Assembly (NCBI GenBank): GCA_964035575.1
Contig: OZ037835.1
Coordinates: 1,488,001 to 1,552,000 of the forward strand
Origin: Rhynchopus sp. YZ270_cl-10
Lineage: Eukaryota
Direction of reading: 5' to 3'
Length of the DNA: 64,000 nucleotides
Part shown: one piece after another, positions 1-64,000 of the stretch
Numbering within the stretch: the stretch's first letter is position 1
Layout of the letters: the number at the start of each line of letters is the position of its first letter
The notes under the pieces: model-generated
The model's database searches: none
Seen by the model: only the letters and a program-made list of their open reading frames with translations
What the model was told of the DNA's origin: nothing
Position numbers and translations under genes: made by a program

Positions 1-832
1 CAACGTAGGAAATTTTCGCGCGGAGCGCAAAAAAAAAAAAATTTTCTTTGGAGAAGGCTCGGTTTTCCATTATTGTTACAAAGTGTAGTGATTTAGGATC
101 TTTTTTTTCAGGAAAATTCAAAGGATAAACCACTTTTCCGGTGACCCCCCTCCCCCTCCTATACCAAAAAAAGTTTTCCTCCCCGGATTTCGATCGGACC
201 CCCCTCCCCCCCTTTTATTGTTATTTTGTAACAATAAATGGAAAAACGAGCCTTCCCTTGCCCTCGGTAACCCCGTAAGCCAAAACCCCGAAACCTGGAA
301 AAAGGCCTGGAACGGATAAAAAGATTCAAAAATGACGAAGCAATACAATGAAGAGCCTAGAGTCAACAGTGATGACGACGAAAGTATGCGACGCTGAGAG
401 CAAGAATAATAAAAAGAAGAGACTCTCGCATGAAATCTGACAAGTTTAATACAAACAGCGTGTAAAAAAAAAGAGGGGTGGGACTCTATTTTTTTTCTTG
501 GGTGAACAATTGGAGGAAGAATTGCGAGGCAATAATATGCAACTTTTATAAAGTAACGCTACAAGTATGTCTGGTTTTTGTGCGCACCCCAATAATGAAG
601 TGTAACAAAATAAATTTTTTTTTTGTAGTTTCGACAATCACCTGTCCGAGAACGGGTTCTGTACACAATGTTTTATATATATATTTTTTTTGTAGCTACC
701 TGCAAAAAAAAAAAAGAAGATGAACCTGAGCCTCTCGGGCTTAACCACCTCGAAATAAAGTGTAAAATGGTGTAAAAAAAAAAAAAAAAGAAAAAAAAAA
801 AGTTAAAAAGATGACCCTAAGCCCGTACTTAT

Positions 833-1846
833 TTAAGTACTTACTTCTGAGAAAGTTCCCGACTTGTCGTCACTCTCCTCGTCATCGTCATCGTCATGGT
901 CAATGGTATGGTTACTAACCGCTTGAGAAACCATGACATCCTCACTGACTTCTCCAACTTCGCTGCCTTCATCTGCAGAGTCATGGCGGAGGTCATCTGG
1001 AACCTCAGACTCCCATGAGCCACCTCCAACATTTACCTTGGCGGTGGCCACTGCACTGGCGAGAGGAATGTAGACCATGGTATTTCCACCCTTCTCTATT
1101 ACGACTTCTTTACTGAAGTCAATCACGTACGTGTCGGGAACACGATACTTGAAATCGTAAACACCAGGTGTGAAGTTGGTGCTGGGCAATGTTCTTTTGA
1201 ACGACATGGTGAAGTCGCTGCCCGAGAGTTTTGCAGAGTCAGGGACGAGCTTCGTGCACCCGCTCTCCACCATGAGCCAGAGACACTTCACTCCATTGTG
1301 CGTAACCCCGCCTTTGTTTGTGCATTCTGGCCAGCTTCTCGTAATCTTTTTAGCTGGTGTCACTGAGGAGGTCTGTAGTTTGGCCTGGTACAACGTGAGA
1401 ACTTTCGCCTCATCGAGGTTGCATTTCTGTGCCAAGTTCTTCAGGCTCTTGTACTCCGCCGAATTGCTCTGTCCATTGGTGGGCGTTTGGCGCAGGGTGA
1501 AGCCGCAGAATTCGAGGTCGCTGTTCCCACTCGCTCGGCGGGAATAGTACGTCATGCTGCCGGCGTCTACTGCATTTTTGGCAGTCTTAATTTTGTGAAG
1601 TAAGTTCATCTCAATGCTAATTAAGCCGCTCTCTGATTTCAGATTTATCCCGAAAAGATTGTTCAACATCGCCTTCAACGGCGCATGAAGGAATGATTTG
1701 CCCTCTTTTTTCATCACATATATCTTGAGGAAGTTCTGCACCACATCCCTCACCTTAGATTCCACAGCCGGTTTGGGTTTGGGTTTGTCATCTACGACCT
1801 TCGATCTTTTGGTAGGCAGGGGCTGTGTCGCTGAGCGTTTTCCCAT
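833..1846 (-). CDS. Hypothetical protein, 337 aa, with basic N-terminus and acidic C-terminal tail
   Basis: Uninterrupted ORF with ATG preceded by an A-rich leader; K/R-rich start (MGKRS...TKRSK) and D/E-rich end. No family recognised. Confidence 0.65.
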   Translation of the reverse strand: MGKRSATQPLPTKRSKVVDDKPKPKPAVESKVRDVVQNFLKIYVMKKEGKSFLHAPLKAMLNNLFGINLKSESGLISIEMNLLHKIKTAKNAVDAGSMTYYSRRASGNSDLEFCGFTLRQTPTNGQSNSAEYKSLKNLAQKCNLDEAKVLTLYQAKLQTSSVTPAKKITRSWPECTNKGGVTHNGVKCLWLMVESGCTKLVPDSAKLSGSDFTMSFKRTLPSTNFTPGVYDFKYRVPDTYVIDFSKEVVIEKGGNTMVYIPLASAVATAKVNVGGGSWESEVPDDLRHDSADEGSEVGEVSEDVMVSQAVSNHTIDHDDDDDEESDDKSGTFSEVST

Positions 1847-1945
1847 TTTTTATATTGTTTTTGTTGGTTAATTCCTGAATTGAGTGTCAGGGGGCGGGAG
1901 GGTAGCTTGAACCATGCACATTAATTAATAATTATAATGCAACCT

Positions 1946-2911
1946 CGTTCAACCACCCCCCTGACACCCAATTCAGGAACCAACAAAAGCAATATAAACT
2001 GCCTACCAAAAAAGCGAAGCCCGATGATGCCACAAACCAGCTACTGTGGAATCTAAGGTGACGGATGTGGTGCAGAACTTCCTCAAGATATATGTGGTGA
2101 AAAAAGAGGGTAAAGCATTCCTTCATGCGCCGTTGAAGGCGATGTTGAACAATCTTTTCGGGATAAAGAGAGCGGCTTAATTAACGTTGAGATGAACGCA
2201 CAAAATTCACAAAATTAAGACTGCCAAAAATGCAGTAGACGCCGGCAGCATGACGTACTATTCCCGCCGAGCGAGTGGGAACAGCGACCTCGAATTCTGC
2301 GGCTTCACCCGCCCACCAATGGACAGAGCAATTCGGCGGAGTACAAGAGCCTGAAGAACTTGGCAGCAGAGAAATGCAACCTCGATGAGGCGAAAGTTCT
2401 CACGTTGTACCAGGCCAAACTACAGACCTCCTCAGTGACACCAGCTAAAAAGATTACGAGAAGCTGGCCAGAATGCACAAACAAAGGCGAGGTTACGCAC
2501 AATGGAGTGAATCCTGACTCTGCAAAACTCTCGGGCAGCGACTTCACCATGTCGTTCAAAAGAACATTGCCCAGCACCAACTTCACACCTGGTGTTTACG
2601 ATTTCAAGTATCGTGTTCCCGACACGTACGTGATTGACTTCAGTAAAGAAGTCGTAATAGAGAAGGGTGGAAATACCATGGTCTACATTCCTCTCGCCAG
2701 TGCAGTGGCCACCGCCAAGGTAAATGTTGGAGGTGGCTCATGGGAGTCTGAGGTTCCAGATGACCTCCGCCATGACTCTGCAGATGAAGGCAGCGAAGTT
2801 GGAGAAGTCAGTGAGGATGTCATGGTTTCTCAAGCGGTTAGTAACCATACCATTGACCATGACGATGACGATGACGAGGAGAGTGACGACAAGTCGGGAA
2901 CTTTATCAGAA
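1946..2911 (+). pseudogene. Decayed inverted copy of the 833-1846 gene
   Basis: Reverse complement of ~845-1912 including the leader; start codon region deleted and several short indels; distal ~400 bp nearly identical (ORF 2360-3031 reproduces the C-terminal peptide). Confidence 0.85.
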
Positions 2912-3667
2912 CCAGAGGCCATGACTTTGGTATTTTTACCCCTTTCTCTCCCCCCCCCCCCCCCCCCCTCCCAGTACCTGTTAGACACACTTGTAGTGTT
3001 ATTTTGTAAAAGTTGTTGTGGTTGCATATAATTATTAATTAATGCCAAAAGATCGGGTGGAGGGGTGGGGGTGAGATGACAGCTAAAAGATCGGGTGGGG
3101 GTCGGTGAGGTCGTTCATTTTTGTTACACACACACACACACACACAGCATTTTATGTGACATGACAGGTGCCACCTTCACGGTGACTACCTCGACGACGC
3201 ACACGCTCCACAACGAGGTCAAACCCGAAAAAGAGAACCTTAGGGCACAGCCAGTACACCTTTCCCTAAGTGTGTAGCATGCAGAACATACATGGGCTGA
3301 CATCAAAACCAAAAAAAGAAGCAAATAAAAAACAACATTTTTTGTTTATCTCTCTGCAAGAATTTTTCCCACGGCTATTTGTGTGTACCATCAAAAGTGC
3401 TCGTAAGTGCCTTCATTTCCATTTTTCCCCCAGGATTGAGGACATGTGGGCAATTTGTGATGTCGAAAAAAAAAGTTTTGGTCAAAAAATGGACTTGTCT
3501 TTCGGAAAAAATCGGCTGCGCAAAACCGTGTTTTAGACCCCCACAGATGCTCAAAACTGCCAAATTTTGCTTTTAATGGCCTCAAATCGTCGAAATTCGC
3601 CCTAAAAGGGGGCAAAAAAAAAAATTCGAGAGTCCCTTTCCCTGGGAGGCAATAGCCACCGGCAAAA

Positions 3668-3960
3668 ACACCTGTCATATGACAGGTGGTACCTGTCAAA
3701 ATGACAGGTACCACCTGTCAAAATGACAGGTACCACCTGTCATATGACAGGTACCACCTGTCAAAATGACAGGTGGTACCTGTCATCTTACAGGTACCAC
3801 CTGTCATATGACAGGTGGTACTTGTCACCACCTGTCATTTTACAGGTGGTACCTGTCATTTTACAGGTACCACCTGTCATATTACTAGTAATATTCAATT
3901 ATCACCTGTCATATTTATAACTAGTTACACCACCTGTCATATCACCTGTCATGGCCATAA
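3668..3960. repeat. Array of ~21-bp palindromic units (CACCTGTCATATGACAGGTG / GGTACC)
   Basis: Repeated ACCTGTCA and TGACAGGT half-sites in both orientations; related copies near 3160, 4615-4685 and 23700. Confidence 0.85.
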
Positions 3961-4084
3961 CTAGTCCGTCGTGTAAAGGACCACGAATAGGACTGATGGG
4001 AAAATCCGCTTTTGACCGTGGGAGTGAAATAATGTTACCACACGACGAGTGTACACCCTGCTACGTGTCCTCCCACCACATCAC

Positions 4085-4270
4085 CACACACCACCACACA
4101 GCCCCACCCCTCCCCTTGATGAGTCGTCATCGATATCAGACGCTGTTTGTGTTGCTATTGCGTACAGTGTGCCGTCATTGTTCCACAGAGTGCCCACAAA
4201 ATAGTGCTGAGCGTCTGCACAGACTCCGGGTGCTGGCTGAAGTGCGCTGAGTATCGAGACCGTGGGACTT
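4085..4270 (+). pseudogene. Frameshifted 5' fragment of an RCC1-type receptor-kinase paralogue
   Basis: Aligns by eye with 26840-27010: TCGATATCAxACGCTGTT signal-peptide region and CTDSGCWLKC versus CTDSGCWMKC. Confidence 0.75.
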
Positions 4271-5914
4271 TTCAGCAATGGTCCGCCTTGACTTCGGCAT
4301 CCGGAAAGTCTGTCCTCTGCTTGCGGAGGACTAGGCACAAGAAATATTGCGTTCCCCCAGACCATTCATTCATTCGAACTACTTTGAAAGAGACAATCGA
4401 CGAAAAGCCTTTTCTCGGAAACTGTATTCTTCTCCGCCAACACAAACCACCTGACAGGACAAAAACCTTTTCCCACAACGTTTTTTGGTTCTCCTTTTTT
4501 TTAACTTTCTGCTTTTCATCTTTTTTCAAAATGTGTCGAACATTCGCGAACCGGTCAACGCACGTTTGCAGGCTTTGAGTGGAACGCAGGACAATTATAC
4601 TTGCATCCACCAACTTATGGCCATGACAGGTGATATTTCTAGTAACATGACTAGTGAAAGTGTATGGCGGTGGTACCTGTCGTATGAGAGGTGGCTACGG
4701 CGAAGAACAATAGGCAGACAACGCGAGCTTTGGTGGTGCGTTTGGTGGTGGGCCATGGGACAACAACTGCGCTGAGGACAGACGCACATCACAACGCTGT
4801 GACGTGCAACGCACTACTAGGATGCGAATCTGACAGCAGCTGTGGATGCGTGAGTGGCGACTGCAAGCAGCTCGGTGTCGTCGCCTCTTGGTGTTGTGGG
4901 ATGGATGCACCTGCGTTCGATGCTGCTCACACTACTACACCTCTGCTCCTCCCAGTGGCTCCACACAGTGACACCTAACCTGGGCTACAATTCCTTCACC
5001 ACTGGTGAACACCATTTCCTGCAACGGAACACTTGAGATGGACCAGATCTTCGTTGGAACCTTTGGATCAACAGTGACGAAGGAATGTCGCACACCCACA
5101 CCGACCGCTTATGCACCACAAACGGACCTCAAACAGGCAGTGGTTCATAAGACCCTGCGGGAACACAGACGCCACCGTCACCAAAAGGGAAGGTTCGTTG
5201 GTCTTTTTATAGTCGTGGACCGAGAGCCTGCCAAGATGTGTCAACGGTTCTTGAAGGTGAGAGGACGAAAGGGCACCTGGAAATGTGTCGCTCCTCTCGG
5301 CGAGAATGTGCCCCTGCAGATGCCCTTCGTCTGTTTCATTTTACTTAATAGAGTCATTGTGGAGTCAGGCCAGCTTATTGCCCACGGCAGAGCTGCCACA
5401 TCCAGGGTGAGATAGACAGTGTCGATATTATTCGCACAGGGGTGACTTGTTGCGAACTGAGCCATGGTTCCCCGCTATGCTCCCGGGTTACACATATAGT
5501 GTGGTGTGCTCTGGAGGAAGCGTTTCAACTTTTCAACCTCTTCCCGAATTTACCTTTCGCGATTTTTTACCCTCCCCCGTTTTAGAAATCAACAGAGAGT
5601 GTACGTTAAGATTTTTTCAACAAGCAAAGAGTAACGAGGTTTCTCAAGCATTTTTTGGCCGCTAAAAAGTGAACAAGATAAAACAATAAGCTCACGTTTC
5701 TTTTACCGAACAGATTTTATTCTCCACCCCATACCCAAAACGTAAACACCACTTTCAATCAGGAAAAATATTTTCCTCTCCTTTTTTCTTCCACACGCAC
5801 TGCATGGAAAACAAAAGATCTTAGTAAGGGGAATTTTTTTTTGAGCGGGGTTTTGATATCTTCTTAGTTTTTTTTTTCAACTAAGATCTTAGTTTTTTTT
5901 TTTAAGATCTTAGT

Positions 5915-7110
5915 CAGGGGTGTCGCTAATTCGGGTCCAGGGTCCCGACTTTTTCAAAACCCAAAAAAAAATTTGCACCCCTAGTAAAATCTGTGTAGGA
6001 AAAAAAAAATTTGCACCTAATACAGGGTGGGTTTAATGTGTTAACAACTTGTTCTTTTTTTAAGTGAGAGGCCACCGTGAACTCGGTTGTGTCAGAACGT
6101 TCCAAAAACGAGGTTTTTGGGGGTCAGGGAAAATCCCCAGGTGCCGCCCTCACCCCGCGAAGATTTTTTTTTTTTTGGGTGGGATTTCCAGATTTACCTT
6201 ACCCTGCCTTACCCTTTTTTTTTGCAAACCAGGGTTTCCTTAGTAAAGGTACCATAGCGTGTTTTTGCGCACACATGTGACCCCACCGTGGAGAGCAATC
6301 GGCTCGCGCAATCAAAAGAACGCAGAGAAAAAGGAAAAGACAAAAAGACAAAAGCTGGGTACCGTGCGCCTGCGGCGCTACCGTTCTCAGTCAAGAACAC
6401 CACAATTTCATCTGAAGCTGTGTTTTCAGAGTTGAACATGACCCTTGTTTACGAGAATCGGCAGTCTCGAAAAGTGCACAGGAATAAAAAAATGGTGAAA
6501 ATTTAAATACCGAAAACTCGTCCATTTTTCCAAAATGACCCCATCACTTTCTGCAATTGCACCGCATCGGACGATGCAATCAACAAAAACGCCCAAAAAC
6601 GCCTCCCCTTTTTTCGTGATCTGGGAACATGCTTGCAAGGGTTTCCTTGCTAAAACCAGAGAATCTCATACTTCATAGTAAGGGTACTTTAGCGTATTTT
6701 AGCGCACACATGTGACCCCACCGTGGAGAGCAATCGGCTCGCACAATCAAAAGAACGCAGAGAAAAGGGAAAAAGAAAAAGACAAAAGTTGGGTACCGTG
6801 CGCCTGCGGCGCTACCTACTGTTCTCAGTAGTGTCAAAAACACCACAATTTCATCTGAATTTGGGTTTTCAGACCTGAAAATGACCCATGTTTAAGAGTA
6901 TGGGTTCATATTTTGTGAAAATTTAAGTCACTAAAAGTTTGTCCATTTTTCCGTATATCCCCCACCACAGCCTGGGATTGGCTCGGAAATGCCACAAAAC
7001 ACTGTTTTTTCGCCCCCTGGTGATGGAAAAAAAATCCCCACGTAAAAAAAAAAAATTGCACCCCGATTTCAGATTTTTCAAAAATTTTCCCAAAATTAGC
7101 GACACCCCTG
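5915..7110. mobile_element. hAT-like MITE, 8-bp TSD ATCTTAGT
   Basis: Perfect 17-bp TIR CAGGGGTGTCGCTAATT; ATCTTAGT at 5907-5914 and 7111-7118; internal duplicated block containing GTACCGTGCGCCTGCGGCGCT. Confidence 0.9.
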
Positions 7111-7128
7111 ATCTTAGTTTTTTTGTTA

Positions 7129-7428
7129 CTGGGGGGGGGCGAATAAGAGATGTGGCATCTCTTATTAGGCGAACGGACGAGCCAAAAATAAAAAAATTTT
7201 TTTGGGGGAAAAAAAGCAAATAGACATTTTCGCCGGAGGCAAAAAAATTTTTTTGACCACTTTTTTGCCAGACCGGGTAGACAGGGTAAAATTTCAAAAT
7301 GTTTTTTCAAGATAAAACCCTGTTGCATGCAAAAAAAAAAAAAAAAAATACCCCCAAAATCTCAACCTGATCTCTTATTCGGCCCTAATCTCTTATTCAC
7401 CCCTGATCTCTTATTCGCCCCCCCCCAG
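7129..7428. mobile_element. Tc1/mariner-like MITE, TA TSD
   Basis: CTG(n)CGAATAAGAGAT ... ATCTCTTATTCGC(n)AG flanked by TA; removing it restores the host unit TTTTGTTAAGATCTTAG. Confidence 0.8.
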
Positions 7429-9477
7429 TAAGATCTTAGTTTTTTTTCCACTAAGATCTTAGTTTTTTTTGTTAAGATCTTAGTTTTTTTTATTAAGATC
7501 TTAGGAGGGTGTTCAAATTTCCCGTTTTTCCCTTTTCTCCCGTTTTTCCCTTTGTCTTTGCCATTTTTTTTTCCAAAAAAAAAAAATTTTTTTTTTTGAC
7601 AAGGCAATTTTCAGGTGAAAAAAAAATTTTTTTTTCGAAAAAATTTTGGCCCCCTGAGGTGGGTCTGGGGGCACCGAAAAATGCCAAAAAACGCAAAAAT
7701 TGGCTGTTTTGAGCATCTGTGGTTACACCAAATACACGTCTCTGAACAAGCCTATACTATACCCAAAAGTGGCTAGGCAAGGACGTGTTTGACCAAAAAA
7801 AAAAATTTTTTTTTTCAAAAAAATCGAGTTTTCGTCACCTGTGGGTGGTCGTAGGATCGAAATTTGCGAAAAATTTTCACTTTTTTTTTTTGACCCAAAA
7901 AAAATTTTTATATATCAGCCAAAATCTGCTTAGCCGTATACAAAGGCCTGTTTTTGGAGCCACTTTAAAGTGATAAAAAATCCGCCAAAAAAATGTTGTG
8001 ACCCCGGAATTTTTTCAGATCGATCCGGAAATTCATATACGCGCCTTTTCGAGTGAAAATATTACACCTCCGGCCTCTCAAACGTACTTGACCGTGGACA
8101 GGTGGATTTTATCAATTTTATGGCCCGGGCACATTCTGAAAAAAAATATTCTTGGAAAGATAGGGTGCGAAAACGTTCAATTCCGGGGTCGGACGGTCAA
8201 AAATATGCATCTGGGGCGAGCGAGTGGGCGGCGGGAGAATGGGTACTATGTACTGGGTACTGTACAGTGTACTATGTACGGTGAGGAAATCTCCTCTTTG
8301 GGTCCAACACAGCGATGTCTCTAAATTAGATTTTTTTTGTCAAAAATTGTCGATTTTTTTTTCTTTGGATTTATTTTTGACAAATCTTTCAATTCCGACC
8401 ATTTTTGTCAACTGGAAACACACTCCACGGTATGCAACTTTTGGTGGAGCCGACCACTCTTTCTGCACTGAAAATCCCCTGTATTACATGCACAAAGCAT
8501 TGGAGCCACTTTTTTTTTACTTCTACTCCACTAAAATGGTCGATTTTTTTTTCTATGAAACGCGGGGAGCTCGGAAATCCATATACGCCCATTTTCGGGG
8601 TGTTTGGAAAATAAGTTCTCACCTGAGGCGGCGGAGAGCAAAAGTGAAAAAACTGCCGATTGTGTGTGTAGTTTTAAAGGAAGGAAAAATAAAATTAATA
8701 AAAAAAACTAAGATCTTAAAAAAAAAAAATCTAAGATCTTAAGAAAAAAACTAAGATCTTAACAAAAAACACTAAGATCTTACTTAATTAAAAAAAAACA
8801 CTAAGATCGGTCATATCTTAATTAAGATCTTTTGTAATACATGGCACTGGTTTTTGTATTTCGCTAATTTTTATCAAAAAGCTTTAGTTCCTAGTTTCGA
8901 GTGCGAAACGTTTCTCCATGTATTGCACGGGAAACAATATGACAAACAGGTGCAGGGTGGTTCCGTGCTTATCATAGAACCTGACACCTTGTGTGTCTCC
9001 CAAAAGCCAAAAAGCGTTGTGTGTGAATTTTTGAAGGAAGGAAAAATAAAAGCTGGGGGATAAGGTCGCGTGACTCGCCGAGTGGTTGTGAACCGCCTCC
9101 GTTCTCTTACGGTACGGAACGTCCCACCCTTTGCATGAGCTCGACTGAGATGCTTTAGCACGTTTCAACTTTTCTTTTATTTATGTGCCCACCCGACATA
9201 AGTATCACCACTGCCTTGTGATATCTTTATTGATGCTAAGTCGGAGGCAGCTTTTATGCGATACTTTCCTAAGAGTCATTCTGCGTGTCAGATGGTACTT
9301 TTGTGCTTCTTTTGTTCATCGAAAGTGTACCTGTGGGGCACATTCGTCTTTAGTTAAATAAAGCACCGCTCTCTCTCTTGTTTGACATATTCGTGTCTTC
9401 ACATCCTCCCCACCCACATCAGCAGGTATACATGGGTTGGGCCTTCCTCCCACAAACAACTCTGCTGCAGCAGAACA

Positions 9478-12400
9478 ATGCGAAGGCATATCATGTACGC
9501 CGCAGCCTTCTTGTTGCTGCTTGTGAGTGAAGTGGTGTCGCAGCCGACTGAGCTGCCGTGTGATCGGGCCGTTGAGACTATTGTCCAGTTCGCAGACAAG
9601 GATAGCATTCAGCTCCCCGTGCCGCCATCTAACACTACACTGTTTGGGGGTATCATTCAGGTTGACTTGGACGTTATTATCAATGCATACACCAATTACG
9701 GGCGTTTTGTTGAGTTTGGTAGCGGCATCAGCAACAACAATTTCATTATTGGACAGTTCCAAACCACAGGGCATCTGTATGTCAGCAGCACTTGGGGAGA
9801 ACCGAAGTTACGTGTGTTCTACAACAAAACACTGCCGTTGGGAGAGACGTTTCATGTTCGGGTCATTTGCGTGCCCATTGACGACGAGACATCAACCTAC
9901 TACGTGTACATCAACGACAAATTTGTCACAGAAGGGGTCAGTGAGGCACTCAGATACGTAACTCGTTCGCTTTTCTTGATTGGCGAAAGCAGCTACACCA
10001 TCGCCTCCATACCCCACATACCCCTCGACGGCAGTGTCACGAACTGTGTCATGTTAATGTGTCCTCCGCCAACTGCAGTGCCGTGCGCTCGCGACGTTGT
10101 GACTGTGGTCCAATTCGCAGACAAGGATAACAGACAGCTGCCCGTGCCGCCCAGTGAGGAGACACTGTTTGGGGGTGCAGTTCAGGTTGACATGGACGTT
10201 ATTATCAATACATACACCAATTACGGGCGTTTTGTTGATATTGGGAACGGCGCCAGCAGCGACAACTTTATTATTGGACAGTACAAAAACACAGGGCATC
10301 TGTATGTCAGCAGCACTTGGACAGCACCGAAGTTACGTGTGATCTACAACGAAACACAGCTGCCGTTGGGAAAGACGTTTCATGTTCGGGTCATTTGCGT
10401 GCCGATTGACGACGAGACATCAACCTACTACGTGTACATCAACGGCGTATTTGTCATAGAGGGGGTCAGTGAGGCACTCAGATACGTAACTCGTTCGGAA
10501 GTCTTGATTGGCGAAAGCAGCTTCACCATCGGCACAATACCCCATATAGACCTCGACGGCAGTGTCACGAACTGTGTCATGTTAATGTGTCCTCCGCCAA
10601 CTGCAGTGCCGTGCACTCGCGACGTTGTGACAGTGGTCCAGTTCACAGACAAGGATAACATTCAGCTCCCCGTGCCGCCAACTAACGAGACACTGTTTGG
10701 GGGTGCAGTTCAGGTTGACATGGACGTTATTATCAATGCATACACCAATTACGGGCGTTTTGTTGATATTGGGAACGGCGCCAGCAGCGACAACTTTATT
10801 ATTGGACAGTACAAAAACACAGGGCATCTGTATGTCAGCAGCACTTGGACAGCACCGAAGTTACGTGTGATCTACAACGAAACACAGCTGCCGTTGGGAG
10901 AGACGTTTCATGTTCGGGTCATTTGCGTGCCCATTGACGACGAGACATCAACCTACTACGTGTACATCAACGACGAATTTGTCACAGAGGGGGTCAGTGA
11001 GGCACTCAGATACGTAACTCGTTCGGAAGTCTTGATTGGCGTGAGCAGCTTCACCATCGGCTCAATACCCCACATACCCCTCGACGGCAATGTCACGAAC
11101 TGTGTCATGGTCATGTGTCCTGGGGATACACCTGCCCCACCAACTGCTATTCCAACTGCTGAACACACAGCCATCCCAACAGCAGTGCCAACAGCTGAAC
11201 CGACTGCTACTCCTACTGTACCAACCGACATTCCAACTGCAGTGCCCGATACGATCCCAACTAAAATGCAGTGCGATGGCAAAGTTGTGACTGTGGTTAA
11301 TTTCACAGACAAGGATAACATTCAGCTGCCGCCAACTAGTGTGACACTGTTTGGAGGTGCAGTTCAGGTTGAGATGGACGTTATTATCAATGCATACACC
11401 AATTACGGGCGTTTTGTTGAGTTTACGAACGGCATCGGCGACGATAATTTCATTATTGGACAGTTCAAAACCACAGGGCATCTGTATGTCAGCTGCACTT
11501 GGGGAGAACCGAAGTTACGAGTGTTCTACAACAAAACACTGCCGTTGGGAGAGACGTTTCAGGTTCGGGTCATTTGCGTGCCCATTGACGATGAGACATC
11601 AACCTACTACGTGTACATGAACGACAAATTTGTCACAGAAGGGGTCAGTGAGGCACTCAGATACGTAACTCGTTCGCTTTTCTTGATTGGCGAAAGCAGC
11701 TACGGAACCGTCGCCTCAATACCCCACATACCCCTCGACGGCAGTGTCACGAACTGTGTCATGTTAATGTGTCTTGTGGACACATTTGCCCCGCCAACTG
11801 CTATTCCAACTGCAGTGCCCGCTTGGATCCCAACTGAAATGCCGTGCACTCGGGATGTGGTGACTGTGGTTAATTTCACAGACAAGGATAACATTCAGCT
11901 CCCCGTGCCGCCAACTAGCGTGACACTGTTTGGGGGTATCATTCAGGTTGACTTGGACGTTATTATCAATGCATACACCAATTACGGGCGTTTTGTTGAG
12001 TTCGGTAGCGGCATCAGCAACAACAATTTTATTATTGGACAGTTCAAAAGCACAGGGCATCTGTATGTCAGCTGCACTTGGGGAGAACCGAAGTTACGTG
12101 TGTTCTACAACAAAACACTGCCGTTGGGAAAGACGTTTCATGTTCGGGTCATTTGCGTGCCCATTGACGACGAGACATCAACCTACTACGTGTACATCAA
12201 CGACGAATTTGTCACAGAGGGGGTCAGTGAGGCACTCAGATACGTAACTCGTTCGCTTTTCTTGATTGGCGAAAGCAGCTACACCACGGCCTACATACCC
12301 CACATACCTCTCGACGGCAGTGTCACGAACTGTGTCATGTTAATGTGTCCTGGGGATACACCTGCCCCAACTGCTATTCCAACTGCTATTCCAACTGCTG

Positions 12401-15400
12401 AACACACAGCCATCCCAACAGCAGTGACAACCGCTGAGCCGACTGCAGTGCCCGAAACGTATGATTGCGGGGCGTTCATGTGGTACACGGAGAGTACCGA
12501 CTGCCCAGACGGATACGAACTTGCGTCTCGCGACTACGTCTATCAGTGTATTGCTGACATTTGCAACAAGGTTGATTATTGGTCCTTTGTCAAGTTCGCA
12601 GAACCGCAGCAAGCAATAACTGGCAAAGGGACCAATCTAACTTGTGGAACTCAGCCATATAGAAAAAATCCTAATTATGGGTCTGCACTTTGCACACCAA
12701 CCATTCCAACTGAAATGCCTTGCACTCGGGATGTGGTGACTGTGGTTAATTTCACAGACAAGGATAACATTCAGCTCCCCGTGCCGACAACTAACGAGAC
12801 ACTGTTTGGGGGTATCATTCAGGTTGAGATGGACGTTATTATCAATGCATACACCAATTACGGGTGTTTTGTTGAGTTCGGTAGCGGCATCAGCAACAAC
12901 AATTTTATTATTGGACAGTTCCAAACCACAGGGCATCTGTATGTCAGCAGCACTTGGGGAGAACCGAAGTTACGTGTGTTCTACAACAAAACACTGCCGT
13001 TGGGAGAGACGTTTCAGGTTCGGGTCATTTGCGTGCCCATTGACGACGAGACATCAACCTACTACGTGTACATCAACGACGAATTTGTCACAGAGGGGGT
13101 CAGTGAGGCACTCAGATACGTAACTCGTTCGCTTTTCTTGATTGGCGAAAGCAGCTACGGAACCGTCGCCTCAATACCCCACATACCCCTCGACGGCAGT
13201 GTCACGAACTGTGTCATGTTAATGTGTCCTGGGGATACACCTGCCCCGCCAACTGCTATTCCAACTACGCCACCCCTGACAGAGACTCCTTCAGGGGACA
13301 CTAACACATCAACGTCTCCTTCGGTGGAGACAGCGGCACCACCGATGGAGGACACAGACACACCGATGCCACCTGCTGAGACACCTGCAGGTGATACGGA
13401 TTCTGCGTCCTCTGGAAGCACGGTTGTGGCAGTGCTTGTGACTGCAGGCCTTTGTATCATGTCTGCGTTGGTTTACAGCTGCTATCGCCTCTGTGTCGCG
13501 CAGCGGGGTAGAATGGACAACGACGAGTATTGTGCGGAGATGCGTCTCATAAGCTCGGACTCACAAGAGAACCCTGAGTTTGCTCCTGATGTTCTTTCCG
13601 ACGGCATTCTGGCATCGGTGCAGAGCACTGGTGAGAGCGTTCCGGTGAGTCTTCCCTCGGGTCCGCACGTCGAAGGCCCATCAGACCCTGTGTACGCGTC
13701 GTGGGTGAAGGACCGCGAGGTCGGCAGTGGTGCCTACGGTGTTGTGTACGTCGGACACCTGTCGGACGGGCGTGTGGTGGCGATGAAGGAGCAGACCTCT
13801 GCGACACGTGCAGATGCAGACGAGGCAGTTGCGAACCTGGAGCTGCTGCGCCGTCTGCGCCACCCACACCTGACGGAGATGTACGACGTGTGCTACGACG
13901 TGCCTGGACGGCGCATCTGCTGGCTCATGGAGTTCGTCTCGGGTGGGTCGCTTGGTGCATACGTGCGCAACCTTGGGCACAAGCTGGAGGAGGCGAAGGT
14001 GGTGTTCTACATGCGGCAGGTCCTGCAGGCAGTGAACTTCCTGCACATGAACAACGTTGTGCACCGTGACATCAAGGGCGAGAACATTCTCCTCACACGT
14101 GAGGGCACTGCGAAGCTCTGCGACTTTGACTCCATCAAATGCTGCGACAGCAACGGCACCGACTACAAAACCACTGAAAGCAGGGTCCGCACACAGATGA
14201 TGAGCACACAGTACAACACCTTGATGGGAACACCGAACTGGATGGCACCCGAGATGCTTGGGCAGTTGGCTGGATTTGTGGAGGCGGGGCCTGCGTGCGA
14301 CATCTTCAGCTTCGGGAGCACTGTGTCTGAGGTGTTGAACGAGGGTGTGCCTCCTGGGAACTTTGAGGGTGTGTGGGTGCATCTGGTCAAGACGATGCAG
14401 TTCCCGCCTGTGAACATGGTGCAGGACGTGTCGCCTGAGGCCACAAGCTTCCTGTGTGCGTGTCTGAAGCGTGACCCTGAGGAACGCCCCACAGCAGGAG
14501 AGCTTCTGGAGGACCCGTTCATGACACGTTGGACAGATGCCCACATGACTGTGTCAGACACGACGTCCTGCCGACTGCTCACACCTCAACAGATGCAGAA
14601 GAGACAAACAATGCGCCCGCCCCTCGGGAAGGGTGCCTTCGGTGTGGTGTACAGGGCAACTGTGGACGGACGTGACGGACACGTTGCTGTGAAGGAAGTG
14701 CAGCTGGACGTTTCACACACGAGCAAGGCACGAGAACGTGTGGAGCGTGAGTTTGTGCTGATGCGTGAGCTGCACCACCCACACATTGTGCCGTACCTCG
14801 GACACATATGGCGTGACGGGACGTTGCTCGAGATCTTTATGGAGTACATGCCAGGTGGGTCTGTGCGCAACCTGCTGCGTGCACGCAGGAAGGGGCTGGA
14901 CGCAAGCACGATCTGCGAGTACACGAAGCAGGTGCTTCTTGGGCTGGAGTACCTGCACAGGGGTGGGAACGGGTTTGCACCGATTGCACACCGTGACGTG
15001 AAGGCGGAAAACCTGCTGCTGTCGATAGATGCGACAGTGAAGCTGTCTGACTTTGGATGCAGCAAGCTGTTTGAGTCGTCGTCTGAGGAAGTGAGCTTTG
15101 GTGCTGCTGGTGCGCAGACGTGTGTGGGGACGCCGTTCTGGATGGCGCCAGAGGTGCTGCAGCAGCGCACGGAGCGCAGTGGTGACTACGGGACACGGTG
15201 CGACGTGTGGTCGCTGGGGTGCACGGTGATTGAGATGCTGGGTGTGACACCGTGGCGAGCGAACGCACGTGAGGGCGAGCACGAGGTTCTGATGCGCATT
15301 CTGACAAGCACAGGTGGCCCGCCGATACCTGCAGCTGCGCCGCCTGCACTCACAGCCTTCCTCGCACGCTGCTTTGTGCGCGACCCTGCCTTGCGCCCGT

Positions 15401-15483
15401 CTGCACAGACGCTCCTCGAAGACGCTTACATCACACTTGGTGCAGACGAAGACGATGGCACAGCCTTGGAGCCTTTGCTCTGA
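9478..15483 (+). CDS. Single-pass receptor, ~2001 aa: signal peptide, six LamG/concanavalin-A-like repeats, APT-like module, PT stalks, TM helix, two tandem STE11/MAP3K-like kinase domains
   Basis: ATG 9478 gives signal peptide MRRHIMYAAAFLLLLVSEVVS; ~175-aa repeats with GRFVDIGNGASSDNFIIG/LPLGETFHV/YVTRS..LIGESS motifs; TM VVAVLVTAGLCIMSALVY; kinase 1 GSGAYG, VAMK, HRDIKGEN, DFD, GTPNWMAPE; kinase 2 GKGAFG, VAVK, HRDVKAEN, DFG, GTPFWMAPE. Confidence 0.92.
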   Translation: MRRHIMYAAAFLLLLVSEVVSQPTELPCDRAVETIVQFADKDSIQLPVPPSNTTLFGGIIQVDLDVIINAYTNYGRFVEFGSGISNNNFIIGQFQTTGHLYVSSTWGEPKLRVFYNKTLPLGETFHVRVICVPIDDETSTYYVYINDKFVTEGVSEALRYVTRSLFLIGESSYTIASIPHIPLDGSVTNCVMLMCPPPTAVPCARDVVTVVQFADKDNRQLPVPPSEETLFGGAVQVDMDVIINTYTNYGRFVDIGNGASSDNFIIGQYKNTGHLYVSSTWTAPKLRVIYNETQLPLGKTFHVRVICVPIDDETSTYYVYINGVFVIEGVSEALRYVTRSEVLIGESSFTIGTIPHIDLDGSVTNCVMLMCPPPTAVPCTRDVVTVVQFTDKDNIQLPVPPTNETLFGGAVQVDMDVIINAYTNYGRFVDIGNGASSDNFIIGQYKNTGHLYVSSTWTAPKLRVIYNETQLPLGETFHVRVICVPIDDETSTYYVYINDEFVTEGVSEALRYVTRSEVLIGVSSFTIGSIPHIPLDGNVTNCVMVMCPGDTPAPPTAIPTAEHTAIPTAVPTAEPTATPTVPTDIPTAVPDTIPTKMQCDGKVVTVVNFTDKDNIQLPPTSVTLFGGAVQVEMDVIINAYTNYGRFVEFTNGIGDDNFIIGQFKTTGHLYVSCTWGEPKLRVFYNKTLPLGETFQVRVICVPIDDETSTYYVYMNDKFVTEGVSEALRYVTRSLFLIGESSYGTVASIPHIPLDGSVTNCVMLMCLVDTFAPPTAIPTAVPAWIPTEMPCTRDVVTVVNFTDKDNIQLPVPPTSVTLFGGIIQVDLDVIINAYTNYGRFVEFGSGISNNNFIIGQFKSTGHLYVSCTWGEPKLRVFYNKTLPLGKTFHVRVICVPIDDETSTYYVYINDEFVTEGVSEALRYVTRSLFLIGESSYTTAYIPHIPLDGSVTNCVMLMCPGDTPAPTAIPTAIPTAEHTAIPTAVTTAEPTAVPETYDCGAFMWYTESTDCPDGYELASRDYVYQCIADICNKVDYWSFVKFAEPQQAITGKGTNLTCGTQPYRKNPNYGSALCTPTIPTEMPCTRDVVTVVNFTDKDNIQLPVPTTNETLFGGIIQVEMDVIINAYTNYGCFVEFGSGISNNNFIIGQFQTTGHLYVSSTWGEPKLRVFYNKTLPLGETFQVRVICVPIDDETSTYYVYINDEFVTEGVSEALRYVTRSLFLIGESSYGTVASIPHIPLDGSVTNCVMLMCPGDTPAPPTAIPTTPPLTETPSGDTNTSTSPSVETAAPPMEDTDTPMPPAETPAGDTDSASSGSTVVAVLVTAGLCIMSALVYSCYRLCVAQRGRMDNDEYCAEMRLISSDSQENPEFAPDVLSDGILASVQSTGESVPVSLPSGPHVEGPSDPVYASWVKDREVGSGAYGVVYVGHLSDGRVVAMKEQTSATRADADEAVANLELLRRLRHPHLTEMYDVCYDVPGRRICWLMEFVSGGSLGAYVRNLGHKLEEAKVVFYMRQVLQAVNFLHMNNVVHRDIKGENILLTREGTAKLCDFDSIKCCDSNGTDYKTTESRVRTQMMSTQYNTLMGTPNWMAPEMLGQLAGFVEAGPACDIFSFGSTVSEVLNEGVPPGNFEGVWVHLVKTMQFPPVNMVQDVSPEATSFLCACLKRDPEERPTAGELLEDPFMTRWTDAHMTVSDTTSCRLLTPQQMQKRQTMRPPLGKGAFGVVYRATVDGRDGHVAVKEVQLDVSHTSKARERVEREFVLMRELHHPHIVPYLGHIWRDGTLLEIFMEYMPGGSVRNLLRARRKGLDASTICEYTKQVLLGLEYLHRGGNGFAPIAHRDVKAENLLLSIDATVKLSDFGCSKLFESSSEEVSFGAAGAQTCVGTPFWMAPEVLQQRTERSGDYGTRCDVWSLGCTVIEMLGVTPWRANAREGEHEVLMRILTSTGGPPIPAAAPPALTAFLARCFVRDPALRPSAQTLLEDAYITLGADEDDGTALEPLL

Positions 15484-16159
15484 CCACATGCACGGTACGC
15501 GTACTGACAGCTCTTTACGACTGTGGATGTTGGTGCACGAAGAGAGTCACCTTCTTTGTCTGCTGGTTAACAAGAGCACTATCGCATGCCTTGTTCACCT
15601 GTGGAGTGCGACACGTTTACTCCCCCGATGTTGCTGTTACTGCAGTAGGTGGCTGTGTGTGCGAAGCGTGATGAGAAGCTCTGGGATCTGCTGAGGATGC
15701 TGTGTGTGCTAACGATACTATCCTCACCCACCCCTGTTACGGCGTACGAGCGATAAAGTTTTGTTGTGGTGTCATGTTTACGAATGCGCCGAACGTCTAC
15801 CGTTTACCGTTTACCGAAGTATATTTTGCATTTTGTTTTGGGTTTTTTTGGGGTTCTTTAGCAAGGGATCGATTCTCTTGGGCAGGGTAGAGTGGGAGGG
15901 GGTTTGTCAAGGAGTTATTTCGAAATGGTCCCCTCGTTTCTTTTTTATTGATCCATTTCATACTTAGCAGTCTGCCTGAGTTCAGACGGACTATGGTCGA
16001 CTTTGAAAGTCAGCGATAGTCCATCTCAAGCCCGCGGTGGACTTAAGGTTGACTTGAGATGGCGGGCTTGGTGGATTCAGTCAAAAGTCCGTCTCAATTC
16101 GGGCGGGTCTTAGTGGGATTTTGTTTGTGATGGATTCAGGCGGGCTAGAAAGTATTCAC

Positions 16160-18152
16160 AGGAGGCACGGCACTTTTGTGGAATTTTGTGGAATTTTGTG
16201 GAATTTCAAAAACTCTTTTTTGTGGGCAAAAATTGGTGGGAAAATATTTTTGGTACCTGTATTTCCCCCACTGTAATTTTCCTCTATAATTTTTTTCACC
16301 ACTCATAATTTTTTTTACTGCATAATTTTTTTTTGCGTGCGTGAGTACTTTTTTTTGAGAAGTGGTCTGACGCTTACCAAGAAAAAAAATTACCGTGCCC
16401 TAAGGGGAAAAAGTAGAAGTCGGGGGAATTTTTTTTTGATTTCGGCTCTCGGGAGTCTGTGTGTGCTGTGATGGGGTCAATTTGCGCTGAAAAATGTACA
16501 TTTTTTACCTAAAATACATATTTGAGTTATTGAGGGCTCCCCTTTATAATTTTTTTTTCTACACCCCACCCCCTCCCTACCTCTTTGAAACAGTCAAAAA
16601 AGAAATCAAAATAAAAAAAAAAAAAAAAAAAACAGCAGAAAAAGAGACCAAAAAAAAAATGATATAATAACAAGGGAGAGCAAGTAGGTTATTTAAAGTA
16701 GGTTGACGACACCGAAACCCCAATAAAAAAAATGTGTCCGTTTATGGTGTCAACGTTAAAGACTACCAGAAGCAGCTCAGTGCATTCTGAAAAAAATAAG
16801 CGAGCGATTCTAGGCTATATATGTTCATGAAGCCAATGAATCTAGATAAAGGTCCTATTTCAAAGAATTCCCACAAACAAACACCACTTTTATTTTTACT
16901 TTTTTTCAACAAACCAAATAAAAAGAAAAAAAAACTCTTTTTCACCACTGGAAGGGACTAGACCTCGTACTTGACCCTTTCAGTGAGACGTCAGACCAAT
17001 GTATTACATTGCCACACCCTGGGTAAGCTGTGCAGTCTGTAGGCCTACTACAAAAACCGCAAAACTTTGGAAAAAAAAAAGAACGAAGATAATAGGTATA
17101 TCGCAGTAGTAATTTGGTCGTGGTTTACCAATGGTAATGTCCACGACGCAGTTTATATGGTTGTACTCAACGCGTACTATGTCACTAGTGATGAGTATTT
17201 TTCTCGCAGGAGCGATTTGGTCTTGGTGGGCATCTTAGCTTTCCCATTTTTTAAGGGACAATAGCCTTGAGACTAAGACTCCAGGACACATATTAAATTG
17301 TTTGCAATGCACGTTTTGCTATCTCTTTGTACTACTCTAGTCTTTGTGTAGGTGTTTCAATACAATGGACAATGGATGATTAAACTGGTTTTAATCATTG
17401 CTTGGACGGCGAACTACTAAGTCCAGAAAATTCAGTATGTTTTTCACTTTTTCTATTTTTTACTTTTATTTTATTTCTCTTTCTTGTGTGTTTGCTGAGG
17501 TTTTCTATCTGATACACATACAGGATGTGTTGGTATTTGTTTGGATTGGTAGCAATTATTGCACGGAATACTATACGTATACACGGCAGCCATCAAGACC
17601 AAGACTCTTTAGGTTACTCTTCCTCCTGGTGATCAGACATTACATCCAGTAAGGACAGAGAAAGGAATAAGAAAAAAGAAAAAAAAAACTTTTGTATTTT
17701 GTGTATTCCCGAAACAAAAAACTGAAGTAGAAGGTACCAAATGTTCACACGAACATCGGTTTCACGATATTCACCCACCATTTAAAGGGAAATCACTGAA
17801 GATGTCCACCCTTTTGAATACAACTGTATGATTCTTAGGACTGAAACAGGGTTAATATCAGAAACCAATCTACTGAAGTTTCAACTTGTGCACGAAGCAT
17901 TTTACTTTTCTTTTCTACGTTTTGCAAAACACACAACATAAAAAGAAAGATGGGACCATTTTTGTTGATCCCTCACCATATACTATCAATTTATTGATTG
18001 CATATGATGAAAATACTTTCTACATAATTTTTTTCCCTGGAATCTCAAAAAAAAAGTACGCACGCAGACGCTTACCAAAAATAAAAATTACCGTGCCCTT
18101 ATAAAAAATTCCACAAAATTCCACAAAATTCCACAAAAGTGCCGTGCCTCCT
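16160..18152. mobile_element. ~2-kb TIR element (AGGAGGCACGGCAC termini), no intact transposase
   Basis: ~45-bp inverted termini including (TTTTGTGGAA)x3 / (TTCCACAAAA)x3; no clear TSD. Confidence 0.7.
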
Positions 18153-18179
18153 TAGGGTACCTTTTTTGGTCCGATCTCC

Positions 18180-19270
18180 TTCTAAGGTGCTCGCTCTCCA
18201 TACCTAGACCCTCGAATTTTTTTTTTTGCCCCTATATAGGGGAGCCTATACCGGTAATTTTGGCTCCTTTTGATTTTAAATTAAAATTTCTAAGTCTTTT
18301 TTGACCTACGACCCCGGCAATGCATTTTTTGGGACTCTGTGGACTCAAATGAGCAAAAATTTAAACAAAATGCTGCCCGTTGACTCATTTAAACGCACAT
18401 TTTGTTGAAAATTGTCATTTTACACTGGATTTGTCTTTGCCATTTTCAGTTTTTTTGCAGATTTTTTTCAAAAAAAAATTTGAAGAAAAAAGGCTCAAAA
18501 GTGCCTGAAACCCGGCGGAAAGTGATTTTTGGTGAGGTATATAGGGTAGTTTCATCTATTTTTGGGTTTTTTTGCCGAAAGGCGCCAAATTTTCCGAGCC
18601 AAATGAAGGAATAGCCGGTGCATAGGCTCCCCTACCCTATATAGGGCTAATTTCGACGATTTGAGGCCATTAAAAGCAAAATTTGGCACTTTTGAGCATC
18701 TAGGGGGGTCTAAAACGCGGTTCCGCGAACCCAAAATTTCGTGATTTTTACCACAGACAAGTCGATTTTTGGAAAAATCTCAAAAAAAAAAATCCCAATT
18801 TTTTTTTCGCAAGTGTTTTTGAGGCCTGCTCACTACACCCTAGGCACCCTTCTGGGACCAAAAAGTCAAAAAAAGCAAGAATTGGGCTGTTTTGAGCATC
18901 TAGAGTTTATTCCCCAGCCATTTTCTGCACCACCAGTGCACTTTGTATGGGCCAGCGCCTTGTCAAAAAATCGAAAAATCTCAAAAAAAAAAAATTTTTT
19001 TTCCGGGAAAATTTCGACCACTGAGGTGGGTCTTTGGGCACCAAAAAATGCAAAAAAAATGCAAAAATCGGGTGTTTTGACCATCTGTGGTCACACAAAA
19101 CACACTTCTGTACGAGCCTACACCAATACAGTGGTAATACAAGGCGATTTTTGACCAAAAAAAAAATTTTTTTTTTCGCCCAAAATCGGGCGTGGTACGT
19201 CATAAAATGGCCCAAAAAATCCAAGGAAAACCTTCGATTGGGCAAATTATGAAAAAAAATTTCAAGTCAA
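18180..19270. repeat. Dispersed AT-rich repeat family (TTTTGAGCATCT / CTGAGGTGGGTCT blocks)
   Basis: Related to 7560-7830 (same strand) and 3400-3640 (reverse strand). Confidence 0.7.
18237..18634. mobile_element. MITE with TAGGGG...CCCCTA termini, 7-bp TSD CCCTATA
   Basis: TIR TAGGGGAGCCTAT; CCCTATA at 18230-18236 and 18635-18641; an uninterrupted host copy is present in reverse at ~3570-3635. Confidence 0.8.
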
Positions 19271-19677
19271 ATTTTCAACCAAAATACGGTCATTTTGTTC
19301 ACACAGTGATTCTACGTCATGCTGGCTTCCTGTGCAGAACTCCAGCAATTCACCAATGCCGGCATCTATCTTTCCATTATCGCCATTGCACTTCGTGTGT
19401 TACCAACGTGCTCAAGAAATGACGTGCTGTCACACTCCAACCAGAGTATCGAACCCGTACGTACATAACGAAGATACACGAGCCCACCCAAAGGCGGAGG
19501 GTCTAGCCGAAGGCGGACGAGCTAGCCCAATCCGGACGAGCGAGCCTCAATCTAGACGAGCGAGCCTCATAAAGCACACCAGCTCCAATCTGACGGGGAA
19601 CTTCGAGCCTCTAAGCCCAGAGAAAGAACCTGGCCACCGGAGGGCCCTAACGGCCCGACGAGGAGGCGCCCCATAGG

Positions 19678-19889
19678 CATAGTGTGCAGACGAACAAAAT
19701 GTTCGTCGATGTTCGTCGTGGGGGGGGAAAATTTTTTTGTTCGTCGTTGTTCGTCGATGTTCGTCGTTGTTCGTCGTGGGTTGCCCTTGTGGCAGGGACC
19801 TGTTCGTCGATGTTCGTCGACGAACATCGACGAACAAAACCGACGAACATTTTGTTCGTCGGTCCAAAAATGTTCGTCTGCACACTATG
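19678..19889. mobile_element. 212-bp MITE, CATAG termini, 6-bp TSD CATAGG
   Basis: TIR CATAGTGTGCAGACGAACA; CATAGG at 19672-19677 and 19890-19895; interior is an array of TGTTCGTCG motifs. Confidence 0.9.
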
Positions 19890-21392
19890 CATAGGGCGCT
19901 GGGGCCAAGGGACTTAAGTCGCCCTAACGCTTCGCTAAGTACCTGGAAAAATCCCTAAGGAAAAAAGTGGAAAAAAAGTGTCTCAAAATTGACATCTATT
20001 TTTGGACCTTTTTGCTGGGTAGGTTTGGGTCGGTCCGACCTGACCCTACTGAGTCGGTTTAAGTCGGGTTGGTAGCCTTGTCCCCTATCATCTCCCCTCT
20101 CCCCCTTTTAATACAAGGGCAGTCTCGTGACTATGTAACCTACAAAACCACCATTTAAGCACCTCAGTATCATACCCCATCTAAGCACCCTCAACCCTCA
20201 TCCACACAGATTCGCCTCCTTAAACCTGCAAACCTGCAAACCTTCTAACACCTCAGAGGGCAAGGCCCGCAAACCCTTATTCCAATGGAAGAATTTTTCA
20301 AAAATTCTCTATACTTCCTATGACTGGACCCAACTCCCCTCACTATTTTTCCCCCCTAAAAAACGCCAAAAACGCCCAAAAAATTCTGCCAAAAATATCA
20401 AAAATATCAAAAATGCGCATTTTTGCCGTGCCTCCACAACTTTCCTTTTATATTTGGCTCTTTCTTGTTAACATATCAGTTTTCAAAGAAAAAAAGAAAA
20501 GGGAAAAGGAAAAACCAGAATTGCAACACCTGACTGAGTGTGGAAGGGAAGCGTACAGCTAACAAACGCACCCCCCTGTTTCGTTTCCCATTTTTCTGTG
20601 TGGGTGAAGAGAGCTATTGACACGGCATTTTTTACAGTAGGACAAGCAACTTGACGGACAAATAATATTGGCGGATTTTGGGGGTTTCTTGTAGTTGGCG
20701 ACTTTTTTGGTCGCCAGTATTAATAGGTAGGTGGTTCTTAGTCACATTGGTTGGGAAGTACCAATTTTTGGTAAAGTTTTTGTGCCTCCCTTTATCTTAC
20801 TGTGTGTATTTTTGGGTGGCTGTGTGAGTGCGTGGCGCGGAGCTAATGTTCGACTTTAATGATACGCTGCACCTGGTACACTGAAGGGGCACCTTTTGTG
20901 TTTCTTGTACTTCTTTGAATCAATAAGAACCGCCATCCCACTAAATAACTTGTCGACCAAATAACATTAGCGGGTTTTGGGGGTTTTCTTGCAATTAACG
21001 ACTTTTTTGGTCGCCAATATTATTGTCCTACTGTACATTGAACCTTCGTGTTATAAGCTTGCATCCCATCCCTTCCACCACGGAACACCCAAAACTCCGT
21101 GTGAAAAGCACGTTCATCATCATTACGTGTTCTAGTGTTTGTCTGACATCGCTTTTTGTTTAGTTTAGTTACGGTTAGTATTTTTGTTTTGTTTTTGTTT
21201 TTGTTTTTTGTTTGTTTTTTTGCATCTCCCCACTTCGCCCCACAAAAGGCTTGTCTTTTAGACAGGTGTTCTGTGACTGTTGTAGCGGTGCATACCCGAG
21301 AAATATACGCCCAGATGACGAACACCAAAAAACATATGGCAAAACCAACAAAAAAGACATACCTCACGCAATTTTTTCGGGGGGGGGGGGGG

Positions 21393-22584
21393 TAGGGGAT
21401 ACGACTCCAGCCATTTTGGCTGGGACCAAACGCACGGAAAATTCATTTGGCATTATCTGGCCATCTCCAAGGCAACTGCGGGTGAAAAACACCCTCAGAG
21501 TGGGTCACAGGGGGCCTGTGGGTCGAAAAACGACCCAGAAGCCACCCCAGAATACAAAAAAATGGAAAAAAATAGTGAAAAAACGGCTTTTTTCACGTTT
21601 TGGCCACTTTGGGCAAAATAGCGATTTTTCGAGAAAAAAATCAAAAACCGGGATATTTTTTGACATCACAAAGCCTCCTTTGGCACAAATATACCCCAAA
21701 AGTGGCCTGTGAGTCCATTCCAACCTGTTTTGGACATATTTGACACTTTTGGAAGTGTTTTTTTGGTGTTTTTAGGTCAAAAAAATGCCCAAGACGTCCC
21801 CAAGACATCCCCAAGACACTTTGCACACCCCCTGTTACGGTCATATTTTTTTCGTTTTTTTGCCTGAAACCCCCAAAATACCCCTCCCGGACCCCACATA
21901 GTCCCGAATATCCATCACACACCCACTCAGAGTGAGTAGAAGCACCCCAAAAAAAATATTTTTTAAAGCCCTTCAACTTCAACATGGATGCTGCCGAAAC
22001 TGAAGCACAATTTTAGGGCTTTAAAAAATATTTTTTTTGGGGTGCTTCTACTCACTCTGAGTGGGTGTGTGATGGATATTCGGGACTATGTGGGGTCCGG
22101 GAGGGGTATTTTGGGGGTTTCAGGCAAAAAAACGAAAAAAATATGACCGTAACAGGGGGTGTGCAAAGTGTCTTGGGGATGTCTTGGGGACGTCTTGGGC
22201 ATTTTTTTGACCTAAAAACACCAAAAAAACACTTCCAAAAGTGTCAAATATGTCCAAAACAGGTTGGAATGGACTCACAGGCCACTTTTGGGGTATATTT
22301 GTGCCAAAGGAGGCTTTGTGATGTCAAAAAATATCCCGGTTTTTGATTTTTTTCTCGAAAAATCGCTATTTTGCCCAAAGTGGCCAAAACGTGAAAAAAG
22401 CCGTTTTTTCACTATTTTTTTCCATTTTTTTGTATTCTGGGGTGGCTTCTGGGTCGTTTTTCGACCCACAGGCCCCCTGTGACCCACTCTGAGGGTGTTT
22501 TTCACCCGCAGTTGCCTTGGAGATGACCAGATAATGCCAAATGAATTTTCCGTGCGCAAAAAATGGCTGGAGTCGTACCCCCTA
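21393..22584. mobile_element. Foldback element, ~580-bp inverted arms, 42-bp spacer
   Basis: TAGGGGATACGACTCCAGCC ... GGCTGGAGTCGTACCCCCTA; spacer 21973-22014; flanked by poly-G; second copy at 62850-63969. Confidence 0.92.
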
Positions 22585-22586
22585 GG

Positions 22587-24032
22587 CATAGGTGCCCGGC
22601 GAGTTAAAAACAACTCGGCAACTCGCCCAAATTCGCCCAACAACTCGCCCATTTTTTTTGGGCGAGTTGATTTTTTTTGGCATTTTTTATACACAGGTAC
22701 ACAGGTACACAGGTACACAGGTACACAGGTACACAGGTACACAGGTACACAGGTACACAGGTACACAGGTACACAGGTACACAGGTACACAGGTACACAG
22801 GTACACAGGTACACAGGTACACAGGTACACAGGTACACAGGTACACAGGTACACAGGTACACAGGTACACAGGTACACAGGTACACAGGTACACAGGTAC
22901 ACAGGTACACAGGTACACAGGTACACAGGTACACAGGTACACAGGTACACAGGTACACAGGTACACAGGTACACAGGTACACAGGTACACAGGTACACAG
23001 GTACACAGGTACACAGGTACACAGGTACACAGGTACACAGGTACACAGGTACACAGGTACACAGGTACACAGGTACACAGGTACACAGGTACACAGGTAC
23101 ACAGGTACACAGGTACACAGGTACACAGGTACACAGGTACACAGGTACACAGGTACACAGGTACACAGGTACACAGGTACACAGGTACACAGGTACACAG
23201 GTACACAGGTACACAGGTACACAGGTACACAGGTACACAGGTACACAGGTACACAGGTACACAGGTACACAGGTACACAGGTACACAGGTACACAGGTAC
23301 ACAGGTACACAGGTACACAGGTGCACAGGTGCACAGGTGCACAGGTGCACCACATCACATTTTATCTTGTGCATCTCAGCTTGAACGACTCTTTGCCGCT
23401 TCACAGCTGGTCTGTGAATGTGCGCTTTGGGTGGTTTTGTATGCTTTGTATCCCAAGGGAAGTCGTCGCCCAAAGCATTTTGACTGAACGTGCGAACGTT
23501 GTGAACCTGGAATCGATAGCAGACAGGAAAAGAGGATGAGCAGGCGGCGCCTGCCCGACCTGTGTGAAGTGAATCAGTGATTGCCTGACAGATGTCTGGG
23601 GAACCGTGTGTTCTGTGTGGGTAGCCATGTACGGAGAAAATCCCATTCCCCCCAGCAATTACCAAAAACCGTGAGTGTGCACGGTGACCCATGGACCACC
23701 ACGACCTAGTTACCACCTATGACTAGTCATATGACAAGGTGCATGTAATGAGTGGCGTTTGGCCTTAGCCCTGGTTGTTTTTCTTGAGATCATGTGTTGT
23801 ACCAACGTTACATGTGTGTAACCTTACAACGTCCCCTCCCATCCCTGTATGTTTTTGCCTGTAAAAATGGGCGAGTTGTGGCCGAGTTGTGGGCGAGTTG
23901 TGCCGAGTATAGGGCGAGTTGTGCCGAGTATAGGGCGAGTTGTGGCCGAGTTGTGCGAGTTTTGGGCGAGTTGTTTGGTAAAATCGTGGAGTTCGGACAA
24001 CTCGCCCAAAAACGACTCGGCCGGCACCTATG
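22587..24032. mobile_element. TIR element, CATAGG termini, 6-bp TSD CCTAGG, carrying a satellite
   Basis: CATAGGTGCC ... GGCACCTATG; CCTAGG at 22581-22586 and 24033-24038; GGCGAGTTG subterminal repeats. Confidence 0.88.
22691..23350. repeat. Tandem repeat (ACACAGGT)n, ~79 copies plus a few GCACAGGT variants
   Basis: Read directly from the sequence. Confidence 0.98.
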
Positions 24033-24335
24033 CCTAGGGGGGGGGGGGAAAGAAATAATCTATACCGTCCGTAGTGCAAAGGCTTCGGCCAACATTGAGT
24101 ACAGACCCTATTAGCCCCCAGTGGGTTCTTGGGTGATTGTCTGAATGAAAGTTGCGATGAAAAAAAAATGGAGTGGAATGTGGAGCCCCGTATGTTCCCG
24201 TGTTGCGACCGTGTTGGGGTTCGGTTTTAAAGCGTTTTAAGTCCATATGTCTGGTATTCAAAGTTTACGTATATTCAAGAGGTGTGCTTAGCCATTGCAA
24301 TACTTTGCTCGTTGTAGGAACAGGAAAGAAAACTA

Positions 24336-24457
24336 CCGTATATCGTACAAATTATCGACCGTAAAAAAAGGTCGAACTTCCAGAAAAATCCTGAAAAGGT
24401 CGAACATTTTTTACGGTCGAATATTAGTACGGTCGATAATTTTTTGTACGAATACGG
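24336..24457. mobile_element. 122-bp Tc1/mariner-like MITE, TA TSD
   Basis: TA|CCGTATATCGTACAAATTATCGACCGTA ... TACGGTCGATAATTTTTTGTACGAATACGG|TA; absent from the paralogous site at ~39200. Confidence 0.85.
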
Positions 24458-25379
24458 TAAATTGTTGTCACGGACTGTTCCGACAACCTTGTCTTTTGTT
24501 TATTTATTTTTTTTTTATTCCTCTCCCCCCTTCAAGGATCCCTCCTTGTCAGCAACTCCAAGGTGCAAAACTCCGGGGGGGGGTTCGAAACCCCCCGCGG
24601 AGTGTCAGTGCCTGCGTCCCGGAGGCGTTTTGCACTATCTAGCTTCACTCTTTTGTGGAGTCAGGCCAGCTTATTGCACACAGGAGAGCTGCTACATCCA
24701 GGGGGTGATATGTGCTGGCCTGTAAATGACTTCTCGAGCCCGCATTGCACTTCGCGGTTAGCCCCAAGGGAAGACACCCTTCCTCAGTAGCGGAGGATGA
24801 TAGGCTTACTAATCCACTCCCACTCCCACCCCACCCCGTGTGCGCCCTGTTTGTTTTTCACTGTATACATGGCATCATTCTTCAGAAGCTCAGTAAGATA
24901 TGCTTACTATTCACCCCTACACTTCTACACTGTTCCTTGCCGCAAGGCAAGGAACAGTGTAGAAGTGACTGTAGAAACAGGAGGGGTTTTTGTGTCTCAG
25001 CAAACAAATAAATCATGTCAGAGAGGTATTTAAAAAAAAAAAATAGTGGAGCTCCCTGCCTCGGAGCGGTCAGCACATAAGGGCAAAATGCTTTGTGGCG
25101 AGAAATGATGCAAACGTCTGAGACCTTTTTTATGGAACTGAAACGACTCCCTCCCCCTGTTTTTGTTTTTTTGTGCGAGTATGCTGGACGATAAAACAAT
25201 GAGGCGCGTGTTTGTTTTATCAAACAGATTTTATTCTCCGCCCCGTACCCAAAACGTAAACACCACTTTCAATCAGGAAAAATATTTTCTCCTTTTTTTC
25301 TTCTACACGCGCTGGTTTTTGTGTTCGATAATTTTTATTACAAAGCTTTCCGTTTCCCTATGTATTGCACGGGAAACAA

Positions 25380-26590
25380 CCGTCCTGGCCGACGCATGGT
25401 GCAGCACCCTCCGACAGCAACGACCACGCAAGAGTGGGCAGTGGCGTAGCGGGGGTTTCTCGTCCTTTGTTCGGTGTGGAGCAACTTGACGTGGTGACGG
25501 GAACGAAGGATCTTCAGGCAGGTGCAGCTTCCAGACGTGGAGGTTGTGACGGACAGGAATCTACACTACACTAGTGCGCCCGCTGTGTAGTTTTCCCTGC
25601 AATGTGACGACGACGAGCCCACTGAGCCTGTATGACACATACGGATGTACCTGGGATCGGCTTCCCTGCTGAGGAGGCGTTGTTTTCTATGGGACGCTGT
25701 TCACGACGATGCGGATCCGGAGCTGCAGGATTGCGGTGTGTGTACGATTGAACGCACGCTGGAAGAAGCAGCTGTACTACATCATAGTCTGGCTGTGGAG
25801 GTGACGTTGATGTGTACCATGGAACCGGTCCATCATGGGTGGCTGATGACCCGCCAGGTGCAGCTGATCATCGCGTGTACGTGGACTTGTGTTTTTATCC
25901 TTTGTTCATCCTTCATTTAAAGCCACGTCGTGAGCAGTGCGACTCGGAAGGTGGACAAGCTGCGAGGGGACCCAGCCCAGCTGCTCTATACCCACCCCCT
26001 GCACATGTTCCCCGCCATCCGCCGCTGGAAGCAACGCGGAGTGGCGTTCAGTGTGTCAGACATCCGCAGCCTGGGACGGACCTCTGTACTCCCTCGAGAT
26101 ACGCGACCACTCCTGGAAGCGAGAGGCCCTGCAACACTTGGCGATGATGGGTGCCGTGTGGGACATGCTGGTTGTGTCGCCACCAGGAGGTCGACACCCT
26201 CCTTACCTCTGTAGAGGAACCGGGTGTCCGCCCGATGCCGAAACATTGGCTGTCCTGAGCTACGGTCCCTGGAGACGTCTCACCCCCTGAGTGGTGTTAC
26301 GCACCCCTGCTCGAGCACCGTTGTGAGTGCCTCCCTCCGCAAACACGAGCGAGCACCTGGTGCCTTGCAGCATCCGTGTATGCGATTGGTGTGGCCCGTG
26401 CGCTATCGAAGGTGCGACACGGGGTTGGACGTGCTTCGGGACATCCGTATGCACCTCTCGGTGGTGGGAGCGTGAGCTGCTAGCTGCTGAGGGACACCTC
26501 CTGCAAGCAATGCCAGCGCATCGGATCGCAAGGGCACATTGCGCAAGGCTGAGGCAGAGCACCCCTCACCCAGAACAAAGAAAGTGAGAG
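25380..26590 (+). pseudogene. Probable decayed protein-coding gene of unknown family
   Basis: GC-rich island with the same GTG/CTG-rich style as the intact genes, but broken into short overlapping ORFs. Confidence 0.45.
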
Positions 26591-26875
26591 AGAGATAAGA
26601 AGTCCAGAAAAATAGGCAAAAGAGAGAAAGCAAAGAGATTTTGACAAAAATAAAATAAAATAAAATAGGGGCAATATACGGGTTTACGGGTTTACCACAA
26701 TAACCGTTCCCTGGTCACAGACTTTATTGCAGTGGTCTTGTCCACCAAGGACGTTTCATCACCTGACCCAACACAAAGACTGATGTCCCCATTCTCTGTT
26801 GTGTTACCGCACACCTTTCTCTCCCTATGTTGTACAAGCCACACAAGCACCCACCACAGGCCCCCTCCCTTTCTT

Positions 26876-29800
26876 ATGACTCGATATCACACGCTGTTGG
26901 TGCTGTTACTGCAAAGTGTCTTCGCACCTGCCTATGTATTGATGCCCAGCGGCTGCACAGACTCCGGGTGCTGGATGAAGTGCGGTGGGTGGCGAGACCG
27001 GAACTCTGCTCAGGATTGGTACGGCTACTTCCTGTACTCTGCCGAGGGGTCGCCACTGGCAAAGGAGATCAACGGCGGTGAGGACGAGAATGTGTTTGTG
27101 TGGAAGCTTGGGATACCGGAAGGGGGCAGTCTTGTGGATGGGTGGACGCTGACACGGAACGGCACCTTCGTGACTGCGTTGAACAGCAGTGCTGACTTTA
27201 AGTACACAGAGCTGCTGAAGATGACAGGTGTGCCCAGTGTGACGCAGATGCCTGACGACTTCTCTGCAGTCGGGAATTTGGAGAACACACACTTCATATC
27301 TGTGACCTCGTCGACATCTTTGCGGTACGGGCCCACCCCGCTCCAGGCAAGGGACATGACCTCATATGATGTAACCGTCACGGCTGTGCACGCCCTGCAG
27401 TCGCTGTACCTCGTGGAGGTTGTGCACAGTGCGTCCAGTTGGACTGCAGTCTGGTGTCTTGCGCTCGACGGCACGCTACACCCCGTCATCCCCACAGCGT
27501 GCACGGCGCTGTCGACGGCACACAACCCCGTGAAGGTGCTGACACACGCAGACAGCTTCGCGGTGCTCTACCCAGACGGGACAGTGCAGGCAAGCAGCGT
27601 CGGAGCTCTCTCCTCGGTGTCGGACCTCTTCGTCGTGGACGGCGTCTACTACGCGCTCGTGAACAACACAATACAGACCTGGGGTGCGCTGTCCTCCGAA
27701 ACCACGCCGGTTGTGCCGTCACACCCGTTCAACTTTGTGCCGTACTTCGGGAACACGATCTTCTATGCGAATGCGGAGGGTGGGGTGGTTTTGAACAGGG
27801 ACAGCACAGTGTCGGTGTGGGGCGACGGCTCGCACAGCACGGTGCAGACACGCTTTGTGGATGTGGAGAATGTATACGTGAACTCGGGTGCGTTTGTGCT
27901 GCTGCACTCCGACATGACGGTGACTGCGTGGGGGAAGGCGAGCTGTGGCGGGGACTCGTCGAGTGTGGATCATCTGTTTGGGTCTGTCGTCGGCCAGATT
28001 GCGACACACCCGGCAAGCCGTGCCTTTGCTGTCCTCAACGCAACAGGCCACGTCATCTCGTGGGGTGGTGGTGATGCATATTCAGTAAGTTCCTACATCT
28101 CTACGTACAACTACACCCTCATCAATGCTCTACCCACAGGGTTCGTGGGCCACAGATGGGTAGACACTGCAGTACTGCGGTGGGGTGACCTTCCTAGTGC
28201 CATCGGTCAGTGCACTTCGTTTTTGTATCCTCAGTCATGTGACGCTTTCCGTTGCAAACATGGGTGGTGGAAGCCGAATCCTGCAGAGATCGTGTGCGAC
28301 TGGAGCACTCCGTATGAAGACTGCACAGAGGCAACCTGCTGTGTGGTACCTGTAACAGCTGCACCCCCAACACCAGAACCAACATCTGCACCTGATACGC
28401 AGGTTCCAACCACGTCGCCAACAAGCATCCCCCCGACACTGCCGCCAGCAACATCTGCACCAGTGACATCTGCACCAGCAACAGCACCGCCGACAGCGCC
28501 TACTTCAAAGCCGACAACGCAGGTACCTGCAACGGCGGCTCCACAGGACAGCGCCGCACCACTACCACCCCCAACAGAGTCACCTACAGCTCGGACAGTG
28601 CCACCCAAGACAGGTACACCCAAGACAGAGCCACCCAACACAGGTACACCCACTCAGTCACCCACAACAGAGTCACCTACAGCTCGGACAGTGCCACCCA
28701 AGACAGAGCCACCCAAGACAGGTACACCCAAGACAGAGCCACCCAACACAGGTACACCCACTCAGTCACCCACAACAGAGTCACCTACAGCTCGGACAGT
28801 GCCACCCAAGACAGAGCCACCCAACACAGGTACACCCACTCAGTCACCCACAACAGAGTCACCACCGCACACAATTACGCCACCCCTGACAGGGACTCCT
28901 TCAGGGGCCACTATCACATCAGAGTCTCCTTCGGTGGAGACACCGGCACCACCGATGGAGGACACAGACACACCGATGCCATCTGCTGAGACAGCGCAAC
29001 CAACATTCTCACCGGGCCAGGACTTGGACACAAAAACGCCAAGTGTGCTGGAGACGGATACGCCTGCAACTGGCACGGCTTCTGCGTCCTCTGGCAGCAC
29101 GGTTGTGGCAGTGCTTGTGACTGCAGGTGTTTGTATCGTGTCTGCGTTGTCTTACGTCTCCTATCGGCGCTGTGTCACGCAGCGGGGCAGAATGGACAAC
29201 GCGGAGTCTTTTGTGGAGATGCAAACGGGGCTCATAAGCTCAGTCCTACAAGAGAACCCTGAGTTTGCTCCTGATGTTCTCTCTGCTGAATTGCTGGGAA
29301 CGGTGCAGAGCACTGGTGAGAGTGTGCCGGTGAGTCTTCCCTCGGGTCCCAGTGTCGAAGGCCCATCAGACCCTGTGTACGCGTCGTGGGTGAAGGACCG
29401 CGAGGTCGGCAGTGGTGCCTACGGTGTTGTGTACGTCGGGCACCTGTCGGACGGGCGTGTGGTGGCGATGAAGGAGCAGACCTCTGCGACACGTGCAGAT
29501 GCAGACGAGGCAGTTGCGAACCTGGAGCTGCTGCGCCGTCTGCGCCACCCACACCTGACGGAGATGTACGACGTGTGCTACGACGTGCCTGGACGGCGCA
29601 TCTGCTGGCTCATGGAGTTCGTCTCGGGTGGGTCGCTTGGTGCATACGTGCGCAACCTTGGGCACAAGCTGGAGGAGGCGAAGGTGGTGTTCTACATGCG
29701 GCAGGTCCTGCAGGCAGTGAACTTCCTGCACATGAACAACGTTGTGCACCGTGACATCAAGGGCGAGAACATTCTCCTCACACGTGAGGGCACTGCGAAG

Positions 29801-31183
29801 CTCTGCGACTTTGGCTCCATCAAATGCTGCGACAGCAACGGGAACGTACATTATACAATTAACAACAAAGCCACTGAAAGCAGGGTCCGCACACAGATGA
29901 TGAGCACACGGCACAACACCTTGATGGGAACACCGAACTGGATGGCACCCGAGATGCTTGGGCAGCTGACTGGGTTCGTGGAGGCGGGGCCTGCGTGCGA
30001 CATCTTCAGCTTCGGGAGCACTGTGTCTGAGGTGTTGAACGAGGGTGTGCCTCCTGGGAACTTTGAGGGTGCGTGGGTGCATCTGGTCAAGACGATGCAG
30101 TTCCCGCCTGTGAACATGGTGCAGGACGTGTCGCCTGAGGCCACAAGCTTCCTGTGTGCGTGTCTGAAGCGTGACCCTGAGGAACGCCCCACAGCAGGAG
30201 AGCTTCTGGAGGACCGGTTCATGACACGTTGGACAGACGCCCACATGACTGTGTCAGACACGACGTCCTGCCGACTGCTCACACCTCAACAGATGCAGAC
30301 GAGACAAACAATGCGCCCACCCCTCGGGAAGGGTGCCTTCGGTGTGGTGTACAGGGCAACTGTGGACGGACGTGACGGACACGTTGCTGTGAAGGAAGTG
30401 CTGCTTGAGGTCTCACACACAAGCAAGGCACGAGAACGTGTGGAGCGTGAGTTTGTGCTGATGCGTGAGCTGCACCACCCACACATTGTGCCGTACCTCG
30501 GACACCTGTGGCGTGACGGGACGTTGCTCGAGATCTTTATGGAGTACATGCCAGGTGGGTCTGTGCGCAACCTGCTGCGTGCACGCAGGAAGGGGCTGGA
30601 CGCAGGCACGATCTGCGAGTACACGAAGCAGGTGCTTCTTGGGCTGGAGTACCTGCACAGGGGTGGGAACGGGTTTGCACCGATTGCACACCGTGACGTG
30701 AAGGCGGACAACCTGCTGCTGTCGATAGATGCGACAGTGAAGCTGTCTGACTTTGGATGCAGCAAGCTGTTTGAGTCGTCGTCTGAGGAAGTGAGCTTTG
30801 GTGCTGCTGGTGCGCAGACGTGTGTGGGGACGCCGTTCTGGATGGCGCCAGAGGTGCTGCAGCAGCGCACGGAGCGCAGTGGTGACTACGGGACACGGTG
30901 CGACGTGTGGTCGCTGGGGTGCACGGTGATTGAGATGCTGGGTGTGACACCGTGGCGAGCGAACGCACGTGAAGGCGAGCACGAGGTTCTGATGCGCATT
31001 CTGACAAGCACAGGTGGCCCGCCGATACCTGCAGCTGCGCCGCCTGCACTCACAGCCTTCCTCGCACGCTGCTTTGTGCGCGACCCTGCCTTGCGCCCGT
31101 CTGCACAGACGCTCCTCGAAGACGCTTACATCACACTTGGTGCAGACGAAGACGATGGCACAGCCTTGGAGCCTTTGCTCTGA
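26876..31183 (+). CDS. Single-pass receptor, ~1435 aa: signal peptide, RCC1/BLIP-II-like repeats, Cys-rich module, PT mucin stalk, TM helix, tandem STE11/MAP3K-like kinases
   Basis: ATG 26876 gives MTRYHTLLVLLLQSVFA; AFVLLHSDMTVTAWGKASCGGDSSSV and AFAVLNATGHVISWG repeats; SCDAFRC...CTEATCC; both kinase domains have DFG. Confidence 0.92.
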   Translation: MTRYHTLLVLLLQSVFAPAYVLMPSGCTDSGCWMKCGGWRDRNSAQDWYGYFLYSAEGSPLAKEINGGEDENVFVWKLGIPEGGSLVDGWTLTRNGTFVTALNSSADFKYTELLKMTGVPSVTQMPDDFSAVGNLENTHFISVTSSTSLRYGPTPLQARDMTSYDVTVTAVHALQSLYLVEVVHSASSWTAVWCLALDGTLHPVIPTACTALSTAHNPVKVLTHADSFAVLYPDGTVQASSVGALSSVSDLFVVDGVYYALVNNTIQTWGALSSETTPVVPSHPFNFVPYFGNTIFYANAEGGVVLNRDSTVSVWGDGSHSTVQTRFVDVENVYVNSGAFVLLHSDMTVTAWGKASCGGDSSSVDHLFGSVVGQIATHPASRAFAVLNATGHVISWGGGDAYSVSSYISTYNYTLINALPTGFVGHRWVDTAVLRWGDLPSAIGQCTSFLYPQSCDAFRCKHGWWKPNPAEIVCDWSTPYEDCTEATCCVVPVTAAPPTPEPTSAPDTQVPTTSPTSIPPTLPPATSAPVTSAPATAPPTAPTSKPTTQVPATAAPQDSAAPLPPPTESPTARTVPPKTGTPKTEPPNTGTPTQSPTTESPTARTVPPKTEPPKTGTPKTEPPNTGTPTQSPTTESPTARTVPPKTEPPNTGTPTQSPTTESPPHTITPPLTGTPSGATITSESPSVETPAPPMEDTDTPMPSAETAQPTFSPGQDLDTKTPSVLETDTPATGTASASSGSTVVAVLVTAGVCIVSALSYVSYRRCVTQRGRMDNAESFVEMQTGLISSVLQENPEFAPDVLSAELLGTVQSTGESVPVSLPSGPSVEGPSDPVYASWVKDREVGSGAYGVVYVGHLSDGRVVAMKEQTSATRADADEAVANLELLRRLRHPHLTEMYDVCYDVPGRRICWLMEFVSGGSLGAYVRNLGHKLEEAKVVFYMRQVLQAVNFLHMNNVVHRDIKGENILLTREGTAKLCDFGSIKCCDSNGNVHYTINNKATESRVRTQMMSTRHNTLMGTPNWMAPEMLGQLTGFVEAGPACDIFSFGSTVSEVLNEGVPPGNFEGAWVHLVKTMQFPPVNMVQDVSPEATSFLCACLKRDPEERPTAGELLEDRFMTRWTDAHMTVSDTTSCRLLTPQQMQTRQTMRPPLGKGAFGVVYRATVDGRDGHVAVKEVLLEVSHTSKARERVEREFVLMRELHHPHIVPYLGHLWRDGTLLEIFMEYMPGGSVRNLLRARRKGLDAGTICEYTKQVLLGLEYLHRGGNGFAPIAHRDVKADNLLLSIDATVKLSDFGCSKLFESSSEEVSFGAAGAQTCVGTPFWMAPEVLQQRTERSGDYGTRCDVWSLGCTVIEMLGVTPWRANAREGEHEVLMRILTSTGGPPIPAAAPPALTAFLARCFVRDPALRPSAQTLLEDAYITLGADEDDGTALEPLL

Positions 31184-31404
31184 CCACATGCACGGTATGC
31201 GTACTGACAGCTCTTTACGACTGTGGATGTTGGTGCACTGCTAATTGCGGGGGGTGGGGGGTTTATTTAAGGGGAGAACTGTTCCATGAAATTGTGTAAT
31301 ACGTGTGTGTGATTGAAGACAGATATAGTTTCTGCTAGCAACATTTACCGGTACGTGTATGTATTATGGTAACGTATTTTACAGTACCTACTCCCCCCCC
31401 CCGG

Positions 31405-32025
31405 AGTCTCCCCCCCGTGTATAAGTCCAGGCAGATTTGGGCTCAGGATCGGACTTATGCACAGGCCGGCTTATACACCGGTTTTGTGTACTGGTGGTGG
31501 GAGATTTTTTATTTTGGCGCGTTTTCCCGCTCGCCAAGCGCGCGGGGGGGAAATATTGGGTGTTTTTCCGCGAGCGAAGCGAGCGCAATTTATTTTATTG
31601 GCGGTGTATTCACCAGGGATCATATTCGCGACATCATCCTCACAATTCTCAAGATGCGAACCTGTTACTGCAAAATTGTGGAACATTGGACCCCAAACAG
31701 TCTCAGCAGCCAAAAAGGTGCCCCTTGTTGCTGGGAGTTGATTCTCATGTTTGATACCTGCCCAGCAGGCATTCCTCTGAGTCCAACGCATGTTTGGCCT
31801 GCGGCGTTGTACCGAAGGTGCACGAAGACGGGGTAAATTTTGCGGTGTCACATTCCCTCATGCGTGGGTCACTCACACTAAGGTCATGTGACACTGCATG
31901 GGTCTGGGTACCTGGGTGCACAAAACCGAACGGTGTATAAGTCCGAAACCCCGTGTATAAGTCCGGAGGCCCTCAGCCCCCCCAAAAATAGGACTTATAC
32001 GCAGACTTATGCACGGGGAAGGGTA
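31405..32025. mobile_element. Probable Tc1/mariner (pogo-like) MITE
   Basis: CCCCGTGTATAAGTCC ... GACTTATGCACGGGG inverted ends with internal copies of the same motif; ends imprecise. Confidence 0.55.
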
Positions 32026-32642
32026 TAAATAAAAAACCTCGGTGGGGGTAAAAACCCTCCTTAGAGTTTTGAAAATGCCAAAATCCACCTCAGTTTTTAC
32101 CCCCCATCGGTGTATGTTGTGTTGTACATGAAACAGACCCGTGCACTCCTAGCGAGAAGCGAAACCAGTGTTTTTCTTTATTTTGACTGTCATATCCTGA
32201 AGTCGTTTTCTATTTTTCTAACCCTCTCACTTTATTCAGTGACGGCACTATTTTTGGCAGTTAAAGTCCTCTATTATTTTATTGTACACAAACATACGAA
32301 GCGGTACACGTACGGTTTGTAAGGAAATAATACAAACCGAAATGATTGGGCTGTTTCGGATTGAACACTTGGAATAGTGTGTGTGGGTTCGGAAATAAAT
32401 ACTGTCTCTGTTCTGTCTTCTTCAATGTTCATTAATTCCCTTTCATAGCCCTTGGATTGTGCTCCCCGACTCCAATTCAATCAATACTCACAGAGGGGGG
32501 CCAAAAATGCAATTAGCGTTTCTCGTTTAAAAGAAAAGGGGGATGAGTCCAATGAAAATCACGTCAGTAGAAAAGTTCGAGAATGTAGGTTTTATTATTT
32601 TATCATGTTTCCGTAACTCTTTTTTTTTTTTTGTGTACGGAG

Positions 32643-32881
32643 CATGGATGGCACCCGTTACCGGGTACCGGGAATACCTGGGAATTGCCTGGGTGTAATT
32701 TTTCATTACTGGGTATTACGCGGTCCAATCGGGGTTTTGTTTGTCATTACTTCGCATTGCCGGGTACTTTCCGCGGCATTGCCGGGTGGAAAAAAAACAA
32801 TTCAGGGAATACCCAGGAATGTATCCAGGATTTTGCAGAACCAGGTAACACCTGATATCACGGTAATGGGTGACATCCAGG
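32643..32881. mobile_element. Old MITE with CATGG terminus
   Basis: CATGGATGGCACCCGTTACCG versus CGGTAATGGGTGACATCCAGG; CCGGGTA-type internal motifs; TSD degraded. Confidence 0.6.
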
Positions 32882-33380
32882 AAGGAACGTATCGTCTCCC
32901 GCGTATGGTATGGGTCGCGCAACGATTAAACACAAAAGACGAACGGGTATTGCATCATTTTCAAGGTGCTTGCACATGGCGATGCTTCAGTGCATCGCCA
33001 GTACATTCATTATTCAAGTTTTTTTTTTTGAAAACGTGGTTGTATATCATGGATGTACAAAGTACTTGATTACTTTTTTTCACTTTTTTTGGTGTACTTC
33101 AAGTACTTGATCGATTTAAAAAAAAAGAAAAAAATATTTTTTTCTTGCTTCAATGTACCGTTTTGCCTATGACACTACTGGGCACAACTAGCACCATACT
33201 CACCTGAGCTGTGCCTATATTAGGCACAATTCCAGTACAGTTTCAGCACAAGTACACACAACTAACCACAACTAACCACAATTACACCACAATTACACAC
33301 AATTACACCGAAATTACGCTGGGGAAAAAAATGGTACACCACCCTACAGGGAAGCATGCCACCACATGTAAGTGACCTCT

Positions 33381-33720
33381 GTACTGTACTGTACTGTACT
33401 GTACTGTACTGTACTGTACTGTACTGTACTGTACTGTACTGTACTGTACTGTACTGTACTGTACTGTACTGTACTGTACTGTACTGTACTGTACTGTACT
33501 GTACTGTACTGTACTGTACTGTACTGTACTGTACTGTACTGTACTGTACTGTACTGTACTGTACTGTACTGTACTGTACTGTACTGTACTGTACTGTACT
33601 GTACTGTACTGTACTGTACTGTACTGTACTGTACTGTACTGTACTGTACTGTACTGTACTGTACTGTACTGTACTGTACTGTACTGTACTGTACTGTACT
33701 GTACTGTACTGTACTGTACT
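33381..33720. repeat. Tandem repeat (GTACT)n, 68 copies
   Basis: Read directly from the sequence. Confidence 0.98.
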
Positions 33721-33734
33721 GAACTCCCAATCCC

Positions 33735-34026
33735 CTGTGTATACTGTGTATACTGTGTATACTGTGTATACTGTGTATACTGTGTATACTGTGTATACTG
33801 TGTATACTGTGTATACTGTGTATACTGTGTATACTGTGTATACTGTGTATACTGTGTATACTGTGTATACTGTGTATACTGTGTATACTGTGTATACTGT
33901 GTATACTGTGTATACTGTGTATACTGTGTATACTGTGTATACTGTGTATACTGTGTATACTGTGTATACTGTGTATACTGTGTATACTGTGTATACTGTG
34001 TATACTGTGTATACTGTGTATACTGC
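33735..34026. repeat. Tandem repeat (CTGTGTATA)n, ~32 copies
   Basis: Read directly from the sequence. Confidence 0.98.
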
Positions 34027-34686
34027 GGAATTGACCAACAACGAGAACGTGTCCATTTCGGCAAATTGACCCCACCACTGGCCGGACGGATTCCGGAAAT
34101 GCAAATGCCGGCGTTTAAAAGATTCACCAACGAAAACAGTTTTTTTTTCAACACGTACTGGTAGAAACGCGGGGAATCGGTTATGCAGCCACGCCAAAAA
34201 AAGTGCAATATTAAGAGAAATGTTATCAAAGTCTTGTTGGCCGACCTTCAGCATTATTGGGCACTAAATTTAAGATAAGAGAGCAGGAGAAACATGCAGA
34301 AAACAAAAAAAATCCGTTTTTGCACACTTACACACACGTACCCACAAGTACCAACACTTACGCACACTTACGTACACTTACGCACACGTACACACACTTA
34401 CGCAGAACTGAGCAGAACTGACCAAAACTGAGCACAATCACGCCACAATTACACCACAATTACACCACAATTACAGCACAATTACAGCGGCCCAAAACGG
34501 TACATTCAAGTACTTTTTTTCCTTCAAGTACTTTCACTTTTTTTGTACTTGATTACTTTTTTTGTTGCATCAAGTACTTGAATTGGCAAAAAAAGTAAAA
34601 AAAATGGAAAAGTACTTGAATTTATTCAAGTACTTTTCCATTTTTTTGCCGAATCAAGTACTTTATGCAAAAAAAAAAGTAATCAA

Positions 34687-35382
34687 CAGGGTTTCCGCCA
34701 AGGGGGACCGGGGGGGACCATGGACCCCCCCAATATTTTTCCCAGAAAAATCCGGATTTTTACAGGGGTTTGGGGGGGACCATGGTCCCCCCCAAGAAAA
34801 ATGGGGTTTTGGAGGTTGTAGATGACCCCCCATGGTCATGCGACCCCACCGTGCAGAGCATTTGGCTCGCTGTGCCAGAAGAAGTGGAAGAAAAAGGGGG
34901 TGGTGCAATCTTTTTAAAAAAGGGTAAAAGTAGCGTACCGTGCGCCTGCGGCGCTGTGTTGCTAGCTATGTGATATTGATATACTTCCATCGATACTTCC
35001 GTGCATTGCCCCTTTTTCTAAGGAGGCTTCGGTGCAAGGGACGGGTAGTTATTACATGTTGCCACTGCAGCACTGTAATGACTGTATCACCATACAATAG
35101 AAAAAGCAAACACCATCACCCTCCACTCTCACAGGACCCCTTACCTTGTTAAGCTTCCACCCCCGACCTCCAAACAAACCACCTCTACCAGACACACAGC
35201 TGTGAAGCTTGTCATGGCTGCTATCAAACCTGGTGCACCCTTCGCCTCTCCACTCTGTGGCCTGCAGGGAGGCGCGCGCGAAGCGCGCGACGACCGCTTT
35301 TGCGGGAGAAAAATTTTTTTTGGGGGGTCTTTTTGATGGTCCCCCCCAATTCCTGAAACCCCAAATCCTGGCGGAAACCCTG
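34687..35382. mobile_element. MITE, CAGGGTTTCCGCCA termini, 6-bp TSD AATCAA
   Basis: 14-bp perfect TIR; AATCAA at 34681-34686 and 35383-35388; contains the GTACCGTGCGCCTGCGGCGCT block seen in the hAT-like MITEs. Confidence 0.82.
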
Positions 35383-35505
35383 AATCAAGTAAAAAAAAAA
35401 AAAAAAGGGTCAAGTACTTGAAGTATCAAGTACTGGGATTTTTCTACTTTTTTTTACTTTTTGGAAAAAAGTACTTTGTACATCCATGGTATATTTTTTT
35501 TTATA

Positions 35506-37980
35506 CATACTGTGGGTGTTATAACGTTATGTATAACGTTATTTTTGTTATAACGTTATCGAATAACGTTATAACAAAAAATAAAAGTGTTATAACGTTA
35601 TCGATAACGTTATAACACCGTTATAACTGTTATTTTTGTTATTGCGTTATGGTACCCAGGTACCCAGGTACCCAGGTACCCAGGTACCCAGGTACCCAGG
35701 TACCCAGGTACCCAGGTACCCAGGTACCCAGGTACCCAGGTACCCAGGTACCCAGGTACCCAGGTACCCAGGTACCCAGGTACCCAGGTACCCAGGTACC
35801 CAGGTACCCAGGTACCCAGGTACCCAGGTACCCAGGTACCCAGGTACCCAGGTACCCAGGTACCCAGGTACCCAGGTACCCAGGTACCCAGGTACCCAGT
35901 ACACAGTGCCGGTGTACCTGGGTATCTGGGTACCTGGGTACGTGGGCACCTGGACCTGGGTGCCTGTGCCTGGGCACCTGGGTACCATAACGCAATAACA
36001 AAAATAACCCCCAATGACATAACGAAGTATCGCTTGAAAGTACCGTTCAATATACCTTGCTTGGGTGTGCATGAAGTAGCACACAAGCATTGCCAAGGTA
36101 TATCAACCGATAAATCAATCAGATAAACGTTACATCATTGGAAAATTGTTGGCACCGCCCCCCTGTCTTCGTATTTATTACGTCGACAGGCCAAACAGCG
36201 TTGGGCTCAGAAGAAGCAGTGCAAGACACTGGGGATCAACATGAGAACCAACTCCCAACAACACAGGCTACCGAAGTAGCAGGTGGGGTGTTGCGGGTGT
36301 TTGGGGTGAAAGAAAATCGATTTTGGTAAGTTCCAGCAGAAAATTCTTAAGTTTGCACTAGTCGAGAAGGGTTACCACTGCTCACCGAGCGGTGCACCCA
36401 TTTAAGGGTGGAGAAGCGTGACACGCACATACAAGTATGCACGTTACTTCAACAAAGGCTGAATTCTGGTAATTCTAAGGGATGTGAATTACAGCCACCA
36501 CATGGTTGTCATTAGGTTACTACCTTCGTCGTAGACGTATACAAAGGTTTCGCCCCCTTCTCTTTCATGCAAACTTAAGAAAATTCTGAAGTAACTACAA
36601 CCTGGCGTGCGGGTACAGATGCATTGCTTTGTTCTTTCCTCAAAGTCATGTGTGATCTCTCGGGTCTGTACTAAAGTCAGTGTTTAGATAAGCATCCACT
36701 TGACTCGTTCTAACAACCGTTGAAATCGAACAAAACAATACACTGCCCCTTCTCACACCAAGCCGCCATGCTTCAAGAGCATGCCCTGGGCAAAAATTAC
36801 TGTGACAAAAACTGGTTTCTGGGGGAACGCAATATTTTCTTGTGTCTAGTCCTCCGCGAGCAGAGGACAGACTTTCCAGAAGGTTTCCAAAGTCGAATTT
36901 CTTGCACTAGCTATGCTCCCTGGGTTAAATGGCTATAGCAGTGACTGACTAAGAGTTTCATAATAATTAGGGTGGTCTATGGGGGTGGTGTAAAACAAAA
37001 CTAAAATCAATTATGAGTGATTTATTAGAGTATTATTAGAGTTTTGTAGATTATTACAAGCTCTTGGCAAGCTCTTGTGATGGGTCTAGGTCTGGGATTT
37101 TTCTGTGGAAAATGAGTGGAAACTGTGTAATTAAGTATTTGTAATTACACGCTTCCACTCCAGACCTGCAGAACATATCAGGCAGCAAAAATAAAAAATT
37201 CCCAATTTTTTGTGGGGAAAAATTGCTGGGGAAAATATTTGGTCTCAAAATCAGCGAGCCGGGGTATGACCAAAACAACGGAGGTCGTTGGTTCAATGAA
37301 GAAGTGCAAGCGATGACCCATCTGGGACGGAGGAACGCGTCTTTATGTATCCTGCATTACGCGGGTACGTCGACCAAGCTCTCCCGGGGTCCTCCAGACC
37401 CCCCTTGCACTTTTCACCTCCTCCCTCCCCTTCACCTACCACCATCGCTTTAGGGGGGCGTCTTTAGCGGTTACACATTGCACGCCTGTAACAGGATTTT
37501 GTGCTCGTCAATAATTGCGCGTCAATGAAAACTACTAATTGTAAGTTATGTTTTGGAAGAATTTTTAAATAGGAACTTTTTTGAGAGTGGCTATTTTTGG
37601 GACTCATTTTTTCTCGGGACACATTTTTGGTGGATTTTTGGTGTGTAGGAGGTAAAAATATGTAACTTTCGGCCATTTTTGGTATTTTTGTTGGCAAAAT
37701 CTGGCATTTTTGGCATTTTTGTGAAAAAAAATGTTGAAAATAACACTCAAATAACACTCCAATAACACTTTTTTTGTTGGATTTTTTTTAAAATATGGAA
37801 AAAACATGTTTTTGGGGCATTTTTTTTGTTGTAACCCCCCCAAAAAAAATTTTTGGGGGGTTTTGGGCACGTTCCGAACCACTCCTGGCCCTTAGAAGTA
37901 GATAGGAAAAAAAATAACAAAAATAACACTTTTAATAACGTTATTAACGTTATAGATAACGTTATAACACCCACAGTATG
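35506..37980. mobile_element. TIR element, CATAC termini, 6-bp TSD TTTATA
   Basis: Perfect 25-bp TIR CATACTGTGGGTGTTATAACGTTAT; TTTATA at 35500-35505 and 37981-37986; ATAACGTTAT subterminal repeats. Confidence 0.9.
35651..35898. repeat. Tandem repeat (GGTACCCA)n, 31 copies
   Basis: Read directly; enclosed by a ~30-bp inverted repeat at 35630-35660 and 35978-36007. Confidence 0.98.
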
Positions 37981-38520
37981 TTTATATCTTGTCAATTCTA
38001 AAAAGATTGGAGGCTGCGGGCAAACAAACCGGATTGAAAAAGACAGAAGCGTGCTTGTTTTATTTTTTTTTTTGAGTACTCAATTAGCAACAACCATTCA
38101 GTTTAGCACATTATTAGTATATTTTTTTTACCTTTTTGTTTTCCGGCTTTGAACGCACAAACAAAAGACCCGATCTTTTTTTTTAAATGAACCCAAGTAG
38201 CAAGCCATGACCCACATGCATGCTGGTTCGCTGTTATTGTGTACGTAATGTTTCAACAACCCATGCCCCCCTTATTTTTGTTAAAGGTGGTCAACTGCTT
38301 ATTGGTTGTATTGCCTAAGGACGTGGCATTTGAGGCGTGTTCATCTTACAATTGTTATTTTTTATACCTACAAGCGTAGCTTAAAGGAGAAATAGTTCCT
38401 CAGATACGGTCGCCAATCACCCCTCAAAACAGGGTAATTATGCAATCAACGAAAAAACCGTTTTTCCTTTTACCTATCAGAGTTACTATTTTTATTTTTA
38501 TTTTATCTTTTTTTTTTATA

Positions 38521-38612
38521 CCGGCCGCGTACATATTACGTCGCGTACTCATTAAGTCGGTATGTGCCCTAACCGACTTAATGAGTACGCGACGTAATAT
38601 GTACGCGGCCGG
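38521..38612. repeat. Perfect hairpin, 41-bp stem, 10-nt loop
   Basis: CCGGCCGCGTACATATTACGTCGCGTACTCATTAAGTCGGT followed by its exact reverse complement. Confidence 0.95.
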
Positions 38613-39850
38613 CATTGAACCTTCGTGTTATTAGCTTGCATCCCATCCCTTCCACCACGGAACCCAAAAACTGTGTGTGCACGAAAAGCACGTATTGTTA
38701 CTAAGTTTTCTATTGTTTGTAGTTTTTGTTTTTGTTTTTTGTTTTTTTTTTTGCATCTCCCCACTTCGCCCCACAAAAGGCTTGTCTTTTAGACAGGTGT
38801 TCTGTGACTGTTGTAGCGGTGCATACCCGAGAAATATACGCCCAGACGCAAACACCAAAAAACATATGGCAAAACCAACAAAAGGAACATACTTCACGCA
38901 AATTTTTCGGGGGGTAAAGAAAATAATCTATACCTTCCGTAGTACAGAGGCTTCGGCCAACATTGAGTACAGACCCTATTAGCCCCCAGTGGGTTCTTGG
39001 GTGATTGCCGACATAACAAAAATATGGACGAAAATTGCGTAAAAAACAATGGAGTGGAATGTGGAGCCCCGTATGTTCCCGTGTTGCGACCGTGTTGGGG
39101 TTCGGTTTTAAAGTCTTTTAAGTCCATATTTGTGGTATTCAAAGTTTACGTATATTCAAGAGGTGTGCAAAGCCATTGCAATCCTTTGCTCGTTATAAAA
39201 AATTGTTGTCACGGACTGTTCCGACAACCTTGTCTTTTGTTTATTTTATTTTTATTTCCTCCCCTCCCCCTTGTCAGCAACAACTCCGGGGGGGTTCGAA
39301 ACCCCCCGCGGGGTGTCAGTGCCTGCGTCCCAGAGGCGTTTGCACTCTAGCTTCACTCTTTTGTGGAGTCAGGCCAACTTATTGCACACAGGAGAGCTGC
39401 CACATCTAGGGGGTGATATGTGCTGGCCTGTAAATGACTTCTCGAGCCCACATTGCACTGTGGTCAGCCCCAAGGGAAGACACCCTTCTTCAGAAGCTCA
39501 GGAAGATAGGTTTACTAACCACCCCTACCCCTCTACACTGTGCCTTGCCGCAAGGCAAGCCACAGTGTGCGCCCTGTTTGCTTTTCACTGCAATACATGG
39601 TATCAGTAGAAAACAGGAGGTGTTTTTGTCTCCCGGCAAACAAACAAATCATGTCAGAAGAAAGAGGTGTTTTAAATAGAATAGTAGAGCTCATCTTCGG
39701 GGTGTCAGCATACAAGGACAAAAATGCTTTGTAGCGAGAAACGATGCAAACGCCTGAGACTTTTTAAAGGAACTATAACAACCCCGTTTTTTTTTTTTTT
39801 TTTTGTTTTTGTTTTGTTTTGTTTTTTGTGCGAGTTATGCAATACGTCTG
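38613..39850 (+). repeat. Uninterrupted copy of repeat family B
   Basis: Collinear with 21035-25200 once the insertions there are removed. Confidence 0.85.
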
Positions 39851-41851
39851 GAAACGAAAGACGCGTTTCTTCGGGTGTCATGAGTCTTACCCGTTTCCCC
39901 TCCTCCTCCCCAACCCCATTGTGCGTCTGCACCCACCGTACTTTAACGAAATAGAATAATGACAAGTTGATATTCGACTTGTATGAGGAATCATTTTTAC
40001 AAAAGGGAGAGGTGGTTTTTTTAGAACCACCCCCCCAAAAAAAAAGTAACTGTTCGTGTTTACCTGAAGTACGGTCAGTTAGAGGGCCTCGCTAGCTACT
40101 ATTCAGATTATTGTACTCCCTTCCTCCCCCTCGTGAGTGTTTTTTATTTTATTTTTTTAATTTTATTTTTTTATAATTTCCCTGAAGCGTATTGACGTGT
40201 GACAAAAGGTGCAAACGACGCGACGTTGCTTTCCTCGCGTAGTTTGGGCTTATCCAAAAGTCGTCATTATATTTCTAAAAAAAATACTTCATTATCTTGC
40301 TTCAGTAGTATTGTTTCTCACAAACCTTCGTTCACTCCCCTGTAGGGTCTCCGGGTTGTGTCTTTTTGTTTTTCAATTTATGCAAGGAAACAGTTTATTT
40401 TTCCCCTCATTTTTGCAAACAATGAATTAAAAAAATATGGGTTGTTGTTGTATTTTATACACTTCCCTAATGCTTTCAAATATTTATTTGAAAGTGTATG
40501 GATTTGTGTTTTTGTTGACCGAACAGGGGGAGGCTCGCTCCTACCCTATCTGGCCTTTGTTTTTTTCATTCACTATTTTCAAGATGGCTCAGCACCAAAC
40601 GCTCCGGGTGCATCTTGTGTCATTTTCCACTATAATATTATGTTTTTTTTTTTTTTTGATAAAACAACTTCAGCGCTGCGGGGCAAACAAAACGGATTGA
40701 AAAAAGAGAAAAGCTTTTCTTGTTTTCTTTGAGTACTCAATTAACAACAATCATACTTCAGTTTTAACACACTTTTTTTTTTTCACCATTTTGTTTTCCG
40801 GCTTTGAGCACAAGGATACACTTCCCTAATGCTTTCAAATTTTATTTGAAAGTATATGAATTTGTTTTTCGGCTTTGAGCACAAACAAAATACCCGATCT
40901 CTTTTTATAAAACAATTTGTTGTCAATGCTAAAAAGATTGGAGGCAGCGTGGACACACAAACCGGATTGAAAAAGACAGTGGAGATTGTACAACTGTGGC
41001 AACACAACTGAGGCAACTACACTACATCCAACAATTTTTCAAAAAGGAGTGGTACACTCTAGGGTGGCTACACTAATACAACCAAGTTTTCAAAAAAGAC
41101 AGAAGCTTTTCTTGTTTTCTTTGAGTACTCAATCAACAACAACCATACTTCGGTTTTAACACATTTTTGTTTCTTCACCTTTTTGTTTTCCAGATTTGAG
41201 CACAAACAAAATGCCCGATCTTTTTTTTTAACAGGGGGGTACTGTCTGTATTTCTTTAGAATCAACAGATTGGCCACGTTAAGATTTTTTTTTCCTATGA
41301 TTTCATGCAATGCTAAAAGGAAGTTGAACCACCGTACCCCAACTCCCTTCCTTTTTTTATACGATTTGCATACCGTTGGAATCATAAGTTATGATTCCAA
41401 TGTCCTCTCTGCCGTCCCTCACCCTGGGGATTTCATTACGCGATGGACTTCAGCCGGCTGGACTCCCGCTTTTCGGGGGTCTGGATTAGCGGGTGTCATT
41501 TCATGGAATCTGAGGAGAATTGTATTTTCTTTTGAAGTTCTGTCTATCTCAAGGAGGTTTGCGGAGCCTCCTTTGGCTGCGGTGAACCAACAGAAACCGC
41601 GAGGTCGTTTTTTTTCCCCCCCTCTTGTTTACATGCTTCTTCACAAAAAATGGGAGGTGGGGTCACTGCTGGCGCATCTGCATGGAAGTGTGCAGCCTTC
41701 GTACTTTCCGTTAATTGACCACCATGTATTATGGGCAATTCATCACAATACAGGCACTACTACCACACCCCTCACATTCCCCAAAACACACCAACACCCC
41801 TTTTTCCAGCTCCCCTCCCCCCTCCTCCTCCCTCCTCCTCTTCCTGCATGA

Positions 41852-44800
41852 ATGGTGAATAACCGTACTGCGTTGTTCATCTATGCACTTCTGTCACTGT
41901 GTCATGTTGACGGGGCGGGGATGCCGCCATACTATAATGTGAAGGTGAGGAGCACATGCACCTCCACCGGGTGCTGGATGACGTGCGGGTCGGATTCGCG
42001 TACATACATTTACTCGTCTGTGAATGCTACACTACCTGAGGAGTATAATGGGGGGAATGATTCGAGGTTCCAGGAGGGGTCGCTTGCGCTGGCAGAAGGG
42101 GGTACCTTAAGCAATATGTGGCAGTTGACGAGCAGGAACCCGCACCTCTCCCCGCTTGTTCCTAACCCGACGTTTACTGAGACGTTTGGAAGTTTCGTGA
42201 GAATATTTTCGTCGCAAGTTGTCGGGAAAGACTACCCGCGGTACATAGCGGTGCAGGGCGAGGTGCTGGAGGTTGGCCCAGACCCCACATTGTCGGTGTA
42301 CGTTTCCAGCGCTCTAAACGTTGTCACCGCCGTGTACGCCCTGAAGACGATGTATTTAGTGGAGGTCGATCCTACTGATGCCAATCAAACCGGCTCGAAC
42401 GCAGTGTGGTGCCTGTCGCTCGACGGAAAGTTCCACCCCGTCATCCCCCCAGCGTGCACGCGGATGTCAAAAGCAACGGTCGCCCCAGTGAAGGTGCTGA
42501 CACACGCAGACAGCTTCGCGGTGCTCTACACGGACGGGACAGTGCAGGCAAGCAGCGTCGGAGCTTTCTCCTTGGTGGTGGACCTCTTCGTCGTGGACGG
42601 CGTCTACTACGCGCTCGTGAACGACAATACAATTTACACGTGGACCGCCTCGTCGGTTGAGACCACGCTGCTTGCGTCGTCGCGCCCATTTGACTTCATG
42701 CCGTATCTGGGGAACATTGTGTTCTATGCGAATGCGGAGGGTGGGGTGGTTTTGAACAGGGACAGCACAGTGTCGGTGTGGGGCGACGGCTCGCACAGCA
42801 CAGTGCAGACACGCTTTGTGGATGTGGAGAATGTGTACGTGAACTCGGGTGCGTTTGTGCTGCTGCACTCCGACATGACGGTGACTGCGTGGGGGAAGGC
42901 GAGCTGTGGCGGGGACGCCACTACAGTTGCTTCTGCGTTTGGTGTCGCTATGGTGACAATTGCATCTGCTCAGGATGGCACGGCATTTGCGGCACACTTG
43001 GCGTCCACACTCAAGGTCGTGGCCTGGGGCGGCCAAGGTGGGAACTTCCCTGCGAGCACGCTAGGGAAAAACATTGCGTCATTTGTGCTTCCTTTATCGC
43101 AGGGCTTTGCAGCCTATGTTCTGTCTACGGCTAAGCCAGGCTACCATTTCAAAGAAGTCATGACGTGGGGTGACATCCCCAGCTCCTCGGATATGTCCTG
43201 GTGTACTGGTTATATTGTTCCCTCGTGCCTGACGGTGCGCTGCCCTTCTGGGTGGTGGATAGACAATCCTGAGGACACTACCTGCGACGAAAGGTGCACT
43301 GCGGACACATGCTGCAAAACACCACCCACAGAGGCACCTTTGGCTGTATCCACGACAGTACCAATCACCACAGTGCCAGATACTGCCGAACCTACGTTAC
43401 CCCCGACAGACGCGCCAAAGACAAACGCTCCACCGACAGCTGCCCCTACTGCCGAACCTACGTTGCCTCCGACAGACGCACCAAAGACAAATGCGCCATC
43501 AACAGACGCACCAACGACAAATCTTCCATCAACACCTGTCCCAGAAACTCCCAAACCATTTCCGCCGCCAATGACAAACGCTCCACCGACAGACGCGCCA
43601 AAGACAAATGCGCCATCAACAGACTCACCAATGACAAATCTTCCATCAACAGCTGTCCCAGAAACTCCCAAACCAATTTTGCCTCCGACAGACGCACCAA
43701 AGACAAATGCGCCATCAACAGACTCACCAATGACAAATCTTCCATCAACACCTGTCCCAGAAACTCCCAAACCATTTCCGCCGCCAATGACAAACGCTCC
43801 ACCGACAGCTGCCCCAGACACCGCCGCACCTGCCTCTTTGCCGTCTAGCACTGCACCTACAGCAGCGCCTACAGACGCACCGCACACCAACACACCGACA
43901 TCAGCCCCGACAGATCCACCTGGAGCGAATGTGACAGACACAGCCGCGCCCTCAACCCTGCCACCGACAGACGCGCCTACCGAGTACCCGCGCACGGTGA
44001 CGCCGGAGAAGATAAACGTGCCTGACACGAGGCCCCCGCGTACGGTGATACCGGGCACTACAATACCACTGGGGACAATTGACCCTCCTACACAAGCACC
44101 CCCGAAGACAGACGTGCCCGACACAGCCGTGCCCTTAACCATACCGCCCACATACGGTCCTACGCACGCCTCGCACATCACGGAGAGCCTGAGCCCGGGT
44201 GATGAGGGACTGCCCACTGACACGGCGGTACCAGTGGGTGATGCGACCGCAGGCCCAGAGAGTCCTTCAGATTCAGGTGGGAATGGTGCTGTGAGTGCGG
44301 TGCTGATCACGGTGGGTGTGCTGGTCGTGCTGTGCATGTCGCTGTTGGTGCGTAGGAGGTGGCGTACGCGGCGTGGGGAGGTCGCCACATACGCAGCCGA
44401 GCAGATGATGGCAAACCCGCTGGTCGAGATGCGCGACAGTGTCGTGACGGACATCGAGGAGCTGCCGTACCCCAGCGCCTCTGAGGACGTCACAGCGACG
44501 TCGCCCTCCTACGTGTTGCACAGCCTGCAGAGCACTGGTGTGTCCATAAGTGGTCACTTGCCCACAGGTTGTGGCGTAGAAGGCCCATCAGACCCTGTGT
44601 ATGCGTCGTGGGTGAAGGACCGCGAGGTCGGCAGTGGTGCCTACGGTGTTGTCTACGTCGGGCACCTGTCGGACGGGCGTGTGGTGGCGATGAAGGAGCA
44701 GATCTCTGCGACACGTGCAGATGCAGACGAGGCAGTTGCGAACCTGGAGCTGCTGCGCCGTCTGCGCCACCCACACCTGACGGAGATGTACGACGTGTGC

Positions 44801-46393
44801 TACGACGTGCCTGGACGGCGCATCTGCTGGCTCATGGAGTTCGTCTCGGGTGGGTCGCTTGGTGCATACGTGCGCAACCTTGGGCACAAGCTGGAGGAGG
44901 CGAAGGTGGTGTTCTACATGCGGCAGGTCCTGCAGGCAGTGAACTTCCTGCATATGAACAACGTTGTGCACCGTGACATCAAGGGCGAGAACATTCTCCT
45001 CACACGTGAGGGCACTGCGAAGCTCTGCGACTTTGACTCCATCAAATGCTGCGACACAGATGATACTGACTACAAAACCACTGAAAGCAACATCTGCACA
45101 CAGCGGGTGAGCACACAGTACAACACACAGGTCGGCAGTCCTCACTGGATGGCACCCGAGATGCTTGGGCAGCTGACTGGGTTTGTGGAGGCGGGGCCTG
45201 CGTGTGACATCTTCAGCTTCGGGAGCACTGTGTCTGAGGTGCTGAACGAGGGTGTGCCTCCTGGGAACTTTGAGGGTGCGTGGGTGCATCTGGTCAAGAC
45301 GATGCAGTTCCCGCCTGTGAACATGGTGCAGGACGTGTCGCCTGAGGCCACAAGCTTCCTGTGTGCGTGTCTGAAGCGTGACCCTGAAGAACGCCCCACA
45401 GCAGGAGAGCTTCTGGAGGACCCGTTCATGGCACAGTGGGCAGACGCGCACATGACCATCTCGGACGACACGTCTGCCGAACCCTCCGCAAAGTGGCTCA
45501 CGTCACGGGCTATGCGCAGTCGCACGCGTATGCGCCCACCCCTCGGGAAGGGTGCATTCGGTGTGGTGTACAGGGCAACTGTGGACGGACGTGACGGACA
45601 CGTTGCTGTGAAGGAAGTGCAGCTGGATGTTTCACACACAAGCAAGGCACGAGAACGTGTGGAGCGTGAGTTTGTGCTGATGCGTGAGCTGCACCACCCA
45701 CACATTGTGCCGTACCTCGGACACATATGGCGTGACGGGACGCGGCTCGAGATCTTTATGGAGTACATGCCAGGTGGGTCTGTGCGCAACCTGCTGCGTG
45801 CACGCAGGAAGGGTCTGGACGCAGGCACGATCTGCGAGTACACGAAGCAGGTGCTTCTTGGGCTGGAGTACCTGCACAGGGGTGGGAACGGGTTTGCACC
45901 GATTGCACACCGTGACGTGAAGGCGGACAACCTGCTGCTGTCGATAGATGCGACAGTGAAGCTGTCTGACTTTGGATGCAGCAAGCTGTTTGAGTCGTCG
46001 TCTGAGGAAGTGAGCTTTGGTGCTGCTGGTGCGCAGACGTGTGTGGGGACGCCGTTCTGGATGGCGCCAGAGGTGCTGCAGCAGCGCACGGAGCGCAGTG
46101 GGGACTACGGGACACGGTGCGACGTGTGGTCGCTGGGGTGCACGGTGATTGAGATGCTGGGTGTGACACCGTGGCGGGAGAACGCACGTGAGGGCGAGCA
46201 CGAGGTTCTGATGCGCATTCTGACAAGCACAGGTGGCCCGCCGATACCTGCAGCTGCGCCGCCTGCACTCACAGCCTTCCTCGCACGCTGCTTTGTGCGC
46301 GACCCTGCCTTGCGCCCGTCTGCACAGACGCTCCTCGAAGACGCTTACATCACACTTGAACAATACACGAGTTCCTGTGCCCCCCTGGAGTAA
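41852..46393 (+). CDS. Single-pass receptor, 1513 aa: signal peptide, RCC1/BLIP-II-like repeats, Cys-rich module, long PT stalk, TM helix, tandem STE11/MAP3K-like kinases
   Basis: MVNNRTALFIYALLSLCHVDG; CTSTGCWMTC; RCC1-like core shared with the 26876 gene; TM AVSAVLITVGVLVVLCMSLLV followed by RRRWR; kinase 1 DFD, kinase 2 DFG. Confidence 0.92.
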   Translation: MVNNRTALFIYALLSLCHVDGAGMPPYYNVKVRSTCTSTGCWMTCGSDSRTYIYSSVNATLPEEYNGGNDSRFQEGSLALAEGGTLSNMWQLTSRNPHLSPLVPNPTFTETFGSFVRIFSSQVVGKDYPRYIAVQGEVLEVGPDPTLSVYVSSALNVVTAVYALKTMYLVEVDPTDANQTGSNAVWCLSLDGKFHPVIPPACTRMSKATVAPVKVLTHADSFAVLYTDGTVQASSVGAFSLVVDLFVVDGVYYALVNDNTIYTWTASSVETTLLASSRPFDFMPYLGNIVFYANAEGGVVLNRDSTVSVWGDGSHSTVQTRFVDVENVYVNSGAFVLLHSDMTVTAWGKASCGGDATTVASAFGVAMVTIASAQDGTAFAAHLASTLKVVAWGGQGGNFPASTLGKNIASFVLPLSQGFAAYVLSTAKPGYHFKEVMTWGDIPSSSDMSWCTGYIVPSCLTVRCPSGWWIDNPEDTTCDERCTADTCCKTPPTEAPLAVSTTVPITTVPDTAEPTLPPTDAPKTNAPPTAAPTAEPTLPPTDAPKTNAPSTDAPTTNLPSTPVPETPKPFPPPMTNAPPTDAPKTNAPSTDSPMTNLPSTAVPETPKPILPPTDAPKTNAPSTDSPMTNLPSTPVPETPKPFPPPMTNAPPTAAPDTAAPASLPSSTAPTAAPTDAPHTNTPTSAPTDPPGANVTDTAAPSTLPPTDAPTEYPRTVTPEKINVPDTRPPRTVIPGTTIPLGTIDPPTQAPPKTDVPDTAVPLTIPPTYGPTHASHITESLSPGDEGLPTDTAVPVGDATAGPESPSDSGGNGAVSAVLITVGVLVVLCMSLLVRRRWRTRRGEVATYAAEQMMANPLVEMRDSVVTDIEELPYPSASEDVTATSPSYVLHSLQSTGVSISGHLPTGCGVEGPSDPVYASWVKDREVGSGAYGVVYVGHLSDGRVVAMKEQISATRADADEAVANLELLRRLRHPHLTEMYDVCYDVPGRRICWLMEFVSGGSLGAYVRNLGHKLEEAKVVFYMRQVLQAVNFLHMNNVVHRDIKGENILLTREGTAKLCDFDSIKCCDTDDTDYKTTESNICTQRVSTQYNTQVGSPHWMAPEMLGQLTGFVEAGPACDIFSFGSTVSEVLNEGVPPGNFEGAWVHLVKTMQFPPVNMVQDVSPEATSFLCACLKRDPEERPTAGELLEDPFMAQWADAHMTISDDTSAEPSAKWLTSRAMRSRTRMRPPLGKGAFGVVYRATVDGRDGHVAVKEVQLDVSHTSKARERVEREFVLMRELHHPHIVPYLGHIWRDGTRLEIFMEYMPGGSVRNLLRARRKGLDAGTICEYTKQVLLGLEYLHRGGNGFAPIAHRDVKADNLLLSIDATVKLSDFGCSKLFESSSEEVSFGAAGAQTCVGTPFWMAPEVLQQRTERSGDYGTRCDVWSLGCTVIEMLGVTPWRENAREGEHEVLMRILTSTGGPPIPAAAPPALTAFLARCFVRDPALRPSAQTLLEDAYITLEQYTSSCAPLE

Positions 46394-46998
46394 GCGCGAC
46401 CCGTACACCCTTACGTACACTGCGAGACTGTTATGCTCTTCTTGCACCTACATTACTACAGTCAACTGAGCTATAGTGTTCAGGGGAGTCTCTCCTCGGA
46501 AGAGTTGCACACAGAATCTGTGAGGCATCGTGTGTACCTGACCCGACGTCGATACCGACACCACGCTCTACTGATGCGTGCGCATAGGATTTGGACCAAT
46601 TGAACCTGAATGTGGCCCAAGGTCACAAGAGGCTTTTACCTTTGCATGCAGAGATGTTCCGCTGTTCAGAAAGACGTTCAAGAAAGATATTATTTGGTAT
46701 TTGTTTCGTTCTGTGTTTTGTGGGGTGGGGCGCGCGCGAGGGTTTTTGTTAGTTTTGCTCGGTGTCCTCAAACACTGCTGTCTGTTTACTTTTATTTATT
46801 TTTTTGCTTTCATCCGGATGGCTGGCATCGTATGTGGGTCAGTCGGAGGTGCCTGCATTAATAACTTCACTTTATTTTTTTATTCTTCCTCACTCTGCTA
46901 CTTTTATGCCCCTCTCCCCTCCCGAGTTCTTCTCCCCTCACTCCCCTCCTTGGAGAAAAAAAATATTGAAAAAAAAAAAAATATTTGTCCTGTGGAAG

Positions 46999-47871
46999 CA
47001 GAGCTCGCGCTAAAGTCCATCCCTCATCCCGGGATTTTTGGGGGTTTTGGTAGGAACGTTTTTTTTTTGCAGTACGGGGATTTCATTAAGAAACCAGAAG
47101 TTCTAATATTGTTGAGTAAGACCACCACATAGTGGACTTGCATATACATGTGACCCCGCCGTGGAACGCAATTGGCTCGGAAAGTCAAAAGAAAGAGGAG
47201 AAAAAAGAAAAGGAAAAAAAAAAAAGTTGGTTACCGTGCGCCTGCGGCGCTGCCTGTTCCCTTCCAGTTTCTACAGGCAAACACTTGCCCCCTTTACCTT
47301 ACACTGACGGGTTTTGACCAAAACCAAGAACTTGTCCATTTCGGCAAATTGACCCCACCACAGAACGGACGAATTCCGGAAATGCAAATGCCGGTGTTTT
47401 CGCGCATTTTCATGTTGCAAGACGTCAGGATCAGGGAGAGAAAATCTGGTTGTGGGATTTACATTGGCCCTCTTTACCCTACATGGATTTTGACCAAAAC
47501 CAAAAAATTGGCCATTTCGGCAAAGTGACCCCACCACAGCGCGGACGGATTCCGGAAATTCCAATCGCGGTATGTTTTGGGGCTGAAAACCCACTGATTT
47601 TCAGGAGAAAAATTGCTTCCAAATCTCGGAATTTTCCGAATTTTCCTGAAAATGACCCTTGTTTACGAGTATGGGTTCATATTTTGCGAAAATTTAAGTC
47701 ACTAAAATTTTGTCCATTTTTCCGTATATACCCCACCACAAGCCGGGATTGGCCCGGAAATGCCACAAAACGGGGTTTCCGGGCCTCCCCAGCTAACCTT
47801 TTCAAGGAACGTTTTTCCGTACCCGAAATCCATTTTTTCCCCATTTTTTCCCATAATTAGCGCGACCACTG
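46999..47871. mobile_element. hAT-like MITE, 8-bp TSD TGTGGAAG
   Basis: CAGAGCTCGCGCTAA ... TTAGCGCGACCACTG; TGTGGAAG at 46991-46998 and 47872-47879; interior related to 5915-7110. Confidence 0.88.
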
Positions 47872-50431
47872 TGTGGAAGGTGCTTTTCCTGCGATAGAAA
47901 TTTGTGGGGCGTAGTTTTTGTCTTGAAGATGTATCCGTCATGTAATTCTTTCTGGTGATTTTATTATCTGTGCGTTTTTTTTTTTTTGTTCTTGTTTTTA
48001 TGCAGACGACCCCTTAGAGAGAGGAAAGTGTCACGTCGTTCACTCACCCCCAAACCGTGCTCCGGAACACCACCCCAACAAGGTGTGGAGGTGGTGTGTG
48101 GAAGAGACAACATATCGGTCTTACTCTAACTGATATTTGGTTTTATTTGCTTCAAATTTTCTGGGCTTTCGTGGTGTTTGGTGTTGTTGAAATTCCACTG
48201 AATACCACTAAACTCCGCCAATTTTTTTTTTTTTTTGAAAAATTTGAAGCAAATAACATCAGGTGGGACAATCTCTGCTCATAATGACGCCTACCCGGCT
48301 AAGAAAATATTCTTTTTTTAAAAAAATTTTACTGAACAAAATACATCAGATTCTTGATAACAAAACTGCCACTTTCCTTCCCCCTTCCTCAGGGGCCCCT
48401 TTTGGAGAACCAGTTGCCCTCCGTCTCGCCGATGAACGGTGAGGCGTTTGCACTTTCTCTTTTTTTTTTTCTTCGTTTTTTTTTTTTTTCGTTCGATATC
48501 TGGAGTGTAAGCTAGTACCTGCGTCCCAGAGATGTTTGTACTACCACTTTACTCTTATTTTTTGGACGCTTTGGGGTCTGTCTATTGGCACCTTTATATG
48601 GGATAAATGTTTATTTTTTTTTGAAGCGAACAACAAAATTTCCCCCCCGTTTATAGTCTTTTGAGCAACAAAGCAAAGAGGAACGAATCTCGCGAGCATT
48701 TTGCTGAAAACTCCTGAAACTTTACGTTTTTATCCCCTCCCCTTGTGTACCTCTCTCTCCTCTCTTCTCTCTTCTCTCGCTCTCTCTATGATCTGATTTG
48801 TTGGTGTCCACCCCGGTGCACCGGTCATGTACCAAGGTGCACTGTTCAACCAACGGGCTGTTGCATTTCCAGGGCAACTTTGTGTACTTCAGGATTGCTT
48901 AGTTGGTTGCCTCTGGTCTGGGCGGTTTTTGGGGGTAAAAAAAAAAAGAAAAAACAGAAAAAATTATCGCGTATGACGTGGGTAGCGTACCAACTAAACA
49001 AAAGATGAAAGGGGTTTTTTATTATCTTGTTTTGTCCACTGTTGTCTTTTTGTTTGTTTTGTATTTTTATGTCTGTGTTTTTATGTTGTGTCCGCCGGTT
49101 GCACGGAGGTGTTTGCACTTCCAACTCTTTCTTTTATCATACCACTACCACGGTGGTCGCTCTGTTAAATCCCGATTCGAAAAAAAAGAAGAAAAAAAAT
49201 TTTTACCCCAAAAATAACAATATAGTGGTGCTCGTTCGTTTGTTGAGGACCACTTATTTTTCGTTTTTGTTTGTATTCAATTGGGTGCTAGGCTTTGCAG
49301 AAGAAAGAAAAAAATGAAGGGAAAAAAAAAAAATACCAAAAACAGTGAAGACTGTTTGGCAGCTACACTCAATCCAACAAATCATAAAATAAATTGAAAT
49401 AAAAATAGTAAAAAAGACTTTGTGCAGAACCCGTTATTGACGATGTTACAACAACAAAAAAACAACGACAGTGGAGATTGCACAACTGTGGCAACACAAC
49501 CGAGGCAACCACACTACTCTAACAATTTATCAAAAAGGAGAACGAATTCCAAGAATGAGCACGCTTAGCACCAGGGCGTTTGTTCTTTCTAAATCAGATT
49601 AAGAGCACCCATATATTTTTTGAACAAGATAAAGCAAAAAGCTTGCGTTTCTTTTATCGAACAGATTTTATTCTCCGCCCCGTACCCAAAACATAAACAC
49701 CACTTTGAATCAGAAAAAATATTTTCCCTTTTCTTTTTTCTTCCACACGCGCTGGTTTTTGTGCTTCGTTCATTTTTTATTCAAAAAGCTTTCCCTAGTT
49801 TCGAGTGCGAAACGTTTCTCCATGTATTGCACGGGAAACAATATGACAAACAGGTGCAGGGTGGTTCCGTGCATATCACAGAACCCGGCACCTTGTGTGT
49901 CTCCCAAAAACCAAAAAGCGTTGTGTGTGAAGTTTTGAAGGAAGGAAAAATAAAATTGAAATCTCCCTATGTGTCTTGGCGCACCAACGGTTCAGCCAGA
50001 GAGTGGGGGAGGTGTTTTTTCCTTCCTTTTTTTTGCAGAAAAAAAAAAAAGGAAGGATGTACGTGTTACACCTTTTAGTGCTTACTGTTTGTGTTATAAA
50101 TAGTAAGTATATGAATGTATTTTTTTTTGTCAAATTTTTGATGTCGCTCGTTGTGGTTGTGGTGCTCAGTGTTCCTCACCATTTTACCTTTTTATTCAAA
50201 ACAGAAGCTAATCATATACTTTGTCGTGGTGCTTTCATCCGGATGGCTGGCATTGTACGTGGGTCAGTCGGAGGTGTGCCTGCATCAGCAACCCTTTGTT
50301 TCCTACCGTTACTGCACAGCGGGTGAAGTAAAATGTGGTTTTGTGGTATTGCTTTGTGGTTTCACCATAAACCAAGAAAAAAAATAGGAACTCAGATCAG
50401 AGATCTTATAGGTATTTTGTGGTTTCATCGT

Positions 50432-50871
50432 TGGCTTGAAACAAAGTAAAACCACAGGTTCACGTCGTTGACTTCACCCTCGATTGTGCTACTACACAGG
50501 TTCCATGCCACCCCTCAGGCTGTCGTTATCTTTCCCCCAGCGTTTAGAGTAATGTTTGTTTCAGTGTGCAGGGACCTAGTTTCGAGTGCGAAACGTTTCT
50601 CCATATATTGCACGGGAAACAATATGACAAACAGGTGCAGGGTGGTTCCGTGCTTATCATAGAACCTGGCACCTTGTGTGTCTCCCAAAACCAAAAAGCG
50701 TTGTGTAGTTTTGAAGGAAGGAAAAATAAAATTGGCTTGAAACAAAGTAAAACCACAGGTTCACGTCGATGACTTCACCCTCGATTGTGCTACTACTACA
50801 CAGGTTCCATGCCACCCCGCAGGCTGTCGTTATCTTTCCCAGCGTTCAAGAGTAGTGTTTGTTTCAGTGTG
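50432..50871 (+). repeat. ~140-bp direct repeats flanking a family A fragment
   Basis: TTGGCTTGAAACAAAGTAAAACCACAGG...TTTCAGTGTG at 50432-50568 and 50732-50871. Confidence 0.85.
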
Positions 50872-51505
50872 AAAACGATACATTGTAAAGATGTTGCGCG
50901 AGAGATCGGAGTGCGTGCGTCTTACAACGGTGCGCCTGTGCCCAAAAAATAAAGTGTATCCTTTACAGTGGTTTAAGAACGTTCCGTCTCAAAGAACCAC
51001 AGTGAAGATTGCACAACTGTGGCAACACTACCGAGGGCAACTACACTACATCCAACTATTTATCAAAGGAAATGGTAAAGCAAAACAAAATTATCTCGTA
51101 AATTCCGCAATCAATTTTCAATCCCGCCTTTTATTTTGGCAAGTATCTTTAACCACTGCTTTTTTTTTGTACATAAAAGTACTGTTTTCATCCATGCGTG
51201 GGTGGCTGAATGAGGGGGGGTGCACAAAGTACGCAAAAAGTGCGGGAGTGCCCAAGAAGTACGAATCAGCCCCCCCCTTTCAGACACACCAATGATTTTT
51301 TTTTTGTTGTTTTTTTTTTGTGGAAGCGTGCAATGCAACAACTGTCGAGATCTGATCAATCGCACACACAACATCTCCCTTTTGTCTTTATTGCTTTATC
51401 GTTTGCGGGGGTGGGGGAAAAACATTCAAAGGAAAGTAGGAGTACGGTTTCAATTTCTCATTTATTTTTCTTACATGCTGGTTTTTTTTGTTTCTTCGCT
51501 ATTTA

Positions 51506-53387
51506 CCACCTGATTTTTACCCCGCGTATAGGCGCGTAAAGGCGCGTATAGGCTCGTATAGGCCCGTATAGGTCCGTAAAGGCACATCCCCACCCATTTT
51601 CCCCTCTATACGTGTATGTATCCCCCACAACCCGCCAAAGCCACTCTTTTCCCTCTCCTGGGACACCTTCGGCCCCGCTTTGTTCGGGCATCACCACTGC
51701 GCCAAGCGGAGGATGAGGAGGTCGCTTTCTGGGACGACGAGATCGTAGAAGGAGACGACGACTGGGCATGGGGGCTGTGTGACGAAGAGGCCGACGACTG
51801 GATTTCTTTGAGGAATACTTCCCTCACAACCAGTTGTGGTGGATGCGTTGATGCCACTTCGTCCGCAGAGTACGGGGATCAGGCACATGAGGTCGACAAA
51901 GTTCTGGCGGAAGTCCGAGCCCACCGTGGCACACCCCACACATGACTGCAACCTAGCGGCCATCCACCCCTCGGGGTGGATGGCCGTTTGGCTGCAGTCA
52001 TGTGCTAGGCGCTCCTCTCCACCGTCCTACCCACCGACTGGACGATGACGATGTTGAGGTTGCGCCTCAATGCGAAGAGACGCAAGGCAAGGTGGTCTTA
52101 CTTTGCAGTGCCTTTGATGCCATGACCTCTTTGGTGGTGAAGTCGGCGGGGCCAGAGGGGTTCTTCATGTCCCCATGCAAGGTAGAGGCGCCGTAGGGTG
52201 CTTGCCCTTAAGCTTGGCAAACGTTGCAGGTCCATGCGGGGCGAGACCATCGCTGGTGAGGGAAGTCAAGGCCTGGCGTGGGAGTCCCACTGCCACCTTC
52301 ACTCGAGAGCGCTTCTGGCGCGCCTCCAAAGTATCCCCCGTGTCCACTTCGGCTGGTCCTGTATCCCATCCAGAGTGTTGGAATTCTTAAGGAGAAGATG
52401 TGGTCCAGGACATACTCATTTTCCGCGCGTGGATCCTCAGGTGGCCAAGGAGGCCCGGGTTCAGCGTCGCTTTCTTCATCAAGTCCGACGACACATCATT
52501 TGTTCCTCTGGTAAGTCCACCTTCCCCACCGGCCGAATCGCCTCGTAGTGGCGGCCGCATAACGCCATTGTCACCGTCGACGACGAAGCAGCTCTTTCGC
52601 CCGAAGATCAGCGTTGCTGATGTTCGCACCTGGCAATCAGGATGACCGACGACATGACGTGGGAGGACGCGACACGCCGTCTGATTGGCAAGATCTTGGC
52701 GAACAAGTTATGGAAGCGAGCTGCCGAAATTTTCCGCAAAGGGAACCGCGTTGGGGTGTCGATGACAAGGGTCTCTGAGGCGGCCACTGCACCCGGCCCA
52801 GTGTTTAGCAGTCCATTCAATGATTTTGTTAAATCGTTGAATGGTAGTGTTGTACTCCTTCGCGAAGCGTCGGACTTATCCACACACTTGGTTTGGTGAA
52901 GGAGTACTTGCAGCAGAATCCCCATATGTGCTACTCTGACTTGTATAAGAAGCAACCAAACGGGTACCTTCCTCTATGCAACGGCTGCAACACCCCCGGT
53001 GTGAGAAAGAGGGATATCCATTTTGTCGATTTTAGGGGTGTTGCGAGCGTGTGACATTCTGTCCCCCCGGAAGGGGATTCTGAAGATGTGCGTGAAGTTT
53101 CAGGGTTTGGGCACCCACTCCCAACATTTTTACGTTACCCAACCCTCACCCACAAAATTTCCCCTACTAGAACCCACCCAAAAAAATTTTTTTTCTGGAT
53201 TTTCGGCCTCGCGTATAGGCGCGTAAAGGCGCGTAAAGGGCCGTATAGGCCGTATAGGCCCGTACAGGCTGCGTAGAGGCCGTATAGGCCCGTACAGGCT
53301 GCGTAGAGGCCGTATAGGCCCGTACAGGCTGCGTAGAGGCCGTATAGGCCCGAATCCCGTTTTTTTTTTGGGGGCAAAATCAGGTGG
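51506..53387. mobile_element. TIR element with ~5-bp TSD carrying GC-rich decayed coding DNA
   Basis: CCACCTGATTTTTACCCC ... GGGGCAAAATCAGGTGG; flanks ATTTA/AATTA; empty sites at ~56585 and ~62030; CGTATAGGC subterminal repeats including a 30-bp x3 tandem. Confidence 0.8.
51870..52960 (-). pseudogene. Possible remnant of a CRE-clade non-LTR retrotransposon ORF (region upstream of RT)
   Basis: Reverse-strand peptides GLPRQALTSLTSDGLAPHGPATFAKLKGKHP, VMRPPLRG and GWMAARLQ resemble CRE-type pre-RT motifs; frameshifted. Confidence 0.5.
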
Positions 53388-53399
53388 AATTAGTTTAAA

Positions 53400-56300
53400 T
53401 TGAAATATTTCCCTCTCCAGAAACGTTTTGATGTCATGACCGTTTCTTCTTGTACTGAGGACAGTGTTTCGCGTACTAGAGAGAGAGCCTAGTGCAGGAA
53501 GGGCTTGCAAACCCGCAAACCCGCATTCACGTTTTGCAAAAGTTAAACCCTGGCTAGGGTATATAAATGCTGAGCCAGTAGCTTTCCCCCAAGCTATGAA
53601 GGGTGTTTGCACTTCGGGGCAGGAAACAGCGACCAATTAGTCAGACCAAGCAGAAGGTGGGTCGCCGGCCGTGCCACCTTTCCTTGACGAGTGGTTTGTG
53701 TACCGCCCCCGGTGGAAGCGTACAACTAACAAACTCACCCCCTATTTCGTTTCCCGTTTTTCCTGTGTGGGTGAAGATAGCTATTGACACCCGTAGTATT
53801 TTCGTTATGATAGTGTTGTGTTCTTTTGTGTGTTTTGGGGCTTTCTTTTTGTGTGTCATTTGGGTTTGTCAGAGCACGCTCTGGTAGGGTGATTTGTAAT
53901 ACAACAAAAACAGCAACAAAAGAAACGAAGTATCTACCCCCTCCGTTCATGATTTGTTTTGTTGATCGCATCAGTCTTCATTGTGGAGAAGGTGGAGAAA
54001 AAAAAGGGAAAGCAGTAAGACTCATGAGATCCGAACGTGGATTTCGTTTTCAGATGTATTGCATTGCCACGATCAAGAAGCGATCTTGGTCGTACCTCCT
54101 ACTGAAGTGCCCAGGCATGGTGTGTCACAATGTTGTCTGAATACAGCAGTTGGGGGACTGTCAATTATCTTCTCTGAGTCATAGCCTGCCTGTTGTGGTG
54201 AAGCAGGGTTCGTTCCCCGTGTGGGAAACACGGTCTGCTCAGCACTCAGAAGCTACCTACCATAAAGGCCGTTAGCCCGGTCTTGTTCGGTCTTGAAAGC
54301 CGTGTGCACGCAAAATAGCGTGCCGACACTCCACTGTGGGGTGTTCGTGTGTAGAGAAATGATGTCTTCCAGCGGTGTGCAGCTCGAGGAGTTGTTGCGC
54401 TGCTCCGCTGTTGCATGTGTGTTCTTCGTCCTCTCTCGTTGCAACCTCCTCACAGAAGCAGCAACACACAAACACACAATGTCGAAGAAGCGGCACGCAG
54501 ACAGCACGCAGGACGAGAACCCACCAAAGAGAAGACAGCTTTCTGCAGACCAGGTCTTGGTGGAGGCTGTCAGAAACGGCGACATGACTGCCGTGCGGGC
54601 GGTCCTTGAGAAGTTCAACCCAAACGGAATAAAAGTAGTCTTCGATGCTGCGCACGAGGCATGCAGAAGGAACGACGATGAAAGCCTTGTACTGCTTCTT
54701 CCGTATGTTGAGACAACGCAGATGGGCTTTGGGATCCTGCTGAGTGAGTGTGTCCACGCAGACCACGTTGCGTGCACGGAGGTCCTCTTGCAGCATTGGA
54801 AGTGCGTCTGCAAGAACACAGCGTTTGTCCCGCACGAGTCCAAGGGCAACGCAGGTCAGTATGGCTGTCCGGCCATGTGGTCAGACCCTGCAGTGTGTCG
54901 TGTCTTGATTGATGCAGGGGCAGACTTACATACAAAGAACGAGAAGCAACGTTTGCCTCTGCAGTATGCTTGCGCTTCAGGAGCACTTGACGTTGTGAAG
55001 ATGTTGTTGCCAGAGGTCGATGTCAATTACAAGCTCGACGACTGTTCTGCGTTGCACTATGCGGTGTGTCAAACATCAAGTCAAAAGGCAACAGACGTAG
55101 TACAGGTGCTGATTGATGCAGGTGCAGACGTCAACATACTGTACCACGGATATTCGCTTCTGCACTATGCTTGTGCACATGGAGCACTCGAAATTGTGAA
55201 GATGTTAGTCAGAGCAGGTCCGGGAGTGCGTGTCAATGGCGCAAAGCAAATGTTTCTTCACGCTGCGGCAGAAGGTGGATACATCGAGATTGTGCGCTAT
55301 CTTGTGAGCTTGCCAGATGTCGATGTGAATCAAGAAACTGTAGATGTAGAAAGCTGCACTGCGTTGCACCGTGCGGTGATACATGTAGAAACAGACGTGG
55401 TGCAGGTGCTGATTGATGCAGGTGCAGACATCGACACACAGAACAACGAGGGACGTTCGCCCCTGCTCTCTGCTTGCGCTGAAGGAACATTTGACACGGT
55501 GAAGATGTTGGTGAGAGCAGGTGCGAAAGTGCGTGCCACAGATGACGAAGGGGTCACGTGTCTTCACTATGCCGCACGTCGTGGACACACTGAGGCTGTG
55601 CGCTATCTTGTGTGCTTGCCAGAGGTTGATGTGAATCACAGAGATGCTGACAACAACACTGCGTTGCACTTTGCGGTGGTGAATGCGAACACATACGCAG
55701 TGCAGGTGCTGATTGATGCAGGTGCAGACATCAACACACAGAACAACGGCGGACGTTCGCCTCTGCACTCTGCTTGCGCTTCAAGAGCACTTGACGTTGT
55801 GGAGATGTTGGTTGAAGCAGGTGCGGGAGTGCGTGCCAAAAGCGACGACGGGGACACGTGTCTTATCCTTGCAGCATATTTTGGACACACCGAGACTGTG
55901 CGCTATCTTGTGGGCTTGCCAGAGGTGGAACTGAACTACCGAGACACTGAAAACAACTACACTGCGTTGCAGCATGCGGTGGAGGAAGGGTACACAGACG
56001 TGGTGCAGGTGCTGATTGATGCAGGTGCAGACGTCGACACAAGGGGTAACCTGGGACGTTCGCCACTCCTCTATGTTTGCGCTTCAGGAGAACTTGACGT
56101 TGTGAAGATGTTGGTCAGAGCAGGTGCGGGAGTGCGTGCCACAGATGACGAAGGGGACACGTGTCTTATCCTTGCAGCATTTTTTGGACACACCGAGACT
56201 GTGCGCTATCTTGTGGGCTTGCCAGAGGTGGAACTGAATCACCGTGACACTGCAAAGAACTACACTGCGTTGCAGTATGCGGTGCAGGAAGATCACAAAG

Positions 56301-57275
56301 ACGTTGCACAGGTGTTGATTGATGCATTGTATGTTGCTATTGGAGTTTGAGACATGCTCACGTACCTCGTGACTTGGACCCTCAGATGTGTGTGTTAGCT
56401 GCACTAGGTGGTGGTGTTTCAGTTGCATGGTAGTTTTCAAAACAGGTTTTATTCAGTGCCTGCGTCCCAGAGGCGTTTGCACTATCAACTTCACTTTATT
56501 CTCCACACCGCCACACTTTCAGGAAAAATATCATTTTCTCTATTTATTTTTCTTCCACACACACTGGGTTTTTTTGTTTCTTTGCTAATTATTTTATATC
56601 AAAATCTTTCCCTCCCACCTTCGCCAGAAACGTTTTGATGTCATGACTGTTTCTTGTTGTACTGAGGAAAGGGTTTCGCTTACTAGAGCCCAGTGCAGGA
56701 AGGGCTTGACGTGGAAAAAACAGGAGAACAAGGGTTAGTTTGATGTACGTTACCATCCCACGTCTTCACTTTTTGCAAAAGTTAAACCCTGGCTAGGGTA
56801 TATAAATGCTGAGCCAGTGGGTTCCCCAAAGCTATGAAGTGTTTGCACTTCGGGGCAGGAAACAGCGACCAATTAGTCAGACCAAGCAGAAGGTGGGTCG
56901 CCGGCCGTGCCACCTTTCCTTGACGAGTGGTTTGTGTACCGCCCCCTTTCATCCAGAGGGATGGCATCGTACAGTGGTTGGAAGTGCCCTACGTCAAGAA
57001 CAATTCCTTTGTTGCTGTCATTGTTATGATAGTGTTGTGTTCTTTTGTGTGTTTTGGGCTTTCTTTTCGTGTGTCATTTGGGTTTGTCAGAGCACGCTCT
57101 GGTAGGGTGATTTGTTATACAACAAAAACAGCAACAAAAGAAACGAAGTGTCTACCCCCTCCGTTCATGATTTGTTTTGTTGATCGCATCAGTCTTCATT
57201 GTGGAGAAGGTGGAGCAAAAAAGGGAAAGCAGTAAGACTCATGAGATCCGAACGTGGATTGTGTTTCCAGATGTA
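53400..57275 (+). repeat. Duplicated upstream block (53400-54060 and 56620-57275), one in front of each ankyrin gene
   Basis: Collinear high similarity; a third partial copy at 61990-62220. Confidence 0.85.
54479..56350 (+). CDS. Ankyrin-repeat protein, ~623 aa, ~14 canonical repeats in three-repeat super-units, N-terminal NLS-like motif
   Basis: ATG 54479 (MSKKRHADSTQDENPPKRRQL) is shared with the paralogue; SPLHSAC/TCLxxAA/TALHxAV...LIDAGAD repeats. Confidence 0.9.
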   Translation: MSKKRHADSTQDENPPKRRQLSADQVLVEAVRNGDMTAVRAVLEKFNPNGIKVVFDAAHEACRRNDDESLVLLLPYVETTQMGFGILLSECVHADHVACTEVLLQHWKCVCKNTAFVPHESKGNAGQYGCPAMWSDPAVCRVLIDAGADLHTKNEKQRLPLQYACASGALDVVKMLLPEVDVNYKLDDCSALHYAVCQTSSQKATDVVQVLIDAGADVNILYHGYSLLHYACAHGALEIVKMLVRAGPGVRVNGAKQMFLHAAAEGGYIEIVRYLVSLPDVDVNQETVDVESCTALHRAVIHVETDVVQVLIDAGADIDTQNNEGRSPLLSACAEGTFDTVKMLVRAGAKVRATDDEGVTCLHYAARRGHTEAVRYLVCLPEVDVNHRDADNNTALHFAVVNANTYAVQVLIDAGADINTQNNGGRSPLHSACASRALDVVEMLVEAGAGVRAKSDDGDTCLILAAYFGHTETVRYLVGLPEVELNYRDTENNYTALQHAVEEGYTDVVQVLIDAGADVDTRGNLGRSPLLYVCASGELDVVKMLVRAGAGVRATDDEGDTCLILAAFFGHTETVRYLVGLPEVELNHRDTAKNYTALQYAVQEDHKDVAQVLIDALYVAIGV

Positions 57276-57391
57276 TTTGAACAAGATAACATAAAAAGCT
57301 CGCGTTTCTTTTATCGAACAGATTTTATTCTCCACCCCATACCCAAAACGTAATCAGCACTTTCAATCAGAAAAAAGTATTTTTCCTCTAT

Positions 57392-58273
57392 GTGGGGTGT
57401 TCAGGGGTATGGAATTTTGGCAATCTTCATTTCAATTCACAGCTCTTCACAACTTTTCACAACTTTTCACAAAAAAGTGTGTGTGAAAAGTTGTGACGTG
57501 GCGAAGTCTGGGTGGTGCTTGGGAACCCAGGTACCCAGGTAGGTACAGGGCACCTTGGCGGACGTTGTTTGGCAACACAGGAGGTTCTGTGTGCAAAAAG
57601 TGCCTAAACGGTGTGGCTGACCCGACGATTTGGGCCCTTTCGGGCCACGTGTTTTTAGGTGTTTTTTCAACTTTTTGATCGGTTTGCATTTTTGGGCTCC
57701 GCCCGTGTAGTGGTGGGGTCGATGTTGAAAATTGGACAATTTTATGACCACTTAAATTTTGGAAAATATGAGCCCGGTCATTTATAGGCAGGTCCATTCG
57801 CACTTTTCCAAGCGGGTGTCGTCGTACCTAGTATAGTCCCCTGTATAGACCCCAAGCAAAACAGGCCACCCCCTGGCATATATGGCACCCAAACTTTTCT
57901 GGCGAAGCCACAGTACGCAACATTTCGGGTAGACCTGTGGGTTACCGCCCGTAATTTTTAGCTGCGCACGGTACGCTACTTTTATATGAGTTGCGCTCAT
58001 GTTGAAAAATAAAGACAACAAACGAACTCGCCGCGGACTTCCGTCGTCGTCCTCCGCACAGGGGGTGGGGTGGTACGGTCAACTTGACCCACGGACCCAC
58101 GCTAGCTAGCCCTCTGCAGCATACTTGACCTGAACAGTCCTGCAAACCCTGGAAAAAAAGCCCCCTCTTTTTATCCAATTCACAACTTTTCACAACTCTT
58201 CAAAAAAATGGCAAATACCATGTTGTGAAAACTTGTGAAGATCGCCAAAATTCCATACCCCGGAACACCCCAC
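57392..58273. mobile_element. 882-bp MITE, GTGGGG termini, ~5-bp TSD (TCTAT/TCTAC)
   Basis: 38-bp TIR GTGGGGTGTTCAGGGGTATGGAATTTTGGCAATCTTCA with 2 mismatches; splits a family A copy. Confidence 0.85.
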
Positions 58274-58512
58274 TCTACTTCTTTCTTCCACACACACTGG
58301 TTTTTGTGTTTGCTCATTTTATAAAAAAGCTTTCAAGTTTCGAGTGCGAAACATTTCCCGATGTATTGCACGGGAAACAATATTACAAACAGATGCAGGG
58401 TGGTTCCGTGCTTATCACAGAACCTGGCACGCGCTGCTCCGCTGTTGCATGTGTGTTCTTCGTCCTCTCTCGTTGCAACCTCCTCACAGAAGCAGCAACA
58501 CACAAACACACA

Positions 58513-60210
58513 ATGTCGAAGAAGCGGCACGCAGACAGCACGCAGGACGAGAACCCACCAAAGAGAAGACAGCTTTCTGCAGACCAGGTCTTGGTGGAGG
58601 CTATCAGAACTGTCAATACGACTGCTGTGCGGGCGGTCCTTAAGAAAAGGCCACACAGAAAAACAATGGCCTTCGATGTTGTGCGAGAGGCATGCAGAAG
58701 GAACGACGATGAAAGCCTCATACTGCTGCTTCCGTATGTTGAGACAACGCAGATGGACTTTGGGATCCTGCTGAGTGAGTGTGTCCACGCATACCACGTT
58801 GCGTGCACGGAGGTCCTCTTGCAGCATTGGAAGTGCGTCTGCAAGAACACAGCGTTTGTCCTGCACAGAGAATTGCCCGCAGGTGAGGACTCGTTTTATT
58901 GTGATTTCGCCTGTCCGGCCATGTGGTCAGACCCTGCAGTGTGTCGTGTCTTGATTGATGCAGGGGCAGACTTGCATACAAAAGACGAGAAGCAACGTTT
59001 GCCTCTGCACTATGCTTGCGCTTCAGGAGCACTTGACGTTGTGAAGATGTTGGTGGTTGCAGCAGGTGCGGGAACACAGAAGTTCAAAGTCGCAGATGAC
59101 GAAGGGGAGACATGTCTTTCCTATGCGGCATCTTTTGGACGCATCGAGACTGTGCGCTATCTTGTGGGCTTGCCAGAAGTTGATGTGAATTACGCGGATA
59201 AGTACAACTACACTGCGTTGCGCGCAGCGGTGTGTCGAGAGGAAACATACATGGTGCAGGTGCTGATTGATGCAGGTGCAGACTTCAACATACTGAACCG
59301 CGACGGACTTTCACTTCTGCACGATGCTTGTGAATTTGGAGTACTCGAAATTGTGAAGATATTGGTAAGAGCAGGTGCGGGAGTGCGTGTCACAAGTGAC
59401 GAAACGCACACGTGTCTTCACGCTGCGGCACAAGAAGGACGCACCGAGATTGTGCGCTATCTTGTGAGCTTGCCAGATGTCGATAATATTATGAATCAAG
59501 AAACTGTAGAATGCAACACTGCGTTGCACTTAGCTGCGATATGTAGGAAACCAGACGTGTTACAAGTGCTGATTGATGCAGGTGCACACATCGACATACA
59601 GGACAACGCCGGGTGTTCGCCCCTGCACTCTGCTTGCGATTCAGGAGTACTTGACACGGTGGAGATGTTGGTCAGAGCAGGTGCGGAAGTGCGTGCCACA
59701 GATGACAAAGGATGGACGTGTCTTTACTTTGCGGCACGTTATGCACACACCGAGACTGTGCGCTATCTTGTGTGCTTGCCAGAGGTTGATGTGAATCACA
59801 GAGATGCTGACAACTACACTGCGTTGCACTATGCGGTGGTGAATGTAGAACCAGACGTAGTGCAGGTGCTGATTGATGCAGGTGCAGACATCAACACACA
59901 GAACAGCGAGGAGGGACGTTCGCCTCTGCACTCTGCTTGCGTTAGAGGAGCACTTGACATGGTGGAGATGTTGGTCAGAGCAGGTGCGGGAGTGCGTGCC
60001 AAGAGCGACGACGGGGAAACGTGTCTTATCCTTGCAGCACGTCGTGGACACACCGAGACTGTGCGCTATCTTGTGGGCTTGCCAGAGGTGGAACTGAATC
60101 ACCGAGACACTGCAAAGAACTACACTGCGTTGCAGTATGCGGTGGAGGAAAAGCACACAGAAGTTACACAGGTGTTGATGGATGCACTGTATGTTGTGTT
60201 TGGAGTTTGA
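58513..60210 (+). CDS. Ankyrin-repeat protein, ~565 aa, ~12 canonical repeats; paralogue of 54479-56350
   Basis: Same leader, N-terminus and 3' flank as the first copy; the ORF-track extension to 58225 runs through repeat DNA. Confidence 0.9.
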   Translation: MSKKRHADSTQDENPPKRRQLSADQVLVEAIRTVNTTAVRAVLKKRPHRKTMAFDVVREACRRNDDESLILLLPYVETTQMDFGILLSECVHAYHVACTEVLLQHWKCVCKNTAFVLHRELPAGEDSFYCDFACPAMWSDPAVCRVLIDAGADLHTKDEKQRLPLHYACASGALDVVKMLVVAAGAGTQKFKVADDEGETCLSYAASFGRIETVRYLVGLPEVDVNYADKYNYTALRAAVCREETYMVQVLIDAGADFNILNRDGLSLLHDACEFGVLEIVKILVRAGAGVRVTSDETHTCLHAAAQEGRTEIVRYLVSLPDVDNIMNQETVECNTALHLAAICRKPDVLQVLIDAGAHIDIQDNAGCSPLHSACDSGVLDTVEMLVRAGAEVRATDDKGWTCLYFAARYAHTETVRYLVCLPEVDVNHRDADNYTALHYAVVNVEPDVVQVLIDAGADINTQNSEEGRSPLHSACVRGALDMVEMLVRAGAGVRAKSDDGETCLILAARRGHTETVRYLVGLPEVELNHRDTAKNYTALQYAVEEKHTEVTQVLMDALYVVFGV

Positions 60211-60708
60211 GACATGCTCACGTACCTCGTGGCTTGGACCCTCAGATGTGTGTGTGTGGTGGTGTTTCAGTTGCATGGTAGTTAACAGATGTTCTTCTCC
60301 ACACCGTAGCACATTCAGGAAAAATATCATATTCTCTCCATTTTCTTCCAGACACACACTGGTTTTCAACAACCTCCCTTCACCCTGCAAAGTAAGGTAT
60401 AGTATTGAAATCGATGTGGGGGGGGAGTAAAGGGTCAGTAATTACAAAACCAGATTTTGAGGAAACTTTTAGCCGAAAATGGGCCCCACGTATAAGTGAC
60501 CGGGCTCAAAGAAATGACCCCACCACTGCACGGGCGGATCCCAAAAATGCAAATAAGGACCCTTTTTAATTTGTTCTCTTGAAATGCTGTAATTTCAAGT
60601 TTTCAAGAAAATAATGGCAACTGATCCTACAGGGGTTGAAGGAAGGTGTGTGGAAAACAACAACAACAAGAACAAGTGATTGCTAAGAAAAATGAACGGG
60701 GTGTGATG

Positions 60709-61625
60709 CAGGGGTCGCGCTAACTTGCTACCGACTACCGTAGATTTTTGGCGATTTTGCTCGGTACGTTTTTTTTTTGCAAACCGGGGTTTCCTTACTA
60801 AATCGGAGAAACTCACATTTCATAGTAAACGTACTATAGCGTGTTTTTGCACACACATGTGACCCCACCGTGGAGAGCAATTGGCTCGCGCAATCAAAAG
60901 AAAGCAGAGAAAAGGGGGGGAAAAAAGACAAAAGTTGGGTACCGTGCGCCTGCGGCGCTACCTACTGTTCTCAATCAAGAACTGAAAATGACCCTTCTTT
61001 ACGAGAATCGGCAGTCTCGAAAAGTGCACAGGAATAAAAAATGGTGAAAACTTAAATACCGAAAATTCGTCCATTTTTCCAAAATGACCCCATCACTTTC
61101 TGTAATTGCACCGCATCGGACGATGCGATCAACAAAAATGCTCAAAAACGCCTCCCTTTTTTCGTGATCTGGGAACATGCTTGCAGAGAATCTCATATTT
61201 CATAGTAAGGGTACTTTAGCGTGTTTTTGCGCACACATGTGACCCCACCGTGGAGAGCAATCAGCTCATACAATCAAAAGAACGCAGAGAAAAGGGAAAA
61301 AGAGAAGACAAAAGTTGGGTACCGTGCGCCTGCGGCGCTACCTACTGTTCAGTGGTGTCAAAAACACCACCATTTCATCTGAAGCTGGGTTTTCAGACCT
61401 GAAAATGACCCTTGTTTACAAGTATGGGTTCATATTTTGTGAAAATTTAAGTCACTAAAATTTTGTCCATTTTTCCGTATATCCCCCACCACAGCCTGGG
61501 ATGGGCTCGGAAATGCCACAAAACACTGTTTTTTCACCCCCTGGTGCACAGCTGTTTCAGGTACGTTTTTTGGTACCGTTTTTCCATTTTTTCGCCGATT
61601 TTCCCCAAAATTAGCGCGACCCCTG
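60709..61625. mobile_element. hAT-like MITE, 8-bp TSD GTGTGATG
   Basis: CAGGGGTCGCGCTAA ... TTAGCGCGACCCCTG; GTGTGATG at 60701-60708 and 61626-61633; close relative of 5915-7110. Confidence 0.9.
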
Positions 61626-61839
61626 GTGTGATGTGGAAACCCCCGCGCGATTTTCGAAACCACCATAGCATCCTAGCGATTTGCTGGGTGGTGCTGATAC
61701 GTCTGGTGTGATCGACGACGAGTTTTCGTCTGTGTAGTCTGTGTTCCTTCCGCACTGCTCCGACGACGACGATGCGTGGGAGCCCATGGACGACCAGTCG
61801 ACGTAGAGGAGTCTGAGGACGACAGCCCCCTTCTTGAAC

Positions 61840-61980
61840 GTTTCAGATGCAGGCGTCCCAGTGGTTCTGGTGTTCGAAGAGCGTTTTCGCATACCTGCAG
61901 AAGGGCAGAGTGCTGGGCTGTTGTAGATTATTTCTACAGGGTGGAGTTCCAGGAGCGTGGGTCCCTTTATATCCACAGCA
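61840..61980 (+). pseudogene. Helitron/Helentron Rep (HUH endonuclease) remnant
   Basis: VVDYFYRVEFQERGSLYIH at 61920-61976 matches the RepHel motif 2 pattern YxxRxEFQxRGxPHxH; upstream sequence frameshifted. Confidence 0.75.
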
Positions 61981-62316
61981 CACCCCGTTTTTTTTTTCCG
62001 GTAGCAATTACTTGTTTTGTTTCTGCGCTAATTATTTTTAATGAAAATCTTTCCCTCCCACCTTCGCCAGAAACGTTTTGATGTCATGACTGTTACTTCT
62101 TGTACTGAGGAAATAGTTTCGCTTACTAGAGAGAGCCCAGTGCAGGAAGGGCTTGACGTGGAAAAAGCAGGAGAAAAAGGGTCAGTTTGGTTCTTGATGT
62201 ACGTTACCATCCCACGTCATCACGTTTTTGATTGGGGCGAAATGAACGGACCTTTTCGTGCGCGAATGACTTTTGTTGTCACCGTTTTGGACATATCTGC
62301 TACGGCATCCATAATA

Positions 62317-62754
62317 GGCTAGTTGACGCCACGGGTCGGTTTAGGAAATTTGTCCATTTTTCGGTAAAATCGTGTCCCATACCCCCAAACCCTCCAAAAC
62401 TCTCCCGAACCCTCGCATACCCCACCATACCCAACCATACCCGGGTTTGAGAGGGTTAGTAAGGGTAGGGCACAGTGTGCCACAGTGTGGCACGGTATGG
62501 TAGGGTTTGGCAGGGTATGGGACATGATTACCCCCAAAAAAAAGGCAAACATGCGGTATGGGAGGGTATGGTAGGGTATGCGAGGGTTTTGGAGGGTTTT
62601 GGAGGGTTTTGGAGGGTTTTGGAGGGTTTTGGAGGGTTTTGGAGGGTTTTGGAGGGTTTGGGGGCATTTGAGGGCGGTGTGGTGGGGGGTATGGGACACG
62701 ATTTTCCAGAAAAATGGACAAATTTCCTCAACCGACCCGTGGCGTCAACTAGCC
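62317..62754. mobile_element. MITE with ~70-bp TIR (GGCTAGTTGACGCCACGGGTCGGTT), flanked by TA
   Basis: Long inverted ends; internal (TTTTGGAGGG)n and GGGTATGG repeats. Confidence 0.85.
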
Positions 62755-62849
62755 TAACTGACACCCCCGGAATTTCACCTTTTTTCTGATTTTTTTACAG
62801 TTCACCCCCGATGTTACACTCCCACCCCCCTCAGATTCCCCCCCCCCCC

Positions 62850-63969
62850 TAGGGGATACGACTCCAGCCATTTTGGCTGGGACCAAACGCACGGAAAATT
62901 CATTTGGCATTATCTGGCCATCTCCAAGGCAACTGCGGGTGAAAAACACCCTCAGAGTGGGTCACAGGGGGCCTGTGGGTCGAAAAACGACCCAGAAGCC
63001 ACCCCAGAATACAAAAAAATGGAAAAAAATAGTGAAAAAACGGCTTTTTTCACGTTTTGGCCACTTTGGGCAAAATAGCGATTTTTCGAGAAAAAAATCA
63101 AAAACCGGGATATTTTTTGACATCACAAAGCCTCCTTTGGCACAAATATACCCCAAAAGTGGCCTGTGAGTCCATTCCAACCTGTTTTGGACATATTTGA
63201 CACTTTTGGAAGTGTTTTTTTGGTGTTTTTAGGTCAAAAAAATGCCCAAGACGTCCCCAAGACATCCCCAAGACACTTTGCACACCCCCTGTTACGGTCA
63301 TATTTTTTTCGTTTTTTTGCCTGAAACCCCCAAAATACCCCTCCCGGACCCCACATAGTCCCGAATATCCATCACACACCCACTCAGAGTGAGTAGAAGC
63401 ACCCCAAAAAAAATATTTTTTTTGGGGTGCTTCTACTCACTCTGAGTGGGTGTGTGATGGATATTCGGGACTATGTGGGGTCCGGGAGGGGTATTTTGGG
63501 GGTTTCAGGCAAAAAAACGAAAAAAATATGACCGTAACAGGGGGTGTGCAAAGTGTCTTGGGGATGTCTTGGGGACGTCTTGGGCATTTTTTTGACCTAA
63601 AAACACCAAAAAAACACTTCCAAAAGTGTCAAATATGTCCAAAACAGGTTGGAATGGACTCACAGGCCACTTTTGGGGTATATTTGTGCCAAAGGAGGCT
63701 TTGTGATGTTAAAAAATATCCCGGTTTTTGATTTTTTTCTCGAAAAATCGCTATTTTGCCCAAAGTGGCCAAAACGTGAAAAAAGCCGTTTTTTCACTAT
63801 TTTTTTCCATTTTTTTGTATTCTGGGGTGGCTTCTGGGTCGTTTTTCGACCCACAGGCCCCCTGTGACCCACTCTGAGGGTGTTTTTCACCCGCAGTTGC
63901 CTTGGAGATGACCAGATAATGCCAAATGAATTTTCCGTGCGCAAAAAATGGCTGGAGTCGTACCCCCTA
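62850..63969. mobile_element. Second foldback element copy, spacer-less ~1.1-kb palindrome
   Basis: Arms nearly identical to 21393-22584; centre is A8TATT7-type with no loop; poly-C on both sides. Confidence 0.92.
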
Positions 63970-64000
63970 CCCCCCCCCGGGGCTGCAAGTATACGTATTA

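Follow-up and report, generated by a model that had tools for sequence, protein, structure and literature searches.

Receptor gene and inserted module

The window (the whole stretch of 64,000 nt that was analysed) carries at positions 9478–15483 of the forward strand a single uninterrupted ORF, the product of which is a predicted single-pass receptor kinase of 2001 aa. The protein database entry for this receptor begins at the second methionine and counts 1996 aa. The hydrophobic N-terminus (9478–9543), noted by eye and below the hydropathy threshold used, is a likely signal peptide. It is followed by five repeats of about 168 aa each with Pro/Thr-rich linkers (9559–12348), an inserted module, a sixth repeat (12721–13227), a Pro/Thr/Ser-rich stalk (13228–13416) and a transmembrane helix (13417–13473, aa 1314–1332), the sole segment over the hydropathy threshold. 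Two kinase domains were recognised by Pfam (E 4e-108). The first (13699–14520) has the motifs GSGAYG, VAMK and HRDIKGEN with DFD replacing DFG, and judging from its motifs it may be regulatory or less active. In the second (14620–15435) the active-kinase motifs (Gly loop, VAxK, HRD, DFG, APE) are complete and all canonical, with GKGAFG, VAVK, HRDVKAEN, DFG and APE.

The six repeats start at aa 28, 203, 379, 599, 790 and 1082 and are 80–92% identical to repeat 5. By sequence, none of them matched an entry in Pfam or the PDB. Comparison with Laminin_G_3 clusters gave a value of 0.96 for Atlas features and agreement of the best family matches in 10 out of 10, with only 117–151 of the 256 features in common. 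The LamG label of the original prediction is kept here as a predicted LamG_3/concanavalin-like beta-sandwich fold, read from Atlas features only and not from any Pfam or PDB sequence match. A Pfam match of the repeats to CAA3_Cox_suIV was rejected as an artefact of summing over repeats (14.5 bits per repeat). Summed contig depth at 11700–13500 ran into the thousands over the LamG-like repeats versus about 8–180 over the module, which hints at many further repeat copies elsewhere, summed contig depth being no copy number.

Between repeat 5 (aa 790–957) and repeat 6 (aa 1082–1250) lies a six-cysteine module of 78 codons (12460–12693, forward strand), corresponding to residues 995–1072 of the receptor. 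It translates in frame to the peptide quoted in the original prediction, so that the module, its frame and its insert position are confirmed. Alignment of the linkers and domain edges showed that linkers 3-4 and 4-5 end in TAVP-xx-IPT(K/E)M, and that in the middle of linker 5-6 a stretch of 83 codons (12454–12702), covering the whole module, stands where the other linkers have two middle residues. The edges of the insert are domain edges, the 83-codon stretch aligning from one end to the other with the first domain in its relatives. The description of the module as unique applies within the window, where a tblastn search of the 64,000 nt found no second copy (next match E 2.3); beyond the window it belongs to a multi-copy family.

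Plant L-type lectin receptor-like kinases, which have the legume-lectin fold, also consist of extracellular concanavalin-like domains, a single helix and a cytoplasmic Ser/Thr kinase. The receptor described here differs from these in having six tandem repeats plus the module, two tandem kinases and an independent lineage.

Family and fold of the module

A phmmer search of the module against 1.84 billion protein representatives gave 24 matches at E≤0.001, 17 of which have between 1 and 15 copies of the six-cysteine module. Most of these proteins contain Pro/Thr linkers and show a signal-like N-terminus, a transmembrane helix at the C-terminus or both. One match, P0025, is bacterial-type, with three four-cysteine repeats and a score above the Pfam cut-off for the aerolysin/pertussis-toxin (APT) family (31.6 vs 25 bits). 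The other six, SpaA/PKD repeat proteins with summed weak matches (best domain at most 11.7 bits), were dropped. Three further six-cysteine proteins were obtained by a profile search. Judged by its sequence relatives, the module belongs to a family of eukaryote-type surface domains that had not been annotated before. Its species-named members, two proteins of Rhynchopus euleeides and DIPPA_20903 of Diplonema papillatum, suggest that the family and the host are diplonemid. Many of the remaining members lie on contigs of 0.2–1.5 Mb. No eukaryotic or diplonemid APT family was found in the literature searched, mostly main texts outside subscription journals. Word-indexed searches returned the module itself alone or no match, no relatives were found in plasmids or phages, and the module's best Atlas value, 0.91 at low recognition, was with a cluster rich in rotifers.

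Two relatives have a distinctive organisation. P0018 (DIPPA_20903, 7041 aa) is a giant membrane protein with 15 diverged module copies of 15–26 bits each, alternating with blocks of about 350 aa that resemble beta-propellers by eye. P0024 (350 aa) has six-cysteine repeats with a bacterial-like G-x-G-Y-G-C spacing and branches beside the bacterial rows in the tree described below, where a long-branch warning applies; it is a possible intermediate.

An AlphaFold model of the module as a single sequence reached a pLDDT of 44 and was not used. The model built from alignment A1, which combines the module with single domains of 15 eukaryote-type proteins (16 rows, none bacterial), had a pLDDT of 90.3 and a pTM of 0.79. 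With this model, all 11 Foldseek matches at E≤0.001 were aerolysin chains, the best with E 1.6e-4, a TMq of 0.74 and 18% identity. The next different proteins were pertussis toxin S3/S2 (TMq 0.57–0.69), followed by a Link module. Against viral structures there were no matches at E≤0.001. VIA-align, run over 48,161 chains, placed the model on aerolysin residues 3–77 with Z 11.1 and an rmsd of 1.8 Å over 74 aligned residues, the sole match with Z≥8. Pertussis toxin S3 followed (Z 7.2, rmsd 2.6, 75 aligned), and C-type-lectin-like domains made up most of the list, at Z of 6.8 or less. The APT or C-type-lectin-like fold put forward originally is supported by two structure searches and by the chain of profile matches given below. 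The outcome named there as a refutation, a lack of significant profile or structural matches to these folds, did not occur, and on the predicted model the module almost certainly has the APT fold.

According to passages in PMC8047071 and PMC12002313, APT is the receptor-binding domain common to aerolysin and pertussis toxin S2/S3. The module resembles aerolysin domain 1 (the small lobe; 1PRE, 9FMX; PF03440) in its predicted fold, and has a cysteine at the position of C19, a tryptophan at W45 and the G-x-G at G58/G60. It differs in its six cysteines versus two, in a threonine at the column of Tyr61, in the low identity and in falling below the Pfam cut-off; the pore-forming lobe is absent and the module sits in the ectodomain of a membrane kinase. 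With the APT domain at the N-terminus of pertussis toxin S2/S3 (1PRT, 6RO0) it has the fold in common (TMq 0.65–0.69), at 6–12% identity and without the AB5 B-oligomer domain or the enzyme subunit. Pfam searches of the whole protein and of two paralogues returned kinase families only, with no pore-forming lobe, B-oligomer or enzyme subunit among them. C-type lectin-like domains and Link modules belong to the same fold class (Z 5–6.8) but are clearly further away than APT: C-type lectin domains measure about 110–135 aa against 78 aa for the module, which has no Pfam lectin match. In snail biomphalysins, the corresponding part of PMC8047071 describes aerolysin pore lobes with small lobes that are not APT.

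By direct comparison, the sequence link to aerolysin was not visible. Three trims of the module gave no match to Pfam, neither to APT (PF03440, cut-off 25 bits) nor to lectin families. None of the 16 A1 members matched Pfam APT, and P0034, a full-length relative, scored 13.6 bits. Against the PDB, phmmer gave chance matches only for the module (E≥0.04), the A1 profile found nothing under E 0.3 and did not reach aerolysin by sequence, and P0025 had no match.

The link was obtained through bacterial repeats. A pattern scan of species genomes yielded a gene of Archangium minus (L001) with three repeats in a lipoprotein-like product, and in the 13-Mb genome of this species the A1 profile matched exactly those three repeats. 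Among 151 genomes of the same phylum, five were matched by the A1 profile, three of them true (best 40 bits, E 2.9e-9); the other two (L010, L011) were partial matches in unrelated Cys-rich repeats and were rejected. A search with a bacterial seed matched 4 of the 151 genomes. Weak partial loci were left out, three of four in the species-genome pattern scan and three of nine in a later locus search. Searches for PF03440 in G001 and for PF01117 in three genomes gave no match, and the control searches likewise matched nowhere.

The bacterial repeats were aligned in 12 rows (A3), of which four matched Pfam APT at E≤1; the bacterial relatives P0025, P0031 and L020 pass the Pfam APT gathering cut-off. 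A1 and A3 were matched by hhalign at 97.8% (E 9e-13, 65 columns). Searched against the PDB, A3 had one significant match, aerolysin residues 13–66 (E 6e-7). On the module itself A3 scored 24.7 bits, versus a best of 7.6 bits for shuffled sequences (1,894 reported of 2,000 shuffles). Because the profiles form a chain from A1 over A3 to aerolysin, the module is regarded as an APT homologue; the sequence homology to aerolysin domain 1 runs through these intermediates, below the Pfam threshold.

The bacterial APT-like repeats (L001 of Archangium minus; G066, G149 and G104; P0025 and P0031; L026–L029 from metagenomes) have four cysteines and the W...G-x-G-Y core in common with the module. They lack its first and third cysteine, are at most 28% identical to it and possess an invariant Arg and a GGS motif that are absent from the eukaryote-type family. 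Their proteins are secreted or lipoprotein-like, with the module in tandem repeats or as an N-terminal accessory domain ahead of other domains, for example a solute-binding protein. No toxin domain was found in six scanned proteins, L001, P0025 and P0031. At L029:2261-3481 a bacterial-type APT-like module precedes a protein of solute-binding type (SBP_bac_3, E 1e-9) as an N-terminal accessory; at L027:2160-3200 and in L028 it stands in the same way ahead of unannotated domains.

Binding face and proposed function

The best explanation, with a probability of about 0.6, is that a paralogous gene probably supplied the APT-fold domain by copying to a predicted lectin-type receptor kinase, in one linker of which it now likely provides a further type of glycan-recognition site. 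The mucin-like stalk would then bear the ectodomain as a rod that binds glycans multivalently, and the membrane-proximal APT module would contribute a second specificity through the face around Trp1035. Putative ligands are glycans of prey, of the substrate or of other cells. Multivalent binding would cluster the receptor, by which the cytoplasmic kinases could be switched on.

Residues were counted in 51 eukaryote-type and 16 bacterial-type domains with an A1 score of at least 30 bits and a length over 50 aa, leaving out identical rows, P0022 as a fragment and the weak copies of P0018. Four cysteines are common to both types, and two (aa 997 and 1024) occur in the eukaryote-type only; aerolysin is without the middle cysteine pair. 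Since cysteine pairs come and go together across the aerolysin, bacterial and eukaryotic members, the alignment suggests three disulfides, C1009–C1072, C1029–C1056 and C997–C1024. Trp1035 (12580–12582) aligns to aerolysin W45 in the profile alignments, and this column holds Trp in 41 of 51 eukaryote-type and all 16 bacterial-type domains. At the Tyr column of the G-x-G-Y motif, aerolysin Y61, all 16 bacterial-type domains likewise agree, and 44 of the 51 eukaryote-type ones also have Tyr. The columns aligned to I47 and M57 of aerolysin are variable across the family.

Y61, I47, M57 and K66 reportedly form the aerolysin site together with W45 (MacKenzie, 1999). According to bioRxiv 10.64898/2026.07.29.741567 and PMC4947156, domain 1 of aerolysin binds N-linked sugars, an activity that W45A disrupts, and an N-glycan site in the pertussis APT domain is described in part of PMC12002313.

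The module itself has Thr1052 (12631–12633) at the Tyr column, the sole Thr among the 51 eukaryote-type domains, followed by a sequon, N1053-L-T. Because Thr replaces the conserved Tyr in this copy, its ligand binding may be weakened or retuned. It is here that the main competing explanation arises, in which the module belongs to the APT fold but this copy is a passenger in decay, with no role in the stalk beyond that of a rigid spacer. The atypical residue (1/51) and the adjoining sequon fit such a role, as do the presence of a single module among six repeats and an insertion site in a flexible linker. The module has nevertheless retained its full set of six cysteines, both glycines and Trp1035, its frame is open with no differences in any of the four runs described below, its end branch in the tree (0.26) is not long, and Asn is common at the sequon column, being found in 12 of the 51 family domains. 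A passenger is unlikely, and this copy probably binds some ligand.

The nature of the ligand is the second point at which the explanations part. Function does not follow from a common fold, and proteins are frequent ligands of C-type-lectin-like folds. The module could bind a protein instead of a glycan, in self-recognition, adhesion or receptor pairing: its C-type-lectin-like fold neighbours include the protein-binding LLT1, KLRG1, CD72 and invasin, and the columns of the binding face are variable within the family. Against this, the two closest structures are glycan-binding domains and the equivalent of W45 is kept throughout the bacterial-type domains and in four-fifths of the eukaryote-type ones, which makes a protein ligand quite improbable. 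If the module binds, the ligand is very likely a glycan, as the preferred reading of an added glycan-recognition site holds.

Origin of the module and further features of the locus

The domains nearest to the module are P0017 (62% over 53 columns), P0035 (56%) and P0010 (47%), versus 28% for the best bacterial domain. A tree built from 67 rows and 80 columns makes P0017 the partner of the module (100/91), within a clade of five eukaryote-type rows (100/99); the bacterial rows group together (99/98). When 50 of these 67 rows were put to an AU test, joining the module to the bacterial ones was not rejected (p 0.24). With this p value and 80 columns the tree is weak by itself, and the argument is carried by the identities and the two extra cysteines.

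Two paralogous dual-kinase receptors are encoded on the forward strand of the window at 26669–31183 and 41852–46393, with ectodomains that have neither the repeats nor the module. The DNA of 13378–15538 is 95.9% identical to that of 29057–31238, and 13668–15439 is 95.1% identical to 44575–46358. Ectodomain shuffling is evident at the locus, since the paralogues combine about 95% DNA identity in the kinase part with different ectodomains. The first kinase domain of the three paralogues reads DFD in P0001 and P0003 and DFG in P0002. Because the nearest kin are eukaryote-type and ectodomains have been exchanged at this locus, the immediate source was most likely a paralogous surface-protein gene, and arrival by shuffling from a paralogue is judged highly probable. 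The whole family probably goes back to an ancient transfer involving a bacterial APT module of non-toxin type and not a toxin gene; that this transfer ran from bacteria is plausible, given the bacterial genes of D. papillatum described below.

The original prediction had instead proposed recruitment of a binding domain of bacterial-toxin type, with the module acting as a glycan sensor or an integrated decoy; in the direct form of this reading the domain would be taken from a bacterial toxin and work as an integrated decoy or toxin sensor. Aerolysin domain 1 is the best structural match, the AU test leaves the grouping with bacterial rows unrejected, and diplonemids carry bacterial genes, with at least 96 genes from bacteria, next to expanded kinase families, reported for D. 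papillatum in the relevant part of PMC10161547. A toxin origin nonetheless agrees poorly with identities of 18% to aerolysin and 28% to the bacterial repeats, versus 47–62% to the eukaryote-type paralogues, with the two cysteines common to eukaryote-type members only, and with bacterial kin that have no toxin domain. An integrated decoy mimics the host target of a pathogen effector. APT is the part with which a toxin itself is aimed and not a host target of this kind. Direct recruitment as a decoy or toxin sensor is accordingly considered very unlikely, and copying from a paralogue is retained.

A unitig of 354 nt (12397–12750) spanning the module and both junctions without differences was present in all four runs examined, out of five listed, from two studies; some of these runs may be the source of the window itself. 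As the identical unitig is present in 4/4 runs, the junctions are not an assembly artefact. An assembly chimera or contamination, for which only the GC3 of the module could be cited (0.47 vs 0.60 in the repeats, a difference that is not significant, p 0.07), is also contradicted by the intact frame and the eukaryote-type relatives and has a negligible probability.

In PMC10161547 the diplonemids are presented as marine protists of high abundance that probably feed as predators and whose kinase set is expanded. A broader reading, tentative and at somewhat less than even odds, is that diplonemids took the APT fold, which publications have so far presented as the aiming domain of toxins, and expanded it into a six-cysteine family of modules for recognising glycans at the surface. 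The family would be a protist counterpart of C-type-lectin receptors for prey or surfaces, and toxins would be just one late user of a general module for recognition. This would cover proteins with 1 to 15 copies, secreted, membrane-bound and here a signalling kinase. As non-toxin bacterial APT repeats already fall within the Pfam family, what appears new is only the six-cysteine eukaryotic branch and its deployment on a receptor kinase. The prediction extends a fold familiar from a pair of bacterial toxins to a eukaryotic family that is invisible to Pfam, on a signalling receptor, although the weight of this case is limited by the atypical Thr1052 in this very copy. The family offers small, expressible candidate modules for prey recognition by diplonemids, and the bacterial repeats are non-toxin intermediates for relating APT domains to C-type lectins.

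Elsewhere in the window two paralogous ankyrin-repeat genes are located at 54266–56350 and 58129–60210. The regions 21431–22556 and 62888–63941 are near-perfect palindromes (1129 bp at 97.7% and 1054 bp at 99.6%, respectively) with sequence in common. Tandem arrays of 8-bp and 10-bp units and an inverted pair near the start of the window were also observed, with coordinates 22690–23350, 33379–34025 and 845–2911.
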